Shown in pieces: positions 1 to 64,000 of a stretch of 64,000 nt of DNA (position 1 is the first letter of the stretch; each line of letters opens with the position of its first letter). The notes below the pieces were generated by a model. The model was given only the letters and a program-made list of their open reading frames with translations. It was not told where the DNA came from and made no database searches. The stretch lies in contig CAZJUI010000001.1 in assembly GCA_964549185.1 (NCBI GenBank), positions 850-64,849 on the forward strand, read 5' to 3'. Both the position numbers and the translations under genes were made by a program. The stretch is from Candidatus Woesearchaeota archaeon (lineage in GTDB: Archaea; Nanobdellota; Nanobdellia; SCGC-AAA011-G17; JAGVZF01).

Positions 1-876
1 ATAGAGAATGATAATGGAGGAAGAGAAATTTACTCAAAAAACAACACTATACAAGATAATCTCATAAATAGTAGTGGTATTGTTATATCATATGGAGATG
101 GTAATAAAATTATAAACAATATAATGAATAACATTGGTGGACAAAGCATTTGGACAGAAAACTGTAACAATAACTTTACAAATAATATAGGAGATGATTT
201 GCCTATTGTCTACGCAAATACTCAAACAGATATTCTAAATCTAAAAGTTGCGCAAATCTTCCTATGCAATGCTCATGGAAGTATAATACAAAATGTGACT
301 GTTATAGGTTCCTTAACAAGGCAGAGTAATGGCATATTTCTAAGAGATACTGATAATGTCATTATTTCTGAATCAAATTCTTCAGGAAATCGTCATGGGG
401 TTTATATTTCTAACAGTAATGATAATATTATCACAAATAACTCATTCTTTAATAACTCAGAGGCTGGTGTTTCAATATTTTCAGGAACAAACAATATAAT
501 AACAAATAACAAATTCATCAAAAATGGACTTTATAATTATGGCTACCCGTTATATGTCAATGCTTATGTAAATTCTGCTGGAAATATCTTTAATATATCA
601 GATATAGGAAACTATTGGAATGATTTTGATCTAAATCCAGGTTATCCAACAAAATATATTATAACTGATCCTATTGCAATAGATTACAGACCATTAAATG
701 ATGATGATAATGATGGTTATCCAGCGTGGAATGAATGTAATGATAAAAATGCAAATATAAATCCCTCTGTTTTAGAACGTTGTAATGGTGTAGATGATAA
801 TTGTGATGGAAGAGTAGATGAAAATTGTTCAGACTATAGACCAATACCAAAAGATAGAAAATATAATTCACCTTAA
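1..876 (+). CDS. Secreted/surface right-handed parallel beta-helix repeat protein, 5' partial. The C-terminal Cys/Asp-rich CNGVDDNCDGRVDENC motif resembles the MopE-type putative metal-binding motif.
   Basis: The reading frame is open from base 1, with no in-frame stop before the annotated Met at 124, so the gene starts upstream of the window. It has repeated N-rich NNIITNN / SNSNDNIITNNSF units typical of pectin-lyase-fold (NosD-like) beta-helix repeats. The C-terminus carries a CxxxDDNCDGxxDE motif. Confidence 0.5.
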   Translation: MENDNGGREIYSKNNTIQDNLINSSGIVISYGDGNKIINNIMNNIGGQSIWTENCNNNFTNNIGDDLPIVYANTQTDILNLKVAQIFLCNAHGSIIQNVTVIGSLTRQSNGIFLRDTDNVIISESNSSGNRHGVYISNSNDNIITNNSFFNNSEAGVSIFSGTNNIITNNKFIKNGLYNYGYPLYVNAYVNSAGNIFNISDIGNYWNDFDLNPGYPTKYIITDPIAIDYRPLNDDDNDGYPAWNECNDKNANINPSVLERCNGVDDNCDGRVDENCSDYRPIPKDRKYNSP

Positions 877-939
877 ATTTCCTTCTTTTCATTAGTAACA
901 ACAAAAACTATATAAATAAAGTTATAAAAATCATCTTTA

Positions 940-1797
940 ATGGTAATAGAATACTTAATGCGTCCGTTTAAGTTTGAACATAAACCTTGGAAGATGTTTT
1001 TTCTTGGTATTCTATATTCATCGATTGCTATCTTTCTAAGTCTATGGATCTTTAAACGTTATTCATCTCTAGTCATGGTATTTCTTACTGTTATAGCTTC
1101 TCTTCCCATAATGTTTAGAGCTTTAAAGATGGAAGAAAAGGCAGACATGCAGATAAATGAAGAAGGTAGATTAATGAAAGAGCATGCTCATGTTATCACT
1201 TTCTTACTTTACTTATTTATGGGTTATTTAGTTGCAATGGCAATCTGGTTTATTGTTCTTCCAGCAGATACAGTTCAAACTTTATTCTCATCTCAGCTAG
1301 AAACTATTGGAATAATAAATTCAAACATTCAAGGCAGTTTTATTTCCTCAACATCAATCTTCATGCAAATTTTGTTAAATAATATAAAAGTTTTAATGTT
1401 CTGTATATTTTTCGCTTTCTTCTACGGCGCAGGAGCATTATTTATATTAACTTGGAATGCTTCTGTTATCAGTGCAGCAATTGGCTCTTTATTCAAAAAT
1501 AAGATAGCAGACATAGCAGCAGCATCTGGCGCTCCTAATTTATTTAATTATTTTCATGTCTTTTCATTTTCAATTTTAAGATATGCAATTCACGGTATTC
1601 CAGAAATCGCAGCTTATTTTGTAGGTGCAATGGCTGGCGGTATTATAAGTGTAGCTATGATAAATCATGATATTGAGTCTGATAGATTTAAGAATATTAT
1701 GATAGATGCCTTAGATTTGACTTTACTTGCTTTATTTATTCTAGTTGTAGCAGCTTTAATGGAAGTAACAATAACACCTTTATTTTTTTCAGCTTAA
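940..1797 (+). CDS. Polytopic membrane protein, SpoIIM/DUF95-like.
   Basis: It has multiple hydrophobic helices. The YGAGALFILTWNASVISAAIG and HGIPEIAAYFVGAMAGG segments resemble the DUF95/SpoIIM family. Its 3' end overlaps the convergent MazF-like gene by 4 nt. Confidence 0.4.
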   Translation: MVIEYLMRPFKFEHKPWKMFFLGILYSSIAIFLSLWIFKRYSSLVMVFLTVIASLPIMFRALKMEEKADMQINEEGRLMKEHAHVITFLLYLFMGYLVAMAIWFIVLPADTVQTLFSSQLETIGIINSNIQGSFISSTSIFMQILLNNIKVLMFCIFFAFFYGAGALFILTWNASVISAAIGSLFKNKIADIAAASGAPNLFNYFHVFSFSILRYAIHGIPEIAAYFVGAMAGGIISVAMINHDIESDRFKNIMIDALDLTLLALFILVVAALMEVTITPLFFSA

Positions 1798-2138
1798 TCT
1801 AAGTTTAAACTTACTTTTAATGCTTTATCAATTTTATCCATTATATACAAATCTAAAGATCCTATTTTTTTGATAAGTCTAGAATTATCTATCGTTCTAA
1901 TTTGATTTAACATTATGGTAGAATCTTTGTCCAATCCAGAATCTTTTTTAGATATAAAAACATTTGTTGGGAATTCTTTTTCATATAATTTTGAAGTAAT
2001 TGCAGCTATTATAGTTACAGGAGAATATTTGTTTGATATATCATTCTGAATTATCAATACAGGTCTTTTTCCTCCCTGTTCTCTTCCTTTTATTGGCTCT
2101 AGGTCAGCTAAAAAAATGTTTCCTCTTTGAATTATCAT
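1794..2138 (-). CDS. MazF/PemK-family type II toxin (mRNA interferase).
   Basis: The sequence GNIFLADLEPIKGREQGGKRPVLIIQND...SPVTIIAAITSK matches the PemK/MazF core: an N-terminal beta strand, a GxEQxGxRP loop and a hydrophobic core. It is preceded on the same strand by a small antitoxin-like gene. Confidence 0.75.
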   Translation of the reverse strand: MIIQRGNIFLADLEPIKGREQGGKRPVLIIQNDISNKYSPVTIIAAITSKLYEKEFPTNVFISKKDSGLDKDSTIMLNQIRTIDNSRLIKKIGSLDLYIMDKIDKALKVSLNLD

Positions 2139-2142
2139 TTCA

Positions 2143-2373
2143 TTACCATTTCCATTCGTCTAAATCTTCAATAGCTTCAAATTCTTTGGTTATCTTTAGA
2201 TTTTCCTTAGCCATTTCTCGACACCCTTCAATTAGTAATTGTTTTTGTTCTCTTTTTGTTTTTTCAGCTATATTCATTAAATTTAGAATTACTTCTTCAT
2301 AAGTCTCTTTACCTGTTTTTAATCTATTCAAGGCATTTTTTACACCTTCATCAATTTGTATTGTGGTTATCAT
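2143..2373 (-). CDS. Cognate antitoxin of the MazF-like toxin (small acidic DNA-binding protein).
   Basis: A 76-aa charged protein lies 4 nt upstream of the MazF-like gene on the same strand. This is the typical antitoxin-first operon order. Its C-terminus is acidic (EDLDEWKW). Confidence 0.5.
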   Translation of the reverse strand: MITTIQIDEGVKNALNRLKTGKETYEEVILNLMNIAEKTKREQKQLLIEGCREMAKENLKITKEFEAIEDLDEWKW

Positions 2374-2417
2374 ATAACTATAGAAATTCTATAGTATATA
2401 AATCTTTTGATTTATTA

Positions 2418-2546
2418 TTAAGCTATCATATTCCAACAAGCAAAACACACATAATAATCTTTACCATACTTACCTTCAGGCATTAAAAAAGCTTCTTTCT
2501 TTGAAATCTCTTTCTTACATCTACTGCATTTTATATTTTCTTCCAT
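2418..2546 (-). CDS. 42-aa CxxC...CxxC zinc-ribbon mini-protein (MEENIKCSRCKKEISKKEAFLMPEGKYGKDYYVCFACWNMIA).
   Basis: I translated this by hand from the minus strand. It is below the 60-aa cutoff of the supplied ORF track. It has two CxxC pairs spaced about 25 aa apart and lies 44 nt upstream of the antitoxin/toxin pair on the same strand. Confidence 0.35.
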   Translation of the reverse strand: MEENIKCSRCKKEISKKEAFLMPEGKYGKDYYVCFACWNMIA

Positions 2547-2642
2547 AATATTAAAACATTAACAAACTTTATTAATCTTTTCTTTAACTCTAGTTTAGTA
2601 GAAAAACAACATTTATATATTCTAACTTAACAATAGTTTATT

Positions 2643-4061
2643 ATGAAAATTTTACTTATTAATCCACCTGCAATTCAAACAATAGAAGAATATGATGAGC
2701 CAGATAATCCAAGTATTTCTATAGCTTATCTAGCCGGTTATCTAAGATCTAAAAACATAGATGTTGATGTAATTGATGCAAAACTAGAAAGATTAAATTT
2801 CGAGCAAACAATTGAAAGATTTAAAAAAAATAAATATGATATTGTCGGCTTAACCTCTTACACTCATGATGTAAAAAATGCTCATAAGCTTGCATCTTTG
2901 ATAAAACAATTAGATAAAAAAGTTTTAACTTTAATTGGCGGAGTTCATGCAACAGCAATTCCAGTTGAGACATTAGAAAAGCTTCCTGATTTTGATGCAG
3001 CTGTAGTAGGAGAAGGCGAATACATGTTATATGATATCGCAAAAGCGTTAGAAGAAAATAAATCATTAAAAGGAATTGAGGGAGTTTATTATCGTGAAAA
3101 TGGACAAATAATTCCAAATCCAATAAGAATGAGAGAACAAAACTTAGATGCTCTTCCTCTCCCAGCATGGGATATGTTTCCAGCAGCTAAAAAATATCAA
3201 ATTATAGGCGCTCGTGGTTGTCCAAATTTCTGTTCATTCTGCATGTCTCCCTATGGGAGGAAAATTATGCGTTTTAGAAGTCCTGAAAATGTTATTCAAG
3301 AATTAGAATGGATAATTAATACTTATCATCCAATCGAAATTAGATTTAACGATGAAACATTCTCTCATGACATGGAAAGAACCCATAAATTACTTGATAT
3401 GATAATTGAAAGAAATTTACATAAAAAAACAACCTTTAGAGCATCAACAAGAGCAAATAAAGTTGACTATCCATTATTATTAAAAATAAAAAAAGCAAAT
3501 TTCTGTTATCTGGAAATTGGAGTAGAAACAGGAGATCCTGAAATAATAATAAAAACCCATAAAGGAATTACAATAGATCAAACAGAAAGAGCAGTTAAGC
3601 TAGCAAAAAAAGCTGGATTAAATGTCGGCTGTGGATTTATCATCGGTCATCCAGGCGAAACAAAAGAAACAGCTCAAAGAACAATGGATTTCATGGTAAA
3701 ACTTAATCCCACTCTAGCTGCTATCGGTTTAATGGTTCCTTATCCAGGAACAGAAGTAGCGGAATTGGCAAAAAGGGGAGAAGCAAATTATCGTTTATTG
3801 TCAACAGATTGGGAAGATTATAATAAACAAATAGGAAATGCATTGGAAATGCAAAACTTTACTAGAAAAGAAATGGAAATGATGCAAGCTCTTGGTTATC
3901 TAAAATTATATTATAAAAATTATAGATTTGGTGATTTAGTAAAATTTGTTTGGACATACAAGTCAGCTGGCTTCATGTTTGTCAAAAAACAATTAGGATT
4001 TGGTAGCAAAAAATCTTCAGGAACACAACTCGGTCCTATAAATGCTATATCTACAGCTTAA
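2643..4061 (+). CDS. B12-binding (class B) radical SAM protein, paralog 1.
   Basis: The N-terminal region is a Rossmann-like cobalamin-binding domain (MKILLINPP...). The radical SAM cysteine triad CxxxCxxC is present as GCPNFCSFC. Length is 472 aa, and the protein is paralogous to the ORFs at 16685, 41313 and 46824. Confidence 0.8.
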   Translation: MKILLINPPAIQTIEEYDEPDNPSISIAYLAGYLRSKNIDVDVIDAKLERLNFEQTIERFKKNKYDIVGLTSYTHDVKNAHKLASLIKQLDKKVLTLIGGVHATAIPVETLEKLPDFDAAVVGEGEYMLYDIAKALEENKSLKGIEGVYYRENGQIIPNPIRMREQNLDALPLPAWDMFPAAKKYQIIGARGCPNFCSFCMSPYGRKIMRFRSPENVIQELEWIINTYHPIEIRFNDETFSHDMERTHKLLDMIIERNLHKKTTFRASTRANKVDYPLLLKIKKANFCYLEIGVETGDPEIIIKTHKGITIDQTERAVKLAKKAGLNVGCGFIIGHPGETKETAQRTMDFMVKLNPTLAAIGLMVPYPGTEVAELAKRGEANYRLLSTDWEDYNKQIGNALEMQNFTRKEMEMMQALGYLKLYYKNYRFGDLVKFVWTYKSAGFMFVKKQLGFGSKKSSGTQLGPINAISTA

Positions 4062-4116
4062 ATTATTTGATTTATAAAAGAATAACCTTTTAAATTTATC
4101 TATCTATTTAATTTAG

Positions 4117-4644
4117 ATGAAAGAAAAAATCTACTCTTTGGCTAAAGGAATTGATGATTGGTTAAATAAAGTTGATAAGGCAATAGATTTTCTTTATAGT
4201 ACCAAAATTGTTCCAACTATTCTATTTGTCCCAATCGGATTAGGTTTGGGATATACTGCATGGAAAGACCTATCAGAAAAATTACAAATACCACGTCCAA
4301 TTATAGCAGAATCTCCGAATTATGCAACGGGAAAAAAACGTGTTAAATTAATGATGAATGTTGAACCAAGAATTGATGTTCATCAAAATGGATCTAATTT
4401 GGAAATAAAAGTTTTTGATGGAGACGATTTTTGTGCAGATGTTTGGTGGGAGGTAGATAATATTAACGATTCAAGAAACCCAAAAGATATTGCCCATGGA
4501 ATGGAAATGTTTCTCCCAGCTAAAGAAGATTCATTTACTATTTCAACAAAGGCAACTGAAAAAGGAGATTATATTGTATCAGTAGTCTATATTGATGGTA
4601 AAAATTTCAAAAGTACTCCAACAAAAAGATTTAGAATTAATTAA
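4117..4644 (+). CDS. Hypothetical protein with one N-terminal transmembrane helix.
   Basis: 175 aa. A hydrophobic segment (IVPTILFVPIGLGLGYTAW) is followed by a soluble domain. I recognise no motif. Confidence 0.35.
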   Translation: MKEKIYSLAKGIDDWLNKVDKAIDFLYSTKIVPTILFVPIGLGLGYTAWKDLSEKLQIPRPIIAESPNYATGKKRVKLMMNVEPRIDVHQNGSNLEIKVFDGDDFCADVWWEVDNINDSRNPKDIAHGMEMFLPAKEDSFTISTKATEKGDYIVSVVYIDGKNFKSTPTKRFRIN

Positions 4645-4649
4645 ATTAG

Positions 4650-5672
4650 TTATAAATATTTCTTCCACATCTTTCCATATTTTCCAGCCATCATCTTATC
4701 GACTTTTTTCTTTCCTACAAATCCATACCATATATCATAATAAATCTGGGCAGCTAATCTCGGTAATTCAAAAAACTTAGTCTGAAATATAAAATGTGTT
4801 AAAGCTTTAGGACTATGTCTCAAAAACATCTCACTTCCAATAACAATATTATAATCTGCTCTTTTAAATTTAAAATGTGGAATTGGATCTCCAGCAATTT
4901 TTGGATGTATCTTTCCAACTCCAATCTTTTGTGCATACATTAAATGTTCAACTTCTTCTGGTTTAAATCCCATAACTTCAGCAGCCACACTATCAATAGC
5001 AACTAAATCATCAGATGCAAATACATATCCAACTTCTAATGGATCTCCTGATTTCGGTCCTTTTCCCTCCATCCCATATAAAGCATCCATCACTCCAAAT
5101 CTTATTCTTGATTTGAAGAAAATATTAACATCGGCTATCGCCTGATCTACAAATAAATGATAATTATGCCTTAAATCATGTATACATCCCCATTGATTCT
5201 TTAAAGCTCCAGTCATTTTTGTTATTTGATGTGTTTTTAAAACAGGCATTGTAATTATTGTATCAGCATTAAGTAAAGTTTCACTTACTTTCAAATGTTT
5301 TAACTTTACTCCTTTCGGATTATCAACTACATTAAATTTATCATAACTTAAACATAAACAAGTTGCTCCATATTTTTTAGCCAATCTATCTATACCTTGA
5401 ACTCTAAAACTTCTATCAGCATACATTCCAGCAGCTGTATTTGTATCAACAATTGTAATCTTCTTTGGCTTCATCCTGCTAACTTCTTTTAACACTCCTT
5501 CTATCACCATTGGAGTTGTTGTACAGCTAGGATATAATTTATCCCAAACAACATTTACTTTTAATACAATATTATCACCTTTAACATGTTTCTGCCAATT
5601 AGCTAGATTCATTGCTTCGCTTACGCTTTTTAATACATCATCCTTGACTTTAACGCTTGCTACCGTACTCAT
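4650..5672 (-). CDS. DUF362-like domain protein.
   Basis: 340 aa. The KTHQITKMTGALKNQWG segment and overall pattern resemble DUF362 (PF04015) proteins. This assignment is from memory and was not searched. Confidence 0.4.
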   Translation of the reverse strand: MSTVASVKVKDDVLKSVSEAMNLANWQKHVKGDNIVLKVNVVWDKLYPSCTTTPMVIEGVLKEVSRMKPKKITIVDTNTAAGMYADRSFRVQGIDRLAKKYGATCLCLSYDKFNVVDNPKGVKLKHLKVSETLLNADTIITMPVLKTHQITKMTGALKNQWGCIHDLRHNYHLFVDQAIADVNIFFKSRIRFGVMDALYGMEGKGPKSGDPLEVGYVFASDDLVAIDSVAAEVMGFKPEEVEHLMYAQKIGVGKIHPKIAGDPIPHFKFKRADYNIVIGSEMFLRHSPKALTHFIFQTKFFELPRLAAQIYYDIWYGFVGKKKVDKMMAGKYGKMWKKYL

Positions 5673-6393
5673 TTTTCTTTAATATTTTATTAAATTTCTC
5701 CCTTATTATTACTTTAAAATATTTTGTCCACATTGTTAAAAACTTTAATTTTGAGCTTCCATAAACTCTCTTCTTATAATTTATTGGTACTTGATCAACT
5801 TTATACCCCATCAAATAAGTCTTAACAGGAATCTCTGTATGTACCTCAAATCCGTTACTTTTCAAGTTTAAATTCTTTACTACTTCCCTTGTATGCAACC
5901 TATATCCAGAACTGCAATCTTCTACTGGAATTCCAGTTATTATTCTAGCAATATTAGCGCAACTTCTGCTTAAAAATACTCTTAAAGCAGGTAATTCAAC
6001 ACTTCCTCCTTTAATAAATCTTGATCCGATAATTAAATCAGCCTTAGTTTCTTCATATTTTTTTAAAAATATTGGAATTGTCTCAGGTTCATGTGACAAA
6101 TCTCCATCTAGCGATATCACTAAATCTCCGCTTGCTTCTCTAAATCCATCCCTAAAAACTCCACCTAATCCATTTCCCCCTTTTCTATGAAGGACTTTAA
6201 CATTTTTATTCTTACTTTTTATCTTGTCACAAATTTCCCCTGTGTTATCATTGCTATTATCATCAATTAATATTACTTCAGAATTAATTTTATTATCTTT
6301 AATTACCTTATTCAATCTATCAAACATTATATTAACATTCTCTCCTTCATTATGCATCGGTATGATAAAACTTACTTTAGTCATTATAATCAC
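5650..6393 (-). CDS. GT2 glycosyltransferase, polyprenyl/dolichyl-phosphate sugar synthase-like (DPM1/ArnC-like).
   Basis: The N-terminus SFIIPMHNEGENV...LIDDNSNDNT carries the GT2 DxD region. Size is 247 aa with no TM segment. It is divergent from the GT-C-like membrane protein at 6452. Confidence 0.75.
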   Translation of the reverse strand: MIIMTKVSFIIPMHNEGENVNIMFDRLNKVIKDNKINSEVILIDDNSNDNTGEICDKIKSKNKNVKVLHRKGGNGLGGVFRDGFREASGDLVISLDGDLSHEPETIPIFLKKYEETKADLIIGSRFIKGGSVELPALRVFLSRSCANIARIITGIPVEDCSSGYRLHTREVVKNLNLKSNGFEVHTEIPVKTYLMGYKVDQVPINYKKRVYGSSKLKFLTMWTKYFKVIIREKFNKILKKNEYGSKR

Positions 6394-6451
6394 ATCAAAA
6401 CGATTAAAATAAAATCCAAAGATATTTATAACTTTCTAATGTAAAAGTATC

Positions 6452-7912
6452 ATGGAAAGCAGTGACAAAAAGATAAATGACAAATGGTTAATCTTGCCAA
6501 TTATTCTACTTTTAGCCTATTTAATTTTCAGATTAGTTGATCAATCCCAGATGATAACAATCTTTCCAATAGACAATGTGGCAAATGATTTTTCTGGCCA
6601 TATGGCAAGGCTTTATTTTTTAGATAAGTATGGTTTTAACCTTGTTCCTGATTGGTTTAATGGAATAACCCCTCTAAAATTCTACCCGCCGTTTTATTAT
6701 ATTGCTACACTTCCTCTTTACAGAATATTAAATAGCATACAAATTACAATGTTTCTATCATTATTATTTTTATATATCCTTGGATTAATAGGATTTTTTG
6801 TTCTTGGTAAGATATTAAATTTTTCTAAAATTAAGTCCTTATTTTTATTTTGTATATTTTTCATTAACCCTGTTGCTATTGGGAATTTTTTAAGACTTGG
6901 AAAAATAGCAGAAATGTTTGCCTGGGTTATTTCAATTTTCTTAATCTCATTAATATTCTATTATAAAGATAAAAAACTTGATAAAAAATTCTTATTCTTA
7001 TTTATCATTCTATATTCCTTATTATTTTATACACATATTTTATTATTCATCGTAATTTCCTTATTCTTAGGCTGTTTATTCTTTTACAAAAGTTTCAAAG
7101 AAAAATTAATTATAATTCTAGGAAGTATTATTTCATTAGTCTTAACTTCATTCTTTTGGTATCCTTTCATAAAAAGAATAAGTGGAAGCGAGATTGATAA
7201 ATTTTATCCATTACAATGGCTAATATCTCCTGGATTCATAAATGATAAGATTGTTTCTTTTATTGTTCCAACAGCTTTGCTTATAATATTTTATCTATAC
7301 AAAAAATCAAATAAAGAAAGGCTTTCGTTTTATGTTCCAATAATAATTTTCTCTGCTTTATATCTAACAAGATTGGCTGTCTTCATCCCCATACTAAACA
7401 GACCCACTCCAGATACCTATAACTTATTCTTGATATTGATATTTACAATATTCTTTTTAAAATTAGATATACAAAGAACATCATTGAAATTTTTAACATA
7501 TATCATAATCATCTTAATGATAATTTCTTCATTTTTACTAACGCCATTATTTGCAAAACATACAGAAGATATTAATAACACAATAAAAATTCTAGATAAA
7601 ATAGATAAAAAATTTATAATTCATAACCCACCTTATAGGGATGGTGCTATGTATTCATATGCCTCAATCTATAAAAATTTATCAACAGCTGGCGGTTGGG
7701 GTTCAGAAGGTGTTAGGAGTAGTTATATCAAAAAGCTTAATAATCTTTACACATCCATAAATAACAAAGATTGTCCTTTGATTAAGAATAATCTAAAAGA
7801 TCTTAATACAACTTATGTAATAGCATATCAAGATTCATGCAAAACTTTAAATAATTGTCTTTTGAGAAGCAAGGCAGTTGAAGGTAATGTCTGTTTATTT
7901 TCAATAAACTAA
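6452..7912 (+). CDS. Polytopic membrane protein, putative GT-C-fold glycosyltransferase.
   Basis: 486 aa, with more than ten hydrophobic helices and a C-terminal soluble segment. It is divergently paired with a Dol-P-sugar-synthase-like GT2. Confidence 0.4.
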   Translation: MESSDKKINDKWLILPIILLLAYLIFRLVDQSQMITIFPIDNVANDFSGHMARLYFLDKYGFNLVPDWFNGITPLKFYPPFYYIATLPLYRILNSIQITMFLSLLFLYILGLIGFFVLGKILNFSKIKSLFLFCIFFINPVAIGNFLRLGKIAEMFAWVISIFLISLIFYYKDKKLDKKFLFLFIILYSLLFYTHILLFIVISLFLGCLFFYKSFKEKLIIILGSIISLVLTSFFWYPFIKRISGSEIDKFYPLQWLISPGFINDKIVSFIVPTALLIIFYLYKKSNKERLSFYVPIIIFSALYLTRLAVFIPILNRPTPDTYNLFLILIFTIFFLKLDIQRTSLKFLTYIIIILMIISSFLLTPLFAKHTEDINNTIKILDKIDKKFIIHNPPYRDGAMYSYASIYKNLSTAGGWGSEGVRSSYIKKLNNLYTSINNKDCPLIKNNLKDLNTTYVIAYQDSCKTLNNCLLRSKAVEGNVCLFSIN

Positions 7913-7915
7913 AAG

Positions 7916-9031
7916 GTGACTAAAATCAAAGTAGGTGTAATACTCGGGACAAGGCCTGAGATAATAAAACTCAGTCCGGTAATAGACGAATGCATAGCTA
8001 GAAATATAGACTTTTTCATAACACACACTGGCCAACATTACTCATATGAACTAGATAAAATATTCCTAGAAGAATTAAAACTTCCCCAGCCAAAATATAA
8101 CATAGAAGTAGGCTCATTATCTCATGGTGCAATGACTGGAAGAATGCTAGAAAGATTAGAAAAAGTATTCTTTCAAGAAAAGCCGGATGTAATCTTGGTA
8201 GAAGGAGATACAAATACTGTATTAGCCGGAGCTTTAACAGCTGTAAAAATGGGAATTAAAGTCGGCCATGTGGAAGCCGGATTAAGGAGTCATGACAAAA
8301 GAATGCCAGAAGAACATAATAGAAGATTGGCAGATCATATCTCGGATTATCTTTTTGCTCCCACCCAACTTACAAAACAAAACTTATTAAAAGAAAATAT
8401 TCCGGAAAAAAATATCTTCGTTACTGGTAACACAATTGTAGATGCAGTAAATAGAAATATAGTAATATCAAATCAAAAATCAGACATCTTAAAAAATCTA
8501 AATCTTAAAAAAGAGGAATATATAGTAACAACTCTCCATCGTCAGGAAAATGTGGACAATCTAGATTTTATAAGGAAAGTTCTTAACACTTTTAAAGAAA
8601 TATCAGATAAATATAGTATAAAAATAGTTTACCCGATTCATCCAAGAACAAATAAAATGATTGATGTTTTTAATATAAGAAAAGAGGTAGAAAAAATTTC
8701 AAATTTAAGTTTAATAACACCTTTGGGGTATATAGATTTCTTAAAATTACAAGCTAATGCAAAAATGGTCATCACAGATTCAGGCGGTATTCAGGAAGAA
8801 TCATGTATTCTAAAAGTGCCATGCACAACATTTAGACTAAGTACTGAACGTCCAGAAACAGTTGAGGTTGGAAGTAATATAGTGTCTGGATTAACGCAAG
8901 AGGGCATGATAAATTCTATACATCATATGATGAATAAAAAAGAAAGAAACTGGATAAATCCTCTAGGTGATGGAACAGCTGCTAAAAAAATAGTAACAGT
9001 ACTGGAAAATGACTCACGATCATTGGGATGA
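7916..9031 (+). CDS. wecB: UDP-N-acetylglucosamine 2-epimerase (non-hydrolysing).
   Basis: Sequences KVGVILGTRPEIIKLSPVI, HTGQHY, VILVEGDTNT and VGHVEAGLRS are hallmarks of WecB/MnaA. GTG start with an upstream AAAAGG. Confidence 0.85.
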   Translation: MTKIKVGVILGTRPEIIKLSPVIDECIARNIDFFITHTGQHYSYELDKIFLEELKLPQPKYNIEVGSLSHGAMTGRMLERLEKVFFQEKPDVILVEGDTNTVLAGALTAVKMGIKVGHVEAGLRSHDKRMPEEHNRRLADHISDYLFAPTQLTKQNLLKENIPEKNIFVTGNTIVDAVNRNIVISNQKSDILKNLNLKKEEYIVTTLHRQENVDNLDFIRKVLNTFKEISDKYSIKIVYPIHPRTNKMIDVFNIRKEVEKISNLSLITPLGYIDFLKLQANAKMVITDSGGIQEESCILKVPCTTFRLSTERPETVEVGSNIVSGLTQEGMINSIHHMMNKKERNWINPLGDGTAAKKIVTVLENDSRSLG

Positions 9032-9662
9032 ACACTGGACAGAAAGCAATGTTCTTTCTGATTATCATTTAATCTATTATAATTTTTTAAAAAAATTATC
9101 TTCTACTTTACCTCCCTCATCAAAAATATTGGAAGCTGGTTGTGGTTCCGGAAAAGGCATGGCTTGTTTTAAGTCTCATGACATTTATGGTATTGACATC
9201 TCAAAAGAAGCTTTAAATCTATCTAAACAATATGGAAAAATAAAAGAAGGTGATATAATGGATATCCCATTTAAAGATAACACTTTTGATCTAACTTATA
9301 ATTCAGGAGTTATAGAACATTTCGATAATCCGCAAAAAGCTATTGACGAAATGGTAAGAGTAACTAAACCGAATGGCCAGATTATGATAATAGTTCCAAA
9401 TAAATACTGTATTTTCTATCAAATTTACAAAACATTATTCTGGAAAATTGAAGAATCTCCATATTCTTTCTCTAGATTCAAGAAACAACTTGATAATTAT
9501 CCAAATAAAAAATTCTTTGGTTTACATGCATTTATCCCTTTCGCAACATCAAAAACAGAGTTCTTACCGCAAAAGATAAGAGAAAAAATAATAAAGATTG
9601 ATAACATAATCCCATTTAAGCAATATCATGCATACGCCATAGGAGCAATAATAAAAAAATGA
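9009..9662 (+). CDS. Class I SAM-dependent methyltransferase (Methyltransf_11-type), paralog A.
   Basis: The SAM motif I is LEAGCGSGKG. Paralog-shared segments are FDLTYNSGVIEHF and EMVRVTKPNGQIMIIVPN. Its stop overlaps the start of the next GT2 in an ATGA arrangement. Confidence 0.7.
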   Translation: MTHDHWDEHWTESNVLSDYHLIYYNFLKKLSSTLPPSSKILEAGCGSGKGMACFKSHDIYGIDISKEALNLSKQYGKIKEGDIMDIPFKDNTFDLTYNSGVIEHFDNPQKAIDEMVRVTKPNGQIMIIVPNKYCIFYQIYKTLFWKIEESPYSFSRFKKQLDNYPNKKFFGLHAFIPFATSKTEFLPQKIREKIIKIDNIIPFKQYHAYAIGAIIKK

Positions 9663-10366
9663 TATCAATCATAGTTCCGGCATATAATGAACAAGATAAT
9701 GTAAGGGTTTATGATAAAGAATTGATTCCTTATATTAAAGAGTTAAAAAAACCATACGAATTAATAATAGTAGATGATGGAAGTAAAGATAACACTAAAA
9801 TTGAAGCTGAAAAATTATCAAAATCCAATAAAAACATAAGGGTAGTTTCTTATTTTCCAAATGGAGGCATGGGTTGTGCGATAAAAAAGGGGCTTGAAGC
9901 TTCTAAAGGAGATACATTAATAGTCTTAGATTCTGATTTGACTTTTCACCCAAGATTTATCAAAGATTTAATTGATGAGTATGAAAGAACAGATGCTGAC
10001 TGTATTATCGGCTCGCATCTTCTCGCTCAAGATGGATTAAAAAATAAGAATTTTATTAGGGTATTCTTGCATAAGGGCGTTAATACAATCTATTTAATAT
10101 TATTTAATGGGAAAGTTAAAACCATGAGTTCAATTTTTAGGTTGTATAAAGCTTCCAGCTTAAAGGATATGAAGATAGAAAGCAATGGATTTGATATCAA
10201 TGCTGAAATTTTGTTCAAATTGGTTCAGAATAATAAAAGGATAAAGGAAGTTCCTGCAACTCTCGGCACAAGGAGATATGGTGTTTCAAAAATAAATCTT
10301 AAAAAAGAATTTATTAATCATTTAAAGTTAATATCTAAGATAATAAAATGGAAATTATTTGGCTAG
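9659..10366 (+). CDS. GT2 glycosyltransferase, Dol-P sugar synthase-like.
   Basis: ISIIVPAYNEQDNV...LIIVDDGSKDNT. 235 aa with no TM segment. Confidence 0.75.
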   Translation: MISIIVPAYNEQDNVRVYDKELIPYIKELKKPYELIIVDDGSKDNTKIEAEKLSKSNKNIRVVSYFPNGGMGCAIKKGLEASKGDTLIVLDSDLTFHPRFIKDLIDEYERTDADCIIGSHLLAQDGLKNKNFIRVFLHKGVNTIYLILFNGKVKTMSSIFRLYKASSLKDMKIESNGFDINAEILFKLVQNNKRIKEVPATLGTRRYGVSKINLKKEFINHLKLISKIIKWKLFG

Positions 10367-11704
10367 CTTATATACATTTATCAAATTATACTTTTTAATA
10401 AGCTCAAATCCCTCAGGAATGTTTGCGGGATTTGCTCCAATTAGTATAATATCATCATTAAATTTTCTTCTATCATCATTTTCCAAACTAAATTGTAATA
10501 CCAATATTTTATCACTTTTTATTCTTGGTTTGCTTGATATGCTATACTTGCTAAAGGTTTTTGTATCATCCAGGCTGTTTTCATATTCCCAATACCAAAT
10601 AAATTCTGGTTTGTCTGTCCAGGAGAGAGCAGCAAAATTATAGGCCTCAAATGGTGCTGTAATGATATATTCTCTATTAAATTCACTTTTTATCTTATTT
10701 AGATCTTCTATCATTTTGGCATTTGTATTATATCCAAAAAAGGAATTTGTTACTATTATAATTATTATTAATGAAACTATAGTATTTGCAACTAAAAATT
10801 TCTTATTAAACTTTTCATATATCAAAAGCAATATTATTGGGCTAAATGTTAGGAAATATTTTACTGCCTCTCCCCTTATAATAAAGAATAATGAACTTAT
10901 TATAATAAAAATTAACTCTCTTTTGTATTTTTTAAAATCTGTTTTGTATATCAAAAATAAAAATGGAAATATAATAAATGGTAAATACCATAAATAGCTT
11001 TTTACCGTGCTTATCTTAAACGATTGCCCTGCTAATACCAAAGCATTTATTCCAAAATATCTTATCAAAGAATAAAATGGTAATCCAAAGTAATACCAAT
11101 CTAGCAACATCATTGGCAATAATCCTACTCCGGCAGCAAAGCAAAATATAAAAAACTGAATAAAACTCTTATTATAAAAAAAGATTATTATAAAAAATAC
11201 CATCAATAAAAAAATAGGTTGATATATGGCAGCACTTAACCCAAAAAAGAATCCAGACAGTAATAAATAAACATTTTTTTTCTTTTCTTCAGTTTTAATG
11301 AATATTACATATCCCAGTAAAATAAAAAATGCGGCCGGCAATATCGGAGAAACTTGTATGCTCATCATCCAAGATAGAGGTGATAACATCCAGATTAACA
11401 AGGCCTTTTTACTTTTAGTATATTTATACAATAAAAAGCCTATCAGGAATAGCCATATTGAATTAACTAGCTTTAACATAAAAAAACTTTTATCTATTTT
11501 TAAGAATAAACTAAGTATGTAAGGATAAACTAAAGAATGCGTAGTGTAAACTTTAAGATTATGAATCCCGCTCAATTCCTTAGCTACTGTAATATATTCA
11601 GCCGTATCATGAAATAAAATGCTTTTTGAAAAAGAATCAAATAGTATGATAGCTAATAAAAACATTAAAAGTAATACTAATCCTTTTTTATTGCTGTTCT
11701 CCAT
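10355..11704 (-). CDS. Polytopic membrane protein with a C-terminal soluble domain, putative GT-C-fold glycosyltransferase.
   Basis: 449 aa. About ten to eleven hydrophobic helices are followed by a roughly 130-aa hydrophilic tail. It is convergent with the MTase/GT2 pair. Confidence 0.4.
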   Translation of the reverse strand: MENSNKKGLVLLLMFLLAIILFDSFSKSILFHDTAEYITVAKELSGIHNLKVYTTHSLVYPYILSLFLKIDKSFFMLKLVNSIWLFLIGFLLYKYTKSKKALLIWMLSPLSWMMSIQVSPILPAAFFILLGYVIFIKTEEKKKNVYLLLSGFFFGLSAAIYQPIFLLMVFFIIIFFYNKSFIQFFIFCFAAGVGLLPMMLLDWYYFGLPFYSLIRYFGINALVLAGQSFKISTVKSYLWYLPFIIFPFLFLIYKTDFKKYKRELIFIIISSLFFIIRGEAVKYFLTFSPIILLLIYEKFNKKFLVANTIVSLIIIIIVTNSFFGYNTNAKMIEDLNKIKSEFNREYIITAPFEAYNFAALSWTDKPEFIWYWEYENSLDDTKTFSKYSISSKPRIKSDKILVLQFSLENDDRRKFNDDIILIGANPANIPEGFELIKKYNLINVYKLAK

Positions 11705-11767
11705 GGTCTAATAATAAATAGGAAGATATTTAAACGATTCGATACTTATTCGATTGGGGTTTATAAA

Positions 11768-14374
11768 GTGAGTGACGAACTAACAGTAAGAAAAGAAAAG
11801 GTTTTAAATAAAATAATTAAGAGCAAAAACATACTGATCTATTTGGGAGTTATATTAATTGCTTGGTTCGGCTATTATATAAGAACAAGGAATCTTTGGC
11901 TTCTTAATGGATATCTTGCCGATCCAGATGCCCATGTTTTCGCTAGATATGCTAAGTTTATAGTAGAAAACGGACATTTCATGTCTAATGATCCTCTACG
12001 TTATTTCCCGTTAGGATTTGATCCTCGTCCGGAATTTGGTTTTTTTTCATATATAATAGCATATTCTTACAAGATATTTCATGTATTCTCATCAATGTCT
12101 TTTGAAAAGTTTGATGTCATGCTTCCAGCAATATTTTTCATATTTGTGATTATTGTCTTTTTCTTTTTAGTAAAAAAAATATTTGATTATCGAGTAGCAT
12201 TATTAGCTTCATTATTTTTAACCATACTTCCGGCATTTTTATTCAGAACACTCTCAGGAGTTACAGATAAAGAATCTTTCGCTGTTTTACTGATGTTCTT
12301 AGCACTATTGCTTTATGTATGGGCACTTAAAACAGAAAAAATAAAATCTGCATTAATTCTAGCCATACTATCTGGGCTGGTAACAGGGTTAACTTCATTA
12401 ACCTGGGGAGGTGTTGTTTATATATTAATAACAATTGGTGGTTATGCTTTAATAGAACTCTTGCTAGGGAAATTTTCAAGGCGTGAATTCTTCATATATT
12501 TCTTATGGTTTATTTTTGCTGCAATTATAATGATAGCCATCGGCAGATATACAATTAATTCCATGATAGCCTCTTCAACAACATTGGTAATGATGTTTGC
12601 GTTTTTCTTTTCTATAGTAAATTTCTTATTCATTGATAAAAATCTATTAAAATTTAAGGAAAGATTTAAAATAAATGTTCCAGATAGCATTAAATCACTA
12701 ATATTATCTGTAATATTATTAATTATAATAACCTCTATAATTCATGATGTTAGTTTTATCCCAGATAAGATATCTGGAGTGGTAAAAAATATTAACAATC
12801 CATTAAACAATAGATGGGCGCAGACAGTTGCAGAATCTCATCAACCATATATTACAAGTTGGCCAGGTCAATTTGGTGGGGAAAGAATAGGTTGGTGGTT
12901 AATTTGGTTTACAATAATCGGATCAATAGTTTTAGTATACAAGGGAGTTTCTCCGTTAAAGAAAAGCAGAATTAAACTAACAATAGCTTATGCAATATTT
13001 ATTATATTTTTTGTTTTCAGCAGATATTCTCCCAGCTCAAAGCTTAATGGAGATAATAGCTTATCTCATTTCCTATTCTATGGAAGCATTATATTCTTAA
13101 TAGGAACTTCTATCTATCTATACCTTCGTGCGTATTATAAAGATCCAGAGGAATTTGAATCTATTCAAAAGATAGATAAAACATTAAATTTTATCATTGT
13201 ATTCTTTTTAATTGGTATCATAGGTGCAAGGACTGCTGTTAGATTAATCTTCACCTTCGCTCCTTTAGTAGCCATCCTAGTTTCATTTTTAGCTTTCGAA
13301 ACAATAGATTTCTTTTCAAAAAATAAAAAACCAATATACAAAATATCTAGTTATGCAATAGTTTTATTTGTAATGTTGATTTTTGTAATAAGTTTATCAA
13401 AAAGTATAACCGCCCAGGCAAAATATGCTGGTCCTATTTATAATCAGCAATGGCAAGCGGCAGGTGAATGGACGAAAACAAACACTCCAAAAAGTTCTGT
13501 ATTCGCTCACTGGTGGGATTATGGTTATTTGGTTCAAACAGGTTTTGAAAGAGCAACAGTAACAGATGGTGGAAATTCTATTGGTCCTTGGAACTATTAT
13601 ATGGGAAGACATGTTCTAACAGCTCAAAATCTAACCGAGCCTCTTCCATTTTTAAAATCTCATAATGTGACTCATTTACTAATAGTTTCAGATGAAATAG
13701 GAAAATATCCTGCATTCTCTGCAATTGGTTCAGATACAAACTATGATCGTTATTCCTGGATTGGTGTTTACTCTCTTGATCAAAGTCAAACTCAACAAAC
13801 AAGAAATCAAACAATCTACTTATACAGAGGTGGTATAAATTTCGATGAAGACATGACTATTAATGGACAATTTTTCGCAAGAAATGCAGCCGGAGTTGCT
13901 GGATTCTTCATTCCAATTCAAACAGATGGAAATAACACTTCCTTTGGTCAGCCTTCAGCCGTCGTCATAAACAATAATCAAAGAGTTGATATCCCATTGG
14001 AATGTATCTATCTTTCAGAACAAGAAATAATATTCCCTTCGTCTCAAGACTCATTAAAAGGATGTCTAAGATTTATTCCAACGATAAATGATCAAGGTCA
14101 AGTTAATCCTATAGGGGCAGCAATCTATCTATCGCCAAGAGTAAGAAGAACTTTGTTTGCCCACCTTTACATTTATGGAGAAAAATCAGATATCTTTAAG
14201 CTTGCATATTCTGATGAAAACCAAGTTCCATTAGCAGTCTATCAAGGCAGAATTATCGGTCCAATAAAAATATGGGAAGTTAACTATCCTCCTGGAGTCA
14301 AAACAGATCCGATCTATCTATCTCAAACATATCCAAATCCTGAAGTTACATTGGTCAATCCAAGTTATAGTTGA
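11768..14374 (+). CDS. aglB: Archaeal oligosaccharyltransferase AglB (STT3 family).
   Basis: 868 aa. A large multi-TM N-terminal domain is followed by a soluble C-terminal domain. The diagnostic WWDYGY motif is present as VFAHWWDYGYLVQ. GTG start. Confidence 0.85.
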   Translation: MSDELTVRKEKVLNKIIKSKNILIYLGVILIAWFGYYIRTRNLWLLNGYLADPDAHVFARYAKFIVENGHFMSNDPLRYFPLGFDPRPEFGFFSYIIAYSYKIFHVFSSMSFEKFDVMLPAIFFIFVIIVFFFLVKKIFDYRVALLASLFLTILPAFLFRTLSGVTDKESFAVLLMFLALLLYVWALKTEKIKSALILAILSGLVTGLTSLTWGGVVYILITIGGYALIELLLGKFSRREFFIYFLWFIFAAIIMIAIGRYTINSMIASSTTLVMMFAFFFSIVNFLFIDKNLLKFKERFKINVPDSIKSLILSVILLIIITSIIHDVSFIPDKISGVVKNINNPLNNRWAQTVAESHQPYITSWPGQFGGERIGWWLIWFTIIGSIVLVYKGVSPLKKSRIKLTIAYAIFIIFFVFSRYSPSSKLNGDNSLSHFLFYGSIIFLIGTSIYLYLRAYYKDPEEFESIQKIDKTLNFIIVFFLIGIIGARTAVRLIFTFAPLVAILVSFLAFETIDFFSKNKKPIYKISSYAIVLFVMLIFVISLSKSITAQAKYAGPIYNQQWQAAGEWTKTNTPKSSVFAHWWDYGYLVQTGFERATVTDGGNSIGPWNYYMGRHVLTAQNLTEPLPFLKSHNVTHLLIVSDEIGKYPAFSAIGSDTNYDRYSWIGVYSLDQSQTQQTRNQTIYLYRGGINFDEDMTINGQFFARNAAGVAGFFIPIQTDGNNTSFGQPSAVVINNNQRVDIPLECIYLSEQEIIFPSSQDSLKGCLRFIPTINDQGQVNPIGAAIYLSPRVRRTLFAHLYIYGEKSDIFKLAYSDENQVPLAVYQGRIIGPIKIWEVNYPPGVKTDPIYLSQTYPNPEVTLVNPSYS

Positions 14375-14413
14375 TTCGAAACATTTTTAATAATATTGTA
14401 TTAAACTCTTTTT

Positions 14414-15400
14414 ATGATACTTCAAATAATTATATTCTCTGTAATAAGTTTTCTAGTTACATTAATTATGCTACCAAAGCTTATCCGTTATCTAACAAAA
14501 ATTAATTTAGTTGTCAAAGATCAAAATAAAGAAAATCTTCCATTAATCCCTATTTCAGGTGGGATGGCTGTATTGGCTGGGATATCTGCAAGTTTATTAT
14601 TAACTGTTTTTCTGGAAACATTTTACAATAATGGAAGTCAAGAAAGAATTATCTTAATATTTGCAGCCCTATCTACAATTTTAATAATAACCTTTATAGG
14701 ATTTATAGATGATTTAATAATAAAAACCTCAAGAGAAAGTTCATCTGGGTTAAAGCAATGGCAAAAGCCATTACTAACGCTTCCAGCAACAATTCCGTTA
14801 ATCGTGGCTAATGCAGGAGTCACAATTATAGCTATTCCATTTTACAAAGCAATTGATGTTGGCTTAATCTATCCATTAATTTTGGTCCCTATAGGTATCA
14901 TAGGAGCAGCAAACATGGTTAATCTACTTGCTGGATTTAATGGTTCAGAAGCAGGCATGGGTTTAGTTTACACAGGAATGCTAGGACTATATGCTTTAGT
15001 AAATAACAGAGATTTGGCAGCAATTCTCGCATTTTCAACATTTGCAGCATTGCTTGCCTTTTTCATATTTAACAAATATCCTTCAAAAATATTTCCAGGT
15101 GATTCATTAACTTATTTATTGGGTGCTGTTATTGCAACCATAGCCATTATCGGGAATATAGAAAAGGCAGCTTTAATCGCCTCAACTCCTTTTTTTATAG
15201 AATTTATCCTAAAAGCAAGAGGCAAGTTTAAAGCACAAAGTTATGGTTTCTATAAGGATGGAAAAGTTCAATCAAAATATAGTAAAATTTATTCTATTCC
15301 CCATATATTAACGAGAACAGGAAAATATACAGAAAAGCAAGTTACTTTGTTTATGATCGTTATAGAATTATTCTTTTCAAGTTTGATATGGATACTTTAA
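14414..15400 (+). CDS. Polyprenyl/dolichyl-phosphate HexNAc-1-phosphate transferase (GPT/MraY/WecA superfamily, AglH-like).
   Basis: Multi-TM protein. It has IGFIDDLI (the DDxxD-like Mg site) and NMVNLLAGFNGSEAG (the NxxNxxDGxDGL-type motif). Confidence 0.7.
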   Translation: MILQIIIFSVISFLVTLIMLPKLIRYLTKINLVVKDQNKENLPLIPISGGMAVLAGISASLLLTVFLETFYNNGSQERIILIFAALSTILIITFIGFIDDLIIKTSRESSSGLKQWQKPLLTLPATIPLIVANAGVTIIAIPFYKAIDVGLIYPLILVPIGIIGAANMVNLLAGFNGSEAGMGLVYTGMLGLYALVNNRDLAAILAFSTFAALLAFFIFNKYPSKIFPGDSLTYLLGAVIATIAIIGNIEKAALIASTPFFIEFILKARGKFKAQSYGFYKDGKVQSKYSKIYSIPHILTRTGKYTEKQVTLFMIVIELFFSSLIWIL

Positions 15401-15401
15401 A

Positions 15402-16682
15402 ATGTACAGAAAAATAAAAAATTATATATCATCAAAAGATTTTATTAAAGATAACCTTATTTTATTTATAGCTTCTTTTATAATGAACATCCTTGGTTAT
15501 CTTTATCATTTTTCAATGGGAAGAACCCTCGGTCCAGTACAGTATGGAATTCTTGGTTCTTTATTTTCCATAATCTACATAATTACAATTCCCATTAATA
15601 CTATCCAGACAACAATAGCAAATTTTACAGCAAGGTTTAAGGTAAATAATGAAAAAGATAAAATTAATTATTTGATACGTTCATCTTTAAAGAAAATATC
15701 TATCTATAGTTTAGTAGTTATAATAATCGCAGTAATAATAACTCCATTTATTCAAGATTTTCTCCATATCTCTAACAAATATTATCTATATTTGGTTTAC
15801 GTTTTCTTTATTTTCGCTATGATCATCCCAATTTCAAGAGGGGTTTTCCAGGGTTTGCAAAACTTTAAACAACTTGGACTATCAATGATCCTTGAAGGAT
15901 TTTTCAAACTATTTCCAGCTCTCGTTCTTGTATATTTGGGGTTTGGAATAGTTGGGGCAATAGTAGCTGTAATTATCTCATATTTAATACCAATTTTAGT
16001 TTCAACATTTCAGCTTAAAGATATTATTAAAACAGAAAAAAAGAAGTTTGAATCAAAAGAGGTTTACAAATATACTGTTCCTGTAATGTTAATGCTTTTG
16101 TTCACAACATTATACTATAGTATGGATATCTTATTGGTAAAACATTTTTTTTCAGAGCATGATGCAGGTTATTATGCTGCAATCTCATTGTTGGGTAAAA
16201 TAATATTTTTCGGTTCATTATCTATCGTAATGGTAATGTTTCCAAAAGTTTCTGAAAATTATTACAATAAAAAACCACATAAAAGAATACTTTACAAATC
16301 ATTGGGAGCCGTGGCTTTATTTGGCTTTGCGGTTTCACTATTTTACTTCTTATTTTCAGATTTAACAGTAAAGGTGGTTTTTGGGGATAAATATGCTCCC
16401 ATAGCTGGTTTAATTGGTATTTTTGGCTTAATGACTACCTTTATTTCATTAAGTTATTTAATCGCATATTATAATATCTCAATAAACAAGATAAGATTTT
16501 TAATAATCTTGTTTGTGTTTGACATATTAGAAATACTCTTAATATGGTTCTTCCATAATAGCTTAGCTACAGTGATATACATATTATTATTCATGATGAT
16601 TACATTATTTATTATCTTATTTACATTATTTTATATATCAAAAGAGCGTTATCATAAACCCAGAGTAGTTAGCAAAATTTAA
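15402..16682 (+). CDS. Oligosaccharide flippase (MOP/Wzx-like polysaccharide biosynthesis protein).
   Basis: 426 aa with about 12 predicted helices. Its start lies 2 nt after the GPT gene stop, and it is co-oriented with aglB. Confidence 0.5.
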   Translation: MYRKIKNYISSKDFIKDNLILFIASFIMNILGYLYHFSMGRTLGPVQYGILGSLFSIIYIITIPINTIQTTIANFTARFKVNNEKDKINYLIRSSLKKISIYSLVVIIIAVIITPFIQDFLHISNKYYLYLVYVFFIFAMIIPISRGVFQGLQNFKQLGLSMILEGFFKLFPALVLVYLGFGIVGAIVAVIISYLIPILVSTFQLKDIIKTEKKKFESKEVYKYTVPVMLMLLFTTLYYSMDILLVKHFFSEHDAGYYAAISLLGKIIFFGSLSIVMVMFPKVSENYYNKKPHKRILYKSLGAVALFGFAVSLFYFLFSDLTVKVVFGDKYAPIAGLIGIFGLMTTFISLSYLIAYYNISINKIRFLIILFVFDILEILLIWFFHNSLATVIYILLFMMITLFIILFTLFYISKERYHKPRVVSKI

Positions 16683-16684
16683 AT

Positions 16685-18028
16685 ATGTCCTCAACTAAAC
16701 GATTGTTAAGAAAAATGAAGGTAAGTCTTGTTTTCCCTAGAATGAAATACCAAACTGGAGATCCTCCTCTAGGTATGGGTTTATTGGCTGCCAATTTAAG
16801 AAAAAACGGATTTGAAGTAGAAATCATAGACACAACATTCCATCAATCTCTTGATTATGTTAAAGAGAGGCTAACTAAGTTTAATCCTGACTGGGTTGCT
16901 ATTTATTCAGATACGATGATGTATAATGATTGCTTAAAAATCTCTGTAATGGCTAAAGAAATGGGTAAAAAGGTTATCATGGGCGGACCCCATGCAACAT
17001 TAAAACCAGAGACTTTAGTTGATCATGCTGATTACTTGGTTCAAGGAGAGGCAGAAGTTACAATAATAGATGTAATCAATGGGAAATTTAATGGTACGAA
17101 GATAGTAAAGGGAGTTCCTGCAGATATAGAAACTTTACCAATGGCAACATATGATTTACTTGAAATGAAAGAATACATCAAAAGATGGCATCTACTCGAT
17201 AGTATCAATCCTGATCTTCATGGTACAAGCATGTTTTCAGCTCGTGGTTGTTCTTTCAGATGTACCTTTTGCCAACCAGTATTAGATAAATTATTTGGTA
17301 GAATGTTTAGAACAAGAAGTGTTGAAAGTATTATTCAAGAACTTAAATATCTAAAAGAAAATGTCGGTATTAAAGCCTTTTTCTTCCAAGATGATACATT
17401 TACATTAAAAAAGATATGGATACGAGAATTCTGTAAAAGAATGATAGATGAAAAATTAGACTTATTATGGGGCTGTAATTCCCGTATTGATCTAATAGAT
17501 GAGGAGATAATGCGCACAATGTATAATGCTGGTTTAAGAGTCATGCACATGGGTCTTGAATCTGGAAGTCAAAGAGTTTTAGATGAAATATATCATAAAG
17601 ATATTAAATTAGAAGGAATTCCTGAAAAAATAGCCTTAGCAGAAAAAATTGGTATTCATTGTTTATGCTTCTTTATGTTAGGTGCTCCTGGTGAAACAAG
17701 GGAAGAAATAGAAAAAACAATTAAATTTGCTACCTCTCTTGATGCTACTGAAATAACAGCAACAATTGCAACGCCTTTACCTGGAACTTATTTATATGAT
17801 GCAATTAAAGATAAATATAAGATTACTACAGATTTTGACAATTTTGATTATTACAAAAATAGTGCTTTTGAAAATCCTGATGTAAACTTCAAAGAACTTA
17901 AATGGCTACAAAAAAAATTGTTATTTAGATTTTATACTCATCCAAAAAGGTGGGGATATATCGGAAAGCATCTTACACATCCAAGTGGATATGGAAAAAT
18001 GGTAAAGAAAATTGCTAGATTCTTATAA
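16685..18028 (+). CDS. B12-binding radical SAM protein, paralog 2.
   Basis: N-terminal B12-binding fold. The CxxxCxxC triad is GCSFRCTFC. 447 aa. Confidence 0.8.
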   Translation: MSSTKRLLRKMKVSLVFPRMKYQTGDPPLGMGLLAANLRKNGFEVEIIDTTFHQSLDYVKERLTKFNPDWVAIYSDTMMYNDCLKISVMAKEMGKKVIMGGPHATLKPETLVDHADYLVQGEAEVTIIDVINGKFNGTKIVKGVPADIETLPMATYDLLEMKEYIKRWHLLDSINPDLHGTSMFSARGCSFRCTFCQPVLDKLFGRMFRTRSVESIIQELKYLKENVGIKAFFFQDDTFTLKKIWIREFCKRMIDEKLDLLWGCNSRIDLIDEEIMRTMYNAGLRVMHMGLESGSQRVLDEIYHKDIKLEGIPEKIALAEKIGIHCLCFFMLGAPGETREEIEKTIKFATSLDATEITATIATPLPGTYLYDAIKDKYKITTDFDNFDYYKNSAFENPDVNFKELKWLQKKLLFRFYTHPKRWGYIGKHLTHPSGYGKMVKKIARFL

Positions 18029-19483
18029 TTATCTAATAAACAACCAACTATTGCTTAACACCCAAGGCACTGTAAATATCATATTAGATGTTATCATTAT
18101 TAAAAATATTTGCTTCGCTAAATCTTTATTCACATAATTTAATAATATATAAGCACTTAAAATTCCATAGATAAACGCAGCTGGAGAAAATAAATCCCAG
18201 CCCAACTTCTCTTGATATTCTATATTTAATGTTATTGTAAACAAGAAAAAGAAGCTAAACATTATCAATAAAAACATAATCACATTATCTTTAAAGTTAA
18301 TTTTTTTCCTATGGGTTAAAAACAATAAAGCAAACAGCAATAAACCCATCCCTGCAGCTAATATATTTTCATTAAAAGAATAAATGAAATGATCAAAAGA
18401 TATCATTTTATATTTTTCCCATGGTGATTTATATTCAAACAAGGGTAAAAACATTATTCCATCTCCCCCGCCAAACGTATTTCCCACTTTTACCTTTTCT
18501 ATATCAGTAACATGAATCCCAAAACTTGTATACAAATTGAATTCTATATAAACAAAAAATAGTACTGTTAAAATAATAAAAGGAGCTATAAACCTAATAA
18601 ATCTCATATTAAATATTCCTTTAAAAAAATTCTTAATATTTAATTTCTTAATTCCAGAATCTACAAAATATAAGTATAATAAAGATGGTAATATCCAAAA
18701 TGCAGCTAAATGGCTCCAAAAAGATAACCACATAGCCATTGTAGGATATATCAATTTAGTATTTTTCTTAAGATAATAGATAGAAACCAAGATGTATAAA
18801 AACATTGTAAATGCTAATCTAGAAGTTCCCTCCCACCATCCAAAGAAAAACTCTATTGTTCCCATACTTCCTATAAACATAAACACAAAAAATCTTTCTA
18901 TTTTGTCTTTTCCTAATAAATTAGATAATAAGAATAATAGGATGATAAAGAAAAATCCAATAATATTCACAAAAAAACCAGTTGATTTAACTGGTTCCCA
19001 TCCGATTATGGGGCTCGTTACTTTGTAAAATAAATAATCGCTATAAGAGCTTATTGGTGAACTCATAAAAAACCTAGATGCTGGTATTGTAAATGCCTCT
19101 TTAGGTAAAATACCTGCATCTCCCAAACCGTAATTAACTATCTGAAATAAAAAGAATATTATAAAAAACGTAAAAGCAACTAAGATATATCCTTTTACGT
19201 TTATTTTTGCAAATAAACTATTAATAATCTTGCTATTTTCCAATCCGATTAATATCTTTTTCTGAATCTTGGGAATTGCAATAATAATTAATATTATTAA
19301 GCCAATTAATGTCCATAAAAATTCTATCCAAGCTGGAATTGTTAAATTCAAAAAGCCCCAAATCAAATAATTAAATTTACTAATCCCGAAAATATTCAAT
19401 AAGGTTCCAATTAACTTAATCAAAACGATTATAATTGCTATTATTAATACACTATTTTTTAACTTACTCATGTTCCTTCCCAC
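18029..19483 (-). CDS. Polytopic membrane protein, possible GT-C or polymerase-like.
   Basis: 484 aa with many hydrophobic helices and no recognised motif. Confidence 0.35.
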   Translation of the reverse strand: MGRNMSKLKNSVLIIAIIIVLIKLIGTLLNIFGISKFNYLIWGFLNLTIPAWIEFLWTLIGLIILIIIAIPKIQKKILIGLENSKIINSLFAKINVKGYILVAFTFFIIFFLFQIVNYGLGDAGILPKEAFTIPASRFFMSSPISSYSDYLFYKVTSPIIGWEPVKSTGFFVNIIGFFFIILLFLLSNLLGKDKIERFFVFMFIGSMGTIEFFFGWWEGTSRLAFTMFLYILVSIYYLKKNTKLIYPTMAMWLSFWSHLAAFWILPSLLYLYFVDSGIKKLNIKNFFKGIFNMRFIRFIAPFIILTVLFFVYIEFNLYTSFGIHVTDIEKVKVGNTFGGGDGIMFLPLFEYKSPWEKYKMISFDHFIYSFNENILAAGMGLLLFALLFLTHRKKINFKDNVIMFLLIMFSFFFLFTITLNIEYQEKLGWDLFSPAAFIYGILSAYILLNYVNKDLAKQIFLIMITSNMIFTVPWVLSNSWLFIR

Positions 19484-19581
19484 TTAAAAAGAAAATATAA
19501 AACAATATCAAGCATATTGCTAATACAAACAATCCACTTTCATAATTCAAATTCCAATATTTTATTATATAATTTGTTAAA

Positions 19582-20850
19582 CTACTCATCTTTTATCTTG
19601 GTTGTTTTTATGATTATATCAACAAGCCAGTGAATTTTTACACTTTCTATCTTAAATCCATGTCTCTCTATATCTTCCAAAAATTTTTTCTTTGAGAATT
19701 TCTCATCATGTGTATCTTTCCACATATCACCTACGCTTCTGGTCCATAACCACCAAAACATATTAAATAATGTGTTCTCATTTGGAACAGATATAACTAA
19801 TGTTCCGTCTTTTCTTAATACTCTATTGATATTATTTAAAGCTAAATCTCTATCTTTTACATGCTCTAAAACTTCCATTGCTGTTATTGCGTCAAAACTA
19901 TTTGCTTTAAATGGTATATCTGTTATACTTCCTCTTTTAAAATTAAATCCTCTGCAATCTTTAACATCCATTCCAATTCCATGACCTAAAAACCTAATAA
20001 AACTTCCATCTTTCATTGAATTACAAGGTTTCCCACACCCTACATCTAATAAATCCTTTTTATCAGGTAATAATCTTCTAACTTTTCTATATCTCGAATA
20101 ATGATAACTTTCTCTTAATCTATTAAACATTGGATTAAATAATCTTTTCCTAAGTTTATATAAATATAAATCTCCAAGTTGCATTACATATTCCATGTTT
20201 TGTTTCATCCCAAGTTTACTTTTTCCATCAGTTCTATTCTTGAACATATATGGAATTTCGACTGCCCTATTATAATTTCCTTTAGCTAATATTTCCAATC
20301 CTATCTTATAACCTCTAGGAACCAATCTCGCTTCTTCTATAACCTCTCTCTTAAAGAAAAAAAATCCTGACATTGGATCTTTAATTGTTGTAACAGGTTT
20401 AGCTAAAATCGTGGCAATTCTTGATGTTAATCTTCTTTGTTCTGGCCAATTAGTTACACCTCCACCTTCAATTAGTCTGCTTCCGACTGTTACTTCAGCT
20501 TCATTGTTAAATATGGGTTTTAACATATCCACGATTTTCTCAGCTGGATGGCTTAAATCAGCATCCATAAAACCTATAATCTCTCCTTTAGAAATTTCAA
20601 TCCCGTCCAAAACAGCAGATGCTAAGCCTTTCTTATCTTTCCTGCAGATTGCATTAATATTATATCTCTTATCTTTCTTTAATTTATTCACAATATCCAG
20701 TGTTCCATCTTTACTGTTGTCATCAACTATGACTACTTCTAATTTAAGTTTATTTTTTTTTGAAACTAAAAATATATCTTCCAATAATCTTCCAATATTG
20801 TCACTTTCATTTAAAGTAGGTATAATCAAAGATATATTCATTTTATACAT
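19582..20850 (-). CDS. Bifunctional GT2 glycosyltransferase (N-terminal, Dol-P sugar synthase-like) fused to a class I SAM methyltransferase (C-terminal).
   Basis: The N-terminus is ISLIIPTLNESDNIGRL...VVIVDDNSKDGT. The C-terminus has LLDVGCGKPC (SAM motif I), FDAITAMEVLEHV and VLRKDGTLVISVPN, which match the free-standing MTase paralogs. Confidence 0.7.
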   Translation of the reverse strand: MYKMNISLIIPTLNESDNIGRLLEDIFLVSKKNKLKLEVVIVDDNSKDGTLDIVNKLKKDKRYNINAICRKDKKGLASAVLDGIEISKGEIIGFMDADLSHPAEKIVDMLKPIFNNEAEVTVGSRLIEGGGVTNWPEQRRLTSRIATILAKPVTTIKDPMSGFFFFKREVIEEARLVPRGYKIGLEILAKGNYNRAVEIPYMFKNRTDGKSKLGMKQNMEYVMQLGDLYLYKLRKRLFNPMFNRLRESYHYSRYRKVRRLLPDKKDLLDVGCGKPCNSMKDGSFIRFLGHGIGMDVKDCRGFNFKRGSITDIPFKANSFDAITAMEVLEHVKDRDLALNNINRVLRKDGTLVISVPNENTLFNMFWWLWTRSVGDMWKDTHDEKFSKKKFLEDIERHGFKIESVKIHWLVDIIIKTTKIKDE

Positions 20851-20936
20851 TTACCTTAATTAAATTTAAAAAGCTTTCTGTAATATTAGAATATAACTGT
20901 TGTATATTATATATCTATAAAAACAAGAATTGAGTT

Positions 20937-21479
20937 ATGCATAGAATGCGTTTCAAATGTTTAAACTTAGGTAGTGGGAAGAGTTATAAAAAAGGCAATG
21001 AAAAGGAAGAATGGATAAATATTGATATCAATCCTGATTGGAATCCTGATGTTTTGCATGATCTCAATAAATTTCCATACCCATTTAAAGATGACACCTT
21101 TGATTTGGTATTTGCAGATAATATTCTAGAACATTTTGATAGTCAACAATTAAAGAAAGTTCTTAATGAAATGGGAAGAATATTAAAAGAAGATGGAAGA
21201 TTAAAGGTCATTGTACCTCATTTTTCTAATGCCTCAGCCTATCAAATAAATCATAAAATGTTTTTTCAATCAAACTTTTTTCATGAAAGGAATATTCCAA
21301 ATGTTAAAGTTTTAGATATTAAATTAATGCTAACGCAAAATAAATTTTTTAATTTTCTTAATTATATAGCAAATATCAATCCATTTGTCTGGGAAAGATT
21401 TTTCTGCTATTATTATCCAATTCAAATGATTCATTTTGAATTAAAAATTATTAAAGATAAAGATAATAAGATAAGATAA
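20937..21479 (+). CDS. Class I SAM-dependent methyltransferase, paralog B.
   Basis: LNLGSGKSYK (motif I-like), FDLVFADNILEHF and MGRILKEDGRLKVIVPH. Confidence 0.6.
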   Translation: MHRMRFKCLNLGSGKSYKKGNEKEEWINIDINPDWNPDVLHDLNKFPYPFKDDTFDLVFADNILEHFDSQQLKKVLNEMGRILKEDGRLKVIVPHFSNASAYQINHKMFFQSNFFHERNIPNVKVLDIKLMLTQNKFFNFLNYIANINPFVWERFFCYYYPIQMIHFELKIIKDKDNKIR

Positions 21480-21554
21480 CGCTAAAATATATATTTCACA
21501 ATAATAAATTTCTCATCAAATGATTTATAATACTTTTTATCATCTATTTTATCA

Positions 21555-22319
21555 ATGGAAAGCTTATCTCTAATCATTCCTGCATATAATGAAGAACATA
21601 GGATAGGGAAAACGTTGGATTACTATTCAGTTTATCTCTCTTCAAACATTAAAGATTTTGAAATTATAGTAGTTTTAAATGGTTGCAAGGACAATACATT
21701 AAATGTTATTTTAAATTATCAAAAAAAATATCCTAAAATAATTAAATATCTTAATTTTACTAATCCAATAGGCAAGGGCCCTGCGGTTATTGAAGGTTTT
21801 AAAGCAGCTAATAATGAATTAATTGGTTTTGTTGATGCTGATATGTCAACACCACCAGAAGCATTTCATGATCTTGTTTTAAAAATAAATGGCTATGATG
21901 GGATATTAGCTTCAAGATGGATTAAAGGAGCCACAATTCCAATACAGCAAAGATTGCCTCGTAGAATCGCTTCAAGGTCTTTTAACATTTTAGTAAGAAT
22001 ATTATTCAACTTAAATGTAAATGATACTCAATGTGGCTGCAAATTATTCAAAAAAAATGCGATCAAATCTATTATTAATGATATTGGCAAAACAAAATGG
22101 GCTTTTGATATTGATGTTTTATATAGATTAAATAAAAAAGGTTATAAAGTGACTGAAATCCCAACATATTGGAGTGATGCAAAAGACTCTCATTTAAATG
22201 TCACAAAAACAAGTATAGAAATGTTTTTATCAATAATAAGGTTAAGATTAATTTACTCAAATCTTGAAGTAATAGTTAAATCATACAATAAAATTCATGA
22301 TTTAATTTTAAAAAAATGA
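21555..22319 (+). CDS. GT2 glycosyltransferase, Dol-P sugar synthase-like.
   Basis: LSLIIPAYNEEHRIGKTL... with a DxD region (FVDADM). 254 aa. Confidence 0.75.
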   Translation: MESLSLIIPAYNEEHRIGKTLDYYSVYLSSNIKDFEIIVVLNGCKDNTLNVILNYQKKYPKIIKYLNFTNPIGKGPAVIEGFKAANNELIGFVDADMSTPPEAFHDLVLKINGYDGILASRWIKGATIPIQQRLPRRIASRSFNILVRILFNLNVNDTQCGCKLFKKNAIKSIINDIGKTKWAFDIDVLYRLNKKGYKVTEIPTYWSDAKDSHLNVTKTSIEMFLSIIRLRLIYSNLEVIVKSYNKIHDLILKK

Positions 22320-23362
22320 AAATATTAACAATATTGCTACCTGGAATAGGAAACACCTTACTATTTACACCAACATTAAAAGCACTAAGGAAAAATTTTC
22401 CAAATTCAGAGATTACAGCTTTGGTTATGTATAAAGGTTCACAAGAGGTATTGGAAGGAAATCCATACATTGATAAAATAATCTTCTATCCATTTATGAA
22501 AAAAGGTCATATTAAATCCTTATTTTTTGTCCTAAAACAAAGATTTCAAAATTATGATATATCAATCCTAGCTTATCCTGCCAATAGATTTCAATATTCC
22601 ATTATTGGATTTTTAATTGGAGCAAAGATTAAAATAACCCATTCATACGATCATAATAAATTATTCTCAGGAAGTTTATTTTATTCAAAAAAATTACCGT
22701 TAAATAAAAACATGCATGAAATAGAAGAAAACCTCAACCTATTAAAACTATTAAATATAAATGCTCTAGGTGAAGATAAATCAGTTTTTCTAAAATTAGA
22801 TAAAGAACATGAAATTTTTGCATCAAATTTTATAAAAAATAATAAACTAAAAGAAAAAAAATTAGTTGGTATTCATGCTGGCTCTTCTGTTTTATCTGGA
22901 ATGATAAACAAAAGATGGCCAAAGGAAAGGTTCGCATCATTAATAGACAAACTATCAAATAAAAATATTATATGTTTATTATTTGGTGGAAATGATGAAT
23001 CTGAGTTAAAAAAATGGATATATGAAAACACAAATAATAAACCTATATTGGTTAATACTCCTTCAGTAAAACATTCTGCATCTTTAATCAAGATGTGTAA
23101 CTTATTTATTTCAAATGACACTGCCCTAATGCATGTAGCTGGAGCTGTTAACACTCCAACAATAGTTCTTGTTGGGCCCGTCCCTAAAAAGACTTTACCT
23201 CAAGGGAATATTCACACCGCAATATTTAAAAATCTGCCCTGTCAGCCTTGTTATAGAATTGGAGACACAATGAAATGTGTCTTAAATATAGATTATAAAT
23301 GTCTTAAAGATATAACAGTAGATGAGGTTTACAATCTGGCATGGAAGAAATTAAAGGAATAA
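22316..23362 (+). CDS. GT9-family glycosyltransferase (LPS heptosyltransferase-like).
   Basis: The N-terminus MKILTILLPGIGNTLLFTPTLKALRKNFPNSEITAL is GT9-characteristic. The fold is GT-B and the length is 348 aa. Its ATGA start overlaps the preceding GT2 stop. Confidence 0.6.
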   Translation: MKILTILLPGIGNTLLFTPTLKALRKNFPNSEITALVMYKGSQEVLEGNPYIDKIIFYPFMKKGHIKSLFFVLKQRFQNYDISILAYPANRFQYSIIGFLIGAKIKITHSYDHNKLFSGSLFYSKKLPLNKNMHEIEENLNLLKLLNINALGEDKSVFLKLDKEHEIFASNFIKNNKLKEKKLVGIHAGSSVLSGMINKRWPKERFASLIDKLSNKNIICLLFGGNDESELKKWIYENTNNKPILVNTPSVKHSASLIKMCNLFISNDTALMHVAGAVNTPTIVLVGPVPKKTLPQGNIHTAIFKNLPCQPCYRIGDTMKCVLNIDYKCLKDITVDEVYNLAWKKLKE

Positions 23363-23892
23363 CAACAATAGAGAAAGATTCTTTTTGTATTCAACAACAG
23401 GATAAGATTATTAGAGATACAATAGAATTAATTAATAAAAAAGAGCTTAACATATTGCAATTAGGTTGTAATTTTATTGATAATTCATTATTACTGGAAA
23501 AAAACGAAAAGTATAAAATAACATTAATAGATGATAAAAATGAAACAATTAATTTCAGTAAATTAAATATATCAAAATCACCATTAACAAAAACGAACTT
23601 TGAAGACAACACTTTCGATTTAACATTTAACATAGATGTAATAAATAAAACCCAAGATCCATTAAATGTAATAAAGGAGATGGTAAGAGTTACAAGAAAA
23701 TACGGAATGATATTATTAATATTTTCAAATAATTTTGATATAAAAAAAATAATAAAAGATATAAACATTAATTTAATAGATGAAAAGATTCCGGACTTGG
23801 ATGCAAAGTTAGCTGAATATGGAAACTTCAAGATATCAAAAAATCCCCTAAGTAAAAAAGGAAAAAATTATCTAATAATGTTCAAGATTTAG
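23341..23892 (+). CDS. Degenerate class I methyltransferase-like protein, paralog C.
   Basis: FDLTFNIDVI...VIKEMVRVTRKYGMILLIFSN matches the C-terminal half of the MTase paralogs. Its motif I region is degenerate (ILQLGCNFIDNS). Confidence 0.4.
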   Translation: MEEIKGITTIEKDSFCIQQQDKIIRDTIELINKKELNILQLGCNFIDNSLLLEKNEKYKITLIDDKNETINFSKLNISKSPLTKTNFEDNTFDLTFNIDVINKTQDPLNVIKEMVRVTRKYGMILLIFSNNFDIKKIIKDININLIDEKIPDLDAKLAEYGNFKISKNPLSKKGKNYLIMFKI

Positions 23893-25414
23893 GAAATTCA
23901 TATATTATAACTAGTGGTTGTTTTTGTTCTTGGTCTGCAAAATATGCTTGTACTGGCTTTAATTCGTGCTTTTCAGGATACTCAAAATAAACTTGCCCTG
24001 AATTTTCAAAGATAGAAACAACAAAATATCTTGGATTATACTTATTAATTTCGCTTTCTTCATAAGCATATCTTGTTTCTCTTTCAGAATAATAGGTATT
24101 TTGGGGTATAGAATTGCTTATAACTACATCTCCCTTATTGGAATTTTCTTTTATCCAAAGTCCGGCTACTTTTATTGGTTCGTATGAGCTAACTTTATTT
24201 TTTATTAATGCATCACTATATCTTAATTGTTGGAAACCAACTATTAAAATTATTAGTACAACAAAACTGATTGCAATACTTTTATTATGTTTTTTAATAT
24301 AATCTGATATCAATATTATTGCTTTTGCAGCTATGAAAAATACTGCAGGAAAGACAATTATAAGATATCTATCCTCTCCTCGCCCGCTTGTATTTATAGC
24401 AACATATGTTAACAATATTAATGGTATTAGTATCCATAATAACAAAAATAAATCTTTTTTTAATTCAAGATTTTTCTCTTTTATCATTAAATCAAAACCC
24501 AATATAAGATTGATTAATAAATATAATAATCCTAATAAGAATATTATAAGCAAGACTATTTGAAGATAAGTTGGAAACATTTTTAGATAAACATTCCAAG
24601 CAGAATAAACAGCTTTTGTTTCAGGGTTTGCAATGCTTGCTTGTACCGCTGCCAATCTAGGTATCGGGGCTCCTAATGTAGCCATAGAATAAAAAATATA
24701 AGGTAATAATAATATCAAGATTATTATAGCTGCTATCCACACTTTTCTATTCTTCAAGAATTTAAATTTGTCTGTTATTAATAAATATATCAACATTACC
24801 AATCCGATAAATCCAACAGCATAGTAACTCAAAAACCCAATTAAAATTGCTAACCCAGAAAATAAAAGATATTTAAGATTAATTTGTTTAACATAACCCT
24901 TCCAAAAACAATAAACAGCAACTGTGACAAAAGCTAATGTTGGTGCTTCTGACATGAATCTTAAAGAGTAAAATAAATGTAAATAAAAAACAGATAAAAA
25001 TGCTGTTGCAATAATCGCAATTTTCTTATCAAAAATTTCTTTTCCTAAAAGATATGTAAAAATAATTGCCACCATTGAGAATAATGTTTCAATAAATCTA
25101 ATAAAAAATTCAGAAGCTCCTATTTTAAATAATAATCCCCAAAATAATGGTAATAAAGGCTCTCTATATGGAAACCATCCTGTATTTGGTGTATTAAAAG
25201 CATAATGTTTTGCCTGCAACATCATCTCAGCTTCATCCCACCATAATGGTTGATGGGAAGCAACAAATAAATAATAAAGTCTTATTATAATCCCCATGCT
25301 GATAACAACCAATGCAATAATATTTAATTTATCACTAAAAAATCCTTTTTTCTGTTCTTGAGTTTCAATTTTAATCTCTGTAGGTTTAATTTCTATCTTT
25401 GCTTCTTCTTCCAT
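23882..25414 (-). CDS. GT-C-fold glycosyltransferase, ArnT/PMT-like (COG1807-like).
   Basis: 510 aa polytopic. The first loop carries the acidic signature HQPLWWDEAEMM typical of ArnT/PMT-family GT-C enzymes. It has a C-terminal soluble domain. Confidence 0.55.
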   Translation of the reverse strand: MEEEAKIEIKPTEIKIETQEQKKGFFSDKLNIIALVVISMGIIIRLYYLFVASHQPLWWDEAEMMLQAKHYAFNTPNTGWFPYREPLLPLFWGLLFKIGASEFFIRFIETLFSMVAIIFTYLLGKEIFDKKIAIIATAFLSVFYLHLFYSLRFMSEAPTLAFVTVAVYCFWKGYVKQINLKYLLFSGLAILIGFLSYYAVGFIGLVMLIYLLITDKFKFLKNRKVWIAAIIILILLLPYIFYSMATLGAPIPRLAAVQASIANPETKAVYSAWNVYLKMFPTYLQIVLLIIFLLGLLYLLINLILGFDLMIKEKNLELKKDLFLLLWILIPLILLTYVAINTSGRGEDRYLIIVFPAVFFIAAKAIILISDYIKKHNKSIAISFVVLIILIVGFQQLRYSDALIKNKVSSYEPIKVAGLWIKENSNKGDVVISNSIPQNTYYSERETRYAYEESEINKYNPRYFVVSIFENSGQVYFEYPEKHELKPVQAYFADQEQKQPLVIIYEFPKS

Positions 25415-25483
25415 TTTTATTTCTTTAATATTCTAACTTAAATATGTTTTTATTAATCTTAAATATAGAGAATTAAGAATATA

Positions 25484-26470
25484 TTACTTTTCGTCCAAAC
25501 TTGCTAACAATTCATCTAAAGTTAATGTTGCTGTTCCAACTTTACCAATAACTATTGCAGCCGCATGATTTGCAACATACATTGAATCCTTAACTCCCAA
25601 TTCAGAAGCTAATCCCAAAGAAAATGTAACTAGTGCCGTATCTCCTGCTCCAGAAAGATCATATACTGGAACTTTTTTTGCTTTAGAATGATAGTAAAGC
25701 CCTTCTTGCCCAAAAAATTTCATTCCTTCTTTACCGCAAGTAATAACAACCCCTCCAGTCCAATATCTAGCTACAATCTCTCTACCAACATGATTTATAT
25801 GCTTATTTTTATCTAGCCCAGTTATCTCTCTTGCCTCTTTAGAATTTAACATTAAAAAATCCATATCATAATAGATGTCAGCATTTACTGGTTTGGGTTC
25901 AATAATAAATAATTTGTTTCTTCTTTTAGCTTCCCTTCTCAAAAATTTTACCAAGGTTTTAGTAATAATCCCTTTACCATAATCTGATATTAAATATACA
26001 TCAGCATCTAAATCAGATTCTCTAAAGTGATTTATTAAAAAATTAGTTTGATCTCTATTCAATCTTGTATCCATTTCTTCATCGAATCTCGCAATTAAAT
26101 CTTCATCATCAGCTATAAGCCTATTTTTTGTTGTAGTTATTCTATTTCTTAATGAAATCACTCTAGATTTAATTCCATTATAAGAAGCTAAATCATGAAC
26201 AACTTTTCCAGATTCATCATTTCCAACAATCCCATATAGATAAGCTGTAGATCCTAAACTTGCAACATTGCTTGCTGTATTCCCTGCACCACCCAAAACA
26301 TTAGAATATCCATTAACTTTCACTAAATTTGTTGCCCGTCTTTCAGGATTTAATCTTTCTATCTCCCCCATGATATAATGATCTAACATAACATCACCAA
26401 CAACTAAGATTTTTCTATTTGGAATTGTTCTAACAATTTCTTTTATTTTTTCTAGGTTCATATTAATCAC
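25484..26470 (-). CDS. D-glycero-beta-D-manno-heptose-7-phosphate kinase (HldE/RfaE domain I homolog, PfkB family).
   Basis: ILVVGDVMLDHY, GGAGNTASNVASLG, LISDYGKG, VYDLSGAGDT and AAIVIGKVGTATL correspond to conserved blocks of the HldE kinase domain. Confidence 0.75.
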   Translation of the reverse strand: MINMNLEKIKEIVRTIPNRKILVVGDVMLDHYIMGEIERLNPERRATNLVKVNGYSNVLGGAGNTASNVASLGSTAYLYGIVGNDESGKVVHDLASYNGIKSRVISLRNRITTTKNRLIADDEDLIARFDEEMDTRLNRDQTNFLINHFRESDLDADVYLISDYGKGIITKTLVKFLRREAKRRNKLFIIEPKPVNADIYYDMDFLMLNSKEAREITGLDKNKHINHVGREIVARYWTGGVVITCGKEGMKFFGQEGLYYHSKAKKVPVYDLSGAGDTALVTFSLGLASELGVKDSMYVANHAAAIVIGKVGTATLTLDELLASLDEK

Positions 26471-28356
26471 TTCGTACTTTCTACTCTCTCCCAGGCGTCA
26501 TTATAATGTTTTCTTATCAATCTAGTATCGTAATAAACACTAATCCACATATATAATCTGGCAAAAAATAATCTTAATGTCCACCAAAATTCTCTCAAAT
26601 TTTTAGGATAAGATAAAGCCCAAAATGTTCCAATAAATACTTCATTAAAAAAAGATTTAACTCTCGGAAAATCAGGAGCATATTTGGTTAATGTTTCATG
26701 AGCCTTTGCTGTTCTTTTTCTTTGTTTAAACCATTCATCAAAATTATCAGGGTTCTTAACAAATACTTTAGCCTCTTTTACATACTTAATTTTATATCCT
26801 CTTTTCCAAAAATAATAAGGGATTATGCTGTCTTCAGCTACATCTAATGGAATCTTATGGATGATATTATTTCTAAAGGCAAATAAATATCCAGAACATT
26901 CTAAAAATTTCCCTTGTTCGGATAATTTTTTTCTTATTTTATGGGCTCCAGCATCAGCCAATAAATGACTCCAATATCCAAATATATCGTCTTTTGTATT
27001 AGATGAAACAATTCTTCCTGTAACACATCCTGTTTTAAGGTCAAAAAAAGATCTAGCAATTTCATTAATTGAATTTTCTCCCAAAACAACATCACCATCT
27101 GTAAAAATCAAAATATCTCCCTTTAATTCTTTAAATAATAAATTTATTGCATAGCTTTTTCCTATTCCAGGATCTTTAAAATATTTTATATTCTGTTTTT
27201 TATTTAGCTTATTAAATAATGTTTTAGCTTCTTCATCTGGACTTGCTATAATAATTTCATAGTCGTAATCTATTTGTTGTTTCAGTATAGAATCAATAGC
27301 CTTTGGCAAATTAGGTTCTTTAAAAGAAGTAACAATAATTGATAATTTATTTTTTATTAACCTATTCGCAGCATTAACAATATTATCTACATTCATCTTA
27401 TTCATACTTTGGCAGTCTGATTTATAACAACATAAACAATTAGAATTTGGCGTTAATCTTATACCTTGTCCATACAAATCTAGTTCTGCAGCAGATGTTG
27501 GACCAACTAAAACGACAACTTTCCTGTTCAGAGCTACAGCTAAATGTAATCCTAAGCTGTCGCTGGTTACAAAAACATTACAAATTGTTATTAATGCTGG
27601 AAATTCAAAAAGATCATTGCCACATCCCGTGTTTATTATAGGAACTTTGCTTAAAGAAATAATATTGTCATTTCTTTCTATCTCATCCTGCCCGCCAAAC
27701 AGCAATATTTTATATTTATAATTTTTATATAACATTTCAGCAAGTTTTGCTGTCTTTTCTATGCTTAATTTCTTTGATGGCCAAACTCCACCAGATCCTG
27801 TATTAATTCCTATAACAATATCCTCTTCTCTTATATTATATCTTCTCTTGAAATCACTTAAAAATTTCCCTTGTTCCCTATTTAATTTTAAATTCATAAA
27901 AGTCTTATCATAATCCACTCCAACCATATCGCTAATAATTTGTTGGTACGTTTTCTTATTTTTCTTTTTGAGAATATCATTTTGGGGTTTCTTGCCTAAT
28001 TTACTCATATCATACCATTCTTTTGCGCTTTCAGAGGGTATAACTCTAAGATTTTTATCTAAATAGTTTCCAATGATCTTTCCAGTTTTAATCTTTGTAG
28101 CCAATGCACAAGCTTCAAAATCTTCATCTAAGTTAATTACAATATCAAAATGCATTCCTTCTAGGTATTTTAAATTTACCTTGCTGTAATAAACTGCATC
28201 ATCAACAAATTTATTATTTTTTATTAGGTAATAAGCATTCTTTTTTGTAAGCCAATAAATCTTTGAATCTCTATATTTTTCTTTTAATGCTGGAAGTATT
28301 GCAGTTGTTCTTACTACATCTCCCATAGCTCCTAATTTAATTATAAGAATTTTCAT
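26467..28356 (-). CDS. Fusion protein: N-terminal GT9 (heptosyltransferase-like) plus C-terminal GT2 glycosyltransferase.
   Basis: The N-terminus MKILIIKLGAMGDVVRTTAILPALKEKYRDSKIYWLT is GT9. The C-terminal half, from about residue 340, has LSIIVTSFKEPNLPKAI...FTDGDV, a GT2 DxD region. 629 aa. It is translationally coupled to the upstream kinase. Confidence 0.65.
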   Translation of the reverse strand: MKILIIKLGAMGDVVRTTAILPALKEKYRDSKIYWLTKKNAYYLIKNNKFVDDAVYYSKVNLKYLEGMHFDIVINLDEDFEACALATKIKTGKIIGNYLDKNLRVIPSESAKEWYDMSKLGKKPQNDILKKKNKKTYQQIISDMVGVDYDKTFMNLKLNREQGKFLSDFKRRYNIREEDIVIGINTGSGGVWPSKKLSIEKTAKLAEMLYKNYKYKILLFGGQDEIERNDNIISLSKVPIINTGCGNDLFEFPALITICNVFVTSDSLGLHLAVALNRKVVVLVGPTSAAELDLYGQGIRLTPNSNCLCCYKSDCQSMNKMNVDNIVNAANRLIKNKLSIIVTSFKEPNLPKAIDSILKQQIDYDYEIIIASPDEEAKTLFNKLNKKQNIKYFKDPGIGKSYAINLLFKELKGDILIFTDGDVVLGENSINEIARSFFDLKTGCVTGRIVSSNTKDDIFGYWSHLLADAGAHKIRKKLSEQGKFLECSGYLFAFRNNIIHKIPLDVAEDSIIPYYFWKRGYKIKYVKEAKVFVKNPDNFDEWFKQRKRTAKAHETLTKYAPDFPRVKSFFNEVFIGTFWALSYPKNLREFWWTLRLFFARLYMWISVYYDTRLIRKHYNDAWERVESTK

Positions 28357-28410
28357 GATAATGAGATATAGGAAAATTTAATAAACCTTACCATAAATCT
28401 TATCATCTAA

Positions 28411-28680
28411 CTATATTTTTCTGCCCAATTTTAAAGCAAATTCATCTATTTCTTTTTCACTTAATTTATTCTTTTTAACCATCTTATTAAGAGTAATTAA
28501 TGCATTTGATTTGCTTCTTTCTAATGTTAATGCTTTCTGGGCTTCATCTTCATATAGAAATTCTTCTTTACAGTTATCGCATCTTTCTCCTTTAAGTATA
28601 AAATCATATCCTCCTAAATCTAATTTAATATTTTTTACTCTAATCAAATTTCCATTTTCACATATTGGGCATTTTTTCAT
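28411..28680 (-). CDS. YgiT/MqsA-type zinc-ribbon small protein.
   Basis: MKKCPICENGNLIRV...GERCDNCKEEF gives CxxC...CxxC with the spacing of YgiT-type zinc fingers. 89 aa. It lies 45 nt downstream of the GT4 gene on the same strand. Confidence 0.5.
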   Translation of the reverse strand: MKKCPICENGNLIRVKNIKLDLGGYDFILKGERCDNCKEEFLYEDEAQKALTLERSKSNALITLNKMVKKNKLSEKEIDEFALKLGRKI

Positions 28681-28725
28681 TCTTTTTAACTTTTCGTTAT
28701 AATCAATTTTTCTTAATAAATTTTT

Positions 28726-29850
28726 CTATTTCAAATAAATCTCCATAACTCTTTCCGCTATTTTATCCCAGTCATATTGTTTAGCTTTAATAACATTATT
28801 CTTACTTATCTTGCCCCTTAACTTCTTATTATCAACTAACTTTAACACATTAAGCTTTAAACAATTAATATCTCCATAATCGCAGAAAAATCCATTTTCC
28901 TTATCTTTCATTTCATAAGGAATTCCATTAACAGGACTAGCAACTACAGGCAATCCACAAGCAAAGCTTTCAAAAATTGTCAGTGGCAATCCTTCTCTAA
29001 AGCTAGGCATAACATAAACTTCGCTTGCTTGATACATCTTAATAACCTCTTTTCTATCTCTTATTGCTCCCAAAATCTTTATTCTTTTGTCAGCTAATCT
29101 CTTAACATCTTCCAACATTCCTTCATCAGGTCCAACAATAACAAAATCTAGATCTTTTCTTTCTTTTAATAAATCATTAGCCATTAAAACAAATTTATCT
29201 ACTCCTTTGGTTTTATTCAATCTTCCAAAAAATAATATTAATTTACCTTTAATTCCATGTTTCTTTTTGAAATCATTTTTCTTAATTCTCTTAAAAAACT
29301 CCTTGCCCATTCCATTTGGTATAATTTCAATCTTTCCTTTTCCGCCGTATTTTTCAATAAATTGTATTTCCCAAGGTGTTATCGCAATTATCTTATCAGT
29401 CCATCTAAAACTTAATCTCATAAATGTATTATAAACAATTCCCAGTAATACTTTAGCAAAAAAACTTCTATTCTCTGTAGTCCATGGACAATGCGTCGTA
29501 TGAATTAATTTTATTCCTCTAAATTTTGCGTTTAAAGCTCCAAAAAATTGATGAGCATGTCCTGCAACATGTGTATGAATTACATCAAAATCTTCTTTAT
29601 TTAATTTAAATAAAACGCTTGGCCAAAAAGTAGAGAAATTAGCAACTTTAAACCAAGAATAACATCTATGAACATGAATTCCATCAATTATCTCTTCTTT
29701 AATTTTTAATCTTTCTTTCTTATCATTATCAACAGTATAAACATGAACTTCATGTCCTTCTTTAATAAATCTCTGGCTTAGTTCATAAATTACTTGTGCT
29801 GGTCCATCCACGGCAGGAAAAAAATATGAGCATAAATAAGCTATTTTCAT
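28726..29850 (-). CDS. GT4 glycosyltransferase (GT-B, retaining).
   Basis: The C-terminal EGLPLTIFESFACGLPVVASPVNGIPYEM segment (Ex7E motif) and overall length are typical of GT4. Confidence 0.8.
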   Translation of the reverse strand: MKIAYLCSYFFPAVDGPAQVIYELSQRFIKEGHEVHVYTVDNDKKERLKIKEEIIDGIHVHRCYSWFKVANFSTFWPSVLFKLNKEDFDVIHTHVAGHAHQFFGALNAKFRGIKLIHTTHCPWTTENRSFFAKVLLGIVYNTFMRLSFRWTDKIIAITPWEIQFIEKYGGKGKIEIIPNGMGKEFFKRIKKNDFKKKHGIKGKLILFFGRLNKTKGVDKFVLMANDLLKERKDLDFVIVGPDEGMLEDVKRLADKRIKILGAIRDRKEVIKMYQASEVYVMPSFREGLPLTIFESFACGLPVVASPVNGIPYEMKDKENGFFCDYGDINCLKLNVLKLVDNKKLRGKISKNNVIKAKQYDWDKIAERVMEIYLK

Positions 29851-29851
29851 T

Positions 29852-30724
29852 TCAATACTTCCTGAAAGCTTCTTTCACTCCATCCCAGCTTCCTTTATAA
29901 ACTGATTTTATTAAATCAAATTGTCTTCTAAAAATAAATAATATAGCTTGAACTTGAATTATCACAATAAAATGTATTAATAAAAATAATAAAAATCTAA
30001 ACAATTTTAAATGTTTCTTTAATAATATTATCCTATTTCTATATAAATAATAAACAACAAATTTATTCTTCTTTCCGCCAGAACTTCCATAAACTTTATG
30101 ATAAACTTTCGCATTCGGATTAATATAAGCCTTAAATCCCTTTTCATATGCCTTAAAAATTAAATCTTCTGTCTCACAATACATAAAGAAATTTTCATCA
30201 TACATCCCAACCTCTTTTATTATTTTATTACTTATTAACAAAGCACAAGCATCCAAATATTCATTCTTCTTTAGTTCAGCTGGAGCATAATAATCTTTTA
30301 GGGGTTTAGCAATCCCTGTTATAAAATCTAATTTCCCACCTAATGAATCTAAATCCTTTGAATAATAATTAAATATCGCGCTTCCAACAAATCCGATTCT
30401 TTCATCTTTAATTGCAACATTAACTAACTCCTTTAATAAAAATTTATCAACAACTGCATCGCTGTTTAATAATAAGTAATAATCATAGTTTTTATTCTCT
30501 CTTATTACTAGATTAACAGCTCCTGTAATTCCTGAATTTACTTTATTTTTCATTAACTTAACATTTTTAATCTTCTTTAACTTCTCTATGCTTTTACTTG
30601 CATTATCTACAATTAATATCTCATAATTTTTATATTCCAATCTTCTTATGCTCTCAATTAATTCAATCGTATCATCTTCCGTATTATAATTTACAATTAT
30701 TATCAAAACCTTAGGTTCTTTCAT
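29852..30724 (-). CDS. GT2 glycosyltransferase (cytoplasmic, rhamnosyltransferase-like).
   Basis: VLIIIVNYNTEDDTIELIESI...ILIVDNASK plus a DxD region. Confidence 0.7.
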   Translation of the reverse strand: MKEPKVLIIIVNYNTEDDTIELIESIRRLEYKNYEILIVDNASKSIEKLKKIKNVKLMKNKVNSGITGAVNLVIRENKNYDYYLLLNSDAVVDKFLLKELVNVAIKDERIGFVGSAIFNYYSKDLDSLGGKLDFITGIAKPLKDYYAPAELKKNEYLDACALLISNKIIKEVGMYDENFFMYCETEDLIFKAYEKGFKAYINPNAKVYHKVYGSSGGKKNKFVVYYLYRNRIILLKKHLKLFRFLLFLLIHFIVIIQVQAILFIFRRQFDLIKSVYKGSWDGVKEAFRKY

Positions 30725-30758
30725 AAAATTATTAAGAACAATAAGCTTTTAAAACTAA

Positions 30759-31679
30759 TTATCCGATTGCAATCAATACTGTTCCAAAAATCATAATTAA
30801 AGCAGCTACAACATTCTTTATTATTCCTCTTTCTTTAAAGAAAATATATCCATAGATTATGCTAAAAACAATGCTTAATCTTTTTACAGATATCATATAA
30901 GCATTTAAAGTTAAACTTTGCGCTTTGAAAGAAGCCAAGCTCATCAAAGCGCTTAATGTTCCTATTATCAACAATATCCATATATTAGTTTTACTAGCTG
31001 TCCTTATTGGATTTTCTTTAAATCTTATCATTATATATAATGTAGATACAATACAGATTGAAATTATAGCCAATCCAGAAACAGCTAATGGGTTTTTTGT
31101 TTGATTTATTAAAATTTTATACAGTGGAGTTACAACAGCATATAAAAAAGCAGCTATAAGCATATACATTGATCCTTTATCTCTGAATAAGCTTCTAATT
31201 GGTTGGAATGAAATAAATCTTCCTTCTGTTTTTATTATATAAGATCCAAGAAATATCAAAAAAATCCCGATTGCTCCCAATAATGATGGTATTTCATTCA
31301 AAAAAATCCATGATATTATTGTTAAAAAAACAGGTGTAAAACTCAAAAAAGGAACTGTAATTGCTAATCCAGATATTTTAATTGCCTTTACATATAAAAT
31401 TATCGCTATCATCTCTAAAATTCCTGTAACAAAAAGCAAGAGAATTGATAATAAATCTAAATTCGGAATCTTTACAATAAATAATGTTATTATAATTATT
31501 GGTAAAGAAAAAAACCATACTGCCCATGAAACAATATAATCATTATATCTATTTAACGCTAGTTTCTGAACTAAATTATTCGTAGCTGTACTTAGTGCTG
31601 CAAATAAAGATAGTATTAGCCAAAGCATATTTATATTAAAAAAACACAGTTTAAAAAACTTGTTATTAATTAAAAACAT
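30759..31679 (-). CDS. DMT-superfamily (EamA-like) 10-TM transporter.
   Basis: 306 aa, arranged as two blocks of five hydrophobic helices. The annotated start overlaps the divergent neighbour, so the true start may be the internal Met near 31628. Confidence 0.45.
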   Translation of the reverse strand: MFLINNKFFKLCFFNINMLWLILSLFAALSTATNNLVQKLALNRYNDYIVSWAVWFFSLPIIIITLFIVKIPNLDLLSILLLFVTGILEMIAIILYVKAIKISGLAITVPFLSFTPVFLTIISWIFLNEIPSLLGAIGIFLIFLGSYIIKTEGRFISFQPIRSLFRDKGSMYMLIAAFLYAVVTPLYKILINQTKNPLAVSGLAIISICIVSTLYIMIRFKENPIRTASKTNIWILLIIGTLSALMSLASFKAQSLTLNAYMISVKRLSIVFSIIYGYIFFKERGIIKNVVAALIMIFGTVLIAIG

Positions 31680-31707
31680 TTATAACTTTTTCCACCATTC
31701 CATATTT

Positions 31708-33471
31708 ATGAAAGATGTAAAGATCGGTGACAAGATAATTGGCAAAGGCCATCCTGTCTTTGTTATAGCAGAAACAGCCTCTAGCCATGTAGGAAATAAA
31801 GAAAAACTTAAACAACTAATTAAAGCTGCAATAGATTCAGATGCAGACGCAATTAACCTACAAAAATTCTATGCAAATGAGCTTGCTGTTCCTCAAAATC
31901 CACAGCATAAAGACTTAGCAATTATTGAACTTAAAGATTCAGATTGGAAAGAAATCCTAGATTATACTAAAACATTAAACACAATTATTATAGGAAATCC
32001 ATTTGATGAATCAAGTGTTGATTTTTTTGATCCTTATGTAGATGCTTTCAAAATCCACTCTACTGATATTAATAATCCAGAAATGTTAACCAAAGTTGCA
32101 AAAAAGAATAAACCTATGTTTCTCGGTATTGGAGGAGCAAAACCTTTTGAAATAAAAAGAGCAATTAAAATTCTTCAATCAACTGGAAATGATCAAATCG
32201 TCTTAATGCATGGTTTTCAAGCCTTCCCAACAAGATTAGAAGATAGTAATCTAAAATTAATACCGACAGCAGAAAAAGAATATGATCTTCCAACTGGTTT
32301 TCTAGATCATATTGATGCAGAGACAAAGATGGCAATGGTTCTTCCATTATTATCTGTAGTTCAAGGAGCTGTTTTAATTGAAAAACATATCACTCTAGAC
32401 AGAAAATTAAAAGAATATGATTACTTTTCTGCTTTACATCCAAATGAATTCAAAGAAATGATGTTCTTAATTAGAGAAACAGAAAAAGCAATCGGTCATG
32501 GACAATTTATTCAATCAGAAGGTGAAGTTGGATATAATACCATGATGAAAAAGAATTTAGTTGCAAAAGTTCAAATAAAAAAAGATACAATTTTAACAAA
32601 AGATATGATAACTTTCAAAAGAGCTCGAGTTAATCCAGGACCTTCTCCAATTGATATAGAAAAATTTATAGGTAAATCAATAAATAAAGACTTAAATGAA
32701 AATGATCCAATTACAATGGAAGATTTAAATCTTAAATCAATTATTACATTGGCTGTTAGAATGAAATCATCTAGATTGCCAAGAAAAGCTCTAGCTGTAG
32801 TTGAAGATCAAACTGTTATCGAACATTTAATTGATAGAATGAAACTTTGTAAAGTCCCATCTGATTTAATTTTATGTACATCAACTCATCCAGATGACGC
32901 TGTTTTAATAGATATCGCAAAGAAAAAAGATATAAAATATTTTGCAGGTTCAGAAGATGATGTTATGGATCGTTTCATTAAAGCAGCATTGCCTGAAAAA
33001 GCAGATATAATTGTAAGAGTTACAGGAGATAATATTTTCACAGATCCTGAATGGCTTGATGAAACAATAAGATTCCATATAAAAAATAATCTAGATTATT
33101 CATTGCAGGATGGACTTCCAATTGGTTGTGTTTCAGAAGTTATCACTCTACATAATTTAATTAAAGCTCATGAAGCAGCTCTAGATCCTGAAAATACAGA
33201 ATATATGACATATTATTTAAGAAATGAAGATTATTTCAAGGGAAAACAATTAAAAGTTTCAGATGAATTTTATTTTCCAAATTACAGATTAACAATAGAT
33301 AATCCAGAAGATTTACAATTAATTCAAGCAATCTTTAAAGAACTTTACACTCCTGGAAAAGTAATTCCATTAAAGGATGTTCTAAATTTAATAAATAAAA
33401 AGCCTGAATTGCTAAATATAAATAAAAATGTTCAAGGAATACAATTTACAGTTAAGGGTTTGAAAAGTTAG
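31708..33471 (+). CDS. Fusion: NeuB-like nonulosonic acid synthase (N-terminal) plus SpsF/PseF-like cytidylyltransferase (C-terminal).
   Basis: The N-terminus KIGDKIIGKGHPVFVIAETASSHVGN...DADAINLQKF parallels the NeuB ORF at 37739. The C-terminal half has LAVRMKSSRLPRKAL (the SxRLPxK cytidylyltransferase motif, CTP_transf_3). I moved the start to ATG 31708; the track's TTG at 31660 would overlap the divergent gene. Confidence 0.65.
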   Translation: MKDVKIGDKIIGKGHPVFVIAETASSHVGNKEKLKQLIKAAIDSDADAINLQKFYANELAVPQNPQHKDLAIIELKDSDWKEILDYTKTLNTIIIGNPFDESSVDFFDPYVDAFKIHSTDINNPEMLTKVAKKNKPMFLGIGGAKPFEIKRAIKILQSTGNDQIVLMHGFQAFPTRLEDSNLKLIPTAEKEYDLPTGFLDHIDAETKMAMVLPLLSVVQGAVLIEKHITLDRKLKEYDYFSALHPNEFKEMMFLIRETEKAIGHGQFIQSEGEVGYNTMMKKNLVAKVQIKKDTILTKDMITFKRARVNPGPSPIDIEKFIGKSINKDLNENDPITMEDLNLKSIITLAVRMKSSRLPRKALAVVEDQTVIEHLIDRMKLCKVPSDLILCTSTHPDDAVLIDIAKKKDIKYFAGSEDDVMDRFIKAALPEKADIIVRVTGDNIFTDPEWLDETIRFHIKNNLDYSLQDGLPIGCVSEVITLHNLIKAHEAALDPENTEYMTYYLRNEDYFKGKQLKVSDEFYFPNYRLTIDNPEDLQLIQAIFKELYTPGKVIPLKDVLNLINKKPELLNINKNVQGIQFTVKGLKS

Positions 33472-33512
33472 TTTTATAAAGTTTTTGGTATTTTAAATAA
33501 TGGGGTATAAAA

Positions 33513-33857
33513 ATGGAACAATTAGACAAAAAAATAACTTTTGAAGATGAAGTAACAGTAAATGATCCACTTTATTCCAGTTTAGCTACAACTATTTCTG
33601 CAAGTGGATTTCAAGCAGGTTATGACCAACGGCCATGGAGGGCTCCAAAAAAAGATGATTTGGTAAGTTCCAAACACATCGATATTTTTTCCTATGAAAC
33701 AAGAAGAACTGGTATTTTTGGATTAAATAAAGAAGCAGAATGGATTGGGAGACTATATCTAAATGATCCTTATTATGGAGCAAGAGAAAATTGCAGATGG
33801 GTATTAGATGTTCACGGAAGAAAAAATATTCCGGTATTAACAGAGCTTGCAAAATAA
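33513..33857 (+). CDS. Hypothetical small protein. Its C-terminal domain is shared with the ORF at 34279.
   Basis: 114 aa. The C-terminal GRLYLNDPYYGARENCRWVLDVHGRKNIPVL aligns with GYLYFNDPNKWKMEVYGRNNINKL of the ORF at 34279. Confidence 0.35.
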   Translation: MEQLDKKITFEDEVTVNDPLYSSLATTISASGFQAGYDQRPWRAPKKDDLVSSKHIDIFSYETRRTGIFGLNKEAEWIGRLYLNDPYYGARENCRWVLDVHGRKNIPVLTELAK

Positions 33858-33974
33858 ATATCAAAACCACATAATGTAAATGTCCATCTAAGATTAATGA
33901 CTGAAAGAACAATATATGAAGGACAATATGAAGGAGATGACATCTGTTAATTTTGATTTATTATATAAATAAAA

Positions 33975-34277
33975 ATGATAGACCCAGAAGATGTAAAATT
34001 AGTAAAGGGAAGGGCAAGTGATTTTAGATTAACCAAAAATTTCACAAATGATTTAGATTTAGAATTTATCTGTATGGTATCATCTGCAGATAGTGGAGAT
34101 ATTCAAGCAGTTAAAGGCAATGTTGATGCAGGTATAAAAGAATTAGCTGCTCGGGCTGGAGCAAATTATATATTTGAATTAGAATATGTTTTTCATTTTG
34201 ATAATAATAATGCTGTAATGAATATCATATGCTATGGAGATGCTTACTTAATAAAGCCTAGAAGAGATAATCAATAA
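33975..34277 (+). CDS. YbjQ/UPF0145-family (DUF74) protein.
   Basis: AARAGANYIFELEYVFHF...MNIICYGDAYLIKP matches the conserved GA(N)A(V)...G(T)AV core of YbjQ-family proteins. 100 aa. Confidence 0.5.
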   Translation: MIDPEDVKLVKGRASDFRLTKNFTNDLDLEFICMVSSADSGDIQAVKGNVDAGIKELAARAGANYIFELEYVFHFDNNNAVMNIICYGDAYLIKPRRDNQ

Positions 34278-34278
34278 A

Positions 34279-34758
34279 ATGCCAATCGATGATGCGTTAA
34301 ATGATTTGCCAAAATCAAAAGAAGCGTCAAAACAGATAGTTGCACCTCCAGAGCCAGAGCAAGCAAATAAAGTAACCTTCATTGATACAATACAGCAATT
34401 TAGAAATAGTTTACAATATCATCTTCCTTACCAACTGGCAACAATTATAAAAAGTAAGGGGTTAGAAGTAACATGGGATAATGGTAATATAGTTTCTTCT
34501 TTAGATTCTCAGCATTTTCTAAAATTTATATCGATGGGAATTGCAGCCCAAAAAAGGTTTTGGTTTGGTCATGACTGGATAGGTTATTTATATTTTAATG
34601 ATCCTAATAAATGGAAAATGGAAGTTTATGGAAGAAATAATATAAATAAATTAAAAAATCTTGCTGACGAAATATCAAAACGGTATTCAAAAGATATAGA
34701 GCTTATATTAGAATTAGAATATCCAAGACCAAAGCCAGTAGGATTTTATAATTTATAA
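34279..34758 (+). CDS. Hypothetical protein sharing a C-terminal domain with the ORF at 33513.
   Basis: 159 aa. Its start is 2 nt after the stop of the YbjQ-like gene. See the shared motif above. Confidence 0.35.
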   Translation: MPIDDALNDLPKSKEASKQIVAPPEPEQANKVTFIDTIQQFRNSLQYHLPYQLATIIKSKGLEVTWDNGNIVSSLDSQHFLKFISMGIAAQKRFWFGHDWIGYLYFNDPNKWKMEVYGRNNINKLKNLADEISKRYSKDIELILELEYPRPKPVGFYNL

Positions 34759-34759
34759 T

Positions 34760-35902
34760 CTAAATCTTTAATTCTTCATAAATTAACCTAACAACCCTTT
34801 CAGTAGCTTTCCCATCATTACCTTCAACAAAGCTTTTCCTTCTTTCTTTTAATTCTTCTCTAAATTCTCCATTATATAATATTTTCATTAAATTAGGAAC
34901 TAACTCTCTTGTCTCATAAACGCCAAGAGAATAACCATTTTTATTAGTAATTAATGGATCTTCTGTTTTTAATCCAACTTGTAAACTTAAAACATCGGTA
35001 TCTAATAAACAAGCTTCCATTAATGAAGTTGACATCATCCCAACTACCAAATTAGAAGCTTTCATTGTCTCTCTCGTATTATAATTATTATTATACTCTC
35101 TTTTTGTTGCATCTTCCTTTCCACTAATAACAAAATTCATATCTTTTAACAATAATGTTCTTTCTGCAATATCTTCAAATGTCTCTCTGGGATGAAATTT
35201 AATCACAAAAGTTCCATGATATCCCATGTCATTCAATCCCTTAGACAATATTTTAAAAATTGTTTCTTCATTATAACCCCAATCAGTCGTTTTATTAGCT
35301 TTAAGATCTCCTTTAATTGGCTGTGAAATAAATGTTATCAAACTTCCTTCTGGGTGCACTCCAAAATATTCTCTTATCTCTTTTCTTTTATTAATTGTAA
35401 ATTTAGCATTTAATTCTCCTATATCATCAAAGTAAGGGTTTCCTGTAATCTTTAATCTTTCTCTAGGTAAACTTTCTTTAACCATTTTCTCCAAACTTTC
35501 TGCATCTAATGCTGTATGAATATCAGGCATGCATCCTAAGTTATCTCCAGTTTTATCATTTCTAACTCTTACAATATAATTTACAGGTAAATCTATAACA
35601 GATAAACTTCTAACTCCTATCCTTCTAGCAGCTAATATTCCTTCTTTTTCAACACACCATCCACCACTGCTTCCAGTAACTAAAAAGTTTGGTTTTTCTT
35701 CTTCCATAGCTATATCACCACTCAAGTAATCATCTAGTTTTCTATGGGGTAAGCCAGCTTGTGTAAATAAACTAACAGCAGGTCCGTTAGCTATTAATGT
35801 CAAATCCACTTTATCATCTTTTTGCAATCTTCTTGCAACAGGGATAACAGAATTCGCACTTCCAGTATATTGCGCTGCCACCATCACTTTAGGTTTTGTC
35901 AC
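34760..35902 (-). CDS. Putative GT-B-fold glycosyl/nonulosonate transferase with a KxHP motif.
   Basis: 380 aa Rossmann-like protein. The VIKFHPRE motif is paralogous to IIKLHPKD in the ORF at 35942. HP motifs are catalytic in bacterial GT-B sialyltransferases and KpsC/S-type transferases. This is an assignment by motif only. Confidence 0.3.
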   Translation of the reverse strand: MTKPKVMVAAQYTGSANSVIPVARRLQKDDKVDLTLIANGPAVSLFTQAGLPHRKLDDYLSGDIAMEEEKPNFLVTGSSGGWCVEKEGILAARRIGVRSLSVIDLPVNYIVRVRNDKTGDNLGCMPDIHTALDAESLEKMVKESLPRERLKITGNPYFDDIGELNAKFTINKRKEIREYFGVHPEGSLITFISQPIKGDLKANKTTDWGYNEETIFKILSKGLNDMGYHGTFVIKFHPRETFEDIAERTLLLKDMNFVISGKEDATKREYNNNYNTRETMKASNLVVGMMSTSLMEACLLDTDVLSLQVGLKTEDPLITNKNGYSLGVYETRELVPNLMKILYNGEFREELKERRKSFVEGNDGKATERVVRLIYEELKI

Positions 35903-35941
35903 TTTTTATCACAAAATAAAGGTGTAGAAAAATATATAAAT

Positions 35942-37726
35942 CTATTTTATAGATATTTCATCAATAAGATTTATAACTCTTTCGGTGCTTTTTCCATCAA
36001 TTTTATAAGCATAATCCTTAATAAATTTCTCCATGTTTTTTTCTAGTTTTTCCTTAATCTTTTTATTGTTAAAAACCTCATTTATTGCCTTTTTCAATTC
36101 ATTTTCTTCTTTTATATCAATTACACATCCATAATCATTGTAATCAATCATTTCATTACTTCCTTTTATGTTGGCTAAATTTAAAGTAATTACAGGAACA
36201 TTAAACAACATAGATTCAATAACAACAGTAGATGAAGCCCTGCTTATAGTTAAATCTGCAATATTCAAAAAATTATAAATATCATAATCTTTAACAACAA
36301 CAACTTTGTTTTTAATATCCTTTAATCTGCTATTATAGAAATCAACCTCATCTTTTGGATGTAATTTTATTATTAGTTGCTCATCTTGCAAAGAATTAAT
36401 AACCGCCTTGAACATATCTTCTTTCTCTGGAACTGTCTGTGTTCCAAATAATATTATCTTTTTATCTTTATCCAAATTAAATTGTTTATATACTTCTTCT
36501 TTATTATATTGTTTATTTTTAATAATATCGAACTTACTGGCTCCAGTTATAACTATTTTCTTATCATTAACATTATTTTGTAATAAAAATTTCTTTGTAG
36601 CTTCTCCCCAAACAGCTATTTTTGTGCTTGTAACAGGAACAAATCCCAATCTTCCAGCAACTCCATGTTGTAAAACTAAAGATTTTATCTCTAATTTATT
36701 CCCGACAAAAGATACTGTTTTTCCAAATCTATGAACATCACTGCCTATAACAATAACATCTATCTTCTCTTTTTTTATAACAATTTTAATTCCTTCAATT
36801 AGTCTAACAACTTCATAAAAATGTTTAAACACGGTATAATACAATTCATCTTCTAAAATTTCCCATAAATTAATATTATCATACATAAATCTCCTATCTT
36901 GTTGTAAAATTTCCCATATCTGATCAAGCTCTTTCTTCTTTTTATCAAGAATATTATTTATTTCATTTAAATCATAATCCGCAAATGTATTAAATTTAAT
37001 GCCCTTTTTCGCAAATGCCTCCTGAACGTCTAAAGCTAAAGCGAATACTAAATAATTTTTGCCTTGTTTTTTCATCTCTTCTATAATCGGAAGCATTATT
37101 TGCGGATCTAAATTTAAATAGCTAAAAAACATCACTCTCTTATCTCCATAGTTTTTATTCTTATAATTAAAATTTTTTAACTTTACATAATTATCCAAAA
37201 CAACTGGTTTTATGTATCTTCCAGCAATAAATTTTGTTTTTTTTCTAAATATATTCATAAGATTAACATTCCCATTGCTAATAATCTCATATTTAGCATT
37301 CAGTTCCTTCAAACTAGTAATTATTGTTTTGCTTAGAAGATCTTTTCCATCAACTATCAAAAACATATCTGGTTTCTCTTTCTCAATAACCTTCTTTATT
37401 AATTCTACATTTACAATCAAGCTTCTTAAAACAAGTTCAAAATGTAAGCTTGTACATTCATATAATGGAATTCCATCATGCTTTGCCAATTTTTTTGCTT
37501 CAGAAAAACTAATCATTTTCCAATTAATGCTCATATTTCTTATTTTATCACTTAATTCATTAATTAATTTAGTTTCATTGATATAATCACTCTTCGTTTT
37601 AACATTCGTAGAATTAATTTTTTTGTTAGAAAGATTTAGTACTATTCCATCCCCTAAATCTTTTAATCTTCTATCAATCTTATCTAGTTCTTTCTCGTCT
37701 TTTACTATTCCGATAATCCTTGTCAT
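35942..37726 (-). CDS. Two-domain putative GT-B-like transferase (KxHP motif), paralogous to the ORF at 34760.
   Basis: 594 aa. The C-terminal half contains VLQHGVAGRLG and IIKLHPKDE. It is co-oriented with the ORF at 34760 and with NeuB. Confidence 0.3.
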   Translation of the reverse strand: MTRIIGIVKDEKELDKIDRRLKDLGDGIVLNLSNKKINSTNVKTKSDYINETKLINELSDKIRNMSINWKMISFSEAKKLAKHDGIPLYECTSLHFELVLRSLIVNVELIKKVIEKEKPDMFLIVDGKDLLSKTIITSLKELNAKYEIISNGNVNLMNIFRKKTKFIAGRYIKPVVLDNYVKLKNFNYKNKNYGDKRVMFFSYLNLDPQIMLPIIEEMKKQGKNYLVFALALDVQEAFAKKGIKFNTFADYDLNEINNILDKKKKELDQIWEILQQDRRFMYDNINLWEILEDELYYTVFKHFYEVVRLIEGIKIVIKKEKIDVIVIGSDVHRFGKTVSFVGNKLEIKSLVLQHGVAGRLGFVPVTSTKIAVWGEATKKFLLQNNVNDKKIVITGASKFDIIKNKQYNKEEVYKQFNLDKDKKIILFGTQTVPEKEDMFKAVINSLQDEQLIIKLHPKDEVDFYNSRLKDIKNKVVVVKDYDIYNFLNIADLTISRASSTVVIESMLFNVPVITLNLANIKGSNEMIDYNDYGCVIDIKEENELKKAINEVFNNKKIKEKLEKNMEKFIKDYAYKIDGKSTERVINLIDEISIK

Positions 37727-37738
37727 ACTCTATCATAA

Positions 37739-38809
37739 CTATTTCTTCAATTCTCCCACATGTTCCCAATCTAATATATCATCCTCTTTCATATCCTTTA
37801 CTGCTTTTCTTCCTATAATCTCTCTAAAGAATCTCGGATTAATTCCTGTACCGGGTCTTTTTGATGTTATATTTTTAATGTCAAATATCTCCCCAGCCTT
37901 AATATCTCTATTAGCTACAATGCTTCTTCTTGCTAATCTTTGAGCCGGCTCTTCAACTTTAATTGGTCGTCTTGCTAATGAACTTCCTAATGCACTTTCG
38001 ATCTGTTTTATATTTGTGACCATCTCTTTCAATTCTTTAGGATCTACAGATAACCAATGATCCGCACTTCCCTTCAATGCTTTATCTATGGTATAATGTT
38101 TCTCTATCATCTTTGCTCCTAAACTAACAGCTCCGATTGGCACCAAAGTTCCTAAACTATGATCACTTAATCCAATTAAATAATCCGGAAATATTTTCTT
38201 TAAAGTTGGAATCATATTCAAATTCATATCTTCAGTTGGTGTCGGATAAGACAAAATGCAATGCAACAATATTATTTGATTATTTCCCTCTTCTTCAATC
38301 ACCCTTGCAGCTTCTTCTATCTCCCCAATTGTAGCTGCTCCTGTTGATAATGCCATTGGTAATCCTTTTTTTGCTATATGTCTTAAAAGATTTAAATGAG
38401 TTATATCCGCACTTGCAATTTTATACATTGGCACCCCAATCTTTTCCAAAAAATCGGCACTTTCCTCGTCAAAGGGTGTTGAAAAAAATATTATTCCTAA
38501 TTCTTCAGCATATTTCTGCATTTTAATAAAATCTTCTTCGCTAAGATAATCGAAGTTCTTGTATTCATCATACTGTGTTTCATCACTTTCTGTCCAATAT
38601 TTGGGAGAATTTTTTATTGCTATTTTTTCAGCTTTATATGTTTGGAATTTTATGGCATCAGCTCCATTTTCTTTTGCCTTTTTTATTAATTCATAACCTC
38701 TTTCTAACATACAATCATGATTTACTCCAGCTTCAGCTACAACAAAACATGGCTCATCATCCCCTACATATCTATTTCCTATCTTTATTCTTGTCACCAT
38801 TTCAACCAC
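37739..38809 (-). CDS. neuB: N-acetylneuraminate/nonulosonic acid synthase (NeuB/PseI/LegI family) with a C-terminal SAF domain.
   Basis: CFVVAEAGVNHDCMLE...ADAIKFQTYKAEK, STPFDEESADFL, ILLHCILSYPTPTEDMNLN and a C-terminal KAGEIFD...ITSKRPGTG SAF domain. The match to E. coli NeuB blocks is strong. Confidence 0.85.
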   Translation of the reverse strand: MVEMVTRIKIGNRYVGDDEPCFVVAEAGVNHDCMLERGYELIKKAKENGADAIKFQTYKAEKIAIKNSPKYWTESDETQYDEYKNFDYLSEEDFIKMQKYAEELGIIFFSTPFDEESADFLEKIGVPMYKIASADITHLNLLRHIAKKGLPMALSTGAATIGEIEEAARVIEEEGNNQIILLHCILSYPTPTEDMNLNMIPTLKKIFPDYLIGLSDHSLGTLVPIGAVSLGAKMIEKHYTIDKALKGSADHWLSVDPKELKEMVTNIKQIESALGSSLARRPIKVEEPAQRLARRSIVANRDIKAGEIFDIKNITSKRPGTGINPRFFREIIGRKAVKDMKEDDILDWEHVGELKK

Positions 38810-40193
38810 CCTTATAGTTTCTTATTATCTGTTCAGCAAGCCACAAATCATATTCATTATATATCCTTACAGCTTCGTTCGGCATCATCTCTACATAAGC
38901 TACACTATTCCCAATAATTCCATTATTGTTTAAATTTTCTAAAGTTGTAATATAAAATGCTCCATTTTCTTCTAGGATAGTATCTTTTTCATCTCTCAAT
39001 AATCTTTTATTAAATAATGGCTCGATTCCATATCTTCCTGGTTTCCAATGAAAATTAAGGTTTGCACAAACAGAGACTATGCTATCTGTTTTAAATATTA
39101 ACTGGGTAAAAATTCCTTCTTTTATATGCTCACTTGTTTTAAAGGGGCTTATCAAATGTAAAACAGCAATTAAATCAGGAACATAATCATCATTCTTCTT
39201 CAAATAATCAACAACATGTCTTACAACATCATCAACATGAACTGTTTTTTTTGCTAAATCAACAGGTCTTTTGATAACATAAGCTCCTATTTTTTCAGCA
39301 GCACTTGCAATGTCATAATCTTCAGTAGAAACAACAATTTTATTAAACAATTCAGTTTTTTTCGCTTCATCTATCGTATAAGATAATAAAGGTTTTCCAT
39401 TTAAATTAGCGATTGGAATTTTAATCCCATTAATCATGTCGCCCCTAGCAGGAATAACAGCTAATATTTTCAAATTTTTTAACTTTCCATCATAATGTCT
39501 TTTAACAAATTCTTCCTTTACAATTCTTTTAGAGTGTAAAATCCCTTTCATATTCTTAGTCATATTTGCGCCATGTCTTCTATAATAAAACAAAGGCAGA
39601 TTAATATTTCTAACTTTAAATTTAGTAATAAACTTCATCCAAAAATCATAGTCTTCTCCAATCTTTAAATTTTCATTATATCCCCCAATTTCATCATAGC
39701 ATGTTCTCTTGTACATCGCTCCAGCAGCTAAAGGACTTCTTTGCAGTAAATCAACTTCTTCATTAACTTTCATCAATCTATTATGCTCCAATATCTTTCC
39801 ATCTTCATCTATGGTATAATAATCTGAATAAACCAAATCAACATCTTTATTTTCATACAAAAATCTTTCTTCTACCAATAGCAAATTATCATCAAAATAA
39901 TCATCAGCATCTAATCTTATTATAAAATCCCCCTGAGACATACTAATTCCTTTATTACAAGCTGCACTTAATCCAACATTATCTACCCTTATTACTTTCA
40001 AATTATTTGGAAATTTTGATTTATAACTCTGAATAACATCTTGAGTCTCATCTGTACTTCCATCATCTACTATAATAATCTCAAAATCCTTATATGTCTG
40101 TCTAAATAAACTTTCCAGGCATTTACCTAAAAACCTTCCGTAATTGTGAGCTGTCACTATCACACTTACTCTCGGTTTCTTAATAGTCTCCAT
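38802..40193 (-). CDS. Fusion: GT2 glycosyltransferase (N-terminal) plus NeuA-like CMP-nonulosonate synthetase (C-terminal).
   Basis: The N-terminus is VSVIVTAHNYGRFLGKCLESLFRQTYKDFEIIIVDDGSTDET (GT2). The C-terminus ILAVIPARGDMINGIKIPIANLNGKPLLSYTIDEA...VVSTEDYDIASAAEKIGAYVIKRP...LHLISPFK parallels NeuA blocks (IPARGGS, LxGKPLIAYTI, VSTDD, QPTSPLR). Confidence 0.7.
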   Translation of the reverse strand: METIKKPRVSVIVTAHNYGRFLGKCLESLFRQTYKDFEIIIVDDGSTDETQDVIQSYKSKFPNNLKVIRVDNVGLSAACNKGISMSQGDFIIRLDADDYFDDNLLLVEERFLYENKDVDLVYSDYYTIDEDGKILEHNRLMKVNEEVDLLQRSPLAAGAMYKRTCYDEIGGYNENLKIGEDYDFWMKFITKFKVRNINLPLFYYRRHGANMTKNMKGILHSKRIVKEEFVKRHYDGKLKNLKILAVIPARGDMINGIKIPIANLNGKPLLSYTIDEAKKTELFNKIVVSTEDYDIASAAEKIGAYVIKRPVDLAKKTVHVDDVVRHVVDYLKKNDDYVPDLIAVLHLISPFKTSEHIKEGIFTQLIFKTDSIVSVCANLNFHWKPGRYGIEPLFNKRLLRDEKDTILEENGAFYITTLENLNNNGIIGNSVAYVEMMPNEAVRIYNEYDLWLAEQIIRNYKGG

Positions 40194-40228
40194 AGTGTCA
40201 CCTTTTTCGCTTATATTATAAGTAATTC

Positions 40229-41305
40229 CTATATATTAACCTTTATCTCAGAAGGTTTAGCATATCTATAACCCTCATGCAGATTGCAAGTTCTGCAAGC
40301 AGGCATAACATCTAACTTGCTTTGTTTATGCAACTCTCTTAATTGATTTAGTATTGCTCCATTCCATATCTCTTTTAATGTTTGTTTAGTAACATCACCC
40401 ACAACATTTTTTCTAAACCAATCTCCACAGCACATCATAACCTTTCCATCCCACGCTACCATCAATCTTTGGAATGGCTGTGGACAAGTTTTTCTTCCTA
40501 AGGTAATTTGATCATATTCAATTGATCTATCATTTTCTTCTCCTTCCCCCCTATTGCTGTAATCATTAGTTGCAACATGATCTACTATTCCTTCCCACAT
40601 TTTGATAAATTGGTCAACTTCATGAACATTATCTTTCATCCTAACCATCTGTATTCTGATAAATGGTTTTTTCTTTCCCATTTCATTTCTTATTCTTACA
40701 AAATCTTTAATATTTTTCATTAAAATGTCATATTTTGCTCTCACTCTTATTTTTTCATAAGTTTCCTTAGTTGCTCCATCCATAGAAAATATTATTCCAT
40801 CTAATCCAGCTTCTATCAATCCTCTTATTTTATTTTCATTTAATAAAGTTCCATTAGAATTTGTTTGTAATTCCTTTATGCCTTTATCTTTTGCATATTT
40901 CACCATTTCAATAAATTTAGGATGTATTAATGGTTCTCCTCTCCAATTAAGTTTCATAGAATATAATCCTTCTTTTGCACATTCATCTACAATTTTATGA
41001 AATAAATCCATTGTAATAAATCCGTCTTGAATTCCGCTTCTATCAAAACTCTGTGGGCACATTACACATCTTAAATTGCATGCATCACTCGGTTCTATAT
41101 CAACATGTGTTGGGAATTTAGGTATTAATCCAAATCTTGCAACTCTCGGGCTCCAATTCCATTTAGCCCTATACCATAAGTACTTAGGATCTTTCTTATT
41201 CATAAACTTCTTTAATTTAGCTTTAAATCCACCTTGTATGTGATGTCCACTTCCACCATAGAAGTGTTGTTTCTCGTTTGTTTCATTACTTTGTTCAGTT
41301 GACAT
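40229..41305 (-). CDS. Radical SAM protein with a C-terminal SPASM/twitch Cys-rich domain.
   Basis: The CxxxCxxC triad is SDACNLRCVMC. The C-terminus CPQPFQRLMVAWDGKVMMCCGDW...PACRTCNL provides auxiliary Fe-S cysteines. Confidence 0.7.
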   Translation of the reverse strand: MSTEQSNETNEKQHFYGGSGHHIQGGFKAKLKKFMNKKDPKYLWYRAKWNWSPRVARFGLIPKFPTHVDIEPSDACNLRCVMCPQSFDRSGIQDGFITMDLFHKIVDECAKEGLYSMKLNWRGEPLIHPKFIEMVKYAKDKGIKELQTNSNGTLLNENKIRGLIEAGLDGIIFSMDGATKETYEKIRVRAKYDILMKNIKDFVRIRNEMGKKKPFIRIQMVRMKDNVHEVDQFIKMWEGIVDHVATNDYSNRGEGEENDRSIEYDQITLGRKTCPQPFQRLMVAWDGKVMMCCGDWFRKNVVGDVTKQTLKEIWNGAILNQLRELHKQSKLDVMPACRTCNLHEGYRYAKPSEIKVNI

Positions 41306-41312
41306 ATTAATC

Positions 41313-42767
41313 TTAAACAGTAGCTTCCCCGCTTTTTCCGGTTATCAAATTTAAAGCGCCTAAAGCTCCTCTCGCATAATATTTTACTTGTTCAAATGAT
41401 TTAATTCCAATAAACATCTTCCATAAATAACTTGGTCTCATATAAAATTCTTTGTAAGCTTTCTTTCTTAACTCTTGTAATTGGTCTGTTGTTAATTCCC
41501 TAGATCTTATTAATGGATCTTCAGCTATCTGCACCCAATTATCCCAATTTGGATCTGAAATTAAGTTTTCTTTTACAGTAATATCATACAATCCGGTTCC
41601 AACAATCGGGATTGCCAAGAAAAAATAAGCTAACTGAGGATTAATCTCTTTAGCTAATTTTATTGTTTCTTCAAATGTTTCTGTTGTCTCTCCAGGATAT
41701 CCTAAAATAAAAGATGCTGATGCTGGAATTCCAACTTCATGTATTAACTTAAAAGCTGCTTTTATTTGTGCAGGGGTTTGATCTTTTTCCATTGCATCCA
41801 ATATTTTTTGACTTCCTGACTCTACTCCAAATCTAACAAAATAACATCCTGATTTTTTCATCTTTTCTAAGCTTTCTCTGTCACAATGATTAACTCTAGT
41901 CAAACAGTTCCAATGCAGATCATAATCTCTTTTTATTAATCCATCTAAAATTGGATTCATTCTGCTTTTATTAATAACAAAAATTTCATCATTAAATTCC
42001 AAGCAATGAATATTAAATTTATCAACCAAATAGTCTATTTCTTCCAATGTTCTCTCAACACTCCAATATCTTACTTTTCTCGTCCACATAACCTTAGAAG
42101 CACAAAAATTACATCTGTAAGGACATCCTCTTAAAGAAAAAAATATTGTGAATGGTTGTAATTTAACACCTTTAACCTGGAATGAACTATGGTGCGCAGG
42201 TGGTCTATATAATTCCATAGGCAATAAATCATAAGCTGGCATTGGCAAAATATCTAAATTTTCAATTAATGGTCTTGGAGCAGTCATTCTTATCTGTCCA
42301 TTGTCTCTGTAAATCATTCCATTAACTTTAGATAAATCTTTTTTTCCTCTTTTTTCTAATTTATCTAATAGCTCAACTGTTGTTATCTCCCCCTCACTTA
42401 TAACTCCATAATCAACAATTGGAAATTCTTTCATTGTCTCAAAAGGCAGTGCAGTCATATGATCTCCACCTAAGAAAGTCTTAACATTAGGACTAACATT
42501 TCTAGCTATCTGTAGAACATCACATGCTTTTTTTACTGTAGGTGTAACAGCCCCAACTCCAACTACATCAACATCTTTTGGAATATGTTTATGCAATTCA
42601 CTCATCGGAATTTGTAAAGCAACAGCATCTAGAATACTCACTTTATGCCCATTCTCTCTCATATAAGCAGCAAGATAAGCTAATCCCATTGGTTGATTAA
42701 TTCCTGCAACTGTTGGAACTTTCTTATATACTTCCTGGTAGCTTGGGTTGATGAGTTGGACTTTCAT
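41313..42767 (-). CDS. B12-binding radical SAM protein, paralog 3.
   Basis: N-terminal B12-binding domain (MKVQLINPS...). The CxxxCxxC triad is GCPYRCNFC. 484 aa. Confidence 0.8.
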   Translation of the reverse strand: MKVQLINPSYQEVYKKVPTVAGINQPMGLAYLAAYMRENGHKVSILDAVALQIPMSELHKHIPKDVDVVGVGAVTPTVKKACDVLQIARNVSPNVKTFLGGDHMTALPFETMKEFPIVDYGVISEGEITTVELLDKLEKRGKKDLSKVNGMIYRDNGQIRMTAPRPLIENLDILPMPAYDLLPMELYRPPAHHSSFQVKGVKLQPFTIFFSLRGCPYRCNFCASKVMWTRKVRYWSVERTLEEIDYLVDKFNIHCLEFNDEIFVINKSRMNPILDGLIKRDYDLHWNCLTRVNHCDRESLEKMKKSGCYFVRFGVESGSQKILDAMEKDQTPAQIKAAFKLIHEVGIPASASFILGYPGETTETFEETIKLAKEINPQLAYFFLAIPIVGTGLYDITVKENLISDPNWDNWVQIAEDPLIRSRELTTDQLQELRKKAYKEFYMRPSYLWKMFIGIKSFEQVKYYARGALGALNLITGKSGEATV

Positions 42768-42912
42768 AGAACTTCCCTCTTTTATCGTTAAATAGTAAGA
42801 ATATTTAAATTTTGGTGTTTTTTAAGCATTATTGTGATATAATATATAGTTAACAATAGTTAATTAATCTTTAAACTAAAGTTTTTTAAATAATCTAAAT
42901 AAATCTTATTTT

Positions 42913-43230
42913 TCATATTTTGATGCCTTCTTTTACGGCTTCTGAAACTATAGAAACCTGTTTCTTTAATTTCTTGAACTCTCCCGGAGTATAGCAAAGA
43001 AAATCTACTGGATAATTTAAATCCCAATAATCATACATTTTAGCTCCTCTTTTAAAAAAATCTAATTTTTTAAATTTGGGGCTTACTATTATCAAATCTA
43101 TATCGCTCCATTTATGTGTTCTACCTGAAACTTGGGAACCAAATAAATACATATTTGTTATAGGGAAATCCTCATTTACAGATTTTTTAAAAAATTTTAA
43201 TTTTAATTTTATAGTTTTTTTCTTATCCAT
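42913..43230 (-). CDS. Minimal nucleotidyltransferase (MNT), a HEPN/MNT-type toxin-antitoxin component.
   Basis: MYLFGSQVSGRTHKWSDIDLIIV is the GSx(n)DxD nucleotidyltransferase signature. 105 aa. It overlaps the upstream HEPN gene by 22 nt. Confidence 0.7.
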   Translation of the reverse strand: MDKKKTIKLKLKFFKKSVNEDFPITNMYLFGSQVSGRTHKWSDIDLIIVSPKFKKLDFFKRGAKMYDYWDLNYPVDFLCYTPGEFKKLKKQVSIVSEAVKEGIKI

Positions 43231-43469
43231 TCTAATATTTCCTCCGAATATTCCAAAAATTTCCGAGATATATCTCTAATGTTCTTTTCTTCCTTAATAT
43301 CAGGATATCTAGCGTAAATATAAGATAAAGTTAATTCTTTACAATATTCAATAAGATTGTTTGGTAATTCAACATCCTTTCCGAGTTCTACTAAATCATG
43401 AATCTTTTTAAGTTTATTGGTTTTCTTATATATAATGCTTTCAGTCCTTTCTCTATAGATTGTTGACAA
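43209..43469 (-). CDS. HEPN-domain protein, partner of the MNT gene.
   Basis: 86 aa helical protein with the YIYARYPD segment seen in HEPN (PF05168) members. It is tightly coupled to the MNT gene. Confidence 0.45.
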   Translation of the reverse strand: MSTIYRERTESIIYKKTNKLKKIHDLVELGKDVELPNNLIEYCKELTLSYIYARYPDIKEEKNIRDISRKFLEYSEEILEWIRKKL

Positions 43470-43671
43470 TAGAAAGCTGTTCCATCATATTTTCTATTTT
43501 TATAAAGAATTATAGCTTTTTCTAAATCATCCTCTGCTTTATCCCACCAGTTCTTGATTTCTTCTTTCATTCTATTTAAATAAGTTAGATAACTAGTTTT
43601 TATATTTTTGCATAATACAAAATTAAATAATAAAGAAAAGTTATTTAAAAAGGAACAATTTTATTGCTAAG

Positions 43672-45174
43672 ATGAATAAAAAACATCTCAATATTATAGC
43701 AAGCGGAGCTTTAATTACCTTAATTGGAATTCTAATATCTAAATTATTTAGTTATTCATATAGATTAATTGTCTCAAGATTGGGAAGCGAGAGTTATGGA
43801 TTAATCTCTCTAGCTTTTGCTGTTGTTGGAATACTTTCAATATTTACTTCAATTGGCTTAGATTTTGGAATTACTAGATATATTTCTTATTATAAAAGTA
43901 AAAATGATCTTCCAAGATTAAAAGGAACTTTTTTTTCAGCTTTTAAGATTAGTTTTGTTTTAAGCATAATTTTTAGCATAATTCTTTTCTTTTCCTCTAA
44001 TTTTATCTCAAATAATTTATTCCATAATCAAAATTTATCAATTATCCTTAAAATATTTTCCTTGGTCTTAATATTTCAATCTGTAAGAAAGATAATTACA
44101 GAAACTTTAAGAGCTTTCAAAAAAATAAATTATTATGTAATCTCATTAAACATTATTGAGCCCGTAATAAATCTTATATTAACCTTAATTTTTATCTATC
44201 TTGGTTATCATCTTATTGGAATTAGTATTGCCTATGTTTCAGCTGTTTTTATTAGTTTAGCAATCTCTATTTATTTTTTAGAAAAAAAAGTCTTTCCAGT
44301 TTTTACTAGCAAAATTGCTTCAATTTACGAAAACAAAGAATTAATCTCATATTCGTGGCCATTAATGTTCAGTACAGCATTAGCCAGATTTATAGTTTGG
44401 ACAGATATATTATTCTTAGGTTTTTACAAAACAGTTTCCGATGTAGGAATCTATAACACTGCAATACCAACTGCACAATTACTTTTAATAGCGCCAACGG
44501 CCATCTTAAACCTATTTGTCCCAATAATAACTGAATTAATAGCAAAAAACAATCCTGATGAAATAAAAACAGTATATCAAACAACTACAAAATGGATTTT
44601 CTTCATTAATCTCCCTATAACCTTATTCTTCATTATTAATTCGACTTCATTATTAAGGATATTATTCGGTGCAGAATATTCAATCGGATTTATTTCATTA
44701 ATAATTTTGTCTATCGGTTATTTCATTAATTCAATATTATTTGCATCTAGATATATGCTAGATTCTCTTAAGAAAACTAAATTTATTCTACTAAACACAA
44801 TAATTGTCACCATTATAAACATAATACTTAATTTAATCTTAATTCCAAAATATGGAATTTTAGGAGCAGCTATAGCAACAGCATTAACAACTTCATTATT
44901 CGGAATAATAAATTGGATAAAAGTTTATAGTATAAATAAAATAAATATTTTTAGATTAAATTACTTTAAATCAGTAATCGCAAGTTTAATAGCCATTTTT
45001 CCGATATCATTTTTATTAAAAATTACTGGAATTAAAACTTTATTACTATCATTTATCTTATCTGGAATAATATACCTGGTTTTAATGTTGATAACAAAAG
45101 CCTTATCGAAAGATGATTTGGAAGTAATTAACACCTTATTAAAATTAAAAAAAGTAAAAAACCTAGAATCATAA
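43672..45174 (+). CDS. Polysaccharide biosynthesis protein / oligosaccharide flippase (MOP superfamily, Wzx-like).
   Basis: 500 aa with about 12 to 14 hydrophobic helices. The overall architecture is that of Wzx/MATE-like flippases. Confidence 0.55.
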   Translation: MNKKHLNIIASGALITLIGILISKLFSYSYRLIVSRLGSESYGLISLAFAVVGILSIFTSIGLDFGITRYISYYKSKNDLPRLKGTFFSAFKISFVLSIIFSIILFFSSNFISNNLFHNQNLSIILKIFSLVLIFQSVRKIITETLRAFKKINYYVISLNIIEPVINLILTLIFIYLGYHLIGISIAYVSAVFISLAISIYFLEKKVFPVFTSKIASIYENKELISYSWPLMFSTALARFIVWTDILFLGFYKTVSDVGIYNTAIPTAQLLLIAPTAILNLFVPIITELIAKNNPDEIKTVYQTTTKWIFFINLPITLFFIINSTSLLRILFGAEYSIGFISLIILSIGYFINSILFASRYMLDSLKKTKFILLNTIIVTIINIILNLILIPKYGILGAAIATALTTSLFGIINWIKVYSINKINIFRLNYFKSVIASLIAIFPISFLLKITGIKTLLLSFILSGIIYLVLMLITKALSKDDLEVINTLLKLKKVKNLES

Positions 45175-46722
45175 AGCATACAATTTAAATTTCCTGTTTT
45201 CATATAATAATATAAAGTTCATTTCTTTTTCAACGACAATGTAATTTATGCCATATTTCTTCTTTAAAACTAAAAAATCTTCTTCATTTAATTTATTGTA
45301 TCCTTCATCGCATTTTTCAATAAATATTATCGCATCAACTTTAAAATCCTTAGTCTTACAAACATCTTCTATTCTTTCAATAGCTGTTTTAACTAGTGAA
45401 GGATTATACAAGAAATTTCCAGCAGTCTTCCAATCAATTAAATTGCTTCTCTTTGAAAAAGCATTAAATCCTGTATATAATGGAGGTGTTATAAATAAGG
45501 AATCTTTATCCGTGTTCTTTTCAGCCCAAAAAGCTATATCTTGAAATTCATCTGACTGTTTATTTCCTGGATATTCAATATTATAAATAAATCCTTTTTC
45601 TACTCCGACAAAAGCAGGAACTAAAATTATGATTAACAAAAACATGATTGTAAAATAAAATATAAATGATTGTAAATTTATAAATTTCTTAAAATCTTTT
45701 CTATAAAAATTAATCAAATAATTTGCGATATAGATTAAAACAAATATCTTAAAAAATATAAAACTTCTAAACAATATTGCAGTCATAAAAACAGAAACTG
45801 GAAAAACTTCACTAAAAATTAACCCAAATATTCCCATTATTCCGATAGCAACTAAAAATAATATTACTTTTCTATTTAATCTTTCTTCTGGTTTATATCT
45901 TAAAGAAACTCCAAATAAGAATAATAAAATTCCGAATAAAACAAACTGATAAATCGGCCATAAACTCGGAAATATATGATGACTTAATCTCAATTTAAGA
46001 AAATCCAGCCATAATCCTTTATCAACACTTAATTTTTGTATCCCTAAACTTCCAATAATAATCGGTAAACTCAAAACAAAAAAGAAAATATAAGATAATA
46101 TAACTTCTTTAATTTTTCTTTTCTCTAATATCTTACTTTTCTGAATATAACTTATTAAAAGATAAAATGAATACATCGCAATTACATATAAAGAAACTAA
46201 TAAATTAAGATAATTAATAATTATTAGTAATAAGAAAGATATAATATAATTTTTCTTTAAAAAGAAAAAAATTGAAAATAAAGCTATCGGCAAAGAAAAA
46301 AACCATGGACTTATCGTACTATCGATTAATTTTATATTTCCTAAAGTTAACAAGGTTCCCTTTATCCCTATTAATAAAATAACACTTAGGATTCCAACTA
46401 ATTTATCTTTAAATAAATAATAAGCTAATAAGAATATAGAAAAAACCAATAACAATCTTGAAACTAAAAATCCTAAGAAAAAAAACCACTCTACATTGAT
46501 ATCTTTAAAAAACTCTCCAAAAGTTAGTTCTATCGGTGCATAAATTATCCTTAAATTATCAACCAATATATCTTTATCATACAAGCTATTATCTTGATAG
46601 TAATTTATCAAAGGAACATAAACAACACTATCATTAGAATTAAAGCTATATCCTGTATAAAATATTGAAGCTATAGCTAAGAATATTAAGATTATTATTG
46701 TTAAACCCCATCCTTTAGCCAT
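45169..46722 (-). CDS. Polytopic membrane protein with a C-terminal soluble domain (GT-C or Wzy-like candidate).
   Basis: 517 aa. About 11 helices are followed by a roughly 150-aa hydrophilic tail (EYPGNKQSDEF...). Confidence 0.35.
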   Translation of the reverse strand: MAKGWGLTIIILIFLAIASIFYTGYSFNSNDSVVYVPLINYYQDNSLYDKDILVDNLRIIYAPIELTFGEFFKDINVEWFFFLGFLVSRLLLVFSIFLLAYYLFKDKLVGILSVILLIGIKGTLLTLGNIKLIDSTISPWFFSLPIALFSIFFFLKKNYIISFLLLIIINYLNLLVSLYVIAMYSFYLLISYIQKSKILEKRKIKEVILSYIFFFVLSLPIIIGSLGIQKLSVDKGLWLDFLKLRLSHHIFPSLWPIYQFVLFGILLFLFGVSLRYKPEERLNRKVILFLVAIGIMGIFGLIFSEVFPVSVFMTAILFRSFIFFKIFVLIYIANYLINFYRKDFKKFINLQSFIFYFTIMFLLIIILVPAFVGVEKGFIYNIEYPGNKQSDEFQDIAFWAEKNTDKDSLFITPPLYTGFNAFSKRSNLIDWKTAGNFLYNPSLVKTAIERIEDVCKTKDFKVDAIIFIEKCDEGYNKLNEEDFLVLKKKYGINYIVVEKEMNFILLYENRKFKLYAL

Positions 46723-46823
46723 TCTTAATTAAGAGTGAATAAGTTTTTTAAACCCTACTAATTTTTCAAAACCTTTATAAATAACACAAAATTAACAATT
46801 ATAAAGAGGCACGATTCTTACAG

Positions 46824-48350
46824 GTGATTCTTATGGAAAAAAAAGTAAAATCAAAAGAAAAGAAAAAGATCATTTTAATCTATCCTAATCTAGGTATTTA
46901 TGGAAAGATCATTCAAGATTTACCTTTAGCTTTACTGCAAACAGCAAGAATTGTCTATGATAAAGGTTATGATATATTAATTCTCGATCAAAGACTAGAT
47001 GATAACTGGAGAGATACATTAAAAAAAGAAATTAACAAAGACACTTTATTTGTAGCTCTATCTGCAATGATAGGTGAACCAATAAACTATGCTCTAGAAA
47101 TTGCAAAGTTCATGAAAGATAACTATCCTGAAATGCCTGTTCTTTGGGGCGGTATTCATCCAACATTATTGCCTTTACAAACTTTAGAACATCCATTAGT
47201 TGATATTGTAATTAAAGGAGATGGAGAAGAAACAATCTATGATGTTGCTCAAGCATTAGAAAAAGGTAAATCATTAAAGGGAATTCCAGGTGTTTTCTAT
47301 AAAGAAAAAGACGGAACTATAGTTTCAAATCCAGTAAGAGCTCCATCTAATCTAGATGCTTTACCTCCAATTCCATATAATTTAGTAAACATTGAAGCTT
47401 ATGAAAGACAAGGATTCAAAGAAAAAACATTCACAATATTTACCTCCGCTTCCTGCCCTCATAGATGTGCATTTTGCCATGTTCCAGGTGAAAAAAGTAC
47501 ATGGCGTCCTGAAAGTGTAGACAAAACAATGGCTCATTTAAGATATATTTATAATACTTACCATCCTCAATATATCTACTTTGGAGATAATGATTTCTTT
47601 GTAAGAATGGACAGGGCAAAGGAAATTTTTAGAAGAATAAAAGAAGAAAAATTTGAAGGAGTTACTTTCGGTTTCAGGGGAACAAGAATAGATGAACTAG
47701 ACAGAATGGATGATGCAATGTTATCTTTAATGGAAGAAATTAATCTAACATATTTACATATTGGAGCTGAATCAGGATCACAAAGAATTTTAGATTTCAT
47801 CTGGAAAGACATAAAATTAGAGCAAACAATAAGAGTAAATGAAAAACTTGCTAAACATCCAAAACTTCATCCATCTTACAATTTTTTCTGTGGAGTTCCT
47901 ACAGAAACTAAAGCTGATTTAAAAGCAACAACTGATCTAATTTTAAGATTATTGCAAGATAATCCAAATGCTCAGATTAGCAGCGCAACTCAATTCACTC
48001 CTTATCCTGGAACAAGATTATTTGACATAGCTATTCAATATGGATTTAAGCCTCCAACTTCGCTAGAAGGATGGGCAAAGTTTGATCCAAGTGATTTCGC
48101 AAAAAGACTTCCATGGTTAAGTAAAGAAAGACAAAGATTATTAGACTTAATTTACATAACAGCATGGTTTGTAGATAAAAAAGTGAATTGGAACTTTACA
48201 TCAGATGAAATATTCTGGAAAGTGTTTCGTACATTGTCATCAGCTTATCGCCCAATAGCAAAATTTAGATTGAAACATCATTTTACAGGTCTTCCATTTG
48301 AATATCCTGCTAGAAAAATATTCTTTAATATATTAGAAAATAGAAACTAA
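46824..48350 (+). CDS. B12-binding radical SAM protein, paralog 4.
   Basis: N-terminal B12-binding domain. The CxxxCxxC triad is SCPHRCAFC. 508 aa. The start may be ATG 46833 rather than GTG 46824. Confidence 0.8.
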   Translation: MILMEKKVKSKEKKKIILIYPNLGIYGKIIQDLPLALLQTARIVYDKGYDILILDQRLDDNWRDTLKKEINKDTLFVALSAMIGEPINYALEIAKFMKDNYPEMPVLWGGIHPTLLPLQTLEHPLVDIVIKGDGEETIYDVAQALEKGKSLKGIPGVFYKEKDGTIVSNPVRAPSNLDALPPIPYNLVNIEAYERQGFKEKTFTIFTSASCPHRCAFCHVPGEKSTWRPESVDKTMAHLRYIYNTYHPQYIYFGDNDFFVRMDRAKEIFRRIKEEKFEGVTFGFRGTRIDELDRMDDAMLSLMEEINLTYLHIGAESGSQRILDFIWKDIKLEQTIRVNEKLAKHPKLHPSYNFFCGVPTETKADLKATTDLILRLLQDNPNAQISSATQFTPYPGTRLFDIAIQYGFKPPTSLEGWAKFDPSDFAKRLPWLSKERQRLLDLIYITAWFVDKKVNWNFTSDEIFWKVFRTLSSAYRPIAKFRLKHHFTGLPFEYPARKIFFNILENRN

Positions 48351-48354
48351 GAAA

Positions 48355-48984
48355 ATGAACATTGACAACTATTTTAAGTATAGATTGCCCTATGATAAAA
48401 ATAGGGAAATCGTATGGAAAGAATTAGCTAAATATTTACAGAAATTTATTCCTAAAACCTCTAAAATTCTCGAGCTTGGAGCAGGTTATTGTGAATTTAT
48501 AAATAATATTGAAGGATCTGAAAAACATGCTCTTGACATTTATCAGGAAATAAAGAATTTTGCTAAGCCTGGAATAATAACTCACATTTCTTCCTGTACT
48601 AAAATAAAATTAGATAAAGATTATTTTGATATTGTGTTTGCAAGTAATTTACTTGAACATCTGAATAAAGAAGATATAGATAAAACATTAAATGAAATTT
48701 ACAGAATATTAAAGAAAGATGGTAAATTAATCTTAATTCAACCAAATTTTAAGTTTGCTTACAAAGAATATTTCGATGATTACACTCATCAAACAACCTT
48801 TACTGATATAAGTTTAAATGATTTATTATTGTCAAAAAACTTCATAATCTTAAGATTAATGCCAAAATTCCTTCCAATATCTCTTAAATCCAAGCTTCCT
48901 AAAAATTCGTTACTAATAAAAGCTTATCTGCATTCTCCAATTAAGCCATTTGGCAAGCAAATGTTAATTATAGCAAAGAAATAG
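48355..48984 (+). CDS. Class I SAM-dependent methyltransferase, paralog D.
   Basis: ILELGAGYCEF (motif I), FDIVFASNLLEHL and YRILKKDGKLILIQPN. Confidence 0.65.
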   Translation: MNIDNYFKYRLPYDKNREIVWKELAKYLQKFIPKTSKILELGAGYCEFINNIEGSEKHALDIYQEIKNFAKPGIITHISSCTKIKLDKDYFDIVFASNLLEHLNKEDIDKTLNEIYRILKKDGKLILIQPNFKFAYKEYFDDYTHQTTFTDISLNDLLLSKNFIILRLMPKFLPISLKSKLPKNSLLIKAYLHSPIKPFGKQMLIIAKK

Positions 48985-49703
48985 TGATAAAGATGTGGCA
49001 AAAACAAAAAGTGTCTGTAATCTTTCCTACATATAATGAAAAAGATTCTATATATTATTCAATCCAAGATTTTTTTGCATCAAAATATGTAGATGAAATT
49101 ATAGTCGTTAATAACAATGCAGCTCCTGGAACAAAAGAAGAAGTAGATAAAACAAAAGCAATCCAAGTATTTGAAACAAAACAAGGTTATGGTCATGCTA
49201 TTCAAAGAGGTTTTAAGGAAGTTAAAGGAGAGATAATAATTATATCTGAGCCAGATGGAACATTCTCAGGAAAAGATATTCTTAAATTATTATCATATTC
49301 AGACAACTTTGATGTTATTTTTGGTTCTAGAACTTGGAGCATAATGATACAAAGAGGAGCTAACATGGGATTTTTCTTAAAGTGGGGCAATTGGTTTTTA
49401 GCAAAGTTAATGCAATTTTCCTTTAACACAACAAGATTAACAGATATAGGCTGCACAATGAGATTAATAAAAAAAAATGCTTTAAATAAGATAGAAAAAG
49501 ATTTTACAGTTGGCTCTTCTCATTTCGGAGTTGAGATGATGCTTTTGGTAATGAGCAATAAAATAAGATTCATCGAAGTCCCTGTTTCCTATCATCCAAG
49601 AGTTGGTCAATCTTCAGTTACAGGAAGTAAAGTGAAAGCATTCCTTCTCGGATTAGATATGTTAAGCTTGGTAATAAAACATAGAATAAAAAGTTTATTT
49701 TAG
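48984..49703 (+). CDS. GT2 glycosyltransferase, Dol-P sugar synthase-like.
   Basis: VSVIFPTYNEKDSIYYSIQDF plus an (E)PDG acidic region. 239 aa. Its start overlaps the MTase stop. Confidence 0.75.
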   Translation: MIKMWQKQKVSVIFPTYNEKDSIYYSIQDFFASKYVDEIIVVNNNAAPGTKEEVDKTKAIQVFETKQGYGHAIQRGFKEVKGEIIIISEPDGTFSGKDILKLLSYSDNFDVIFGSRTWSIMIQRGANMGFFLKWGNWFLAKLMQFSFNTTRLTDIGCTMRLIKKNALNKIEKDFTVGSSHFGVEMMLLVMSNKIRFIEVPVSYHPRVGQSSVTGSKVKAFLLGLDMLSLVIKHRIKSLF

Positions 49704-50843
49704 CTTTCCATACGATGTTATTACTAAAAATCCTGCTAACGCTGTCAATGTTATTCCAATAACCCATCCTGACTGTATATTTTCTGGGGGGGAGTAAGCT
49801 ATATTTACAGAACATGCTCCATCAATACAACTTCCCTTGCATGTAAATGATTTAAATGAAATTGTAGTTGTTGATGAACAATAATATTCAGTCAATGTTT
49901 TTGAGTTAGAACAAAAATCTGTTTTTGTTTGTGTAACAGCCCCATTTGATCCAATTATTGTTGTTGTTCCTTGTTGATTATAGTTCAATCCATTATCGCT
50001 GTCTGAACATGTGTAAGTTACCTGCTGTGTTTGATTTAAAGGTATCATAAGCACACCAACATCTGTTATCATAAATTCATTGACTTTCTTATCTACAACT
50101 ACTGTATTATATCCTTCTTTTGTAAATCTAATTGTATGCCATCCACTATCAACTATATAAAATGGTTCATCTCCAATATATGCTCCATCTACATAGATAT
50201 TTATGGGGTGTACTGCTGGATACGGATCAAATACTAAAGCTCCCTTAAAGGGAAGAGCATAAGTTTGATTTAGTTTCATAGGAACTGCTCCAGCATCAGC
50301 TAACCTACCATTAAGAACATATGGAAATAAGATAAGATCTTTATATCCCGATGATGAAAAATTAACACTGTGTGATCCTACAGTTAGATTTGTTACGATA
50401 AGCCCATTATAATATGTATTTCCTTTAAATTTATTATCCACATAAACAGCTGTATATATAGTAGACCTAGCAAATATCCCAGCATTTCTATAAGAAGGAT
50501 TTACTATTGTATCATTTATTGCTGTTAAAGCAACATCTAAATAAGTTATCATTCCAGCTGTAATATTCTCTGGATAGGTTACATCTAGATAATTTGGTTT
50601 TGCAAACCTGAAAGTATGGCTTCCAGCAGGAATATTGTTTATATACCATCCATTATTAAGTCCTACTGCTGTTCCACTCGGTCCATTTTGATTATAAGGA
50701 ACACCATCAATATAAACCTGAATTCCTGTTATTGGATAAGATCTTAACCTAGCAGCACCATAATTTACTGTTTGCGCATTAACAAAACTCAAAAACAAAA
50801 TAAAACTAAACACTAAAGATATTAGAATTAAACTTTTTCTCAT
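49695..50843 (-). CDS. Secreted cell-surface protein with PEGA-like repeats, many N-x-S/T sequons and a C-terminal TM anchor.
   Basis: N-terminal signal peptide (MRKSLILISLVFSFILFLSFVNA). VYIDGVPY and IYVDGAYIGDEPF are PEGA-like motifs. There are more than ten NxS/T sequons. A C-terminal Cys-rich stretch is followed by the hydrophobic GWVIGITLTALAGFLVI and then KLK. Confidence 0.5.
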   Translation of the reverse strand: MRKSLILISLVFSFILFLSFVNAQTVNYGAARLRSYPITGIQVYIDGVPYNQNGPSGTAVGLNNGWYINNIPAGSHTFRFAKPNYLDVTYPENITAGMITYLDVALTAINDTIVNPSYRNAGIFARSTIYTAVYVDNKFKGNTYYNGLIVTNLTVGSHSVNFSSSGYKDLILFPYVLNGRLADAGAVPMKLNQTYALPFKGALVFDPYPAVHPINIYVDGAYIGDEPFYIVDSGWHTIRFTKEGYNTVVVDKKVNEFMITDVGVLMIPLNQTQQVTYTCSDSDNGLNYNQQGTTTIIGSNGAVTQTKTDFCSNSKTLTEYYCSSTTTISFKSFTCKGSCIDGACSVNIAYSPPENIQSGWVIGITLTALAGFLVITSYGKLK

Positions 50844-50921
50844 TCATTACACCTCTTTATATAATTAAAAAGAAAATAATCTAAGATATATATATATTGT
50901 TTATCTTAAAAGTGATAAAAA

Positions 50922-52595
50922 CTATCTTTTCTTTTTCTCTAATAAAAAGTTCCCAACAGCCAAATAATCTAATCCCGTACTATAAAATGTTTTTATAGCT
51001 TCTTTCGGTCCAAGAACAATAGGATCTCCAGCATCGTTAAATGATGTGTTTAATACAGCTGGTATTCCAGTTTCATCTTCAAAAGCTTCTATCATTTTAT
51101 AATATTTCGGATTAATTCTTTTAACAACAGTCTGTATTCTTGCTGTTCCATCTATATGAATGGCAGCAGCTAATTCTTTCTGCTTTTTCTTTTTAGTATC
51201 AAAAGTTAACAACATAAATGGACTATTATAATAATTTTCAAAATATTCATCGCAAGCTCGATCTAAAACACTTGGTGCAAATGGTCTCCAATTTTCTCTA
51301 TGTTTCACTTCTTTATTCACTTTATCCTTCATCGAAGCAACACTTGGATTTGCTAATATGCTTCTATTTCCCAAAGCTCTTGGTCCGAGCTCTAATTTTC
51401 CTTGGCACCATCCAACAATAAATCCTTTAGCTAGTTTTTCAGCAACCGCTCCTTCAATATCTTTTTGATAACTATAAACTGCTTTAGATTCTTTTAACAC
51501 TTTTTCAATCTCTTCATCGCTAAATTCCGGCCCATAATAAGCATGCTCCATAACAAAATTTGTTTTGTATCCAAGTTGACTATAAAGCTCATAAGCAGCT
51601 CCTAATGCAGTTCCTGCATCATGTGACGCTGGTTGAATAAATATATCTTTAGTAAAAGGCATCCCAAGTATTTTAGCATTCATGTCACAATTTAATGCAA
51701 CACCCCCAGCCAAACAAAAATTAGGAATACCTGTTCTATCGTACATAACTTCTGCCAATCTTTTTCCAATTTGCTCTAATTTAAATTGTACAGAAGCAGC
51801 CAAATTTTTATGATGTTGTGTAATCTCTTCTTCAGGTTTTCTTGGTCTTCCAACTATATTTGCTACAGTACTAAACCAATTTTTATCAAATCTATATCCT
51901 CCTCTTGTTATTTTTACAACATCATCTAAATCAAATACAGGTTTTCCATATGTAGCCAATCCCATAATTTTTCCTTCGTCTTTATGACTCCCAAAACCAA
52001 GTAAATGTGTAAATGAAGAATATAAATTTCCTAAAGAATTATGCACATCATACGTTTCAATTTGATTTATCCTTCCATTTTCTCCAACGCCCAAAAATGT
52101 GGATTCGTTCTCCCCTCTTCCATCTAATGTTATTATATTTGCTTTACTCATTCCAGAAACGAAAAATGTGCTAGCTGCATGTGCTCTATGGTGAGGAATA
52201 AATTTAATTTCTTTTTTCTTGCCTTTCATCATATCATTTAATTTTCTCATCTCTTTAAGATAAGTGAAATAAGCATCAATGCCTGCAAAAGGATCAGAAA
52301 CGTAATTATTTTCTTTAATAAACGGTTTAAATCTAAATTTTAATAAATAGCTTGCATAACTTACATATAAAAACTTGTTTGGTGTTCCAAAACCAACCGC
52401 AATATAATCTATATCATCAAATGTGATATTAGCCTCTTTTAAACAAAATTTTATAGCATTTTTAGGAAACATTCTTGGAGAATATTTAATTCCATTAAAT
52501 CTTTCTTCTTCAGCAGTTGCAATCAATCTTCCATCTTTTACTATAGCTGCTGCATTGTTCCACGATATTGGCCCAGTTATTCCTAAAATGTACAT
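50922..52595 (-). CDS. Carbamoyltransferase (NodU/CmcH family).
   Basis: The N-terminus MYILGITGPISWNNAAAIVKDGRLIATAEEERFNGIKYSP is the classical YrdC/Kae1-like carbamoyltransferase start. 557 aa. Confidence 0.85.
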   Translation of the reverse strand: MYILGITGPISWNNAAAIVKDGRLIATAEEERFNGIKYSPRMFPKNAIKFCLKEANITFDDIDYIAVGFGTPNKFLYVSYASYLLKFRFKPFIKENNYVSDPFAGIDAYFTYLKEMRKLNDMMKGKKKEIKFIPHHRAHAASTFFVSGMSKANIITLDGRGENESTFLGVGENGRINQIETYDVHNSLGNLYSSFTHLLGFGSHKDEGKIMGLATYGKPVFDLDDVVKITRGGYRFDKNWFSTVANIVGRPRKPEEEITQHHKNLAASVQFKLEQIGKRLAEVMYDRTGIPNFCLAGGVALNCDMNAKILGMPFTKDIFIQPASHDAGTALGAAYELYSQLGYKTNFVMEHAYYGPEFSDEEIEKVLKESKAVYSYQKDIEGAVAEKLAKGFIVGWCQGKLELGPRALGNRSILANPSVASMKDKVNKEVKHRENWRPFAPSVLDRACDEYFENYYNSPFMLLTFDTKKKKQKELAAAIHIDGTARIQTVVKRINPKYYKMIEAFEDETGIPAVLNTSFNDAGDPIVLGPKEAIKTFYSTGLDYLAVGNFLLEKKKR

Positions 52596-52655
52596 TTTAG
52601 TTAAATCATTGCGAAAAACTTATATAACTTTCTTTTTTATTACCTATAGTCTCTA

Positions 52656-54326
52656 TTATCTACTATCATAAACATATATAGTTTCTTCTCTAGTTTTGCT
52701 TTTCAATAATACCCCATAATCTAATTCATAAGTAGAAATTATATAATCAGGTTTTAATTTTGTTTCATTTAAATATTCAGAAATAGTATTTTTATTCATC
52801 CAATATCCCATTATTAAAACAGATCTGTCTTTTTTTCCAAAAACATCTGTTCCTCTTCTAAAATCTTCATCTTCATTTCTTCTATCAAACATAATTAAAG
52901 AACTTTGCTTAACATTCTTATCCATCCATTTTCCCATCCAAGTTTGATCTTGTTTATACCAATTTTCATAAGAATTATAGATTGCTATAAAACTTCCGAA
53001 TAAAGTTATCAAAAAGAAGAATATCATATAAATTTTTAATATTCTTTCTAATTTATAATTATAAATTTTCATAATCAAAAAGGGAATAAAAAACATGATT
53101 ATGCCCAAGATTAAAATATTATACTTTGTAACTAATCCCAAGACTATTGTAAAAACTCCGATATAGCTTAAAGATGAGCTATTTATTGGCAATAAACTTC
53201 TGAATGTTATTGTTGTTGTTATCACAGCTAAAATACTTATTAAGAATATCAAGATTTTTTTATTTATTTTGTCTAAAATATTTTTCTCAATACTTACTGC
53301 GCCTAAAATAATAATTAAAGGCAAAACTCCTTCTAAATATCTTCCTAAAACTCTTCCATTAAATATATTATCTTTAGTTAAAGGGAAACTGCTGCTATGT
53401 GTAGCTGCTATAAAAATTAAAAATAATGAAGATAATATTGTTATTGCATTTAATAAATTTATTTTTTTATCTTGTTGTTTTTTAATATTTATTAAAAATC
53501 CTATAAAAAATAATATGCCGCTTGCCAATAATATATATCCTACATCAATAATAATCCAATAAAAGAATTGTAACGGTGTAAAATTGTTTTGTACAGATGC
53601 TATATTTTCTCCATATCCAAATAAACCGCTTATAGAAAATCCAAATATGCTTAAATTTCTTATCAACCAAGGCAAAACAACAATAAATGCAATTAAGAAT
53701 AAAATTATTTTCTTTTTTATTTGACTATAATCCTTATCTCTAAACAGTTTAATTAATAATATAATGACTATTGTTGGAATTAAAGACAAAGCTAATATTC
53801 TCGTTAAGTAACTTAATCCTAAAAATATTCCAGCTAAAACATCCCATTTTATTCCATTATCATTAAAAGATCTATAAATAAAATAAATTGTAAATAAAAA
53901 TAAAGGAAAAAATAAATTTTCACTTAACACATAAGAAGAAAAAACAAAAAATGGAGGTATTATCCCAACTAAACTCGCTATCAAGAAAGATTTTTTATTA
54001 TCGAAAAATTCTTTAGCAATCAGCCAGGCTGGAAATATTATAAAACTAGATAATATCGCATTAATAATTTTAAATATAAAATAAATTACCTCCATATTCT
54101 TGAAAATATAAGATATTGAAATTATTATCGGATATAAAGGAGGATAAAGATAACTTGCTCTTCCATCAACAGTAAATTTTCCTTCATAAAAAAAACTTCT
54201 AGCCATCTTCATATAATGGTAATCATCAGCAAACGTGCTCGGAGATAAAACAAAAAAAGCAATAGCTATCTTTATTAAAATTAAAACAATAAATACAATT
54301 ATTAACTTTTTAAAAAATTTCTCCAT
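52656..54326 (-). CDS. GT-C-fold glycosyltransferase, ArnT/PMT-like.
   Basis: 556 aa polytopic. The first loop has the acidic FADDYHYMKMARSF motif, and there is a C-terminal soluble domain. Confidence 0.5.
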   Translation of the reverse strand: MEKFFKKLIIVFIVLILIKIAIAFFVLSPSTFADDYHYMKMARSFFYEGKFTVDGRASYLYPPLYPIIISISYIFKNMEVIYFIFKIINAILSSFIIFPAWLIAKEFFDNKKSFLIASLVGIIPPFFVFSSYVLSENLFFPLFLFTIYFIYRSFNDNGIKWDVLAGIFLGLSYLTRILALSLIPTIVIILLIKLFRDKDYSQIKKKIILFLIAFIVVLPWLIRNLSIFGFSISGLFGYGENIASVQNNFTPLQFFYWIIIDVGYILLASGILFFIGFLINIKKQQDKKINLLNAITILSSLFLIFIAATHSSSFPLTKDNIFNGRVLGRYLEGVLPLIIILGAVSIEKNILDKINKKILIFLISILAVITTTITFRSLLPINSSSLSYIGVFTIVLGLVTKYNILILGIIMFFIPFLIMKIYNYKLERILKIYMIFFFLITLFGSFIAIYNSYENWYKQDQTWMGKWMDKNVKQSSLIMFDRRNEDEDFRRGTDVFGKKDRSVLIMGYWMNKNTISEYLNETKLKPDYIISTYELDYGVLLKSKTREETIYVYDSR

Positions 54327-54356
54327 AAAACTAAAAGAAAGATAAATTTAATAAAG

Positions 54357-54995
54357 CTATTTATAAGCTTTCTCGCCCGTTTTATATTGCAAATCATCAA
54401 CTTTTTTAATTATCTTTGCTGGATTTCCAACAACAACTGAATTTTCAGAAACATCTTTTGTTACCACACTTCCAGCCCCAACTAAAGCATTTTTTCCTAT
54501 ATTTAATCCAGGAAGTAAAGTAGAATTTGCTCCTATCTTTGCATTCTCTCCAATAACTGATCCAGCAAGTTTATTTTTTGCTAATTCTGATAGTGGAAAT
54601 GATGCATTTGTTAAAACAACATTTGGACCAATCCAGCTTCCTTTCTTTAATTCGCAATATTCAGGAACAAAAGCTTGAGTGTGTATTCTTACATTATCTT
54701 CAATCTTAACATGATGCTCAACTACACTTAAAGTTCCTATGGCAACATTATCTCCAATTTCATTTTCTTCTCTTATATTTACTTTATTTCCTGTTTGAAA
54801 ATTATCTCCAATCCTATTTCCAGAATAAATTACAGTATGACTTCTAATATGGCAATTATTTCCTAAAATTGTTTTTAATTCTCCTTCTTTTTTTCCACGA
54901 GGAGATGCTCCAATAATAACATAATCTTCTATAACACAATTATCTCCTAAGGTAACATTTTCATGTATTTTTGCAGTAATAGCTATTTTGTTCAT
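54357..54995 (-). CDS. Hexapeptide-repeat (left-handed beta-helix) sugar N-acetyltransferase (WbpD/PglD-like).
   Basis: Tandem [LIV]GxxxxI hexapeptide repeats run throughout, e.g. VTLGDNCVIEDYVIIG and IGDNVAIGTLSVV. 212 aa. Confidence 0.75.
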   Translation of the reverse strand: MNKIAITAKIHENVTLGDNCVIEDYVIIGASPRGKKEGELKTILGNNCHIRSHTVIYSGNRIGDNFQTGNKVNIREENEIGDNVAIGTLSVVEHHVKIEDNVRIHTQAFVPEYCELKKGSWIGPNVVLTNASFPLSELAKNKLAGSVIGENAKIGANSTLLPGLNIGKNALVGAGSVVTKDVSENSVVVGNPAKIIKKVDDLQYKTGEKAYK

Positions 54996-55065
54996 AATAA
55001 TGGTAAATTACAAAGATTTATATAACTTTTCTATTCTTTATTTTTAATTCTTTAAGGTGATAGTA

Positions 55066-56166
55066 ATGATTGAAAAAGAGATACCACAAGTTGATTTGAA
55101 AAGGCAATATTATTCTATTAAGAAAGAGATAGATGAAGCTATATTTAATACAATTGAAAATAGTTCTTTTATTAACGGAAAAGCAGTAACTGAATTTGAA
55201 AATGATTTTGCTAAGTTTTGCAATGCTAAATATTGTATTGGTGTTAGTTCAGGAACAAGTGCGGTAGAAATTGCATTGCAAGCAGCAGGAATTAAGGCAG
55301 GAGATGAAGTTATCACAGTTCCTAATACTTTTATTGCAACAACAGAAGCGATAACAAAATTAGGATCTAGGTTTAAATTTGTTGATATTGATGAAGAAAC
55401 TTATACAATGGATATTAATCAAATTGAAAAGACAATAACATCAAAAACAAAAGCCATTTTGCCTGTTCAACTATATGGACAATCAAGTGAAATGGATAAA
55501 ATAAAAGAGATAGCTGAAATTTTTAATTTAAAAATAATAGAAGATTGCGCACAGGCTCACGGAGCTGAATATAATGGTAAAAGATTGCCTTATTCTTTAG
55601 TTGGGACATTTAGTTTTTTTCCAGCTAAAAATCTTGGAAGTTTCGGTGATGCAGGAGCTGTTGTCACAAATGATGAAGAGATAGCCAATAAAGCTAGATT
55701 ATTAAAAGATCATGGAAGAACAGGAAAATATATTCATGAAATTGAAGGTTATAATCATAGATTGGATACATTACAGGCAGCAATATTAAAAGTTAAGTTA
55801 AAGAAATTAGATGAATGGATTAATAAAAGAAGAGAAAATGTTAAGTTATATAATGAATTATTGAAAGATGATATAATAAAACCTATAGAAAGAGGAAATT
55901 CTAAGCATGTTTATTATGTTTATACAATAAGAGTAAAGAATAGAGATGGATTACAAAAATATTTGAAAGAAAATAAAATAGCTTCTCAAATTTATTATCC
56001 AATCCCATTGCATTTACAGCCAGCTTATTCTTCTCTTGGTTATAAAAAAGGAGATTTTCCAGTAACAGAAAAAGTTTGTGATGAAATATTATCTTTACCT
56101 TTATTTCCTGAGTTAACCAAAGAAGAGATTGAATATATTAGTGAAAAAGTTAATTCATTTATTTGA
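55066..56166 (+). CDS. DegT/DnrJ/EryC1-family PLP-dependent sugar aminotransferase (WbpE-like).
   Basis: FENDFAKFCNAKYCIGVSSGTSAVEIAL, DCAQAHGAEY and SFFPAKNLGSFGDAG give the family blocks. ATG 55066 is preceded by AAGGTGA. The track's alternative GTG start is at 55057. Confidence 0.85.
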   Translation: MIEKEIPQVDLKRQYYSIKKEIDEAIFNTIENSSFINGKAVTEFENDFAKFCNAKYCIGVSSGTSAVEIALQAAGIKAGDEVITVPNTFIATTEAITKLGSRFKFVDIDEETYTMDINQIEKTITSKTKAILPVQLYGQSSEMDKIKEIAEIFNLKIIEDCAQAHGAEYNGKRLPYSLVGTFSFFPAKNLGSFGDAGAVVTNDEEIANKARLLKDHGRTGKYIHEIEGYNHRLDTLQAAILKVKLKKLDEWINKRRENVKLYNELLKDDIIKPIERGNSKHVYYVYTIRVKNRDGLQKYLKENKIASQIYYPIPLHLQPAYSSLGYKKGDFPVTEKVCDEILSLPLFPELTKEEIEYISEKVNSFI

Positions 56167-56644
56167 TCATATCCATAAAACCTTTTCTATAAATTTTAAT
56201 ATCTTCGTTATTTATTTTTGAAATAAAATCAATTAATTTACTATTAAAAATTTCAGCTTTACTTATAGTATCTTTAACTTCCTCTTTGGTTACCACAAAA
56301 TCAACATAATATTGCTTATCTATCCTTTCTTTTTTCGCATCAAAGATTTCTTTATTATCATAATTAAATAGATTTTTTAGTAATATTATAGAAGCGGAAT
56401 GGTTTTCAGATTTAATTCCAATTTTAAATAACAAAGCAGTTAATAGATGATACATACTATAATAAGCAAGTCCAACAGATTCTTCAAATTTATCATTATT
56501 CAGAAGAATTTTTGCAGAAGCAAGATTACTTTCAGATTTTATAATATATGATTGTTTCAATTCTTCACTTGATTCAACTAATTCTAATTTTCTTTGCTTA
56601 CGAAGTTTCTTCAAAAAATTTGTTTCTTTCATAATATATTTCAA
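56159..56644 (-). CDS. HEPN-domain protein (toxin-like partner of the upstream nucleotidyltransferase).
   Basis: 161 aa helical protein. The SNLASAKILLNN...AYYSMYHLLTALLFKIGIKSENHSASI segment is HEPN-like. It overlaps the upstream NTase gene by 47 nt. Confidence 0.5.
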   Translation of the reverse strand: MKYIMKETNFLKKLRKQRKLELVESSEELKQSYIIKSESNLASAKILLNNDKFEESVGLAYYSMYHLLTALLFKIGIKSENHSASIILLKNLFNYDNKEIFDAKKERIDKQYYVDFVVTKEEVKDTISKAEIFNSKLIDFISKINNEDIKIYRKGFMDMIK

Positions 56645-57164
56645 TGCCCTTTATTATTACATGGTTTCTTTCTATTTCTTTTATTAATAAATTTGATTTA
56701 TCATATCTTCCTATTTTAACACTTAATTTTGAATCTATTAAACTAATTTCTTCTTTTATTTTTTTGCTATCTGTTTCAATATAAACATCAATATCACTAT
56801 TTAATTTAGCAATCCCTTTTGCATATGAACCAAATAAGATAGCAAGTTTTATATCTTTATTGTTTTGAATTTTCTCTATTATCCTTCTTAAATTTGGATA
56901 TTTCTTTAATAATTTGTTTAACTTATAGTTTTCGGCAGAAAAAGCAAAGTTTTTGGCTTCTATTGTTTTTTTTAAAAAATACTTTTTGTTTTTTCCTTCT
57001 CGTTTATAGTCTACAATATTTTCTTTATATAATCCTTTTATTTTCCTTACTATTATCATATGATTCGTATTTAATTTTCTAGCAAGCTCTCTTATATGAT
57101 ATTCTCCATTTAATAATTCATTTATGATTTCTAATTTGTAACTTTTTAGTTCCATATGTAACAA
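56598..57164 (-). CDS. wHTH plus nucleotidyltransferase-domain protein (MNT-like antitoxin component).
   Basis: N-terminal ELARKLNTNHMIIVRKI (HTH). The central LAILFGSYAKGIAKLNSDIDVYIE is the GSx(n)DxD NTase motif. Confidence 0.65.
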   Translation of the reverse strand: MLHMELKSYKLEIINELLNGEYHIRELARKLNTNHMIIVRKIKGLYKENIVDYKREGKNKKYFLKKTIEAKNFAFSAENYKLNKLLKKYPNLRRIIEKIQNNKDIKLAILFGSYAKGIAKLNSDIDVYIETDSKKIKEEISLIDSKLSVKIGRYDKSNLLIKEIERNHVIIKGIEIYYERNKFFEETS

Positions 57165-57291
57165 TTACATTACAATAGTATTTAAGGCTTCCGATTAGCG
57201 ATATTGTTGAGAAAACTAATCTATTAGCAATTAACCATTTTTATTATAAGCGAAAGATTTATCTAGATAATAGCAATTATTATAAGATTAT

Positions 57292-57489
57292 ATGAAAAAA
57301 ATAAAATATCAAAAGAATAAGGCTGTAGAACTTTATAAAATAAAAAAAGTAAGCTTAGGCTTAGGTGCTAAACTTGCGGGAGTCTCATTAAGTGAATTTA
57401 TTGATTTACTCAAAGAGCATAATATTTATTTGAATTTAGATAAAGAAGATATTGAAAGTGCAATTAAAACAGCAAGAAAAGTAATATAA
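57292..57489 (+). CDS. Small HTH-like protein, possibly an orphan UPF0175-type antitoxin.
   Basis: 65 aa. GLGAKLAGVSLSEFIDLLKEHNI resembles UPF0175 antitoxin helices. No PIN toxin lies adjacent. Confidence 0.3.
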   Translation: MKKIKYQKNKAVELYKIKKVSLGLGAKLAGVSLSEFIDLLKEHNIYLNLDKEDIESAIKTARKVI

Positions 57490-57494
57490 GAAGA

Positions 57495-57746
57495 CTAAGC
57501 AACTCTTTTAATTTTCCCAGACTTTACATCTTCTAATCCGTCTTTAAATTGTTTAACTAAATCATAATCAATTTTCTTATTTTTTCTTAATTTTCTATAT
57601 TTAGCTGCTAACACTTTTAATTGATTCATATCCATAATCTCTTCACCACAACTAGAACATCTATAAGCTTCAAATTCTACTCCATCCTTTTCTATCTTAT
57701 CATTTACCTTTTCCATTTTTCCTTTATTGCATATTGGACATTTCAT
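57495..57746 (-). CDS. YgiT/MqsA-type zinc-ribbon small protein, paralog of the ORF at 28411.
   Basis: MKCPICNKGKMEKV...YRCSSCGEEIMD. 83 aa. Its ATG overlaps the TGA of the upstream GT2 in an ATGA arrangement. Confidence 0.55.
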   Translation of the reverse strand: MKCPICNKGKMEKVNDKIEKDGVEFEAYRCSSCGEEIMDMNQLKVLAAKYRKLRKNKKIDYDLVKQFKDGLEDVKSGKIKRVA

Positions 57747-58702
57747 TTTTGTAACTTCTGATTAGCTTGCATATCAAATAACATTGCAAACAAGAAGAAT
57801 TGCAATCCTGTTATTATAAATAAAGCAGATAATATTGTCTCATTTGTTGGTGCAGTAGATATAATTGCAAAATACAATGCTCTTATTCCCAAGATTATTC
57901 CTATCGGTATAAATAATAATCCAAAGAAATAAAAAAATACTAATGGATGAAATTCTTGAAATAAATATTTATTTTTTAATCTCCAAAAAAATCTTTTAAT
58001 CAATAAAGGAGCCATTCTTCTTATATATTTTCCAATCTTAATTTGAGATTGCCTTTCTCCAGGTAAATAAATTGCTCTTCTAGGAACATCTTTTACTCTT
58101 AAATTATATCTATTAAAAACAACTAAGAAATCAGAAACATAACCATAACCACCCCAAACTTCTTTCCAATCAATTAAATCTACTGCTTTTTTTGATATTG
58201 CTGTATATCCATCCTGCGTGTCAAATATTCCCCAATAACCAGAAGCAAATTTTGTCATGAAAGATAACATTGAATTTCCAAAAAATCTTTTTCCAGGCAT
58301 TACATTAAAAGCACTTGCATTCACACCAAGAAATCTATTGCCTTTAACATAATCTGCTTCATCTTTCACAAAAGGTTCAAGAAAATTTGGTAAATCAGCT
58401 AGGTCCATTTGATTATCACCACCAATAACAACAGCAACATCATAGCCATATCTTGAAGCTTTTTGATATCCTGCTATAATTCCATGTCCAGGACCTCTTG
58501 GATATTTCTTATCATGAAACTTTACTAATTCCACTCTTTTATCTTTCCAGTTTTTTACAATTTCAGCTGTTTTATCTGTGGAAGCATCATCCATAACATA
58601 AACTTTATCTATTGTTTTAGGAACATTTTCTAAAGTTGGAACTATTAATCTTTCTTCATTATGAGCAGGCATTACTAATGCTACTTTTAGTTTCTTGTAC
58701 AT
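57743..58702 (-). CDS. Membrane-anchored GT2 glycosyltransferase (Dol-P-hexose synthase type, AglD/AglJ/GtrB-like).
   Basis: The N-terminus LKVALVMPAHNEERLIVPTL...VYVMDDASTDKT is GT2. Two C-terminal TM helices are present (LVFFYFFGLLFIPIGIILG, ALFIITGLQFFLFAMLF). Confidence 0.75.
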   Translation of the reverse strand: MYKKLKVALVMPAHNEERLIVPTLENVPKTIDKVYVMDDASTDKTAEIVKNWKDKRVELVKFHDKKYPRGPGHGIIAGYQKASRYGYDVAVVIGGDNQMDLADLPNFLEPFVKDEADYVKGNRFLGVNASAFNVMPGKRFFGNSMLSFMTKFASGYWGIFDTQDGYTAISKKAVDLIDWKEVWGGYGYVSDFLVVFNRYNLRVKDVPRRAIYLPGERQSQIKIGKYIRRMAPLLIKRFFWRLKNKYLFQEFHPLVFFYFFGLLFIPIGIILGIRALYFAIISTAPTNETILSALFIITGLQFFLFAMLFDMQANQKLQK

Positions 58703-58790
58703 CGATACTAAATAATAAGAAAAATTTATAAAGGTAACTAATTAAAATGATTTAGATAGGTTTAAATAATTTTTTATATTAATTATTGAT

Positions 58791-59180
58791 ATGACAATTG
58801 AAGATTTAATCAATAGATCCAAAATTGAACTTGAAGGAAAAGTTTTTGACATACAAAAATCAGTAAAAAGCAATCCATATAACTTTGTTAGAAACCCTCT
58901 TACTTCTGCACACGAAACAGCCCAATATGTATATTTTATTGAAACAACTGATGGAATAAAAATGGTTGACTTTCCAGAATCTTCAGAAGAACGACAATTT
59001 TCTAGTGATTTACAATTTTTGGAATGGCGAAGGAGAATGATAGGATCATTAGTTAGATATACAAGAATTCCTAGTAAATTTTTTCCGGGGGACAGAGAAT
59101 ATGGCATAAATTATAAGCTTGATGTTCTTGAAGGAGAATTAAAAGGAACTTATGAAGAATCTGTTTGGTGGGTTATATAA
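58791..59180 (+). CDS. Hypothetical protein.
   Basis: 129 aa with a balanced charged composition. I prefer it over the overlapping antisense ORF 58742..59107. Confidence 0.3.
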   Translation: MTIEDLINRSKIELEGKVFDIQKSVKSNPYNFVRNPLTSAHETAQYVYFIETTDGIKMVDFPESSEERQFSSDLQFLEWRRRMIGSLVRYTRIPSKFFPGDREYGINYKLDVLEGELKGTYEESVWWVI

Positions 59181-59255
59181 TATTAATAGAGAAAAACTTA
59201 AAAAGCTATCTATATAATAGTAAATGTTATAAATTTATTCTCGTTTCTTAAATAA

Positions 59256-60173
59256 ATGCTAAGAGTAGGATTAGTCGGATTAGGTGGAATTTCAAAGTAT
59301 TATTTAAGTGCATTACAAACAAATCCAGAATTACAATTAAAAGCAGTTTGTGATATTGATCCAGAAAAACTTCAAGATGTTGCAGTTAATGGAGTTAGTG
59401 GATTTACAAGTTTAGATGATTTTCTTGCTAATTCTTATGTTGATGCTGTTATAATAACATTACCAAATTATCTTCATCATCAATCTGTAAGAAATGCATT
59501 AACAGCCGGATTGCACGTCCTTGTTGAAAAGCCATTAACAACTAATGTAAAAGAATCAGAAGATTTAGTAAGAACATCAGAACAAACTAAAAGAGTTTTG
59601 TTTACAGCATTCCATCGAAGATATAATAGAAATTTTGAAGATTTAATAGAAAATCCAACTAGATATGGAAGAATAACAAGTTTCAAAGCAAGATATCTGG
59701 AAAAGATAGAAGATCATTCTGCTGATGATAGTTGGTATTTAGATGTTAAAAAATGTGGTGGCGGATGTGTAATTGATAATGGAATAAATGTTATAGATTT
59801 ACTTAGTCATATTCTTGGGCCTTTAACTGTAGAAGATTCTAGAGTAACTTATGATACTCGAGGAATAGATATGCAAGCTTTAATCACGTTTGGATTTGCT
59901 CACGGTCATGGAACTTTAGAATTGGATTGGGCTTATGCAAAAGGTGAAGCAAAAGATGTTTCATTTGTAAAAGAAGATGGCTTTACAATGTATCGTGATA
60001 TGTTATCAAGATCAAGAGAATTTAAAGGAAGTTTATGGCATGAGTATGAAAGATTATTAAAAGATTTTGCTGAAAGTGTGAAAACTGGAAGAGATCATGG
60101 AGAAAAAGGTTTAGAAGCTCAAAAAACAATTGCTAATTGTTATGCAAGGGGTGAAAGTAATGCCAGAAGTTAA
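59256..60173 (+). CDS. Gfo/Idh/MocA-family NAD(P)-dependent oxidoreductase (WbpB-like sugar dehydrogenase candidate).
   Basis: The N-terminus MLRVGLVGLGGISKYY is a Rossmann GxGxxG. ITLPNYLHHQ and EKPL are typical family blocks. Confidence 0.75.
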   Translation: MLRVGLVGLGGISKYYLSALQTNPELQLKAVCDIDPEKLQDVAVNGVSGFTSLDDFLANSYVDAVIITLPNYLHHQSVRNALTAGLHVLVEKPLTTNVKESEDLVRTSEQTKRVLFTAFHRRYNRNFEDLIENPTRYGRITSFKARYLEKIEDHSADDSWYLDVKKCGGGCVIDNGINVIDLLSHILGPLTVEDSRVTYDTRGIDMQALITFGFAHGHGTLELDWAYAKGEAKDVSFVKEDGFTMYRDMLSRSREFKGSLWHEYERLLKDFAESVKTGRDHGEKGLEAQKTIANCYARGESNARS

Positions 60174-61098
60174 ACCAATAGAAATGCGTTTATGTGATGT
60201 TTATCCTAGAATACCTCTTGGAGATAATTTTGTTGTAAGAATTATAGATACAAAGGAAAATCTTTCTTTACCAGAAGATGTCGAAGCAAGAGTAAGAACA
60301 ACATGGAATAAATTTACGGCTGTAAAAAAAACTGCAACAGATGGCTTAGCTGCATATCTAGATTCTTATTTTAGAGATGATCAAATATTATCAGAAGTAT
60401 TGGTTAGCCGTTATAGATACACTTTACATTTTGCAAGAAGAGATATTGATATGGAAGATACAAGTTTTGCAGATCAATTTAAAGTTTTTCCATTTACAAC
60501 ATTTATTTTAATAGGATCAAATAGAGAAGAGAAAGCTCTTTTTGGTTATAAACATGATTATGGTGCTAATACTGTTTCAGGTTTTGGTTCTATAGTCTCA
60601 GCAAATGATATTCCAGAAAATCAAGCAAGTTTAAGCCATCATGTTAATAGGGTATTAAATGGTGAGCTTGGTTCAGATCTTGCGCAAAGAGTAACTGGGA
60701 TTTATACAACTGGACTTAACTTTTCGCCTACTATAAGATCATTAGATGGATCTGGAGAAATTGTTGGACCACGAGAATTTGATGTTGTTTGTTATGTAAC
60801 TCTAGATGGAACTATAGATAATCTAGCAAAACTAATGGAAGCAAATGAGCAATTTAAAAAAGAATTAATTCCAGTAAGCTTAGATAAAGAAAGTTTATTT
60901 GGATTTTTGCAAAATGAAAAATTTAAACATACAAAAAGTTGTGTAGCTGGAATTTTATCTTATCTTCTTAGCAATAGAGATGAAAGAGATAAGTCTAGAT
61001 TACTAAAAGAATATTCTAAATTTGGCAGGGTTAATGTTGAATTATTATCTCCACATTTAAATGGAGTCGTTGATAAAAGAGTTACTAGTTTATTTTAA
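60160..61098 (+). CDS. Hypothetical protein.
   Basis: About 312 aa. I chose ATG 60160, preceded by GGGGTGA, over the track's TTG at 60130. It overlaps the upstream gene by 14 nt. No motif recognised. Confidence 0.35.
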   Translation: MPEVKPIEMRLCDVYPRIPLGDNFVVRIIDTKENLSLPEDVEARVRTTWNKFTAVKKTATDGLAAYLDSYFRDDQILSEVLVSRYRYTLHFARRDIDMEDTSFADQFKVFPFTTFILIGSNREEKALFGYKHDYGANTVSGFGSIVSANDIPENQASLSHHVNRVLNGELGSDLAQRVTGIYTTGLNFSPTIRSLDGSGEIVGPREFDVVCYVTLDGTIDNLAKLMEANEQFKKELIPVSLDKESLFGFLQNEKFKHTKSCVAGILSYLLSNRDERDKSRLLKEYSKFGRVNVELLSPHLNGVVDKRVTSLF

Positions 61099-61115
61099 TA
61101 TTTTTATTACATATC

Positions 61116-61565
61116 TCAAGTCTTATTTGTACTCATATACATTTCAGGCACATTAAAAAAGTTTTTAGCCAAATTACGTAATCTTTCTTCATGGTGTGTT
61201 ATAAAAGGATCATTTTCATCAGGCTGGTTAGCATTTGGATGACTTATGTATAACCTTGAACCTGGTGCTCTTTCAAGCATTAGTCCATAAATAAAAAATG
61301 CCATTACATCTACATTTTCTCCTTTTCTATCTTTAATGGTGACTTTTGCATCTAATTTACCGTGATCAAAGTTAAATAAGCCAGGTTGATAATTAAAATC
61401 TCTATACCATACAATTTCTCCGTGCAAACTTTTTTCTATTATATCATCATATGCTCTATTCAATACACTTTCAGCAAAAAATTTAAATTTTGCACTATCA
61501 ACTACTTCTTCAAGTCCTTTAAACAAAATTGAAGCTACATGGTTTTTTCTTTCTGATTGGGTCAT
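61116..61565 (-). CDS. Hypothetical protein.
   Basis: 149-aa soluble protein with no recognised motif. Confidence 0.3.
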   Translation of the reverse strand: MTQSERKNHVASILFKGLEEVVDSAKFKFFAESVLNRAYDDIIEKSLHGEIVWYRDFNYQPGLFNFDHGKLDAKVTIKDRKGENVDVMAFFIYGLMLERAPGSRLYISHPNANQPDENDPFITHHEERLRNLAKNFFNVPEMYMSTNKT

Positions 61566-61601
61566 TTTAATTAATTATATAGTAAAAATATTATCTACTA
61601 A

Positions 61602-62101
61602 CTATCTTTTTATATAAATTCTTTGATATCTTTGAAGCCACCCATTCCTATTAAAATCATTAAGGACTTCTGGTACTCTTTCTGATGATAAATATAATCC
61701 TATAGATGGAGCATATTTATATTGTTCGTTAGGTAAAAAAGCAAATTTTGGGGGGTAGTTAGACACATACTAAACTTTGAAGAGTCATAACCTGAAAGAT
61801 GTGTGCCATTTGTTAAATTTAATTTAATATTATCTCCGTTTCTTTCAAATCCCTTAAAGATTAATGGATGATCAGGTGGGTTAAGAGGACGCCATGAATT
61901 ATCACCAGGTCTCTTAGAAAAACCATCGATATTATATCTATCAAACATATGCGCAACAACTGTTTGAAATAATTCTAAATTTTCGTTTCTTAATTCAAAA
62001 ACGGTTAATGGATTTATTGGTAAAACATGTCTAAGTAAACTATCTGTATTTGCTCTTTCAATTTCTCCTCGTTCTTCTGATCTTGTTTTGCTTCCAAACA
62101 T
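61602..62101 (-). pseudogene. Hypothetical gene with a probable frameshift at a C6/G6 homopolymer (61750-61755).
   Basis: The annotated ORF 61700..62101 ends in an implausible tail (MCLTTPQNLLFYLTNNINMLHL). Shifting one base at the C-run gives a 49-codon open continuation, PKFAFLPNEQYKYAPSIGLYLSSERVPEVLNDFNRNGWLQRYQRIYIKR, that ends at 61602. This is unlikely by chance in AT-rich DNA. Confidence 0.35.
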
Positions 62102-62163
62102 ATTATTACTCCAAAATATATAATAGATAATATAGAAAGATTTAAAAGACTATCTAATCAAAT

Positions 62164-62886
62164 TTATTTTAAAATAAATATCAATATTGGCGTATATATT
62201 AATCCAATTAATATAGATATTGAAACTAAACTTGCAGCAAATTCATTATCTAAATTTTCTAATGAAGAGAATGTTAATGTATTATATCCAATAGGCGCAG
62301 CTGAAGATATTAAGATAAATAACCTATTTAATCCTTCTAAGTTAAAGATTTTTACAAACATAAAACCAAGAGCTAAACCAAAAAACATTCTAATAAATAT
62401 TCCTGAAAAAATAGATTTCATTTTAATAATTCTTGGGGAAAAATAAATGCCTAAAGCTAATAATGTTAAAGGTGTTAATATAACCCCCAAACCTTGTAAA
62501 AAATTATCAGCTATTGATGGAATTTTTATATTATTTAGATTTAATATTATTGCCAATATCAATGAAATTAATGGAGGAGATAATAAAAACTTTTTCATAA
62601 CAGTTTTTAAATTCCCTTTACCACTACCATATTTAATTGCAAGATAGTATGCAAATGCATATGATGTTAATCCATTTCCCAGGCTAAATAAATATGTCCT
62701 TGCTATCCCTTCATTTCCGTAAGCAGCAATGACAAAAGGTAATGTAAATCCAGTATTCATTATTATTGTTCCTATTAAGAAAACTCCTAAAGAACCTCCT
62801 TCAAGATGCAATAATTTCTTGCCTACAAAAAAGGATATTATAAATGTTATAAAAGATATTAAAATCGCAGTTAATGGAATAAACAT
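62164..62886 (-). CDS. Polytopic membrane transporter, AEC (auxin efflux carrier)-like.
   Basis: 240 aa with about eight hydrophobic helices. The N- and C-terminal segments resemble AEC-family permeases. It is shorter than typical members. Confidence 0.35.
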   Translation of the reverse strand: MFIPLTAILISFITFIISFFVGKKLLHLEGGSLGVFLIGTIIMNTGFTLPFVIAAYGNEGIARTYLFSLGNGLTSYAFAYYLAIKYGSGKGNLKTVMKKFLLSPPLISLILAIILNLNNIKIPSIADNFLQGLGVILTPLTLLALGIYFSPRIIKMKSIFSGIFIRMFFGLALGFMFVKIFNLEGLNRLFILISSAAPIGYNTLTFSSLENLDNEFAASLVSISILIGLIYTPILIFILK

Positions 62887-63118
62887 AAGATTAGCAGAAA
62901 GTTTAATATTTGTAATAGAAATTAAAGTTAAAGCAGGAGATGCAACGTAAAATACTAATTTTAGAAGTAAATCTCCATCTTCTTTTTTAATACTTTAACT
63001 TTTCTTAGAAAATAACCAATTATGAAAATAAAAATTATTGGAATTATCTTTATTATTAAATCATTCATTTTTATTTAAAACTGGTAAAAGTTTAAAAATA
63101 TATCTAAAAAAGAAAAAA

Positions 63119-63556
63119 TTAACCTTCTTTCATATAGGGTCTTTCACTTAACACTCTATATACACTTCCTCCTCTTTCAGGTAGTGATGGTGAAAGTATA
63201 TTTATATAACTTTTCCAATTCTTGCCTATATGATCAAGAACTTCTGCTGCAACTTCTTTTCCTTTCATTATCATGCTTGCAATATAAGCTGAAGCTAATG
63301 CCTGATTGGAAAATGTTTGTAATCTCGGACCTGAAAGGAAGTCACACAAATCAGTTGCTGTTAATCTTACAGGAGTTGGTGTTTTTTTGAATTGTGGATT
63401 TGCTTTAAATAATTCTATTGCTTTTCCAGTTGAAAGTTCAGTTTCAACAATTCCAGTTAAATCAAATCCTCTATTTGGAATTATATCTCTATAAACTAAC
63501 CCAACTGCATGCATTCCACTAACATGCTCCAAATAGTCTTTCCCCTGCTTCTCCAC
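63119..63556 (-). CDS. Hypothetical protein, possibly the C-terminal part of a split gene.
   Basis: GTG start at 63556 with a stop codon immediately upstream in frame. It overlaps the upstream ORF by 38 nt in another frame. Confidence 0.3.
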   Translation of the reverse strand: MEKQGKDYLEHVSGMHAVGLVYRDIIPNRGFDLTGIVETELSTGKAIELFKANPQFKKTPTPVRLTATDLCDFLSGPRLQTFSNQALASAYIASMIMKGKEVAAEVLDHIGKNWKSYINILSPSLPERGGSVYRVLSERPYMKEG

Positions 63557-63992
63557 TTATTAATCTTCTGAAAAAAATATCCATATCTATTCTAGTTCCA
63601 TTTTCTGTTAAATCTTGTTCATTTGCTATGCCTCCAGCAATAGAAGTCATTGCAAATTGATCAGCTCTTGGATTCTTTGGATCATGGGTTGCTTTATATC
63701 CATAAAGAACACACCATTCTCCATCTTTTTCATCTCTTGTTAATACATAGAGCATTGTTGTAAATATTCCTGCAATTCCAGTTTGAACACTTACTTTTCT
63801 ACCATTTGGCAAACCTTGCCCTCTATTAAATGCTTGATTTATACTAAAAACTCTTCTTTCAACTATAGCTTCTATCCCTACACTTGGAGAGTATTGATAA
63901 TTTTGCATATAAAATGCAGCACCGTTATGAGGTCTTTTTCCAGTTGCTTTTTCTCTTTCTGCAGAGAATATTTCCCATTCTTCATCAACCAT
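63519..63992 (-). CDS. Hypothetical protein, possibly the N-terminal part of a split gene. It may extend beyond the window.
   Basis: 157 aa. No in-frame stop occurs between the Met at 63992 and the window edge. Confidence 0.3.
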   Translation of the reverse strand: MVDEEWEIFSAEREKATGKRPHNGAAFYMQNYQYSPSVGIEAIVERRVFSINQAFNRGQGLPNGRKVSVQTGIAGIFTTMLYVLTRDEKDGEWCVLYGYKATHDPKNPRADQFAMTSIAGGIANEQDLTENGTRIDMDIFFRRLISGEAGERLFGAC

Positions 63993-64000
63993 TCTTTGGT

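Follow-up and report, generated by a model that had tools for sequence, protein, structure and literature searches.

A predicted twitch-type radical SAM enzyme linked to nonulosonic acid genes in the glycosylation island of a DPANN archaeon

Recognition at microbial surfaces depends to a large extent on nonulosonic acids (sialic, legionaminic and pseudaminic), whose biosynthesis is, to our knowledge, regarded as well mapped and as free of radical chemistry. The literature that we found on legionaminic and pseudaminic acid never mentions radical SAM enzymes, and we found no paper linking such enzymes to a nonulosonate pathway. The canonical pathways (NeuB/NeuA; LegB/C/H/G/I/F) share NeuB-type synthases and CTP_transf_3 CMP-synthetases with the locus described here. 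Unlike the described pathways, this locus also contains radical SAM genes, two NeuB paralogues with separate cytidylyltransferases, and a GT2-cytidylyltransferase fusion.

Several characterized radical SAM enzymes serve here for comparison. BtrN, the 2-deoxy-scyllo-inosamine dehydrogenase of butirosin biosynthesis, is the founding twitch-domain radical SAM enzyme, BlsE (cytosylglucuronate decarboxylase) uses a cytosine-linked sugar acid which is chemically near a CMP-ulosonic acid, and NeoN is a radical SAM epimerase with a cysteine hydrogen donor.

The whole stretch of 64,000 nucleotides that was analyzed, here called the window, comes from a Candidatus Nanoarchaeia (DPANN) archaeon and is an island for protein N-glycosylation, with AglB/STT3, flippases and many glycosyltransferases. 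Both radical SAM reading frames named in the initial annotation are present (Table 1) and, as it had proposed, they are adjacent to and co-oriented with NeuB and GT2-CTP_transf_3 genes, within a tightly packed array of six genes on the minus strand (34760-42767). The gene of the B12-type enzyme is the first and that of the twitch enzyme the second, followed by the GT2-CTP_transf_3 fusion, the NeuB-SAF gene and two genes for GT-B proteins, with intergenic gaps (from the B12-type gene onward) of 7, 35, −8, 12 and 39 bp. The 7-bp gap between the first two genes implies that they would be co-transcribed. The putative promoter of the array lies in the AT-rich spacer in front of it, which contains a TATA-like sequence (TTTAAATA) approx. 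42 nt ahead of the ATG codon and a GAGGG ribosome-binding motif.

Table 1. Features of the radical SAM/nonulosonate gene region within the window.
Feature	Coordinates	Strand	Basis
B12-binding radical SAM enzyme, 484 aa	41313-42767	-	Pfam B12-binding + Radical_SAM
Twitch-type radical SAM enzyme, 358 aa	40229-41305	-	Pfam Radical_SAM + SPASM
GT2-CTP2, GT2 + CTP_transf_3 fusion; conserved module member	38802-40193	-	Pfam
NeuB2, NeuB/LegI-type PEP-condensing synthase + SAF domain	37739-38809	-	Pfam NeuB, 293 bits
GT-B-fold protein, 594 aa; kin to BFO_1060 and "surface carbohydrate biosynthesis" families	35942-37726	-	NCBIfam
Another GT-B-fold protein (380 aa) from that family; closes the array	34760-35902	-	NCBIfam NF046086, 42 bits
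NeuB1-SAF-CTP1 fusion, 603 aa, TTG start	31660-33471	+	Pfam NeuB + SAF + CTP_transf_3
AT-rich spacer, 145 bp, 5′ of the B12-type gene	42768-42912	-	Sequence read directly

The 358-aa protein carries EPSDACNLRCVMC and matches the Pfam models Radical_SAM (PF04055; 60 bits) and SPASM (56 bits), while the 484-aa protein matches B12-binding (PF02310; 68.8 bits, residues 19-133) and Radical_SAM (PF04055; 80 bits, residues 213-372); the cut-offs are exceeded by a wide margin in every case, which excludes chance similarity. Assignment of the 358-aa protein to the radical SAM superfamily is based on the CX3CX2C motif (C76-x3-C80-x2-C83, invariant in the family alignment), the PF04055 match and an AF2 fold resembling radical SAM structures. 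The same alignment revealed four universally conserved cysteines in the C-terminal domain (C274, C292, C337 and C340), which line up in an HMM alignment with those of the single auxiliary cluster of BtrN. A further residue, C293, is kept in 167 of the 224 aligned homologues and in all 29 of the close ones. With four universal C-terminal cysteines and C293 limited to a subfamily, a full seven-cysteine SPASM domain with two auxiliary clusters was rejected; the Pfam SPASM model still matches because a twitch domain is a truncated SPASM domain. Of the SPASM/twitch protein with a C-terminal cysteine cluster originally proposed, it is therefore the twitch form that stands: the enzyme is assigned to the BtrN-like twitch subclass, with one predicted auxiliary [4Fe-4S] cluster.

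The best match of the family profile to the PDB is BtrN (E = 9e-27, spanning the core and the twitch domain). BtrN is also the best Foldseek match (4m7t; TM 0.76 on the target) of the AF2 model (pLDDT 85.7), with BlsE again among the top matches. The two proteins share the CX3CX2C core, an aligned C-x17-C...C-x2-C pattern and one predicted auxiliary cluster, and the small-molecule, carbohydrate-type substrate of BtrN is a further point of likeness. Unlike BtrN, the window protein has an N-terminal extension of approx. 60 residues, with the invariant Y45 and R46 on its helix, many conserved Arg and Lys residues and the additional C293, and its gene lies among NeuB, CMP-synthetase and GT genes instead of 2-deoxystreptamine genes; at 16-18% identity it was rejected as an orthologue of BtrN (DOIA dehydrogenase). 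BlsE and DesII are the second-best structural and sequence matches, at just 14-17% identity (NCBIfam rSAM_BlsE, 46 bits; cut-off 400). By profile and by fold, the protein is thus placed with sugar-tailoring enzymes and not with peptide maturases, and its nearest characterized relatives (BtrN, BlsE, DesII) all tailor sugars. The epimerase EpeE was recovered as a fold match only (8ai2; E = 3e-9), with no family membership found at the sequence level, and, unlike what is proposed for the window protein, it acts on peptides. As in epimerases that use a cysteine hydrogen donor, the window subfamily keeps one cysteine (C293) beyond the four cluster ligands, a putative hydrogen donor.

The family that contains the twitch protein is large (approx. 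8,000 clusters of 50% identity at E <= 1e-30) and includes members with no link to NeuB. The subfamily of interest is marked by a signature (Y45, R46, K118, K139, R217, R280, C293), which in the window protein reads YRKRKRRCDW, as it does in the closest orthologues. When R217/R280/C293 were tracked, a NeuB or CTP_transf_3 gene was found within 6 kb of 29 of the 38 signature-bearing homologues and of 5 of the 40 homologues without the signature (Fisher p = 1.2e-8, a value that overstates the significance, since the loci are phylogenetically non-independent); in the remaining 9 of the 38 no such gene occurs within that distance. The signature separates sugar-pathway twitch enzymes from look-alike SPASM/twitch proteins. 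Of the 11 closest loci with an orthologue (>260 bits, with usable downstream sequence), 10 (all but L008) have a NeuB gene that starts no more than 125 bp downstream of the twitch gene; most of these loci continue with a CTP gene, GT2-CTP2 and another NeuB gene. Twitch orthologues linked to NeuB and CMP-sugar synthetase genes were found in at least 15 phyla of Archaea and Bacteria. The cultured bacterium Halochromatium roseum DSM 18859 has a signature-bearing twitch gene as the first gene of a complete legionaminic-acid-type operon (PtmE-like NTP transferase, CTP_transf_3, 4,6-dehydratase, DegT aminotransferase, formyltransferase, NeuB and 2-epimerase), and the full set of Leg-type genes is present in the related loci L028, L025 and L029.

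Domain fusions support a tie between the twitch enzyme and a cytidylyltransferase. In one protein (P0412) CTP_transf_3 and the twitch enzyme are fused, and the uncharacterized family TIGR04321 ("spiro-SPASM"), for which no paper was found, has the same architecture: its N-terminal half (model positions 11-226) matches the CTP1-type cytidylyltransferase and its C-terminal half (226-503) the twitch protein. This is the only curated family that aligns with the whole twitch protein, although the score (93 bits) is below the cut-off of 250 and the window protein is unfused. Other fusions join the neighboring genes: NeuB1 with CTP1 (the window, L010, L014, L035 and hundreds more), NeuB1, CTP1, GT2 and CTP2 (P0355 and probably the 1042-aa ORF of L015), and NeuB, NeuB1 and CTP (P0261).

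On the basis of this conserved synteny, the twitch enzyme, NeuB1, CTP1, GT2-CTP2 and NeuB2 appear to form a conserved, horizontally mobile gene set, which is apparently widespread and undescribed. Its carriers include DPANN archaea, Nitrosopumilaceae, SAR11-like Pelagibacteraceae, Omnitrophota, Campylobacterota and purple sulfur bacteria. All five parts are present and orthologous in the window, with 40-46% reciprocal similarity to the components of locus L004 and with the signature, and a NeuB-family synthase together with CTP_transf_3 identifies the region as a nonulosonic acid cluster. The gene order departs from that of the module: the window twitch gene adjoins GT2-CTP2 and NeuB2, and the NeuB1-CTP1 fusion is detached, lying 6.7 kb away on the opposite strand, whereas elsewhere the two orthologous genes directly follow the twitch gene. 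This fusion is 41% identical to NeuB1 and 46% to CTP256 of L004, and only 28% to NeuB2 of that locus, to which the window NeuB2 is 40% identical. GT2-CTP2, which would combine a CMP-sugar synthetase with a glycosyltransferase, shares 46% identity with the L004 fusion along the whole protein (47-55% for the GT2 domain across bacterial loci). None of NeuB2, GT2-CTP2 and NeuB1-CTP1 reached the equivalog cut-offs for NeuB_NnaB, PseI or PseF, the scores of NeuB2 being 360 bits (cut-off 400) and 313 bits (cut-off 340) for the first two. The window also holds a WecB-type (non-hydrolysing) 2-epimerase (7916-9031) and, at 54-60 kb, a DegT aminotransferase, an acetyltransferase and a Gfo/Idh/MocA oxidoreductase; no 4,6-dehydratase was found in it. 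The 594-aa GT-B protein, which scored below the cut-offs for NF046086 (102 bits) and TIGR04396 (68 bits), is a candidate nonulosonate transferase: its homologues are encoded directly upstream of the twitch gene in four loci (L004, L006, L016, L017). A homologue of the 380-aa GT-B protein adjoins the twitch gene in L025.

The explanation that we favor, with moderate confidence, is that the twitch protein is the sugar-tailoring enzyme of a mobile nonulosonate gene set and that the B12-type enzyme is separate from it. Domain identities, the cysteine pattern, synteny, fusions and orthology are observed directly; substrate and reaction are deduced from relatives as distant as BtrN, and the reaction would be oxidation or epimerization. 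The radical chemistry on a nonulosonic acid or a precursor that the initial annotation proposed has good support in the case of the twitch enzyme alone, through its sugar-tailoring kin, the NeuB/CTP linkage and the fusions, with the chemistries named there (C-methylation, epimerization, dehydration) as candidates; it was not supported for the pair as a unit, as orthologues of the B12-type enzyme occur without NeuB.

The gene set would make one or two CMP-activated nonulosonic (legionaminic/neuraminic-like) acids. SAM would be cleaved reductively at the CX3CX2C cluster of the twitch enzyme, and the resulting 5′-deoxyadenosyl radical would abstract a hydrogen atom at a carbinol carbon in the sugar of the NeuB1/CTP1 branch. 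The substrate is most likely a CMP-linked ulosonic acid, in view of the fusions with a cytidylyltransferase and of the numerous Arg and Lys positions that are conserved. The substrate radical might then follow the BtrN route, with oxidation to a ketone via the one auxiliary cluster, or alternatively be quenched on the opposite face by the conserved Cys293 to give an epimer. The link of the subfamily with NeuB and CMP-synthetase genes points to an unrecognized tailoring step and probably to an unrecognized sugar structure, in carriers that include abundant and poorly understood groups (DPANN archaea, marine Thaumarchaeota, SAR11 relatives and Omnitrophota). Two cultured carriers, H. roseum DSM 18859 and Pseudoalteromonas sp. 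MSK9-3, make the proposal directly testable.

A reading that we consider possible, though distinctly less probable, is that the twitch enzyme acts before condensation, converting an NDP-hexose or free hexose(amine) by oxygen-independent oxidation, isomerization or dehydration into the aldose that NeuB1 condenses with PEP, instead of tailoring a CMP-sugar. The twitch gene precedes NeuB1 in all syntenic loci, and in Halochromatium it heads the operon, ahead of the NDP-sugar genes; gene order is, however, weak evidence of reaction order. Two proteins (P0289, P0301) carry a xylose-isomerase-like TIM-barrel fused N-terminally to NeuB1-CTP1, and no twitch gene occurs on their contig of 10.5 kb; this hints that a step before NeuB1 has been taken over by a non-orthologous enzyme, although the Pfam match of the TIM-barrel is sub-threshold (20 bits). 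Against this reading, the direct fusion partner of the twitch enzyme is the cytidylyltransferase, which catalyzes the last step, and not an early enzyme, and the spiro-SPASM match points the same way.

The second radical SAM protein (484 aa) has the invariant motif C215-x3-C219-x2-C222 in its family alignment, as expected of the superfamily, and is assigned to the class B (B12-binding) enzymes, with an N-terminal cobalamin-type Rossmann domain, a radical SAM core and predicted cobalamin binding; we know of no sequence motif diagnostic for cobalamin binding in this class. It has no auxiliary Fe-S cluster, so that the earlier phrase "two auxiliary-cluster enzymes" was loose wording. Its best PDB profile matches are AprD4 (161 bits), QCMT (9ccb), OxsB and TokK, and its AF2 model (pLDDT 86.5) is closest in Foldseek to AprD4 (TM 0.76-0.81) and then to QCMT, with OxsB, TokK and TsrM also matching in fold. 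AprD4, which serves as a radical SAM 1,2-diol dehydratase in the apramycin pathway, is of comparable size, and its substrate is an aminosugar. Unlike AprD4, the window protein scores only 74 bits for NCBIfam rSAM_AprD4 (cut-off 500) and has the Pfam B12-binding match given above; no AprD3-like reductase partner was identified for it. AprD4 has a related domain yet binds no cobalamin (PMC12931638). The cobalamin-dependent class (QCMT/MgmA, TokK, TsrM, CysS, OxsB), mostly methyltransferases, with OxsB a ring-contraction enzyme, has the same N-terminal B12-binding Rossmann domain and core. At 16-19% identity to this class, the protein has non-methylases (BchE, HpnJ) as its closest curated families, and no NCBIfam equivalog cut-off was reached (BchE 208/481, HpnJ 202/578, ApyD 166/750, PhpK 144/600). 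It may act as a cobalamin-dependent C-methyltransferase or else as a diol dehydratase like AprD4.

Orthologues of the B12-type enzyme (53-61% identity) occur in three DPANN glycosylation islands (L086-L088) that lack neighboring NeuB and CTP_transf_3 genes as well as a close twitch homologue, and NeuB and CTP genes are likewise absent from all 49 loci of more distant homologues. In L086 and L088 a gene for a 317-aa GT2 follows that of the B12-type enzyme; its window orthologue (61% identical) lies 15 kb away, at 57743-58702. L086 also contains two distant SPASM-type radical SAM genes 7-8 kb from the B12-type gene. The B12-type protein thus appears to be a separate tailoring enzyme of the island and not an obligate partner of the nonulosonate genes, its gene having presumably become the first of the operon through a lineage-specific rearrangement.

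These data make it unlikely that the two enzymes work as a pair that modifies a shared nonulosonic acid, or its precursor, in successive steps, e.g. with C-methylation or dehydration by the B12 enzyme and oxidation or epimerization by the twitch enzyme yielding a branched or deoxy nonulosonate. In favor of such a pair, both genes have the same orientation at the start of the NeuB operon, their closest solved relatives (BtrN and AprD4) tailor aminoglycoside sugars, and a B12 radical SAM gene lies directly beside a signature-type twitch gene in four unrelated contigs: L018, L023, L170 (CTP-twitch fusion, then B12 enzyme) and that of P0428 (B12 enzyme, then a 2-hydroxyacid-dehydrogenase-twitch fusion in which C293 is substituted, then CTP_transf_3). 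However, B12 enzymes near twitch genes of different genomes are at most 36% identical to each other (near-duplicate loci aside) and are therefore not one orthologous partner. A B12 gene is absent from most twitch-NeuB clusters, and its presence within 6 kb is not enriched (6 of 38 nonulosonate-linked twitch genes versus 8 of 40 others; p = 0.77). Moreover, the window enzyme is one of four paralogues, the three others (27-29% identical to it) being scattered through the island. Adjacent radical SAM genes in these glycosylation islands should not all be assigned to the same pathway.

A similarly low probability is given to a combined reading, in which the twitch enzyme would perform the first known radical SAM step in nonulosonic acid biosynthesis, epimerizing or oxidizing a CMP-legionaminic/neuraminic-type sugar, and the co-transcribed B12 enzyme would here further C-methylate or deoxygenate that sugar. 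The widely spread module would then yield a sialic-acid-like isomer new to chemistry.

Still less probable is that the B12-domain enzymes of the island, including the one described here, modify the polyprenol/dolichol carrier or scavenged membrane lipids instead of a sugar. Their orthologues adjoin PMT_2 (GT-C), LPG_synthase_TM and small GT2 (Dol-P-sugar-synthase-like) genes, the lipid B12/radical SAM family TIGR04072 is matched with 132 bits (cut-off 360), and B12-binding radical SAM enzymes reportedly act on archaeal tetraether lipids (PMC11214058). On the other hand, AprD4, the nearest relative by structure, has a sugar as its substrate, lipid-biosynthesis genes are absent from the window, and all family matches are far below the cut-offs.

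That the twitch protein is a peptide or metalloenzyme maturase (of the anSME, sactisynthase, PqqE or tungsten-enzyme type) with a coincidental NeuB neighbor is very improbable: SuiB, anSME and CteB are among the fold matches and the top NCBIfam scores are for a tungsten cofactor oxidoreductase maturase (134 bits) and a putative metalloenzyme maturase (108 bits), yet these NCBIfam matches span the generic N-terminal core only (residues 64-238) and are far below the cut-offs (380 and 400 bits), neither a sulfatase gene nor one for a tungstoenzyme lies nearby in the window, and the precursor peptide gene that would have spoken for a maturase was sought nearby and not found, the sole spacer ORF being an AT-rich one of 22 aa with a TTG start, while BtrN and BlsE are the best full-length matches and the synteny with NeuB/CTP genes is kept across both domains of life.

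The two minus-strand open reading frames reported in the initial annotation were both found exactly where stated (358 and 484 aa; coordinates are collected in the table). Their products, HLC56875.1 and HLC56876.1, come from a Candidatus Nanoarchaeia (DPANN) metagenome-assembled genome (GC content approx. 28%). Pfam recognized Radical_SAM (60 bits) and SPASM (56 bits) domains in the 358-aa protein, and B12-binding (69 bits) and Radical_SAM (80 bits) domains in the 484-aa protein. On the same strand, 3′ of the two radical SAM (rSAM) genes, lie a GT2-CTP_transf_3 fusion gene, a NeuB-SAF gene and genes for two GT-B proteins (Pfam assignments). With gaps of 7, 35, −8, 12 and 39 bp along it, the six-gene array (42767 to 34760) resembles a single operon. 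The array is preceded by a 145-bp AT-rich spacer with a putative TATA-like box and GAGGG ribosome-binding motif, both read by eye, since a sigma-70 scanner is unsuited to an archaeal host.

Features of the glycosylation island and its radical SAM array
Feature	Position	Strand	Remarks
B12-type rSAM paralogue	2643-4061	+	
DUF362 protein	4650-5672	-	adjoins the preceding paralogue
Large ORF	6452-7912	+	486 aa; no Pfam match at E ≤ 0.01
AglB/STT3	11768-14374		
B12-type rSAM paralogue	16685-18028	+	
Large ORF	18029-19483	-	484 aa; no Pfam match at E ≤ 0.01
GT9 domain	22316-23362	+	
GT9 domain	25484-26470	-	
GT9 domain	26467-28356	-	
NeuB1-CTP1 fusion	31660-33471	+	603 aa; NeuB-SAF-CTP_transf_3; TTG start
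Small ORF	33513-33857	+	no family match
Small ORF	33975-34277	+	no family match
Small ORF	34279-34758	+	no family match
NeuB2	37739-38809	-	
GT2-CTP2 fusion	38802-40193	-	
Twitch enzyme	40229-41305	-	358 aa
B12-type enzyme	41313-42767	-	484 aa
HEPN/MNT pair	42913-43469	-	
B12-type rSAM paralogue	46824-48350	+	
PMT_2	52656-54326		
HEPN/MNT pair	56159-57164	-	
GT2	57743-58702		
Large ORF	60130-61098	+	322 aa; no Pfam match at E ≤ 0.01

The alignment of the 358-aa protein with its family (A1, 29 homologues) revealed that C76/C80/C83 and the C-terminal C274, C292, C293, C337 and C340 are invariant. Across 224 homologues, C274, C292, C337 and C340 are essentially universal, and C293 is present in 167, the others having T, P, D or N. 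When the family profile was compared with the PDB, the top match was BtrN (E = 9e-27); core and C-terminal domain were both aligned, and the four universal C-terminal cysteines fell on those of BtrN. BtrN is also the closest fold (4m7t; TM 0.76 on target) to the AlphaFold model (pLDDT 85.7), followed by BlsE and then by SuiB, DesII and anSME. The Cys pattern and the BtrN match therefore make the protein first labelled SPASM a twitch-type enzyme with a single predicted auxiliary cluster. Its nearest characterized relatives are carbohydrate-modifying enzymes, and no NCBIfam equivalog scored near its cut-off. A peptide-maturase function was rejected, since the NCBIfam "maturase" matches are limited to the generic core.

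The twitch family is large (>1,400 matches at 44–56% identity; 8,188 50%-identity clusters at E ≤ 1e-30). Among the 11 closest loci (>260 bits, usable downstream sequence), NeuB starts no more than 125 bp downstream of the twitch gene in 10 (L001, L004, L006, L007 and L010–L015; the exception is L008), and most of these loci continue with CTP_transf_3, a fused GT2-CTP_transf_3 gene and another NeuB. Gene families were called by HMM; single-linkage clustering merged NeuB, CTP and GT2 owing to fusions, and two of its families (F16 and F23) were antisense ORFs picked up in high-GC loci. In the window, NeuB1-CTP1 is orthologous to the twitch-adjacent NeuB1 and CTP1 (41% and 46% identity to the L004 proteins), NeuB2 to the second NeuB (40%), and GT2-CTP2 shares 46% identity with the L004 fusion, so that, judged by these orthologies, the module is complete but rearranged. 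NeuB1-CTP1 is detached from the twitch gene, and three small ORFs lie 3′ of it on the same strand.

The subfamily carries a signature of seven residues (Y45, R46, K118, K139, R217, R280 and C293). NeuB or CTP_transf_3 was present within 6 kb of 29 of the 38 signature-bearing homologues versus 5 of the 40 lacking the signature (Fisher p = 1.2e-8, uncorrected for phylogeny). The carriers include archaea (Nanoarchaeia, Woesearchaeota, Undinarchaeota, Nitrosopumilaceae and Methanosarcinales) and bacteria (Omnitrophota, Nitrospirae, Desulfobacterota, Campylobacterota, Alpha- and Gammaproteobacteria, and others). Halochromatium roseum DSM 18859 is a cultured organism in which the twitch enzyme could be tested: its signature-bearing gene (9947-11023) is the first of a complete legionaminic-acid-type operon (L028, 9947-19456) encoding a PtmE-like NTP transferase, CTP_transf_3, a 4,6-dehydratase, a DegT aminotransferase, a formyltransferase, NeuB and a 2-epimerase, the last fused to a formyltransferase C-terminal domain.

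Two other arrangements were observed. In Campylobacterota (Sulfurimonas and Sulfuricurvum MAGs; L062, L067, L071, L073 and L085) a triplet of twitch paralogue, CTP_transf_3 and twitch gene recurs with 0–3 bp between genes, one cytidylyltransferase thus being flanked by two different twitch enzymes. Chloroflexota loci L049, L051 and L063 contain twitch homologues without the nonulosonate signature amid two to five B12 rSAM genes; these clusters, which had no NeuB or CTP, are of a different, rSAM-rich type.

Domain fusions point the same way as synteny in linking the twitch enzyme to NeuB and CTP. The twitch domain is fused to CTP_transf_3 (P0412), to an FkbM methyltransferase (P0397) and to a 2-hydroxyacid dehydrogenase (P0428). 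In the uncharacterized NCBIfam family TIGR04321 ("spiro-SPASM"), the C-terminal half matches the twitch protein and the N-terminal half the CTP1 orthologue. NeuB1 and CTP1 are fused in hundreds of proteins; P0261 has two NeuB domains and one CTP domain (NeuB, NeuB1, CTP), and P0355 unites NeuB1, CTP1, GT2 and CTP2 in one polypeptide, an arrangement implying a single pathway for all these activities. Such four-domain fusions are approx. 1,045 aa long (L015, about 10.9–14.1 kb; P0355 and P0371). Bacillus NeuB-CTP fusions (32–33% identity) were uninformative, since they are orphans lacking any twitch or glycan genes around them.

On this comparative evidence, the window's twitch enzyme is clearly a member of an uncharacterized twitch-NeuB module. 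In contrast to this module, known nonulosonate pathways have no radical SAM step, no paired NeuB paralogues with separate cytidylyltransferases and no GT2-cytidylyltransferase fusion. Literature searches returned no paper joining radical SAM to nonulosonic, legionaminic or pseudaminic acid, NeuB or CMP-sugars, and none on radical SAM in archaeal N-glycosylation or on the "spiro-SPASM" family. This robust association is widespread, seems not to have been described before and lends itself to tests in cultured bacteria; its chemistry we infer as follows.

Most likely, the sugar from which the twitch enzyme would abstract a carbinol hydrogen belongs to the NeuB1/CTP1 branch. The substrate radical could then meet one of two fates: BtrN-like oxidation to a ketone by way of the auxiliary cluster, or quenching by C293 from the opposite face, which would yield an epimer as in Cys-dependent rSAM epimerases, one of which (EpeE) is among the fold matches. 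Both the conserved cationic residues and the fusions to a cytidylyltransferase speak for a CMP-linked acid as the predicted substrate. Gene order speaks for a pre-condensation step, as do fusions in which a xylose-isomerase-like TIM-barrel (a weak Pfam match) precedes NeuB1-CTP1 (P0301, also P0289), found on contigs without a twitch gene (L171, 1622-4327; L172, 2847-5552). This domain may be an oxygen-tolerant substitute for the radical SAM step.

The B12-type enzyme has a class B architecture, judged from domain order. All its NCBIfam scores were far below the cut-offs (BchE 208/481, HpnJ 202/578, AprD4 74/500). Its profile matches AprD4, QCMT (9ccb; PMC12931638), OxsB and TokK, and the fold nearest to its AlphaFold model (pLDDT 86.5) is that of AprD4 (TM 0.76–0.81), with QCMT next. 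The enzyme is predicted to act as a cobalamin-dependent C-methyltransferase or else as an AprD4-like diol dehydratase, probably on some sugar or lipid-linked intermediate.

Close orthologues (53–61% identity) occur only in Woese-/Nanoarchaeota. The three inspected loci (L086–L088), all glycosylation islands, had no NeuB or CTP_transf_3 and no close twitch homologue nearby; L086 has two distant SPASM-type rSAM genes 7–8 kb from the orthologue. In L086 and L088 the orthologue is flanked by a divergent PMT_2 gene on one side and by the gene for a 317-aa GT2 on the other; the window orthologues of both (61% identity for the GT2) are elsewhere in the island. NeuB or CTP occurred in 0 of 49 loci of more distant homologues (at most 37% identity among the metagenome matches listed), which serve as a background set only. 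Several unrelated contigs (L018, L023, L170 and that of P0428) have a B12 rSAM gene beside a twitch gene; these B12 rSAMs are not orthologous to one another, nor are they enriched near nonulosonate-type twitch genes (6/38 versus 8/40 others). The reading of the two enzymes as a tandem pair is weakly supported. Because of the NeuB-free orthologue loci, the non-orthologous neighbours and the lack of enrichment, the adjacency is best read as a lineage-specific rearrangement that would have placed an island tailoring enzyme at the operon head, although, with co-transcription, the two enzymes may still share a substrate. Radical chemistry on a nonulosonic acid or its precursor, originally proposed for both proteins, is strongly indicated for the twitch enzyme by synteny, signature and fusions, and weakly for the B12-type enzyme, given its NeuB-free orthologues.

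The entire window is a protein-glycosylation island. Besides AglB/STT3, it encodes a GT4-family transferase, two flippases, many GT2, GT4, GT9 and PMT_2-type GT-C proteins, methyltransferases, a carbamoyltransferase, a DegT aminotransferase, an acetyltransferase and a Gfo/Idh/MocA oxidoreductase. Its four B12-domain rSAM paralogues share only 25–32% identity, and there is a single twitch/SPASM-type enzyme. The related DPANN islands L086 and L088 likewise contain several B12-binding rSAMs. Cobalamin synthesis is not expected in DPANN archaea, which raises the question of how these enzymes are supplied with it. The DUF362 protein may be a redox partner; in L088 (18013-19083) a DUF362 protein with ferredoxin-like motifs is also located near a B12 rSAM.

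GT9 (LPS-heptosyltransferase-family) domains are present in this archaeon, one fused to GT2 with a PfkB sugar kinase gene adjacent, and GT9 genes occur again in L086. The island also contains two HEPN-nucleotidyltransferase pairs (MNT-type, toxin-antitoxin-like); the first separates the flippase gene from the B12-type rSAM gene of the array, at a site that looks like a rearrangement junction.
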